A DNA stretch of 29,388 nucleotides, taken from the IMG/VR virus record IMGVR_UViG_3300025890_000097, positions 1-29,388 of that record. The stretch is one strand, 5' to 3'. Under the pieces are notes generated by a model. It made no database searches, was not told the origin of the DNA, and saw nothing but the letters and a program-made list of their open reading frames with translations. Position numbers and translations under genes: made by a program. This DNA comes from a virus. Taxonomy: Duplodnaviria > Caudoviricetes. Positions 1 to 29,388 of this stretch are shown one piece after another; positions within the stretch are counted from its first letter, which is position 1; each line of letters opens with the position of its first letter.

Positions 1-3000
1 CTAACTTCTTCCAAGCCGATGGTCTTAATCGTAGGTCAGGTAGATTCGGTGGTTTTGATAGTGTTAATGAATTAGTAAGAAAACTACCAAGAGGTAAAGG
101 TAAATCATTAAGTAGATTTTTTGCTGAGATGGCTGAGACTGTCCAGACTCTTGATAACAAAGCTCAACGTAGTGAAGGCTTGTCTTTAATATTTAAAATC
201 TTTCAGCTTCAATCTGGTAAGACAAGACGTATGATGTCTGAGTATGAAAGGCTTACAGCATTTACTCATACTCCTGATTGGATGGGTGTTGGTAAAGGCC
301 CAACTCAAGAAGAATTACAACAGGCAGGTGAGATGCTTGCTTATGGTGCGCTGCTAAGAAAAGGTCAAAATGGAGACCAAGTTATCCAAGCCTTGGATAA
401 ACTAATGCAAGGTGCAGAATCTGGTAACCCACAAATAAATCCTGATGTTCGTCAGCAACTAGAAGAAATGGGTATGGTATCCCGTGAAGAGTTTGAAGCA
501 GGGTTTACTGTTCAAAATTCTATGGGCCAAGACATGCCTAAAACTTTTACTGTTACTGATAATACATGGCGTATTTATTCAGAGAACAGGTCTGCTGTAG
601 CACAGTCAGCTATTGATGTACTTCAAGCTAATATAGATGCAGTCCTTGGGCAACGAAAACAAGCACTAGAAAACTTTAAACAGTTCGTTGGTGTAACTGG
701 TAAGAGACCTACTGATGAAGACATCCAAATATTTGAGAGAATTATTGAGGAGTACTCTAATCTATATCAAGAAAACGCTGGAATAGACGGGCCTATTGAT
801 GCGTCTACAGAAAAAGCTAATAAGTTTTTATCACAAATTAATAGAGCATTATGGGAAGATAAAAAAGTAGATGATTGGTTTGGTAGAAGCACAGATGCTG
901 ATGGTAATCCAACTTTTGACCAAACTGCAGAATTTCAAACTGATAGATACAGAGATATTATAGCTGCTCTCCCACAACTAAGAGACTTACAGTTTAAAAA
1001 AGATGTTGCGTTCAATGCAACTAATGCTATCCAAAATTTATTTATATTAGACCAAAGAGCTATCAAAGCAGACTTTGATGCAAGAGCCACACTCGCACAA
1101 GGATATGTAAGATTTGCTAGACGAGGCAAATGGCAAACTCGTCTACAAGCATATGATGCAACTACAGGTCAGGCTATTAGGTTGGAAGAAACATACGCTG
1201 GTTCTATGCCATACTTTCAAACTGAGAGCGAACAAGATGCAAAAGATTTGGCAACAGACCTACAAGGTATGGTAGCTGATGATAAGTCTAGCCGAATCGT
1301 ATATAATATGCGTGACAGCGATGGACAAGCTCGTAAGGTAGTATTCCAAGCTCAGGTAGCCAAGGCTAGACAATCACAACCACTTACTGATTCTATGAAT
1401 CTTACAGAATTTATGAGTATTGTTCAGCGTTTGGATATTGGTCTTACACCACAAGAGCGACAGCGTATTGTCACAGCTCTTACTAATACTGAATCTACTG
1501 CACGAAAGAAAAGCCTCCAAAGAACAGGTAATCCCGGTTGGGATAAAGATGTTGTTAGAAGTAACGCAGAACACCTAGAAACACAGGCGCATGTAGCAGG
1601 TAAAATTACTTACTCATGGCAGCTAAATGATATTATGGCAGATGATGCTAAGTTTAGAGGTGACCCCAATAAACTACAGCAGTTAGAAGAAGCTACAACA
1701 CGAGGTACAGAAGCACAAAGAGAAGCAGCTAGAAAAGAATACGATGCTTATGCTTATCAGTACAGTTTCTCTGCTGATATAGGTGCTGCTCAAGCCAAAG
1801 ATAGAAATGGTAAAGCAATACCAAACGAAGGTCGTGGTGAAGACTATAGAGAAGAAGCTAAAAAATTATTATCTTTCTACGCAGAAGCAGCAAACATATC
1901 TAATTCTACAGAGGATATACTATCTGGCGAAATAGGATCTAGGTTTAAACTATATGCTGTATTACTACAACTTGGTGGTTCTATAGCAACTGCTGCTGTG
2001 AACATGATGTCCATGATTACACATACCATTCCTTATCTTGGTAGTTACAATCCAAACAGAGGCTATGGTGGTGGCTTTGGGTTTGCTAAATCTGCGGGTG
2101 CTATGAGTAGAGCTGCTTATAATGCAGGTAATGGTAAACTTGCTAACTATGACTATATGGTACGAGTAGCTAACCCGACTGGAGACCCTACACTACAGGC
2201 AGAGGCTGATAGATTACAGCAACAACATGGTCTATCTCCAGATGAAGCTGCTGCTATGTTAGATGCTACTGGTGCAGGTGTGCTTCAAGCTGCACAGTTC
2301 AACGCACTCGTAGGAACTTCAAGGGGTGGTAGGTCTAGTAATAATTTTAATGGTTTAATTAAAACATGGATGATTGCTTTTTCATACACAGAACAACTTA
2401 ACAGACGTTCTACATTCCTTGCATCATATAGACTAGAGCGAGAAAGAATACTTGCTGACAGTAGGTATGGAACTAATATCAATAACCTTCCGGTTGAAGA
2501 CCGAGCAGAGATACAGCTTCAAGCACAAGAGTTTGCAACGAAGGCAGTGAATACATCACAGGGTGAATACGCTATGTATAACAGACCCGAGATGGCTAGA
2601 GGAAACGTAGCACAGTATATCTTCATGTATAAACAGTTCGTCATTATTAGCGTACAGTTGATGAAAGGCATGGATAAGAAGGGCAGGTTAGCTATGCTGA
2701 CTATGTTGTTCTTAATGTCGGGTATGAAAGGACTACCATTTGCTGATGATATAATGGACTTGATTGATACGCTTGCTCAGAAGTTTGGCATTAAAATGAA
2801 AAGTATAGAGGAAGAAACTGCACGACTTGTTGATGCCTTTATCCCCGGCGCATCACCGATATTCATGCGAGGAGTTCTTGACAAGTATACTGGTGCAACG
2901 ATATCCACAAGGTTAGGCTTTGGTGATTTGATTCCGTTGTCGGGTGCTTTCAAAGCAAAGAGTCATGCAGGTGAATATTGGAGAGAAGCAGAGAACTTCT

Positions 3001-3596
3001 TTGGGCCAGTGTTCTCTGGGATGACAGGATTGTTTGGCACAGGAGCACAACTTCTCAGGTACGGAGCAGAGACTGTGGGCCTCAAGGATGACACGACACG
3101 ATTTACAGATATACTAAGAGATGTACCATCTTCTGCTGTAAGAGGTTTGGTCGATGGTATGACTTATCTACATGATGGGAAGATTACTAGAGCCGATGGT
3201 ACAGTCCTAGATAACGAGGTGGGTGTAGCAACTTCTGTATTTAGGATGTTAGGATTTTACCCATACCAAGTTATGGTACAGAACGATATCATTAGAATGA
3301 CAAAACAATCACAGGCTTATGTACAGGACATGAAGGCTCACTATCGTCAAGCATACATCAAGGCTAAGATGGAAGGTGATAGAGGAGAAGTTCGTAGAAT
3401 CTTAAACTTCGTAAAAGAATGGAACAGAGAAAATAAAGGAACAGAGTTTTACTTTAAAGACTTTGTTGCCTCATCAAACAAATCACTGAAGTCTGCTAAG
3501 AAGAACAGCATCAACAGGTACAAGAAGTTTGCACCAAAAACTATACGACCTACAGTAGACGAGTTGCTAGACATCTATGGAGTTGAAGCAAACTAA
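1..3596 (+). CDS. Large virion internal/ejection-type protein, 5'-truncated (PLxRFG-like large polyvalent protein)
   Basis: Frame is open from position 3, so the gene starts before the window (>1190 aa). GYVRFARRGKW resembles the PLxRFG motif. The C-terminal SQGEYAMYNRPEMARG..QYIFMYKQF resembles ends of phage internal virion proteins. Lies at the end of the late arm. Confidence 0.6.
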   Translation, partial: NFFQADGLNRRSGRFGGFDSVNELVRKLPRGKGKSLSRFFAEMAETVQTLDNKAQRSEGLSLIFKIFQLQSGKTRRMMSEYERLTAFTHTPDWMGVGKGPTQEELQQAGEMLAYGALLRKGQNGDQVIQALDKLMQGAESGNPQINPDVRQQLEEMGMVSREEFEAGFTVQNSMGQDMPKTFTVTDNTWRIYSENRSAVAQSAIDVLQANIDAVLGQRKQALENFKQFVGVTGKRPTDEDIQIFERIIEEYSNLYQENAGIDGPIDASTEKANKFLSQINRALWEDKKVDDWFGRSTDADGNPTFDQTAEFQTDRYRDIIAALPQLRDLQFKKDVAFNATNAIQNLFILDQRAIKADFDARATLAQGYVRFARRGKWQTRLQAYDATTGQAIRLEETYAGSMPYFQTESEQDAKDLATDLQGMVADDKSSRIVYNMRDSDGQARKVVFQAQVAKARQSQPLTDSMNLTEFMSIVQRLDIGLTPQERQRIVTALTNTESTARKKSLQRTGNPGWDKDVVRSNAEHLETQAHVAGKITYSWQLNDIMADDAKFRGDPNKLQQLEEATTRGTEAQREAARKEYDAYAYQYSFSADIGAAQAKDRNGKAIPNEGRGEDYREEAKKLLSFYAEAANISNSTEDILSGEIGSRFKLYAVLLQLGGSIATAAVNMMSMITHTIPYLGSYNPNRGYGGGFGFAKSAGAMSRAAYNAGNGKLANYDYMVRVANPTGDPTLQAEADRLQQQHGLSPDEAAAMLDATGAGVLQAAQFNALVGTSRGGRSSNNFNGLIKTWMIAFSYTEQLNRRSTFLASYRLERERILADSRYGTNINNLPVEDRAEIQLQAQEFATKAVNTSQGEYAMYNRPEMARGNVAQYIFMYKQFVIISVQLMKGMDKKGRLAMLTMLFLMSGMKGLPFADDIMDLIDTLAQKFGIKMKSIEEETARLVDAFIPGASPIFMRGVLDKYTGATISTRLGFGDLIPLSGAFKAKSHAGEYWREAENFFGPVFSGMTGLFGTGAQLLRYGAETVGLKDDTTRFTDILRDVPSSAVRGLVDGMTYLHDGKITRADGTVLDNEVGVATSVFRMLGFYPYQVMVQNDIIRMTKQSQAYVQDMKAHYRQAYIKAKMEGDRGEVRRILNFVKEWNRENKGTEFYFKDFVASSNKSLKSAKKNSINRYKKFAPKTIRPTVDELLDIYGVEAN

Positions 3597-3847
3597 TGTC
3601 TGAGGAAACCGAGATCGTAGACAATGGGATTGGTGAAGCAGAACGTATTGCTGTAGACTTTAATGAAGATGGAACACTAGGCAACATCACAATAGAAGAT
3701 ACACCCGAGGGTATGAGTGATGTCCAAGCAGGCATAGAATTTATCTACCATATGCGTGAACATCTCCTAGATATAGGGGTTGCAACTATATACTTTTTTT
3801 CTGTTTATGCTATATATTTGTGGATAACTAAGAAAATTAAGGGGTAG
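3596..3847 (+). CDS. Small hypothetical membrane protein
   Basis: TAATG overlap with upstream gene; acidic N-terminus and one C-terminal hydrophobic segment (IGVATIYFFSVYAIYLWI) followed by KKIK. Confidence 0.7.
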   Translation: MSEETEIVDNGIGEAERIAVDFNEDGTLGNITIEDTPEGMSDVQAGIEFIYHMREHLLDIGVATIYFFSVYAIYLWITKKIKG

Positions 3848-3852
3848 CTAGA

Positions 3853-4056
3853 CTACCTAGAAGGGTCTTCACCCCTCTGTACGGCGCTTAAAACGGCTTG
3901 TTTTTCTAGCATCTCCTTCCTTTTTGCCATAATTCTCTTTGAACTCATCAATGCTTTGTTTATACGATGTATTGTTTTAGGGTGTGCAAACTTGTATGGT
4001 GGCGTATCCAACCTAAGATATAAGTATCTACCATTAGGTAGTTTTATCTTCTTAAA
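3853..4056 (-). CDS. Open frame of 67 sense codons without a good start; possible +1 frameshift extension of the primase, or a small ORF
   Basis: FKKIKLPNGRYLYLRLDTPPYKFAHPKTIHRINKALMSSKRIMAKRKEMLEKQAVLSAVQRGEDPSR*; fills the gap between the convergent arms. Confidence 0.35.
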   Translation of the reverse strand, partial: FKKIKLPNGRYLYLRLDTPPYKFAHPKTIHRINKALMSSKRIMAKRKEMLEKQAVLSAVQRGEDPSR

Positions 4057-6907
4057 GTTCTGTATCTTTCACCACCTGCAACTGTCCGTATGATATATCG
4101 TCAGCTACTACATCTGCATTCTCAAGTAGGCTTTGGAATCTTGGATGCGTTAAGTTAAATCCTACAACATAAGTCTGTGCTAGTTTGATTGGTGTATCTT
4201 TACCAAGTGACGCTTTTTCAGATCTAGGTGTAGCCAACGCATTCTCTGAAACAAGTTCCTGTTTGAATGTTTTGTAGTCAGCTCCTCGCATAGACAACCA
4301 CTTTCTAAAGTGAGTACGATCTATCATCATTGTACCCTTATCAAAAACTTCGGCTGGAGACTTTCGGAATACATCTAATCTAATTCTTATGTCGCCTCTT
4401 GGTATCCTTGCAAAGTCGGGTTGTGCTTTCTGCCCTACTGTGTGCATGACAGTAACAGATGTATCAGCAGAATCAGCCATGTACTCTGCAACAAGATCAA
4501 AGCAATCAACTTGATTCTCTTGTACTGTCCTACGGATAGCACCTATTTGTGATAGTACCCATTCAGTAGCTTGAGTGTAGTCAAACTTAATCAGACCCCA
4601 TTCGCTAGCTAACTTCATACCTAAGTCTGCCAGTACAATAGATTGTTCCCAGTATCTTTCTTCGCCACTAAACTTAGCTTTATACTTCTTAGCAAAATTT
4701 TCTGATGCTTCTGCAATAGCAGATTGGATTCCTTCTTCACCCATTGACAACAAGTTTATAATAAATTTCTTACCTACAATCCCATAGTGAGAGTGGATAG
4801 CTTCATATATTTTTCTACCTGCTTCAGACCCTCGAGTAAATATAGGTGCAGATGGTACAGTAAGTTCTAGTAGACGAGCCATCTGTGCGTCTGTGTCCAG
4901 ACCAGATGCTATAAGTTTACTTTGTAGAGACTTGTTGGTGGATACTATTACTGGTGTTGCCCAAGTCTTAGCATCTCTTTCCTCTGCGTTACGATTGAGT
5001 CTAGCTTTATCTCTACCCTGTGATACCCAATAGCAGAAGTCGCCGACCTCTTTATCCTGCATCATAGTTACTTCATCTATTGTTAGTGGTAGATTAGCAT
5101 ATGTACCAAGCCTTGCGAAAAGACTGTTCTGTGTGTACTTAGCCGCAAAGTGTAGCTTGTCGGGGTTACCATATATTGATTGCACCCAATACTGTGCTAG
5201 TGTTTTACCTCCACCTGTTGGCCCATATAGAGATACAGTCAATCCTTTGAGACCTGTAAAATTATATAGTGGTGCAGAGAAACCTACACCTAATGCAAAC
5301 ATATGAGATTTAAGATCAGCCTTTTCTAATACTGATGTTAGGTTTATCCACTGGTCTACATCACCCTTAGTGTTGTATAAGTCTGCACCTTGCTTTTGTA
5401 TACCCGATGCAAGACTAATTGATTCTTCTGTCACTCCTTCTGCTGTACGCTTTAGAAGTGTATCGCCTAAGACAAATGCCGCATTCTTTTCTTTCCAACC
5501 CATAGTTGAGTAGAGGTTAGTCATAGTACGAATCTGCCTCAACTCATCCATATAAGTTCTTAACATAAGTTGAAAATACTCCGTTTGTTTCTTGTTATAT
5601 AATACAATCCCTTGATCCGCTATAGCTGTAGAGAACTCACGATTGCCATCCGTTAGGTATGCTTGTCGTAGCACAAGGTCTTGCCACCCCATGTGTGGTC
5701 TATTCCAATGATATCTAACTGTCTCATACCCTAGTGATTCATCTAGTCCATAGCTGACTGGGTATATATCAAACTTACAAACATCTATATCTGTATCATC
5801 TATGGTAACTTTTATACCATCTTGTGTTCGCTTGAATGGTTTAGGTATTGGAATCTGATTAGCTTGAGAGTCGGGTGCTTCTGCTGATAGTGGTGCTTCT
5901 TGATACTGAACACCTAGTCTAGCAGGTGAGCCTATCTTCCCTTTGTATACACATCCTCTACACCCGTTCGGTCTGTCTATATCAAACTTACTACAAGTTG
6001 TTGGGCCAGTAGCAGAATCTTTCCAGTGATTGAGTTTGCTTATTGTAGAATGGTAATCAAACTTAGGATGCCTCTGACTCCACTCGACTGCTGTCTTCTC
6101 TGCATCATTACAGAAAGCCGCAACCCCTATAAGATCATACCATAGTGGTTCATCCACCTTGTCTTGATTATCTATCGCCCATTCTATCTGCTTACATTTA
6201 GATGCTACGATTGATCCAACTGCAAGTGGGAACTCCTGTTTAGATACTAAATTTTCTAACAACGTATTGTCACGAGTGTGACCTTCTTGCGCCCCGGGTG
6301 CGGCGTTGTAGAAATAAGATAGAGATTCTTTCAGACTAGAAACCTCTACAGGTTCTGCGTCTACTAAAAGTTTTACTTCGTTACCATTCTTAGGATTGTG
6401 TGTACCAACTGGTCTTAGTACCAACGCACTGTTGGCTGTAAGTCCTGCATCTATCTTAAACTCTTTATCCAAAGCCGCTTGTTTCATAGCATTGGCTAGG
6501 GGTTTCCACTCTTGTGGTTCTAATTCTTTTGTTAGTATCCAATACACATGCAACCCATTACCCGAATATATAATCATCGGCTTGGGTAATCGCATTGTGT
6601 CTACAAATTTACCTAGTGCTTGTAGTCCTTCCTTCCATGACGGATATGGTTTACCTTCACCACAATCTACGTCTATTGCTACAACCTTTGTGGCTCTAAC
6701 ATTATCTTGTTTTCTATTACCTTTAGCGTTGAAAGACGATATAGCAAAATAAGTATTGTTACCTGTACTATCCAATCTTTCACATGTCTGTGCAAGTTCT
6801 TCTACCGAATCAAAGAAACCCTGTTTACGACCATCTTGGTTGATCACAGTGGTTACATAAAAACCTTCTATCGGTAGGACTCGCTTGAGAAACTCTAGCG
6901 TGTTCAT
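4052..6907 (-). CDS. Primase-helicase: AEP/RepB-like primase + PriCT-like region + DUF927 + P-loop helicase
   Basis: AIDVD and SGNGLHVYW primase motifs; CSKF..CRGC cysteine cluster; Walker A GPTGGGKT and Walker B LTIDE; MGW..AFVLG DUF927-like segment. Confidence 0.85.
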   Translation of the reverse strand: MNTLEFLKRVLPIEGFYVTTVINQDGRKQGFFDSVEELAQTCERLDSTGNNTYFAISSFNAKGNRKQDNVRATKVVAIDVDCGEGKPYPSWKEGLQALGKFVDTMRLPKPMIIYSGNGLHVYWILTKELEPQEWKPLANAMKQAALDKEFKIDAGLTANSALVLRPVGTHNPKNGNEVKLLVDAEPVEVSSLKESLSYFYNAAPGAQEGHTRDNTLLENLVSKQEFPLAVGSIVASKCKQIEWAIDNQDKVDEPLWYDLIGVAAFCNDAEKTAVEWSQRHPKFDYHSTISKLNHWKDSATGPTTCSKFDIDRPNGCRGCVYKGKIGSPARLGVQYQEAPLSAEAPDSQANQIPIPKPFKRTQDGIKVTIDDTDIDVCKFDIYPVSYGLDESLGYETVRYHWNRPHMGWQDLVLRQAYLTDGNREFSTAIADQGIVLYNKKQTEYFQLMLRTYMDELRQIRTMTNLYSTMGWKEKNAAFVLGDTLLKRTAEGVTEESISLASGIQKQGADLYNTKGDVDQWINLTSVLEKADLKSHMFALGVGFSAPLYNFTGLKGLTVSLYGPTGGGKTLAQYWVQSIYGNPDKLHFAAKYTQNSLFARLGTYANLPLTIDEVTMMQDKEVGDFCYWVSQGRDKARLNRNAEERDAKTWATPVIVSTNKSLQSKLIASGLDTDAQMARLLELTVPSAPIFTRGSEAGRKIYEAIHSHYGIVGKKFIINLLSMGEEGIQSAIAEASENFAKKYKAKFSGEERYWEQSIVLADLGMKLASEWGLIKFDYTQATEWVLSQIGAIRRTVQENQVDCFDLVAEYMADSADTSVTVMHTVGQKAQPDFARIPRGDIRIRLDVFRKSPAEVFDKGTMMIDRTHFRKWLSMRGADYKTFKQELVSENALATPRSEKASLGKDTPIKLAQTYVVGFNLTHPRFQSLLENADVVADDISYGQLQVVKDTEL

Positions 6908-6925
6908 ATCTACCTACCTTTGTTA

Positions 6926-6954
6926 TAGGAGGGAGTCCTAAGACTCCACTCCTA
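6926..6954 (-). promoter_or_regulatory. Stable intergenic hairpin upstream of the primase RBS
   Basis: Minus strand TAGGAG-T-GGAGTC TTAG GACTCC-CTCCTA: 12-bp stem with 1-nt bulge and no U-tract. Confidence 0.6.
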
Positions 6955-6961
6955 ATTTATC

Positions 6962-7246
6962 TTACTCTGTTTTATTCATAACCTCAAGAAGCCTTTGGAA
7001 TCTATACTTCTGTTCCATCGCTATGACATCGGGTGCAGGCCACCCATCTGTCATTATATCAAGAAGTTCCTTGAGTGTGAGCCTTACTTTCTTATCATTG
7101 TTCTTGCGGATTTGGTTACCTTTCACCCATCCATAATAAGTCATACGAGACACACCAAGGAGTTCTGACATATTGCTTGTAGTTAAAAGCATATGCTTTC
7201 GTAAGGCTTCCACTTTCTTGAAATCAAGAGGTGGTATATTAGCCAT
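6962..7246 (-). CDS. HTH (XRE/Cro-like) DNA-binding protein
   Basis: LRKHMLLTTSNMSELLGVSRMTYYGWVKG HTH pattern; ATG at 7246 with AGGAG upstream. Confidence 0.8.
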   Translation of the reverse strand: MANIPPLDFKKVEALRKHMLLTTSNMSELLGVSRMTYYGWVKGNQIRKNNDKKVRLTLKELLDIMTDGWPAPDVIAMEQKYRFQRLLEVMNKTE

Positions 7247-7982
7247 TGTCAATGTCTCCTACTAGCTGTGCAATCTCTGCGGCTAGGTCATCAGCACCAC
7301 TGACAGTCTTCACTGCTTTTGGTTCTTCGACAGGCTTTGGTACTGCAACAGGTTTAACTTGCTCTACAGGTTTGATAGCTTGCACTACCTTTGGTGCGGT
7401 AGGAGCAGGTGCTTCCTCGACTGCAGCTGCAGCGGGAGTCGCTTCACTTGTGAAAACATCTTCCTCTACAGTGAATCCGTCTACCTCATCAAAGCCAAAC
7501 TTATTAGCACCACTCGCACCCTCAACATATTGGATAACTTGTACTGCTCTAAGTCTGATTGATACACCTGCACCGATCATAGCTGTATGAAAGAAAGCAC
7601 ATGAACCATTCACCTTAACTTCTGAGCCACCATAGATGTTAGACTTAGTCATCATGTTACCTTTGCTATCAAAGACAGCAGGTTTATATGCGGCTTTAGA
7701 TTTGAATTTAACAATCACATTACCTGTTGGATTGCCATCATCATCTAGTTCTTTACTGAATGGTAAAGGTGCTTGCTTGATTTCCATGTTAGGCTTGTCT
7801 TTCTTCAAAGCCTTAATGCCTTCAACTACAGTCTGCTTTATTAGTTCTATGACTGGTTGAGCCTCTGCCTCTGATAAACAAAGGTTAACTTTATAGTGTC
7901 CTTGCTCATCAAATTTAGTGTCGGGTGCGCTGATATACGGATAGTAAGCAACGCCTTTTGCGGTTGTAAAAGTTTTATTCAT
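7239..7982 (-). CDS. ssb: ssDNA-binding protein, T7 gp2.5-like, with long Ala/Pro/Val-rich tail
   Basis: FTTAKGVAYYPYISAPDTKF, YKVNL, IYGGSEVKV and GVSIRLRAVQVIQYVE match gp2.5-type OB-fold motifs; GGAGG RBS. Confidence 0.8.
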   Translation of the reverse strand: MNKTFTTAKGVAYYPYISAPDTKFDEQGHYKVNLCLSEAEAQPVIELIKQTVVEGIKALKKDKPNMEIKQAPLPFSKELDDDGNPTGNVIVKFKSKAAYKPAVFDSKGNMMTKSNIYGGSEVKVNGSCAFFHTAMIGAGVSIRLRAVQVIQYVEGASGANKFGFDEVDGFTVEEDVFTSEATPAAAAVEEAPAPTAPKVVQAIKPVEQVKPVAVPKPVEEPKAVKTVSGADDLAAEIAQLVGDIDNG

Positions 7983-7991
7983 CTGAACCTC

Positions 7992-8666
7992 CTAGGTTTC
8001 ATTAGTTAATATAAAGCCATCCTCTTCGACAAAACCGTACTCGTCTAGTGAATGGTCGGATTGTTGAGTTTCAACAGCAAGTTCTCCTGTAACAATCCTA
8101 GTCTGCTTAGTCCCCAAATGCTCATCGACATCCTTCTGATCTGTATCACTATTGAATCCACGAAAACTAAATCTTAGTTTCGGGAAAGCCGCTAGTGTAT
8201 CAAATGATATCCTTGTCCGTACTATCTCGGGTGCAATACCACGCATGGACAATTCTTTTTGATAGGCATTCAAGTTCTTCAAAGACGCAGGAGTAACTTG
8301 TAGTAAGTATGCTTCACTAAAGGGCCCATTAGCTAAGACAACTGCTAATCGTTTCTGATCAACGCAAGCCTTAACCTTGTTCCCTGTAGGTGTAGTCCTA
8401 GACCCCCAAGCATTTTGGGAGCAAGAAACACACATGTCATTCTGCATGGCATGACTGTTCTTACTTGGGTACATACCATCTAGTGAATAGCAATCGGGTG
8501 TGGATGATTGACTATCTTCAGACCACTCTTCAGCGTACCAAGACTTAGAAAGTTTTGGGTTAGCACCGACAATAACTACATCTATACTATCGTCTAGTGC
8601 AGTCTCCTCGTCTTTATTGACGATGCGGAATTGTGATCCTTTGATAGATATCTTTGGTGCAATCAT
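7992..8666 (-). CDS. Conserved phage replication-module protein, putative ssDNA-binding/annealing protein with 4 Cys
   Basis: PDCYSLDG..CVSCSQNAWGS..KAC..RLAVV..LQVTPASLKNL pattern; acidic C-terminus; TAATG coupling to the upstream gene. Confidence 0.5.
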   Translation of the reverse strand: MIAPKISIKGSQFRIVNKDEETALDDSIDVVIVGANPKLSKSWYAEEWSEDSQSSTPDCYSLDGMYPSKNSHAMQNDMCVSCSQNAWGSRTTPTGNKVKACVDQKRLAVVLANGPFSEAYLLQVTPASLKNLNAYQKELSMRGIAPEIVRTRISFDTLAAFPKLRFSFRGFNSDTDQKDVDEHLGTKQTRIVTGELAVETQQSDHSLDEYGFVEEDGFILTNET

Positions 8667-9070
8667 TAGTCGTCTGCCTTGTTGACAGGCTTACGAACAT
8701 TGACATCTATTCGTGTGCCATAATTAACACCATCGGGTACAGCTTTGTTGTGGTCAATATAACCACGCACTGCTGTCTTACTGACTCTTTTCTCTAGCAT
8801 ATCCCACGCTTCATTATCTTTTATGAAGTTCAAGACTGCATCCCAATCACCCACTTGGGCAAAGTCGGTAGTCGTTATGAACGCAGTACCAAAGGGTGTC
8901 TTCTTAGAAGTCTCCCCTTCTGCATCCATCTTTTCTTTTAGCCACGCTTCAAGTTTAAGAAGATTAGCTTTTATATCTGCAACCTTTTCTTTAGTCTCAG
9001 ATTCTATAGCCTCCTTCTGTCCTCTTAACTTGAGGTATGTGGCAATAACTTTATCTGTAGTTAGTTCCAT
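8666..9070 (-). CDS. Conserved phage hypothetical protein (coiled-coil N-terminus, possibly Gam/Gp157-like)
   Basis: Coiled-coil-like N-half; DWDAVLNFI..LEKRVSKTAV..VPDGV; RBS GAGGTAACT. Confidence 0.55.
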   Translation of the reverse strand: MELTTDKVIATYLKLRGQKEAIESETKEKVADIKANLLKLEAWLKEKMDAEGETSKKTPFGTAFITTTDFAQVGDWDAVLNFIKDNEAWDMLEKRVSKTAVRGYIDHNKAVPDGVNYGTRIDVNVRKPVNKADD

Positions 9071-9072
9071 AG

Positions 9073-10623
9073 TTACCTCGTTTCCTTTTGTATAAGGTCT
9101 AGTAAAAGACCCTGTAGTTTTTGTTTGTTTTTAAGTCTCTCATACATCCTATACTCCAAGTCTGTTGACTCGATGTGTATGACGTTGGAAGAGAATTTCT
9201 TACCTATCCTTTCAATGCGACCATTCGCTTGAATGTATTGCTCGTTGCTTGTCACTGGCCCATACCACACCACAGTAGATGCGGAGGTAAGAGTTAGACC
9301 ATGTGCCATAGTTGCAGGGTGAGCAATAAGTACATGTGGATTTACTGACTCTTGAAAATCATGGAAGATAACATTTCGTTTGGAGGCAGATACCTGCCCA
9401 TTCACAACTGCTACATCCCAAGTCTTTGAGAGTTCTCTTTCCAGCATGTTTAATGTTCCTGTTAAGGGAACAAAAACTATAACCTTACCTCCTACTTCTT
9501 CTATAATTTCTTTCACTACTTTAACTCTTGGTGAACAATCAACTTCAACATGGCGTCCATCGTCTCCGTAAACTACACCACAACTTATCTGTATAAGTTT
9601 CTGTAGCTTGACCGCCTCATTAACAGCAGTGATTGTTCCTTCCTCCTCAAGTTCTAAAACAAAATGTCTAAGCATCTTGGTGTAGTGACTCTTCTGTTCA
9701 GCAGTAAGGTCAACCTTCCTTGTCTGATATATTGTATCGGGTAAGTCTAAGCATTCCTCTCTAGTATATCTGACGGCAGGGTATAAGATGTGTTTAACTA
9801 TCTCTATTGATTCGGGTCGTGGTATCCACTTCCACTGACCTATCTTCATCATCACCGCTTCTTTGAAAGCAGTATATGTTTTGGTGCAGTATGGACTACC
9901 TACTAGCTTTGCTAATGCCCAAGCATCGGTGGGATCATTCGGGGTGGGTGTACCTGTCATCAACCACAAACGAGTTCTAGGATGTTTGTCCATGAATTTC
10001 CTGAGCGCTTTGAATCTATTTGTCGAGGGGTTTCTAAGAACAGCAACCTCATCTACAATGACAAGGTCAAACATATTAAGAGCATCTTCAGCTATGATAT
10101 TAAAACCATCGTGATTAATAATGTAGAAGTCTGCATCTGTGTTGAGTAACTTCTTACGCCTAGCACTTGTACCATGTAGGGTTACTGACTTTCTATTAGG
10201 GAAGTTCATAAAGATACTATCACCCCATACTCTTTCTAATGTAGATAGGGGAGATATAATTAGAACCTTCTTAACTTCTCCTATTTCCATAAGATAATCT
10301 GATGCCCACAAAGCTGACTGTGTTTTACCTGTACCTATCTCATTAAGTACCAATGCTTTCTTGTGCATTGTAAGGAAAGCAGAAGTCATTCTCTGATGTT
10401 CATAAGGTGTGTATCTACCTGTCCAATTATAATAATGTAGGATCGGTGATGGTACTTGGAATCCTAAGTTCCTTAGTACCTTTACTTCGTCAAGTTTGTG
10501 TGGTGCTACAACGAGTTCTGCTCCGTCATACTTTAGCATGCGTGCTGTAGGTATCGTTTGTAAAATCCGATTGGGATGCTTTGGATTAAGAGCAATCGCC
10601 TTTGCTTGTTCAATAACAATCAT
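9073..10623 (-). CDS. SNF2-like superfamily 2 helicase
   Basis: Motif I EIGTGKT, II VDEVA, III MTGTP, V HGLTL, VI QANGRIERIG. Confidence 0.9.
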   Translation of the reverse strand: MIVIEQAKAIALNPKHPNRILQTIPTARMLKYDGAELVVAPHKLDEVKVLRNLGFQVPSPILHYYNWTGRYTPYEHQRMTSAFLTMHKKALVLNEIGTGKTQSALWASDYLMEIGEVKKVLIISPLSTLERVWGDSIFMNFPNRKSVTLHGTSARRKKLLNTDADFYIINHDGFNIIAEDALNMFDLVIVDEVAVLRNPSTNRFKALRKFMDKHPRTRLWLMTGTPTPNDPTDAWALAKLVGSPYCTKTYTAFKEAVMMKIGQWKWIPRPESIEIVKHILYPAVRYTREECLDLPDTIYQTRKVDLTAEQKSHYTKMLRHFVLELEEEGTITAVNEAVKLQKLIQISCGVVYGDDGRHVEVDCSPRVKVVKEIIEEVGGKVIVFVPLTGTLNMLERELSKTWDVAVVNGQVSASKRNVIFHDFQESVNPHVLIAHPATMAHGLTLTSASTVVWYGPVTSNEQYIQANGRIERIGKKFSSNVIHIESTDLEYRMYERLKNKQKLQGLLLDLIQKETR

Positions 10624-10916
10624 TGGTCGCTCTCAATATAACTTACTACTTCTTGTATAGTTTCTTTATCGTAAACTAAAAAACATTTGCCACCTTGCAT
10701 CTCTATCTCCTTCATCGTTATGGTCTGTAACGCAGTCGGCTTTTTACTTTTATCAGCCTTGCATTCTATACCTACAAATCTACCCCTAACTATGGCTACC
10801 CTATCGGGTATACCTGCCTTACCGAATGGCCCTGCTTGAGGACTGTAAAACCAAACACCATGTTCTTTAAGTGCTTTATCTAACCAACGTTTAATTTTCC
10901 CTTCGGGGGTACTCAT
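10620..10916 (-). CDS. VRR-NUC domain nuclease (Holliday-junction resolvase-like)
   Basis: PEGKIK..GIPD..GRFVGIECK..PTALQ signature; 98 aa. Confidence 0.85.
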   Translation of the reverse strand: MSTPEGKIKRWLDKALKEHGVWFYSPQAGPFGKAGIPDRVAIVRGRFVGIECKADKSKKPTALQTITMKEIEMQGGKCFLVYDKETIQEVVSYIESDQ

Positions 10917-10947
10917 ATTATATAGTCTTTCTTTACAGAGATGTCAA
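10917..10947 (-). promoter_or_regulatory. Possible sigma70-type promoter before the VRR-NUC gene
   Basis: TTGACA (10942-10947) followed after 17-19 nt by TATATAAT directly before the ATG. Spacing is awkward and there is no SD. Confidence 0.35.
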
Positions 10948-10949
10948 CT

Positions 10950-11606
10950 TTAATTTAAAGAATATTCACAAATATTTTTTGCAGGGCAGAATCTACATAG
11001 ACCACTAGGTCTTGGCGGCCAGTTATTGTTTGCAACTGACTGGTTAATTCTTTCTGTTTTACTTAGTAACTTTACCCACATATCTTCTGCATCTAGTCTA
11101 GTGTATGTGTGGGAATCTAATGCCATATCCTTTAGCCATACAAAGGTTGACTGAACCTTTTTAATATTGGGGAAGTGACTGAATACCTGTAGTGCAAACA
11201 TCTCTAGCTGTGCAAAGTCGGGTCTTCGTTTACCTGTCTTCCAATCCATGACGATAGCTTTATCTTCAAATACAATTAAGACATCAAGGATGGATCGTAG
11301 CCATGCGTCTTTCTCCCACCAAGTTGTTGGTGTAAGGTTTTCATTCAGCGTGAGCTTCTGCTCCACTTGTAAAGTTCCACCCATATCCTCTATGCTTTTA
11401 CATAGAGGTTCATATGATTGTGATTCAGTAGGTAGTTCCACTTGTTTACCTAGTCGATGTTCAAGTGCCTCGTGTACTCTCTCACCATATATAGTGGCAT
11501 CACTACCTGTGTCTTTTACTTCTTTAGTTATCCTTTGATGGTAGTATCTTTTAGGACAATTCTCATACATCTTAATAGCAGAGAATGAGTGTGATATATT
11601 TGTCAT
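10950..11606 (-). CDS. PD-(D/E)XK exonuclease, Cas4/RecB-like
   Basis: SFSAIKMYENCP, GERVHEALE, ILDVL, MDWKTGK, QLEMFAL and C-terminal CRFCPAKNIC (1+3 Cys Fe-S staple). Confidence 0.85.
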   Translation of the reverse strand: MTNISHSFSAIKMYENCPKRYYHQRITKEVKDTGSDATIYGERVHEALEHRLGKQVELPTESQSYEPLCKSIEDMGGTLQVEQKLTLNENLTPTTWWEKDAWLRSILDVLIVFEDKAIVMDWKTGKRRPDFAQLEMFALQVFSHFPNIKKVQSTFVWLKDMALDSHTYTRLDAEDMWVKLLSKTERINQSVANNNWPPRPSGLCRFCPAKNICEYSLN

Positions 11607-11848
11607 GTAGACATCCTCCTTATTATATCATGCTTGAGCATCTCAAGTATAGCTATGGTTTCTGTACTGTTATCTAGCATACTAGAAAACCTTACATACT
11701 CACCATCTAACTTTACCATTACAAGAACTTCTTCTACTGTAGCTGTCTCTTGTATAGCAGTTTGAACTTTACCAAGTATCTCAAGCACTCTTACTTTTTT
11801 ATCTTTTAGTACCTGTAATTCTTTAGGTATATCATTTTCGTTTATCAT
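11603..11848 (-). CDS. Hypothetical protein
   Basis: ATGA overlap with the exonuclease start and 4-nt overlap with the polymerase stop; GGAG upstream. Confidence 0.7.
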   Translation of the reverse strand: MINENDIPKELQVLKDKKVRVLEILGKVQTAIQETATVEEVLVMVKLDGEYVRFSSMLDNSTETIAILEMLKHDIIRRMST

Positions 11849-13719
11849 TTTGCGTCTCCATAATTATAACCTACACCCGATTCACAAGCAACAGGTAAGT
11901 CCTTTGCCCAGCGGGGAGCAGTTGACATTCTTCTCTCAACGAGTTCTCTTGCGTGTTGCGTGTCGTGTTCCCGGGTCGTGATAATCACTTCATCATGTAC
12001 TTGAAATGCAACATGATATGACTGCCCGATTGATGCCATCTGTTCTGCGACTACGATTCTTGCCAAGGCTTGAACCACATTCTCTGTAACTTTACCTCCG
12101 TATATTCTAGTCCAGTCTATCTTACTCTGCTCACCAGTTAAGAGTCTTTGCTGTGTTAGTTTACGGAAAGTTCTAGCGTCAGATATATATTCAAATCCAT
12201 CAGAAGTATTACGCAACGCATGGTACTTTATCTTTAGTCCATTAGGTAAAGTTATCCCATCCTTATCATAAGGAAGTAGATTACATATGCTACCCGATGC
12301 ACCCGAGACCATGCCTGTAAGAGCATGACCACATTTATTCCATAGTGATACTATGTTATGGTTCTTCTGTCTGTATAAGTTTACAATTCTTATTGCCTCG
12401 TTCTCATCTATATCAACAGCAATACCACCTTGCCCAAGAGCAAGAGTGGCTCTAAACTTTACATGACCCATGCCATACCCGAGTCCAAGGATACAAGTTT
12501 TACCTACAAACCTTTGTATCTTATCATCTTTTGTTACCTTCTTGCCATAGACTTCAGTAGCAAACTCACTATACACATCTCTACCCTCACGGAATGCTTG
12601 CACAAGATCATCTTGTCCTGCGATATAAGCAACCATACGAGCCTCAATCTGTGACGAGTCACAAGCAATCATCACATCACCTTCGGGTACAGTAATAGCC
12701 TTACGGATTGCACCATTTCTAGGTAGATTCTGTAGGTTAAGTTTATCTCCACCACTAAATCTTCCTGTGTGTGCGCCATAGTAGTTGAGCATGATAGGTA
12801 ATGCTCCCCTGTCTGCAACCTTTATTAAGTTCTCAGTCCTAGTTTCTTCGATGGTAGACTTCGTGCCTAGTCTCGCCGCCACCAGTGCTTGAACCTTTGG
12901 GTTAGGATGTTCTAGTAGAGCAGTAAACTCTTTATCTGTCTTTGCAAAAGCAAATGTTTCTTTACCTGTGCGTAGGCTAGTCTTCATTGGTACTTCCACA
13001 CCAACAGTTTCTAGTATCTTTGCAAAGATTTGGTTAGACATAAGAGCCTTCTTAACTCTGTCCTCACTCAAACCTTTAAGTGTTAATGACTCTATAAGTT
13101 TCTTCTTATCTTCTTTAACCTTTTGAAGATGAGTAGATAAAACCTCCCTGTCCAATACAATAGTAGGCTGAGTATACATACGAATTGTTTGGTCAATAAT
13201 CATTAACTCAGACACAGGTACTTTAGGTCTAAGTTTCTTGTATAGTTTGTATGTTAAGTTTACATCCTGCAAACAGTAGTCAGCATACCTGTCAAGTTCT
13301 TGTGGTGAGAAGTCCTTACGTTTCTTACCCAATGCTTGTACAACTTCATCCCCTTTCTGTCCGAGTTTATAGAAGTTTGATAGAGCCTTGAGAGAACCTC
13401 CCACAGTAGAGTGATGATAAGGTCTAGCCATAGATAAAGTATCTAACCAAAACTTAGGCTTGATACCATACAACCAAGATAGGATTGCACCATCGAACAC
13501 AGTATTGTGTGCAAGGATAGCATCTTCCGAATAGTCTAACGAGTTTAGAAACTTACCAACATCGTCTCCACTATACCAATCGGGTGGGTTATCATCTACC
13601 TTTACACCTACACCTATGACCTCAAACCTTGGGTCTCTAACGTAGGCTTCAGTAGTCATCTTAGATAAGGAAAACTCACGACTATAATATGTTTCGAAGT
13701 CAATAGTAATTACCCTCAT
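11845..13719 (-). CDS. polA: Family A DNA polymerase with 3'-5' exonuclease
   Basis: ExoI IDFET, ExoII HNTVFD, ExoIII YCLQD; motif A DSSQIEAR, B RFVGKTCILGLGYG, C VHDE. Start moved to ATG 13719 (ATGA overlap, G-rich RBS). Confidence 0.95.
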   Translation of the reverse strand: MRVITIDFETYYSREFSLSKMTTEAYVRDPRFEVIGVGVKVDDNPPDWYSGDDVGKFLNSLDYSEDAILAHNTVFDGAILSWLYGIKPKFWLDTLSMARPYHHSTVGGSLKALSNFYKLGQKGDEVVQALGKKRKDFSPQELDRYADYCLQDVNLTYKLYKKLRPKVPVSELMIIDQTIRMYTQPTIVLDREVLSTHLQKVKEDKKKLIESLTLKGLSEDRVKKALMSNQIFAKILETVGVEVPMKTSLRTGKETFAFAKTDKEFTALLEHPNPKVQALVAARLGTKSTIEETRTENLIKVADRGALPIMLNYYGAHTGRFSGGDKLNLQNLPRNGAIRKAITVPEGDVMIACDSSQIEARMVAYIAGQDDLVQAFREGRDVYSEFATEVYGKKVTKDDKIQRFVGKTCILGLGYGMGHVKFRATLALGQGGIAVDIDENEAIRIVNLYRQKNHNIVSLWNKCGHALTGMVSGASGSICNLLPYDKDGITLPNGLKIKYHALRNTSDGFEYISDARTFRKLTQQRLLTGEQSKIDWTRIYGGKVTENVVQALARIVVAEQMASIGQSYHVAFQVHDEVIITTREHDTQHARELVERRMSTAPRWAKDLPVACESGVGYNYGDAK

Positions 13720-14021
13720 CTTGACCCCCCTTTGTTTATAGTAGGAACTTGTTCTCCTGCTAATGCACCATAGCCACACATGTCCACATAGTTGTCCACA
13801 TGTTTAGGGTTCTGCTTTATCCTAGCTATCTTTAGTAAGGCTAGCATAATCGGTACATCGTGGGGGTTAAACTCAACCCCCTTATATGTAGTCCACAACT
13901 CTGCTGTAACTCTAGCATTATCAGCAAAGTCTCCGTGGTCATCTTGTCTGTCCACCGATGTCAGCTTGTCTGCTTTCTTTAGTATCCTACCTCTTTTGTA
14001 TTCAACATTCTTTTTCTTCAT
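13716..14021 (-). CDS. DUF6378-like protein
   Basis: RQDDHGDF..LW..DV..MLALLKIAR..DNYVDMCGY pattern; start at ATG 14021 behind GGAGGTAAC. Confidence 0.7.
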   Translation of the reverse strand: MKKKNVEYKRGRILKKADKLTSVDRQDDHGDFADNARVTAELWTTYKGVEFNPHDVPIMLALLKIARIKQNPKHVDNYVDMCGYGALAGEQVPTINKGGSR

Positions 14022-14451
14022 CGTTACCTCCATGTAAAGTATATAATTCCACACCTTTACCACAATGTAAAGAGTGTTGATTACAAATGTTAACTGCTTG
14101 ACCTGCCGATGCACCCATAGCCAACGCACCTATAGCTATGTCCTTACCATCTCCAAAGGCACAGTACATATCTCGTTTGATAAGTTGGTTGTATTGTAAT
14201 TCATACAGTCCATCTTTCTTCACCACAATAAGTTGTGCCATGCTAGGTGATACATCGGGCATTACAGGTAGACCTTTAGTATACCATTCCGATAGTTGTT
14301 TGATGTAAGCTAGTAGACCTACACCTGTAATGATAACAACTTCTCCCTCGCTCGTGTCATACCAAGCCTTTGATGACTCCCATTTCTGAGAGCCATCGTT
14401 AGCCATTCTGTCAGTCGCAAGGGTCTTTCCATCCCAAGCTATTACTGTCAT
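14002..14451 (-). CDS. HslV/proteasome-beta-like Ntn-hydrolase
   Basis: N-terminal (M)TVIAWDGKTLATD, a Lys about 28 residues in, and AFGDG..AIGALAMGASAGQAV. Confidence 0.65.
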   Translation of the reverse strand: MTVIAWDGKTLATDRMANDGSQKWESSKAWYDTSEGEVVIITGVGLLAYIKQLSEWYTKGLPVMPDVSPSMAQLIVVKKDGLYELQYNQLIKRDMYCAFGDGKDIAIGALAMGASAGQAVNICNQHSLHCGKGVELYTLHGGNDEEKEC

Positions 14452-15566
14452 AATTTAGTTACCTCCTCAATTTTCATGCCACCTTCATGGTGATACGATG
14501 TATACTTATCACCTCGTTTCTCATCATGCCCTTCTTTCTCAAAGACATTGAATCTTCTACGCAATTCGGTAGACATATCTGTTAGTATTTTATGGACACC
14601 ATCGAACACTTCCTTGCTCGTAGGTTTTGATTGTTGGTAGTATCCACTCGGTGGTGTAGCACAGAACCCCAACAACAATTCTTTTGAGAACTCGTTGTTG
14701 CGTATTGAATGCTCAAGCAAATCAAGCCAAGCCTTGCTAGACCAATCGGGTTGCTTGTGGTGGTACATACTCTGCCCTTCTCTGTCTGCCCACACTTTCT
14801 CAACCAATGGATCAAAGGCACGAACCCTTGCCCTTGCCTTGATACCTCGCTTGAACTTAGCTAGTGCCTGTCTCCACACTTTACGTTCTTCGGGTTTCTC
14901 CACAAACTTATCATCGGGTCTACGATTGAGACACTCGCCAGTAAGTATGTTGAACTTTAACCCTTGAAAGAATGCAGGTGACTCTCGCATAGCCTCGCTG
15001 AACAAAGCATAACTACCATACCAAGCCTTGTCCTTTAAGTCTTTCATGGTATGCTCATCAGCATCATTCGGTAGAGCATGAGCCATCTCAATTAGACGTT
15101 GGTACTTAGTAGTTGTAGCCTCAATTACATGCTTGTTAACCGACTTGACATGGTTGATTCGATACAAACCTTTCTTGTGTCTCTCAATGTTGAATGGCAT
15201 CCAACGATAGCAAGAGGACACTAACGATTGTGAGTGCCTCCAGACTTCCTCGGGTGTACATACAAACTCCACTAAGTTGTCAGGTGTTATACGCATGAAT
15301 GGTTTACTTCCGTACCCTTCAATGTGCATAGTGTAAGTTACACCAACATGTTCGTCTGTGTGTTCCTTGAACAATCGAAAGCTAGCAGATATCTTCCTAC
15401 CTTTCTTTGGGTCACGACACCTTGCATACTCCCTTGCAAAGTCATCGTAGTTATCAAGCCTTCGACCACCATTGTTGCTGTCAAACCAAGTATGGTATTG
15501 GCTATCGTCTTTCGACTTCTTTACAATGAAGTCAATGACTTCTTGTTTTGTTATAGTATCTTCCAT
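14448..15566 (-). CDS. Hypothetical protein
   Basis: 372-aa ORF, RBS GAGGTAACT, ATGA overlap downstream. Confidence 0.8.
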   Translation of the reverse strand: MEDTITKQEVIDFIVKKSKDDSQYHTWFDSNNGGRRLDNYDDFAREYARCRDPKKGRKISASFRLFKEHTDEHVGVTYTMHIEGYGSKPFMRITPDNLVEFVCTPEEVWRHSQSLVSSCYRWMPFNIERHKKGLYRINHVKSVNKHVIEATTTKYQRLIEMAHALPNDADEHTMKDLKDKAWYGSYALFSEAMRESPAFFQGLKFNILTGECLNRRPDDKFVEKPEERKVWRQALAKFKRGIKARARVRAFDPLVEKVWADREGQSMYHHKQPDWSSKAWLDLLEHSIRNNEFSKELLLGFCATPPSGYYQQSKPTSKEVFDGVHKILTDMSTELRRRFNVFEKEGHDEKRGDKYTSYHHEGGMKIEEVTKL

Positions 15567-15574
15567 AGTTACCT

Positions 15575-16267
15575 CTACTTTCTTGTTAGTTTATTAAATG
15601 TTACAGCCGCAGTCATACTGTTTAAGTCCACGCCAAGTTCTTCTGATGTCTTAGCCTTTGGTCTTTCAGTAATCTTCTTGTGTCGTTCCTTAGCCTCATC
15701 GGGTAGCAAATCCCACAAGGGTTGCCATGCTTTGAGAGCAGGTGCTAGTGTCGTATAGCTAGTCGTTATCTGCCTAACACCCTCCACAAAATCATTAGCT
15801 TTTTTGTTTGCCTCAAAGATACCTTGCGTATACTTCTTGAATGGCTCGTGTAACCAATCAAACTTATCGTTACCAAAGTCTATCTCGTTACGATTGTAGT
15901 CCATGTAGTAACCACAATCTCCTGCCTTCTGCCATGTAGACTTAGGTGGGAATCGTAGTGGACTTGGTAGTTGTAAGTGCAAACTTACATTCTTCCATAC
16001 GGACATCTTACAATTTGCTGATTGCCACACATCTTCGGGTGCATCTTTGAACCCAGTCAATGGTAGGCTTTCAATCGTATCAAAGAACCCTGTGGGTAGA
16101 GCATTCATCTTTGCTTGGATGTCTGCTGAGAACAAACTGTCATACAGTTTCTTCGCCCATTCCATAGGGTAGTTCTTCTCTGCCTCTCGTATACTATCTT
16201 TGAACATAGCCTTCGCATTGTTCTCGATATCTGTTTTCAGTTGGTCTGAAAATCTTACTGTTGCCAT
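15575..16267 (-). CDS. Hypothetical protein, possibly Nmad5-like
   Basis: Start MATVRFS with GGAG RBS; C-terminal TTLAPALKAWQPLWDLLP resembles the Nmad5 T..L...WP...LLP pattern. Confidence 0.45.
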   Translation of the reverse strand: MATVRFSDQLKTDIENNAKAMFKDSIREAEKNYPMEWAKKLYDSLFSADIQAKMNALPTGFFDTIESLPLTGFKDAPEDVWQSANCKMSVWKNVSLHLQLPSPLRFPPKSTWQKAGDCGYYMDYNRNEIDFGNDKFDWLHEPFKKYTQGIFEANKKANDFVEGVRQITTSYTTLAPALKAWQPLWDLLPDEAKERHKKITERPKAKTSEELGVDLNSMTAAVTFNKLTRK

Positions 16268-16440
16268 GTGCTTTCTCCTTTGTTCCAATCATTACTTAAA
16301 CTACGAGCATGTTGTTCTGCCATAGTACCTAGTTCCTTGCGTATCTTCTCGAACGCTTGGTCGTTGGTCATGCCTAGTTCATCTAAGCATTCAACCAACA
16401 TTGTCTCTGCATCAATGCAGAGTTCCTTAACTTTACCCAT
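16255..16440 (-). CDS. Small hypothetical protein
   Basis: AAGGAGGTAACAATG start; overlaps both neighbours. Confidence 0.75.
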   Translation of the reverse strand: MGKVKELCIDAETMLVECLDELGMTNDQAFEKIRKELGTMAEQHARSLSNDWNKGESTWQQ

Positions 16441-16609
16441 TGTTACCTCCTTGTGGGTTAGTGATTGTCCAATCCGGTATCTCTATATAATCTCTAGTTA
16501 CCTTGTGTTTAAAATAGAGATACCCATTGGCTTGGTGCATAAACATATAGCCATCAAGTATCTCCTTACTTGCATACTCAAAGGCTTTGTGTACTTCTTG
16601 GTCAGTCAT
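16433..16609 (-). CDS. Small hypothetical protein (58 aa, not in the ORF track)
   Basis: MTDQEVHKAFEYASKEILDGYMFMHQANGYLYFKHKVTRDYIEIPDWTITNPQGGNNG*; GGAGGGGG RBS; fills the gap exactly. Confidence 0.75.
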   Translation of the reverse strand: MTDQEVHKAFEYASKEILDGYMFMHQANGYLYFKHKVTRDYIEIPDWTITNPQGGNNG

Positions 16610-17735
16610 TAGCTACCCCCTCCATGTAGACGATCTCACCCCAAGGTGCATCGCCCTTCTCGTTGGATACCCATAGGACTGGATACGCAGGTTCATCACC
16701 AAAGTCGTTACAACACAGGTCTGTGAGTACAACACAGCAGACAGGATCAATGTCCTTGTCTTGCATGTATCTGAAGATAGGACTGAAAGCAGTACCACCT
16801 CCACCATGTGGTGATATGACTGGCTCATCATCTTCAAAGCAGTCATAGTGACAGACTTCGGAATCAAAGTAGATGATGTGTATCTTGGTAGGAGATAAGT
16901 CTTGGTAGACTTTGATAATCTCACTCGCAAACTGAGTGAGTTCCTCCTCACCAATCGAACCCGATGTGTCGATAGCAAAGCATAGTTCACCTAGAGCCTC
17001 ACCCGATACACTCGGTAGATACATATCTTGTGACAAGAACCTTCTGTTAGGTCTCGCCCAAGTCCTAGTATCTGTTCGTTGCTTGACAAGAAACCTTTGC
17101 ATGACATCTTTCCAATTCACTCTTGGTTTCATCAAGTCACCAACGAATCGTTCAAGTCCTGCCGATAGTTTACCCATCATCTTTGCAGACTGAGCCGCTT
17201 GTGCTACCTTAACTTTCCAGTCAGCTTTCTTCTGCTCAATCTCAGCAGGAGAAGAACCCTCCCCTGCATCTTCGATGTCATCATATGGTTTCATACCATC
17301 ACCATACCCACCATCACCATCTTCGGGCATAGGTGGCAACAAGTTGTAGACACCATCGGTAGTACCACCACCTCGTTTGAGTAGGTCTCTGTCCATGACA
17401 CCACCTTCGATAAACTTACCAATGCCCTCGTCTTGTAGCATTGGATTAATCACAGCATCACCTGCATAGTTCCATCGCTTGTGGTCTCTGTCACCCTTAC
17501 GAAAGATGTGTTCAAACATTGGATGACACACCTCGTGAGCAACGAGGAACAGAAGTTCCTCATCACTCTTGGACTCACAAAAGCTAGGGTTAAACAACAC
17601 CCTCTCGCCATTGGTAGCCGCAGTTGGAATGTCCTCTGATAATTCAAAGGGCATGTTCATAGCCAAGTTACCAAAGAACGGATGCTCAAGTATGAGTGCC
17701 GTCTTTGCCTTAGCGATACGTCTTTCTAGTTCCAT
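16602..17735 (-). CDS. DUF2201-type metallopeptidase + vWA domain protein
   Basis: TAATNG, HEVCH (HExxH), WNYAGDAVIN; MIDAS DTSGS, GGGTAF, LTD. Confidence 0.9.
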   Translation of the reverse strand: MELERRIAKAKTALILEHPFFGNLAMNMPFELSEDIPTAATNGERVLFNPSFCESKSDEELLFLVAHEVCHPMFEHIFRKGDRDHKRWNYAGDAVINPMLQDEGIGKFIEGGVMDRDLLKRGGGTTDGVYNLLPPMPEDGDGGYGDGMKPYDDIEDAGEGSSPAEIEQKKADWKVKVAQAAQSAKMMGKLSAGLERFVGDLMKPRVNWKDVMQRFLVKQRTDTRTWARPNRRFLSQDMYLPSVSGEALGELCFAIDTSGSIGEEELTQFASEIIKVYQDLSPTKIHIIYFDSEVCHYDCFEDDEPVISPHGGGGTAFSPIFRYMQDKDIDPVCCVVLTDLCCNDFGDEPAYPVLWVSNEKGDAPWGEIVYMEGVAND

Positions 17736-18586
17736 TAGTTACCTCCCATAAATGCACCCATCTTATCCATAATAGCCTTAGCCTCTTCAGCCTTAGTACG
17801 TCTGAGGTCGGGGTCATTACGCAAAGATTCAGGGTGGTTGTTAGCTAAACTCCCCTCAACTTGTTGACGCATAGCCTCCAAGTTTGGGTCGTCAGCAAAG
17901 TTAAGCCGACTAAGTATTGAACAGACTTCCTTGGTATTCTCTACCAATGTGTCTCTGAACACAGACTTAGGGTCGGCAAGTTTCTCAGCCATGTGTTTGA
18001 CTCGGTCATACAATCTCTGCCAAGCCTCCTGCATAGCTTGTTGGGCAGAGTTCTCAACTCGTGCCTCAACATCTTGCTGTATCTTAGCCAACTCAGCATC
18101 ACCGATACTCACTCGGAAGTCATTCGATGGTACTGGAAACACAGCCATGTCCATACTAAACTTACGTTGGATATCATGGAGTGCAGGGTAGTCAGCCTTG
18201 TTGTACAAAGAACCAAGGAATCTCTGTGCATCTGCATGCAGTCTCGGATACTCTTGGTAGAATGTATCTACAAGTGATTGCCAGTCACCCTTCTCTTTCC
18301 TAAACTCGGTCATAAAGTTTAGGTAGTTAGCAGATGGTAACATCATCGTGCCTTCAATACCCCAAGGTAAGGTGTTCGCATAGAACTTCTTACGAATCAG
18401 AGTAGACTTCTGATGTATGTTATTGAGTGCATCATTCATAGGTAACAACGACTTGTTGTATCTACCTGCTTGTGTTGCACTACCATTCTGTTGAGCCACC
18501 TGTTCGGTGGCTCGCTTGTCGTACTTTCTTGCAGTCCATTGGGATATACCCAACTGAACTAACAACGCTTTATCACTTAGTTTCAT
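17735..18586 (-). CDS. DUF3150-like helical protein
   Basis: Start MKLSDKALLV behind GAGGAGGTAACT; W.ARKYDK, TLPW, YP...I..KF, LNF..DP.L motifs; sits between AAA+ and vWA genes. Confidence 0.6.
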   Translation of the reverse strand: MKLSDKALLVQLGISQWTARKYDKRATEQVAQQNGSATQAGRYNKSLLPMNDALNNIHQKSTLIRKKFYANTLPWGIEGTMMLPSANYLNFMTEFRKEKGDWQSLVDTFYQEYPRLHADAQRFLGSLYNKADYPALHDIQRKFSMDMAVFPVPSNDFRVSIGDAELAKIQQDVEARVENSAQQAMQEAWQRLYDRVKHMAEKLADPKSVFRDTLVENTKEVCSILSRLNFADDPNLEAMRQQVEGSLANNHPESLRNDPDLRRTKAEEAKAIMDKMGAFMGGN

Positions 18587-18597
18587 AGTTACCTCCT

Positions 18598-19590
18598 CTA
18601 AAATAAAACATCTTGGTGAGCGATTGCCCACTTAGTGAATGCCTCATGTGATGCAAGGTCGGGATTCTTACGACTAGCATACGAGACACATAGGACTGAG
18701 AACTCGGGTGACATACGCTCTGCATACTTGACGATGTTACCAAAGTTTTCGGTGGTTGCTCTGTCACCCAACGCACCAGTAAGTGCATAGCAAGTAGCAG
18801 GATCATCGGGTACAGCCACACTCATTGGTGATTGTATGATTGTGTCGGGGTTAGGTAGCTTACGTTCAATCTTTAGAAAGCCACTAAACTCTGCGGCACA
18901 CCCTTCACCAACAGCACCCTTGAATGTTTCGTACTCAGCCTCGGGTGGTACGATACCAATCATATCAGCAACACCTTCAACCCAACTACGAGGCGATGGG
19001 TTCACATCTCTCTGTGGGTCAAAGTCATGCAGTAGTGCAGTACGGAATCGAATGAATGATATGACAACAGGTTTCACTCCGTGGTCAATCGCCCATGATG
19101 TCCAGTCATCAAGGTGTGTCTCAAGTTCATACACAGTCTCACGATTACGCAAGTGAGATAGTACTCTGTTAGCACCTGCTCTGTCTGATTGCTTGTTACC
19201 AGTAGAGACAACCATCCAACCTTTCTTCATAGGTTTACCATGAAGATTCCTTGCTTGGCAGATGTTAGCTAGTACCTTCTGCAAGTCAGCACCTGCTTGG
19301 TTTCTGTCGTCAAAGCAGAGTATACCTTCATCGGGTATGTCTGTTCTGCCCTCGTATGGAAACCAATCGGGCAACTTGTAGTGTAGCATCTCGTCACCAT
19401 TCGGATAGAGAATACCAAAGTCCTCAACCAACATGGTTGGCATATGCTTTTCGATATACCCAACACCAAGTTCCTTGGCAACTTCTTGCACGATGGTTGT
19501 CTTACCTCCACCCGGGCTACCTTCGATAGCTATCGTTCTCTTCTTTGGGAACAATCTCTTGATTGTTTCTTTCAATAATGTTGCTCGCAT
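18598..19590 (-). CDS. MoxR/CbbQ-like AAA+ ATPase
   Basis: Walker A GSPGGGKT, Walker B ILCFDD, sensor TGN..DRAG, LRNR, PSPRSW. Confidence 0.9.
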   Translation of the reverse strand: MRATLLKETIKRLFPKKRTIAIEGSPGGGKTTIVQEVAKELGVGYIEKHMPTMLVEDFGILYPNGDEMLHYKLPDWFPYEGRTDIPDEGILCFDDRNQAGADLQKVLANICQARNLHGKPMKKGWMVVSTGNKQSDRAGANRVLSHLRNRETVYELETHLDDWTSWAIDHGVKPVVISFIRFRTALLHDFDPQRDVNPSPRSWVEGVADMIGIVPPEAEYETFKGAVGEGCAAEFSGFLKIERKLPNPDTIIQSPMSVAVPDDPATCYALTGALGDRATTENFGNIVKYAERMSPEFSVLCVSYASRKNPDLASHEAFTKWAIAHQDVLF

Positions 19591-19781
19591 TACGCACCTT
19601 CCTTTCTATTATGGTTATATTTGCGATGGTCTAAGCCATAGGATACAACTTGTTTGTTGACCCTCTTACCTTTAGCGACTTGCTTGTCTGAGTAGTAGAT
19701 GATGTCGCCATTCTCATCTCTTACTGGTACTCCACCTTGATGCTCTCGTAGCATGAAGAGTTTCAACATACTTTTAGTCAT
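19590..19781 (-). CDS. Small hypothetical protein
   Basis: GGAG RBS; TAATG coupling to the ATPase. Confidence 0.7.
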   Translation of the reverse strand: MTKSMLKLFMLREHQGGVPVRDENGDIIYYSDKQVAKGKRVNKQVVSYGLDHRKYNHNRKEGA

Positions 19782-19983
19782 GGTTAGTTTCTCCTTCCCA
19801 TAGTTGATTGATGGTTAGACATGAGTTGGTTTCAGTCCAAAGACTTTCATCCCAAGTCTCACATCCAAGCATCAGATTGATAAACAAAAAGGCAATGAGG
19901 AAACCAACACCTACCGTAACAGCAAGTGCTAGTGTCCATTCGATTACCTTTCGTTTAGTTACAGGGTGTCCATATATAATCAT
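19774..19983 (-). CDS. Small membrane protein
   Basis: Start MIIYGHPV coupled by TAATG to the upstream mini-ORF; one TM segment followed by GC..W..C. Confidence 0.7.
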   Translation of the reverse strand: MIIYGHPVTKRKVIEWTLALAVTVGVGFLIAFLFINLMLGCETWDESLWTETNSCLTINQLWEGETNHD

Positions 19984-20075
19984 TAGAACAACCCCCATCC
20001 AAAATAGATGTCTAGTATAGCGACAGTAGCAGATGCTACCGACCCCCATATAATCCACCATGTTGTATCATTCAT
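19983..20075 (-). CDS. 30-aa hydrophobic mini-protein (not in the ORF track)
   Basis: MNDTTWWIIWGSVASATVAILDIYFGWGLF*; AAGGAGG RBS; coupled at both ends. Confidence 0.65.
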   Translation of the reverse strand: MNDTTWWIIWGSVASATVAILDIYFGWGLF

Positions 20076-20283
20076 ATAAGCCTCCTTTGTTATTGATACC
20101 TTTTAGTTCTTGCTTGTTGGATATCACAACGTAGTTAGACTTGTGCATTGGTACGACTGTAAACTTACGCTTACCTGCCGATACCTCCCCACATTTCAAA
20201 CAAGTTGGATAACCTAAATTGAAACGAGCAGGACTAACCTGCTCATCACAATCTGTTGTCATACAATCGTTACTTAACGACAT
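20068..20283 (-). CDS. C4 zinc-finger protein, DksA/TraR-finger-like
   Basis: CMTTDCDEQVSPARFNLGYPTCLKCG; ATG 20283 with GGAGG. Confidence 0.65.
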   Translation of the reverse strand: MSLSNDCMTTDCDEQVSPARFNLGYPTCLKCGEVSAGKRKFTVVPMHKSNYVVISNKQELKGINNKGGLYE

Positions 20284-20428
20284 ACTCAAACCTCCATCTG
20301 TTACATCTCTCTCTATGCCAACTGTAAGGCATGAAGTAATCATCTTCTGATATGTCCATAACCAAGTAACCATTGGTAAAGTAACCATAGTAACCCGACT
20401 GAGTACGACTCTTGTAAACCTTCTGCAT
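20270..20428 (-). CDS. Small aromatic-rich hypothetical protein (52 aa, not in the ORF track)
   Basis: MQKVYKSRTQSGYYGYFTNGYLVMDISEDDYFMPYSWHRERCNRWRFEYVVK*; GGAGGT RBS. Confidence 0.7.
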   Translation of the reverse strand: MQKVYKSRTQSGYYGYFTNGYLVMDISEDDYFMPYSWHRERCNRWRFEYVVK

Positions 20429-20442
20429 ACTATACCTCCATA

Positions 20443-20476
20443 GAAAACAGAGGACATGGTGTTACCCATGCCCTCT
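20443..20476 (-). terminator. Hairpin with short U-tract (weak terminator or processing site)
   Basis: AGAGGGCATGG GTAACA CCATGTCCTCT GTTTTC: 11-bp stem with one G-U pair. Confidence 0.55.
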
Positions 20477-20488
20477 AGTGATTGCTGA

Positions 20489-20797
20489 TTAGGAAAGGAC
20501 TTCAATGTCGCTCTTCCTTGATGGTGCTGATGTTAAGTCTCTCTTCTCAAGCATAGCTAAGTAAGGCTTACCACCGAACCTAAGACTTGCTAACAGTACA
20601 GGTTGCTCTGCCTTGTTAGCATCAGGTACAAACAAGTTCATCTCATACTTCAACTTATCTGCATGTTTCTTCATAACTGCAAACAAGTCTGATACGTTCT
20701 CTTTGTTGAACTTACCATCTGCATTTGGTCTTAGGTTTATCTTCTTAGTCTTGTGGTTAGCAAAGACTTCTACGTTACCTTCATATAGTTTACCCAT
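20489..20797 (-). CDS. Early hypothetical protein, paralog of 21862-22200
   Basis: AAGGAG RBS; shares M.KL..GNV, G.FN.EN, KLK and PVLLA..FG.KP.L.ML with 21862-22200. Confidence 0.8.
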   Translation of the reverse strand: MGKLYEGNVEVFANHKTKKINLRPNADGKFNKENVSDLFAVMKKHADKLKYEMNLFVPDANKAEQPVLLASLRFGGKPYLAMLEKRDLTSAPSRKSDIEVLS

Positions 20798-20856
20798 GAT
20801 ATATCTCCTTTGTTAAGATCATTGATATACCGACATTCAGAAAGGAATTTTCTGCC

Positions 20857-20898
20857 TGCCGATTTTTTAAATTTACCCTATCGGTTTTGATTTGTAAA
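20857..20898 (-). promoter_or_regulatory. Sigma70-type early promoter
   Basis: TTTACA-N17-TAAATT-N6-ATCGGCA. Confidence 0.65.
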
Positions 20899-20899
20899 G

Positions 20900-21360
20900 T
20901 TTTGGTGTCTTTACAAGATAAACGCAGGTTTAAACAAGTATCTATAAACATACCGGTTTATACATGTATAGTTACAGGTTATATACAGGTTATATATATT
21001 AAAAAACGTAGGGATAACAGCAGGTTACAACTTAGTATATAAACTATCTAGGTAGAATTAAGTAATACGTTGCTACTCTCGCTATCGTTATATCGTTGGT
21101 AATATCTTGCAGACAAAGGATGTATGTTAATTTAATAGATATTCTAGATAGTATAGATAGTTATTTGACTGCTATATGGTTAAACTCCAAGTAAATCAAC
21201 GTTATATGGACTACATCATGTAAACTTTAGGTATCTAAAACACAACATGTTGTGTCAAGTTAGTAACTAGATAGTTAGATAGTTGTAACTTTACATTAAA
21301 CCATGACCTTATCTCCGTTTGTAAGCGTGCTATAACCCCCCGAACTATGGGATTTATATA
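20900..21360. other. AT-rich non-coding region with short repeats and palindromes (candidate origin/regulatory region)
   Basis: TACAGGTTATA x2 (20973-20994), multiple TAGATA(G), palindromes TATACATGTATA (20959-20970) and ACACAACATGTTGTGT (21240-21255). Confidence 0.45.
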
Positions 21361-21361
21361 T

Positions 21362-21414
21362 AAAAAATAAAAAGAAATAAAAAAAAGAATAAAAAAGAAA
21401 GGGGCCGAAGCCCC
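21362..21414 (-). terminator. Rho-independent terminator
   Basis: GGGGC TTCG GCCCC followed by about 39 nt of T-rich sequence, 5 nt after a stop codon. Confidence 0.85.
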
Positions 21415-21419
21415 AATCT

Positions 21420-21605
21420 CTATTTGATATGTTCGATTACCCATAAGTTGGCTGATACTTTCTTGAATTTACCCATGCAGATCTTGTCAAGGTTGTCTTC
21501 GTCTGCATCTTTGAGCACATGCAACATGGTTTTAGTACCATCTATCATCCACTTGTATGTATCGTTCTCGATTATTACAGTATCGTTGTTGTATTTTAAC
21601 TTCAT
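21420..21605 (-). CDS. Small early hypothetical protein
   Basis: Start MKLKYNND with GGAG-N6-ATG. Confidence 0.75.
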   Translation of the reverse strand: MKLKYNNDTVIIENDTYKWMIDGTKTMLHVLKDADEDNLDKICMGKFKKVSANLWVIEHIK

Positions 21606-21611
21606 AGTATT

Positions 21612-21651
21612 CTCCGTTAGTTGTGAGGGAGCCGAAGCTCCCTCGGTTGAT
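21612..21651 (-). repeat. Intergenic hairpin element, copy B
   Basis: ATCAACC-GAGGGAGC-TTCG-GCTCCCTC-ACAAC-TAAC-GGAG. Confidence 0.85.
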
Positions 21652-21810
21652 CTAATTGGCCTGATGTATTTCAATCTGACCAGCGTTGCAGACGTTCTTG
21701 TCTATCAACTGTCTCCAAGCCCAATTCTCTGCCTGCGCTAGAGAAAAGAACCATCTGAAATAGAATGAATTATCTTCAATCCAAATCAACTTCACTGTGC
21801 GTCTTTCCAT
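21652..21810 (-). CDS. Small early hypothetical protein
   Basis: Start MERRTVKL with GGAG-N6-ATG. Confidence 0.7.
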   Translation of the reverse strand: MERRTVKLIWIEDNSFYFRWFFSLAQAENWAWRQLIDKNVCNAGQIEIHQAN

Positions 21811-21816
21811 GTCACA

Positions 21817-21860
21817 CTCCATTGTTGTGAGTGGGGGCCGAAGCCCCACACTCGGTTGAT
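21817..21860 (-). repeat. Intergenic hairpin element, copy A
   Basis: ATCAACC-GAGTGTGGGGC-TTCG-GCCCCCACTC-ACAAC-AAT-GGAG. Confidence 0.85.
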
Positions 21861-21861
21861 G

Positions 21862-22200
21862 TTAAGCAAGCTTTCTAGTCTTGCTTGTTGGTGACTTTGG
21901 CTTGCTGCCCATTGGCGGAAGCATAGTCAACTTTGGCTTGCCAAACTTGTCAGCCAGTAAGACTGGTTCCAAGCCCTTCTTCTGCCCGACTGGGAAGTAG
22001 AAGCTCCAAGTATTGAGTGGAAGCTTAAGCTTCTTGCTCAACTCGTTAGCCTTAGCTAATAACTCAACACAATTCTCTGAGTTAAAAGCGCCCTCGACAT
22101 CCTTTTTAAGGCGGATGTCTTCGATCATTGCTTCTGGATCATCAGGATTAGTCCTGAAACCATTTACAATAGATACATTACCTCTAAAGAGTTTACTCAT
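21862..22200 (-). CDS. First early gene, hypothetical, paralog of 20489-20797
   Basis: GGAGGTG RBS; motif identity with 20489-20797. Confidence 0.8.
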   Translation of the reverse strand: MSKLFRGNVSIVNGFRTNPDDPEAMIEDIRLKKDVEGAFNSENCVELLAKANELSKKLKLPLNTWSFYFPVGQKKGLEPVLLADKFGKPKLTMLPPMGSKPKSPTSKTRKLA

Positions 22201-22259
22201 GTAAACACCTCCGTAAATGTGTGCATGGCTAGTACACGGGTTATGCCAATCAGCTTGTT

Positions 22260-22301
22260 TGCCGATGATTAAATTAAAGCATAACTATACACGTTTGTCA
22301 A
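22260..22301 (-). promoter_or_regulatory. Sigma70-type early promoter
   Basis: TTGACA-N17-TTTAAT with TGn extension, then N6-ATCGGCA. Confidence 0.7.
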
Positions 22302-22465
22302 GTATGAGGCTCAGTAAGGGTTTCAGAGGCTCTATAATCATAGCCTACAGACAACATACAAAAAGGCGAAAGGGGGGGCACATGGACTGCGTGCCGACAC
22401 CACCCCCCCATATAAGTAAACCTCACATAACAAGAGCCAAAAAACCAACGTGTAAAGTTTACTGC

Positions 22466-22493
22466 TTGACAGACTTTTTGTTTCCGGTATGAT
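22466..22493 (+). promoter_or_regulatory. Sigma70-type promoter for the packaging genes
   Basis: TTGACA-N16-TATGAT, with the ATG at 22500 six nt later. Confidence 0.65.
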
Positions 22494-22499
22494 TACTTC

Positions 22500-22976
22500 A
22501 TGGATACGTTACCGCTAAAACATACTAAGTGGTCAGACCGTTTAGCTTTTGATGTTGCTCTTATGTTAGAGGGCAGCGGCGAGTCTTTGGATGAAGTCAT
22601 TGAACGACATGCAATCAAAGCTGAGGATATAATCACTTACAATAAAGATCAGGTTTTTTTAAAGAAGGTTGAATCTTACCGCACGGATATTCGTGATAAG
22701 GGAATGACGTTCAAGGTTAAAGCGCGTGCTCAGGCAGAAGAACTCCTGACAACGTCTTGGACTTTGATACACAGTCCTGATGTATCAGCTGCAGTAAAAG
22801 CCGATCTAATTAAATCAACCGTTAAGTGGGGCGGGCTAGAACCTAAGAATGATGTTCTGGCAGAAGGAGGATCAGGTGGAGTTAAAATTACAATTAACCT
22901 CGGAGACCAACAGCACGGAGCAACTATCATTGACGCAGAACCCGATGACGCACAAACTGTCCTCGGCGCTTCTTGA
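22500..22976 (+). CDS. Probable terminase small subunit
   Basis: First gene of the late arm, upstream of terL; helical core and C-terminal GVKITINLG strand. Confidence 0.55.
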   Translation: MDTLPLKHTKWSDRLAFDVALMLEGSGESLDEVIERHAIKAEDIITYNKDQVFLKKVESYRTDIRDKGMTFKVKARAQAEELLTTSWTLIHSPDVSAAVKADLIKSTVKWGGLEPKNDVLAEGGSGGVKITINLGDQQHGATIIDAEPDDAQTVLGAS

Positions 22977-23265
22977 TAAGTTCGACACGGTCTACGAAGG
23001 TACGAAAGCTTGTAAGCTGACTGACATAGCAGAGCATGATGCTTTGACAGCAGAACTAACTAGGTTAGAAGTAACATACAAAACAAAAATTTTAAGAAAA
23101 CCATCCACAGTGTACTATGTATTACTTGTGGATAACTTGTGGATAGATCATGGAAACTGTGATAGATGCGGGGACAAACTTGTGGACATCTCTTGGTGCA
23201 AACATTGTGGAGACATGGGTTGGTTTGATGAATCATTTACAAACAGACAAGGGTCTTGGGGTTAA
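22945..23265 (+). CDS. Hypothetical protein with C-terminal Zn ribbon
   Basis: CDRCG..WCKHCG; abuts the terL start; start codon uncertain. Confidence 0.6.
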   Translation: MTHKLSSALLDKFDTVYEGTKACKLTDIAEHDALTAELTRLEVTYKTKILRKPSTVYYVLLVDNLWIDHGNCDRCGDKLVDISWCKHCGDMGWFDESFTNRQGSWG

Positions 23266-24645
23266 ATGGATATAGACTATACGCCTAGTAAAGTATGTAG
23301 GGAGTTTATGCAATCAGACGCAAAGATGCGTGTGCTTATGGGGCCAGTTGGTTCGGGTAAGTCAGTCGCAAGTTGCTTTGAGGTTATCAGACGGGCATCA
23401 ACTCAGAAACATAATAAGCAAGGGATTCGTAAATCACGAGTAGCGATTGTTCGTGAGACTGCAAGACAGTTACAAGATACTACTATTAAAACTTTTCACG
23501 ATTGGTTTCCGCCCGGGATATGCGGAGACTACATGCGTACTACCAAAACATTTTTCTTCAAGGTTGGAGATGTAGAGTGTGAGATTATGTTTCGTGCTCT
23601 TGATGACTCTGACGATGTAGCAAACTTGAACTCATTAGAATTAACGTTTGCATGGTTCAACGAGTGCAGGGATATCAACCCTGACATTGTTGACGCGATG
23701 TCAAAACGTATTGGCCGTTTCCCATCAGCTAAAGATGGTGGCCCGTCATGGTTTGGGATGTGGGGGGATACAAATCCTCCGACTATGGATACTTGGTGGT
23801 ATTATCAGATGGAAGGTTTAGATTCTAAAGATGGAGTCAGCCCGAATGATAATGGGTGGGATGTATTCAAACAACCTTCGGGTAGAAGCTCCTTGGCAGA
23901 AAATGTTGAAAATCTGCCCGAAGGCTATTATGATGTACAGGGTAGGTCAGAAGAATACACTCGCGTATATATAGACGGAGAGTATGGACTAAGTTCTGCA
24001 GGTCAGCCTGTATATAAATACTTTAGACCAGACTATCACATGGGTAGTCAGAGGTTACGTCCTATTATAAATGGGGTACGGCCTATTGTCGTAGGTATAG
24101 ATTTAGGCTTGACACCAGCGGCAGTAATAGGGCAACAAGATCCTCGCGGGCGAGTCTTGATACTTGCAGAAGCTGTGTCATTCGACATGGGCATTCAACG
24201 ATTCGTCCGCACCATTCTGCGCCCGATGTTGACCGAGAGGTTCTCGGGCGCACCAATTTTAATTATTACCGATCCAGCAGGAGTGCAGAGAGCACAAACT
24301 GACGAGAGGTCTGCCGTGGATATTATCAAGGCTGAAGGTTTTAGAGTTCTCCCCGCTAAGACCAACACCATATCTGCGAGACTATCTGCGGTAGACGACT
24401 TCCTTATGAGGCAAGTCGATGGGGATTCAGCTTTTGTGCTTGACCCTAGTTGCACGCAGTTGAAAGCAGCAATGATGGGAGGGTATAGATTCCACCATAA
24501 GAACGGTAATATACACAAGAATAAACATTCTCATGTAGCGGAAGCGTTGCAGTATCTTATGCTGCATGTTGGTTCTGCTGGTGAGGGTGGATACATTATT
24601 CAGAAGCGAGAAATAAAAAGGGTTGCGGCAGGAGGATGGACTTGA
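23266..24645 (+). CDS. terL: Terminase large subunit
   Basis: Walker A GPVGSGKS, Walker B AWFNE, coupling motif DTNP, nuclease GIDLG, DPAG and SHVAEALQY. Confidence 0.92.
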   Translation: MDIDYTPSKVCREFMQSDAKMRVLMGPVGSGKSVASCFEVIRRASTQKHNKQGIRKSRVAIVRETARQLQDTTIKTFHDWFPPGICGDYMRTTKTFFFKVGDVECEIMFRALDDSDDVANLNSLELTFAWFNECRDINPDIVDAMSKRIGRFPSAKDGGPSWFGMWGDTNPPTMDTWWYYQMEGLDSKDGVSPNDNGWDVFKQPSGRSSLAENVENLPEGYYDVQGRSEEYTRVYIDGEYGLSSAGQPVYKYFRPDYHMGSQRLRPIINGVRPIVVGIDLGLTPAAVIGQQDPRGRVLILAEAVSFDMGIQRFVRTILRPMLTERFSGAPILIITDPAGVQRAQTDERSAVDIIKAEGFRVLPAKTNTISARLSAVDDFLMRQVDGDSAFVLDPSCTQLKAAMMGGYRFHHKNGNIHKNKHSHVAEALQYLMLHVGSAGEGGYIIQKREIKRVAAGGWT

Positions 24646-24724
24646 TACACTACCTTCGTAGTTACCTTCCAACTATGTTACCTTTGTACCCACCTGTCTT
24701 CCTTTCGGCAGGTGGGTTTTTCTT
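24646..24724 (+). ncRNA. Candidate 3'-UTR small RNA with anti-SD-like repeats
   Basis: CTACCTTC, TAGTTACCTTCC and TGTTACCTTT in tandem, followed by a terminator. Confidence 0.35.
24688..24724 (+). terminator. Rho-independent terminator
   Basis: ACCCACCTGTC..GGCAGGTGGGT followed by TTTTCTT. Confidence 0.8.
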
Positions 24725-24737
24725 GCAATTAAAAAAC

Positions 24738-24766
24738 TTGCATATATACTTGTTCCCATGTATATT
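24738..24766 (+). promoter_or_regulatory. Sigma70-type promoter for the head genes
   Basis: TTGCAT-N17-TATATT just after the terminator. Confidence 0.55.
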
Positions 24767-24792
24767 TAATGTAAACTTACTGGAGGTTGCTT

Positions 24793-25014
24793 ATGAAAGG
24801 TAAATGTGGCAGTAAAAAATCCATCATTTATTCAGACAATCCAAAGATGGATACTAGCGGAATGGCTAGTGAAATGACTATAGAGATGATGCAATCAGGT
24901 GGGCCTATTGAAGTAAAAGATATGGGCGCAGTTGTAAAGTATGGATCAGGTGGTAAAGTATATACAAACAAAAATGATAAAGATACCGAAGAAGACATGA
25001 AGGACATGGTATAA
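24793..25014 (+). CDS. Small hypothetical protein preceding portal
   Basis: GGAGG-N6-ATG. Confidence 0.7.
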   Translation: MKGKCGSKKSIIYSDNPKMDTSGMASEMTIEMMQSGGPIEVKDMGAVVKYGSGGKVYTNKNDKDTEEDMKDMV

Positions 25015-25015
25015 T

Positions 25016-27049
25016 ATGGTATTACAAGTTGTAGGCAACGAAGAGTTAGTTAGACAAGAAGAAGCTCTTCTTAAAAAACAAATTCAGGAGAGGCAGAATC
25101 AGCCTCTTATCCTAGGACTTAGTGACCACCTACGAACTTGTTGGGACGCAGCAAGGCAGGCAAAGAAACCTATCGAGAATATTATGCTTAAAGCACTCCG
25201 TCAAAGAAACGGAGAATATGAATCAGATAAGTTAGCTCACATTAGTGCTCAAGGTGGGTCTGATGTTTTTATGATGATTACAGAAGTAAAGTGTCGTGCA
25301 GCAGAAAGTTGGTTGCGTGATATACTTCTTGATCAAGGTTCACCTCCTTGGGGGTTAGAGCCTACACCTATCCCAGAGTTATCTCCACAGCAGACTTCAG
25401 AGATAGAGACTTCGTTTGCTGAGCAAGTTGTAAAGATTGTTGAGATGAACGGGCAAGCACCTACTCAAGAGGAGATGATAGAATTAAAAGAGATGGTAAC
25501 ACAAGATTACCGTTTTAAGTTGTTGCAAGGCGCAGACAACAGAGCCAAGAAGATGACTATAAAAATTAAAGATCAGTTCGCACAAGGCGGCTGGGGTGAA
25601 TCGTTTAACGAGTTTGTTACAGATTTGGTTACATACCCATGTGGTTTTATCAAAGGCCCCGTGGTTCGTAGGCAAAGAAAACTTGGTTGGAAATATGAGA
25701 ATGGTAGAACTACTGTAGAAGCAGATGAGATTATTGCTCCGGAGTTTGAGCGTGTTGATCCATTTAGAATATATCCTGAACCGGGTTTAACTAATCTAAA
25801 TGATGGTTATTTGTTTCAGCATCATCCGTTAAGTCGTTCAGAACTCGCAGACCTTATAGGTGTTCCGGGTTATGATGAAGACGCTATCAGGGAAATTCTT
25901 GATATAGGAAGTGGTACATCTTGGTTTAGTGAAGATGTAGAACTTACTAAAGAGAATGAAGAAAGAAAGTTTCATACTTTTAACAAACCTACTACAACAT
26001 ACGATGCCTTAGAGTTTTGGGGTAAAGTAAGTGGTAAGATGTTAAAAGAGTGGGGGCTTACTGAAGAAGAGATACCTGATGAAGCGCAGGAATATGATGC
26101 TAACGTTTGGGCCGTAGGTAACTACATCATTAAAGCAGTATTAAATTACGACCCGTTAGGAGAAAAACCATATGCTAAAACTTCATTTATTAAATGCCCC
26201 GGCGCGTTTTGGGGTAAAGGTATACCAGAAATTATTGAAGACTTGCAAAACATTTGTAATGCGGCTGCGAGAGCTTTGGTCAACAATATGGGAATATCGA
26301 GTGGCCCACAAGTCGAGGTTAATCTCGAAAGAATCCCTCCAAACGAAGACATCACGCAGCTCCACCCGTGGAAAATCTGGCAAGTCACGAACGACCCGTT
26401 AGGTTCTAGTGCACCTGCTGTTAGGTTTACACAACCGGATGACAATGCGAATACACTATTAGGTGTTTATGACAAATTCTCCAAGCTAGCTGACGATCAT
26501 TCAGGTATACCATCGTATGTTTATGGTGACTTGAATGTTCAAGGCGCTGGCAGAACATCCTCTGGCTTGTCTATGTTAATGGGCGCAGCTGGTAAAGGCA
26601 TACGTCAAGTAGTTATGCACATAGATAATGAGATCATTAAACCTGTTGTATATAGACAGTTTGTTTATAATATGAGGTATGATGAGGATGAATCAATTAA
26701 AGGCGATGTAAACATTGTACCAAAAGGTGCAGTTAATCTTGCAGTTAAAGAAACTGTAAATGTTCGCCGTATAGAGTTTCTTAATGCAACCGCCAACGAA
26801 GTCGATATGGAAATAGTTGGTAAGGAAGGCCGTGCCGCGATTCTTCGCGAGATAGCTAAAGGTTTGCAAATGCCTGTGGATGACATTGTTCCATCTAGGG
26901 AAAAAGAGAAGTTCCAAGATAAAGTGAAGGCACAAATGCAAGCGATGCAAGAATCGCAGCAACCAACACCGACTCAACCGGACGGCTCCCCTAAAGGAGG
27001 AATGGATGGCAACACAGTTAGTAACCGAGATACTGGAGGTGCTGGATGA
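25016..27049 (+). CDS. Portal protein
   Basis: 677 aa between terL and scaffold/capsid; FERVDPFRIYP, FWGKGIPE, HSGIP, RTSSGLSMLM and Gln-rich C-terminus as in podoviral portals. Confidence 0.85.
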   Translation: MVLQVVGNEELVRQEEALLKKQIQERQNQPLILGLSDHLRTCWDAARQAKKPIENIMLKALRQRNGEYESDKLAHISAQGGSDVFMMITEVKCRAAESWLRDILLDQGSPPWGLEPTPIPELSPQQTSEIETSFAEQVVKIVEMNGQAPTQEEMIELKEMVTQDYRFKLLQGADNRAKKMTIKIKDQFAQGGWGESFNEFVTDLVTYPCGFIKGPVVRRQRKLGWKYENGRTTVEADEIIAPEFERVDPFRIYPEPGLTNLNDGYLFQHHPLSRSELADLIGVPGYDEDAIREILDIGSGTSWFSEDVELTKENEERKFHTFNKPTTTYDALEFWGKVSGKMLKEWGLTEEEIPDEAQEYDANVWAVGNYIIKAVLNYDPLGEKPYAKTSFIKCPGAFWGKGIPEIIEDLQNICNAAARALVNNMGISSGPQVEVNLERIPPNEDITQLHPWKIWQVTNDPLGSSAPAVRFTQPDDNANTLLGVYDKFSKLADDHSGIPSYVYGDLNVQGAGRTSSGLSMLMGAAGKGIRQVVMHIDNEIIKPVVYRQFVYNMRYDEDESIKGDVNIVPKGAVNLAVKETVNVRRIEFLNATANEVDMEIVGKEGRAAILREIAKGLQMPVDDIVPSREKEKFQDKVKAQMQAMQESQQPTPTQPDGSPKGGMDGNTVSNRDTGGAG

Positions 27050-27267
27050 TTAATCCAAAGCCAGAGGTTATTAAATCGTTAGCGACAGTGTGTCGTTCAT
27101 ATCCCGAGATCGTAGAGTGGTTGAAGGAGTGGCGTGATCACGAGTTATCGAAGCTACCAAGTGTCTTACAAAACACAGCGCTTGCACAGGGGCGGTGTCA
27201 GGTTTTGTCAGAAGTAACGAAAGTTATAGAACAGTCCCCTGAAACTATTTCAGCAAAGTCACAATGA
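27046..27267 (+). CDS. Small conserved protein after portal
   Basis: ATGA overlap; AQGRCQVL motif typical of small post-portal genes. Confidence 0.7.
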   Translation: MINPKPEVIKSLATVCRSYPEIVEWLKEWRDHELSKLPSVLQNTALAQGRCQVLSEVTKVIEQSPETISAKSQ

Positions 27268-27301
27268 CAGCTGTTAATCACGCACACCGATAGGAGCGAT
27301 T

Positions 27302-28315
27302 ATGTCAATACCAAAGCAAGTTCAAAAGCAATCAGAGGAAGTACAAGAGTTGTATAAACAAATTAACGGAACAACAGAAGAAACACAGGCAGTATCTGCC
27401 GAGGTCTCTAATGATGCGCCTGTTAATAATGTAGAAGAGCCTACAACTTCCGACAGTGTAACGGAACAAGCACCTCAGTCTGAGCCAGAAGAGCAAATGG
27501 AGTCAGGCGACCAAGAACCGAAACAAGCAGACTGGCAACAGAAATACAAATCGTTGCAAGGGATGTATAATGCTGATGTTCCCCGTTTAACTTCGGAGAA
27601 CAGAGACCTTAACTCCCGAGTTTCTCAACTAGAAAACTTACTCAGTACAGTTGATAAAGCAGCTACTCAACAATCATCAGTTCCATCTGAAAAATTAATT
27701 ACAGAGGATGATGAAAAAGAGTACGGCGAATCAATAGCTGTTATGAGAAAGGCAGCTCGTGAAGAAGTTTCACAGGAGATTGCACAGTTGAGACAACAAC
27801 TTGGACAAATTCAAAGTGTTGTACCGCAAGTTCATCAGGTACAAGCACAACAGAATAAGTCTAACGAGCAAACTTTTTGGAATGCTATTGCTAACGAAGT
27901 ACCAAATTGGAGTGATACTAATAACGATCCAGACTTTCAGTCTTGGTTGTTAGAGATTGACCCCCTAACTGGTATTAATCGCCAAACGTATTTAGAAGAC
28001 GCACAGCGAAATCTAGATGCAAATAGGGTAGTCAGCTTTTTTAGAACATGGGAAGGGGCAAATGGTAGGACAAGCACTGCTCAAGTTGACCGTTCAAATC
28101 AACAATCTCAGTTACAGAAACAAGTTGCTCCGGGACGAAGCCGGAACAATGGAGTAAGAACTTCTGGACAGAACCAGACATATACTCAAGAAGACATCAA
28201 AGAGTTTTACTCTGATGTTAGAAAGGGTAAATTTAAAGGAAGAGATGATGAGCGCGGTCGAGTCGAACGCGATATTTTTGCTGCACAGCAAGAAGGTCGT
28301 ATTAACGTTGCGTAA
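27302..28315 (+). CDS. Probable capsid scaffolding protein
   Basis: Acidic disordered N-terminus, WQQKYKSLQGMY coiled coil, C-terminal IFAAQQEGRI; directly before the capsid gene. Confidence 0.7.
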   Translation: MSIPKQVQKQSEEVQELYKQINGTTEETQAVSAEVSNDAPVNNVEEPTTSDSVTEQAPQSEPEEQMESGDQEPKQADWQQKYKSLQGMYNADVPRLTSENRDLNSRVSQLENLLSTVDKAATQQSSVPSEKLITEDDEKEYGESIAVMRKAAREEVSQEIAQLRQQLGQIQSVVPQVHQVQAQQNKSNEQTFWNAIANEVPNWSDTNNDPDFQSWLLEIDPLTGINRQTYLEDAQRNLDANRVVSFFRTWEGANGRTSTAQVDRSNQQSQLQKQVAPGRSRNNGVRTSGQNQTYTQEDIKEFYSDVRKGKFKGRDDERGRVERDIFAAQQEGRINVA

Positions 28316-28340
28316 TTAACTTAACTAGAAGGAGGTCATT

Positions 28341-29246
28341 ATGGCTTTTGCAACATCCCCCGGCGGCCCAGCTTACACAGGAAATTTCATTCCTGAAATC
28401 TGGTCGGGAAAACTAATTGAGAATTTCTACGATGCCACAGTGCTCGCAGCAATCTCAAATACTGACTATGAAGGTGAAATCAAAAATATGGGTGATACGG
28501 TTAATATCCGAACCACTCCTGAGATCACTATCCAAACCTATGTCAAGGGTCAAACTCTATCCGTAGAGAATCCTGACAAGGCTAAACTACAACTCGTTAT
28601 TGACAAGGGTGAGTACTTTGCTTGTGTTGAAGACGATGTTGACCAAGTACAGACAGACATGAATCTAATGGACATGTGGTCTAAAGACGCTTCCGAGCGT
28701 ATGAAGATCAAAATTGACCAAAGGGTTTTGGCTGATGTATTGACTGGTGTATCTGCAAACAACAAAGGAACAGGAGCTGGAGCAATCTCTGGTGATATCG
28801 ACCTTGGTGTAGCAGGTGCTCCTGAAGCGCTTACCACTACAAATGTAATTGGTAAAATCATCGACATGGGAACAGTCCTTGATGAAGCTAACTGTCCTGA
28901 GCAGAATCGTTTTATTGTGATTCCTGCTAAGATGGCTGGTCTAATCAAGCAATCAGACCTTAAAGATGCGTCTATCACTGGTGATGGAAACACACCATTG
29001 AGAAACGGCAGACTTGGTATGATTGACCGTTTCACTGTTTATGTTTCTCACAATCTTGTAAAAAGCGGTAGTGAGTTTAGCGTACTTGGTGGACATTCAA
29101 TGGGATTCACATTTGCATCACAGATGACAAATATGGAAACTATTCGTTCTGAAACAACCTTTGGAAACATCATTCGTGGTCTTCAAGTTTACGGCTATCA
29201 AGTCGTTAAGCCTGAAGCTCTTGCCACAATGATTGTAACCTTGTAA
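28341..29246 (+). CDS. Major capsid protein (P22-coat-like, HK97 fold)
   Basis: FIPEIWSGKL, NTDYEGEI..GDTVNI and RGLQVYG..VVKPEAL; strong AAGGAGGT RBS. Confidence 0.88.
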   Translation: MAFATSPGGPAYTGNFIPEIWSGKLIENFYDATVLAAISNTDYEGEIKNMGDTVNIRTTPEITIQTYVKGQTLSVENPDKAKLQLVIDKGEYFACVEDDVDQVQTDMNLMDMWSKDASERMKIKIDQRVLADVLTGVSANNKGTGAGAISGDIDLGVAGAPEALTTTNVIGKIIDMGTVLDEANCPEQNRFIVIPAKMAGLIKQSDLKDASITGDGNTPLRNGRLGMIDRFTVYVSHNLVKSGSEFSVLGGHSMGFTFASQMTNMETIRSETTFGNIIRGLQVYGYQVVKPEALATMIVTL

Positions 29247-29258
29247 TAGGAGGCAAAC

Positions 29259-29388
29259 ATGGCTGCATACACAGACACGCACGGCTATCTTAAAGGTTCT
29301 GCGGCACACCCTGCCAAAGGCATTAATAAAGTCGGGCTAATGGAAGTCGAACTAGACTTCGCTAAGATCACAGCGGCTAGAGTTACAG
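29259..29388 (+). CDS. Structural protein after capsid (3'-truncated)
   Basis: AGGAGG RBS; MAAYTDTHGYLKGSAAHPAKG... open to the window end. Confidence 0.65.
   Translation, partial: MAAYTDTHGYLKGSAAHPAKGINKVGLMEVELDFAKITAARVT

Follow-up and report, generated by a model that had tools for sequence, protein, structure and literature searches.

What does the short stretch between the terminase large subunit gene (terL) and the portal gene of this phage encode, and what does it act on? The preliminary description of the locus had read three tandem pyrimidine-rich units between the terL stop and its terminator as a 3′-UTR fragment of the packaging transcript that acts in trans on early genes sharing the ribosome-binding motif AGGTAAC. 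We analyzed this proposal in the window (the whole stretch of DNA under study, 29,388 nt), a 29.4-kb fragment of a virus record that is 55% complete according to CheckV, complete relatives spanning 49-57 kb. A minus-strand block (4052-22200) holds genes for primase/helicase, ssDNA-binding protein, SNF2 helicase, VRR-nuc, exonuclease and DNA polymerase A, together with a DUF2201 protein, an AAA ATPase and small genes (PHROG, Pfam), and a plus-strand block holds a terS candidate, terL, portal and capsid; that the terS candidate is the small terminase is probable, judging from its position alone. Throughout, 'early' denotes the strand opposite terL and 'late' the terL strand, as strand labels rather than timing data.

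The sequencing runs that contain part of the window and name their source are marine, except for one viral metagenome. Cultured relatives are distant (terL at most 43%, capsid at most 54%), and no element is present at this place in Pseudomonas phage Rollin, where the distance from terL to the next gene is only 9 bp, or in Rhizobium phage RHph_TM3_14A, where a 16-bp convergent gap follows terL. Nine matches among genome_contigs fall in MAG bins of unrelated taxa; these are probably mis-binned phage contigs, and therefore no host was assigned from them. Among the nine loci, the exact TAnnnT box described below occurs in two and a hairpin-terminator unit in about four more, with no unit seen in the remaining three (terL identity 68-77%).

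The start of the unit was located by comparing the best 80 of 600 confirmed terL relatives (83-100% identity), 77 of which had usable post-stop sequence (L023, L031 and L072, with incomplete sequence, were left out). Across these loci the final terL codons carry TTGC at −23 to −20 relative to the terL stop (77, 75, 77 and 77 of 77), a 17-nt spacer ends with the TG of the TGA stop, and TAnnnT follows directly after the stop (76, 76 and 76 of 77), with the three middle −10 bases variable and a purine at +13 in 74 of 77. By consensus, this arrangement is a σ70 extended −10 promoter, and it is kept, overlapping the terL stop, in about 76 of the 77 relatives; a generic promoter scanner did not report it. 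Synonymous sites within the −35 box are constrained: the third base of codon −7 is T in 62 of 64 four-fold codons and that of codon −6 is a purine in 68 of 68, and the top-base share at 13 upstream four-fold codons tested as a control is 0.37-0.83. The promoter spacing therefore predicts an RNA start at 24658, and conservation among close relatives starts exactly at this position. A dedicated conserved promoter, with conservation beginning where the RNA is predicted to begin, speaks against a 3′-UTR fragment of the packaging transcript. Scanning with the promoter pattern gave 119 loci, which are pattern-selected and hence not independent support for the promoter; a script found a terminator in 112 of them, yielding 64 distinct RNAs. 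In a subgroup (L015, L016, L220, L228 and L231) the promoter and seed 1 are kept, and a terminator hairpin without U tail is followed by a different inserted gene.

The RNA, whose parts are listed in the table, is predicted to display both of its seeds in open positions, one in the 7-nt loop of the 5′ hairpin and one in the 11-nt linker. The three units, the terminator and the pairings of the preliminary description are all found where it placed them, and two of its three seed repeats stand as conserved. Unit 1 does not, as it lies upstream of the predicted start, is present in just 3 of 18 close relatives sharing the seed, and forms the most variable block of the alignment. The 5′ stem appears in the consensus fold of 13 relatives and is lost in 2 of the 13, with one-sided changes only, and the terminator stem shows two-sided changes at 2 pairs; counted over whole structures, two-sided stem changes affect 2 of 18 pairs in the clade of the window and 7 of 31 pairs in one six-sequence clade. 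Because a tetraloop replaces the terminator loop in several relatives, this loop is not an essential seed. Predicted folds of the family RNAs (about 62-108 nt) combine one or two hairpins with linkers that stay single-stranded and end in a terminator, and their loop sequences are wholly different between clades, many complementing the AUG and neighbouring bases or a Shine-Dalgarno sequence.

Searches of the window and 20 related loci against Rfam 15 gave no hits at the gathering threshold or at an E-value threshold, the best sub-threshold scores being 19 of 50 bits for atoC and 15.6 of 75 for nse_sRNA. The C4 antisense RNA model likewise had no hit, and the predicted folds show one or two tandem hairpins plus a terminator, not three stems. 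The element does not fit the cis-encoded antisense class either, its longest helices to other window sites being 11-16 bp including G-U pairs. What is found are the features of a trans-acting base-pairing sRNA: its own promoter and intrinsic terminator, recognized by conservation only, and an accessible seed complementary to distant start regions that is conserved or co-varies with them. On these sequence grounds we regard the conserved sRNA-like gene as real and predict that it is a stand-alone unit. Four RNA runs, seen as assembled contigs, cover late genes with no listed piece over 24470-24716, and such contigs are uninformative for a 66-nt RNA. An 81-aa minus-strand open reading frame (24427-24672), antisense to terL, was dropped as spurious.

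Table. Predicted elements of the small RNA gene and its predicted target sites (energies in kcal/mol; z and p from the co-variation test by gene family)
Feature	Position	Strand	Remarks
terL, terminase large subunit	23266..24645	+	PHROG phrog_2, E = 6e-23; last codons and stop carry the promoter
−35 box TTGCGG of predicted sRNA promoter	24623..24628	+	within final terL codons; T77, T75, G77, C77 of 77 loci
Extended −10: TG of terL stop, then TACACT	24643..24651	+	17 nt from −35
Unit 1 CTACCTTC	24650..24657	+	overlaps −10 and spacer; predicted to lie outside primary RNA
Predicted 66-nt small RNA	24658..24723	+	start inferred from promoter spacing
5′ hairpin, 6-bp stem, 7-nt ACCUUCC loop	24658..24676	+	seed 1 spans 5′ strand and loop; from fold and unpaired probabilities
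Single-stranded linker, seed 2	24677..24687	+	predicted unpaired; GTTA-C-T invariant in 14/14 aligned relatives
Intrinsic terminator, pyrimidine loop, U tail	24688..24723	+	stem 24688-24717, loop TTCCTTTC
Predicted target: start of 377-aa DUF2201 (metallopeptidase/VWA-like) gene	17736..17748	-	13 bp, best site, −16.0; family p = 0.02; Pfam
Predicted target: start of 283-aa gene 17735-18586	18585..18596	-	12 bp, −12.6; family z = −3.75, 18 clades
Predicted target: start of HslV-like peptidase gene 14002-14451	14456..14466	-	11 bp, −11.2; family p = 0.004; PHROG
Predicted target: start of 372-aa gene 14448-15566	15565..15575	-	−10.6; family z = −4.3, 19 clades
Predicted target: start of 134-aa gene 8666-9070	9069..9079	-	−10.6; family z = −3.7, 13 clades
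Predicted target: Shine-Dalgarno of primase/helicase gene 4052-6907	6914..6923	-	−10.4, linker seed; z = −5.7, 12 clades, strongest family; PHROG
Predicted target: start of DUF6378 gene 13716-14021	14023..14033	-	−10.2; family z = −3.3, 7 clades
Predicted target: Shine-Dalgarno of AAA ATPase gene 18598-19590	19596..19602	-	−9.6; family z = −3.7, 20 clades
Predicted target: start of 61-aa gene 16255-16440	16441..16450	-	−9.4; absent from family test table

Within the window, AGGTAAC occurs 17 times versus 4.1 ± 2.0 in shuffles, with none of 100 shuffles reaching 17. Fifteen of the 17 copies are on the minus strand, two of these being the element itself, and all seven minus-strand GAGGTAAC octamers sit at gene starts. 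Uninterrupted helices with the RNA measure 13 bp (17735 start), 12 bp (18586) and 11 bp (14451). The match that had been proposed between CUACCUU and the primase ribosome-binding site gives way to another register, in which the primase start pairs with the linker unit over 10 bp, including one G-U pair. Each start was scored as the best contiguous helix plus the RNA opening cost over −25 to +15, using gene starts called by our own script and energies from a helix model of our own that takes no account of target structure. A score of −9 kcal/mol or lower was reached by 11 of 27 early starts. None of the 10 late starts and 11 of 366 windows inside early genes scored as well (Mann-Whitney p = 0.003 for early against late starts and 6e-7 against internal windows). 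One predicted target, the DUF6378 gene, directly precedes DNA polymerase A. The strongest of the predicted sites belong to a conserved early trio (16602-19590, minus strand) of AAA ATPase, 283-aa protein and DUF2201 metallopeptidase/VWA-like protein.

The co-variation of seed and ribosome-binding motif that a trans-acting RNA aimed at its own early start regions predicts was found among the relatives. We analyzed 57 contigs or loci, 56 of them with an RNA call, which form 20 clades at below 70% RNA identity; G065 was left out (promoter and 5′ end deleted), G067 was kept without a −10 at this offset and with an arbitrary RNA start, and the RNA starts of G058, G077 and G080 were shifted by one base. 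When RNA labels were permuted among the 20 clades, own early starts scored −5.9 versus −4.8 (z = −6.7, p = 5e-5), and late starts, permuted over 17 clades, scored −3.8 with their own RNA versus −4.1 (z = +2.8). By family, 12 of 21 early families but only 1 of 33 late ones reached p < 0.025, with primase leading (z = −5.7). The early signal persisted with one genome per clade (z = −7.05), and in the controls z lay between −1.7 and +1.7 for five shuffled RNAs and was 0.03 for the antisense strand. RNAduplex, which was run on 10 random starts per genome and has no accessibility term, gave z = −4.25 for early and −0.98 for late starts. In 15 disjoint pairs from the terL tree, hand-picked and mostly but not all sisters, cognate pairing was better in 12 of 15 for early orthologues (Wilcoxon p = 0.0013) and in 5 of 14 for late ones.

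The sequences themselves follow the same pattern. AGGTAAC is present at 43 of 204 early starts in the 14 genomes whose RNA contains GTTACCT and at 16 of 758 in the 42 genomes whose RNA does not, so the motif is seldom kept in relatives without the seed, and the outcome that would have refuted the preliminary description did not occur. Helices peak over −12 to −4 and reach into the AUG. The start region of the 283-aa gene differs among G018, G061 and G052, and in each the genome's own RNA complements it, over 12, 10+10 and 14 bp, respectively; in clade 5, where the protein starts MSKL, not MKL, the RNA loop complements the new codons. Among mismatches, the G-U class outnumbers its mirror A-C class by 66:38 in own pairs, compared with 110:109 in foreign pairs (p = 0.03, with pseudo-replicated counts). 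Together with the clade-wise co-variation, this makes it likely, as far as sequence comparison goes, that the RNA pairs in trans with its own early start regions. As a separate observation, pairing at late starts is slightly weaker with the own RNA than with foreign ones (z = +2.8, and +2.0 in a second test; absent with RNAduplex), hinting that late-strand starts are selected to avoid it.

Several results weigh against a uniform effect. A small own-clade effect is also seen inside early genes (z = −2.9 and −2.3), where it amounts to about −0.3 kcal/mol compared with −1.1 at starts, and part of the pairing signal is therefore compositional. In 8 of 24 genomes with enough genes, own early starts were not better than own late starts at p < 0.05, and in clade 9, G029 and G064 the own RNA had no advantage over foreign RNAs at early starts. 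Nine of the 21 early families show no co-variation, including helicase, exonuclease, PolA, VRR-nuc and the HTH-like gene; several of the genes without signal overlap the upstream stop, and these might be silenced through translational coupling. The clades are related to one another. Some genes were assigned to the wrong family or given a start that is wrong or truncated at a piece border, errors expected to blur the signal rather than create it.

We put at roughly 0.7 the probability that the terL-portal unit makes a stand-alone RNA that pairs with about ten of the phage's own early starts and blocks their translation as a group. In such a process, host σ70 polymerase would transcribe the RNA from about 24658, and read-through from terL may add to the supply. 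Loops and linkers would nucleate pairing over target positions −12 to +3, and the helix would exclude the 30S subunit, which is the usual outcome of pairing at a start region. The RNA would be expected to accumulate with time and genome copy number because it is short and ends in a terminator hairpin. Primase, ssDNA-binding and early accessory proteins would then come under negative feedback with a delay, and virion genes would be spared.

The RNA promoter is of the plain σ70 type, and no late-specific mark was found in it. A near-palindromic DNA motif, TGTAWASTT, is found 15 times where 2.2 copies are expected. It directly precedes the terS −35 in most of the relatives examined, is found within the spacer of the early promoter too, and is absent from the RNA promoter. 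Copies were noted at 22451-22459 (+), 22283-22291 (−) and 24770-24778 (+), with four within 20893-21295. The motif looks like an operator that could repress early and activate late transcription, with the weak HTH gene (6962-7246) a candidate source of the binding protein.

The pairing could also serve another end, with the RNA binding early starts but damping replication from entry onwards, as in a carrier or pseudolysogenic state or in copy-number control. A plain σ70 promoter lacking TGTAWASTT would suit such a role, as would the position of primase as the most consistent target. Against it, the RNA gene lies inside the late region, and no integrase was found among the window genes (PHROG, Pfam) or among the 29 late-strand proteins of the complete relative G005 (Pfam). 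We consider damping from entry less likely than delayed feedback but a live alternative, and it shares its pairing mechanism with the best explanation, only timing and purpose being different. Since all seeds are partly anti-Shine-Dalgarno, some pairing with any ribosome-binding site is expected, and the RNA might instead be a broad silencer of host mRNAs, or of the early genes of a co-infecting relative, for which the match to its own starts is secondary. Foreign RNAs too reach −8 or lower at 15% of early starts, and G040, G043 and G079 carry GTCACCTCC, a near-exact mimic of the 16S 3′ tail. Late starts, however, are read by the same host ribosomes and show no own-clade match or a slight avoidance, and the seeds track changes in spacer, AUG and first codons of single genes (as in G018, G061 and G027 at the 283-aa gene), which makes a broad silencer improbable. 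Distant members with GTCACCTCC may act more broadly; L381 and L384 also carry a 16S tail mimic of this type instead of a clade-specific seed.

The shared motif could alternatively be a protein site, either for a phage DNA-binding protein or for an RNA-binding protein titrated by a minus-strand decoy, as the preliminary description had allowed in suggesting that the repeats are decoys for a protein recognizing AGGTAAC. At the DNA level, GTTACCT is indeed a same-strand direct repeat at early starts and in the element, and the phage encodes an HTH protein (6962-7246), weakly supported and below the Pfam cut-off. The promoter and terminator, however, yield the complement of the motif rather than the motif, loops and registers vary by target without a single consensus, the seed is displayed in covarying hairpins, and the G-U asymmetry (p = 0.03) favours RNA-RNA pairing; a protein site, decoys included, is thus disfavoured and seems very improbable. 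Purine-rich starts do pair with any C/U-rich sequence, and the small compositional effect in internal windows would fit an ordinary terL terminator and pyrimidine-rich spacer with chance complementarity to purine-rich ribosome-binding sites. Such a spacer would hardly come with a conserved promoter and constrained synonymous sites, the own-clade effect disappears when the RNA is shuffled at constant composition, late starts show none and the sister contrasts hold, so that we give chance very little weight.

The favoured reading, an RNA that silences the phage's own early starts, has relatives among known RNAs. Chromosomal RNAs such as cuckoo/CcsR, RsaE and RNAIII mask Shine-Dalgarno sequences with C/U-rich loops in tandem hairpins. 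Their motif is fixed, whereas here the loop changes between phage clades along with its targets. Among phage RNAs, the nearest is C4 of P1/P7, a ∼77-nt RNA that acts in trans on phage mRNA with specificity from exposed loops, one of which partly occludes a ribosome-binding site; RNase P releases it from a precursor, its three-stem fold is conserved, and its roles are in immunity and lysogeny (PMC5320573). Trans action through exposed loops at a phage ribosome-binding site is common to both, but the RNA described here would arise directly as a primary transcript running from promoter to terminator, and its predicted early targets, about ten, are dispersed. The SAS of cluster K mycobacteriophages is an extended ribosome-binding motif found at some of the non-structural genes, its conservation reaching past the bases that pair with 16S, and the authors left undecided whether its binder is an RNA or a protein (PMC3203893); unlike in that account, a complementary RNA gene is present in this genome and co-varies with the motif.

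PreS of lambda and VpdS of VP882 are phage sRNAs that pair through seeds, have several targets and influence the lytic cycle; both are Hfq-dependent and come from temperate phages, PreS targets mainly host mRNAs, and neither is described in the available parts of these sources as silencing a motif-tagged set of its own early genes (10.1101/2024.10.31.621285; PMC12197685). Control of a phage's own gene timing by RNA, as proposed here, is shared with OOP, sar, aQ and the PAK_P3 antisense RNAs, which lie opposite their targets with long perfect complementarity (PMC12197685; PMC4933390). In contrast to all of these, the gene of the present RNA lies 5-18 kb away from the best of its predicted targets, and the predicted pairing runs through seeds of 7-14 nt. 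For the late sRNAs of PAK_P3, the accessible text gives single candidate phage targets only (PMC4933390). The phage sRNAs described in these texts have as targets either host genes or a single phage gene that they overlap. A literature search in which subscription papers were little covered turned up no description of a phage sRNA that silences the early regulon of its own phage; the supplements of PMC10690425 may list the RNA unannotated.

Early-gene shut-off is poorly explained in phages without a known shut-off protein, and a multi-target sRNA that co-evolves with the early regulon of its own phage would add a new level to the control of phage timing. We hold at even odds the wider proposal that one programmable RNA times the lytic cycle by silencing the early regulon through ribosome-binding-site and first-codon tags, RNA and tags being rewritten clade by clade like an address code and virion genes being selected to avoid it. 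If true, it would be the RNA counterpart of translational repressor proteins, of which T4 RegA is one, could explain orphan start-associated motifs, and may belong to a class recurring in unrelated phages. The 20 natural RNA-target sets enable reciprocal tests without phage culture, and the approach suggests a search route for the partners of unexplained start-associated motifs as well as compact orthogonal translational repressors.

Three minor features were noted along the way. In G065 (L366), the −10 box and 5′ hairpin are absent and the seed and terminator are kept; the gap is apparently a short deletion, by natural loss or assembly error, and the contig could be used as a natural control. 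A long AT-rich non-coding stretch at 20800-21230 holds repeated AACTATCTA-like units and several TGTAWASTT copies, and is possibly a replication origin or genome-end region. On the minus strand, at 21401-21414, near 21625 and near 21835, three GC-rich hairpins with UUCG loops lie between the first small early genes, two of them followed by the same CTCACAAC word before the ribosome-binding site; these are possible mRNA-stabilizing or processing signals.
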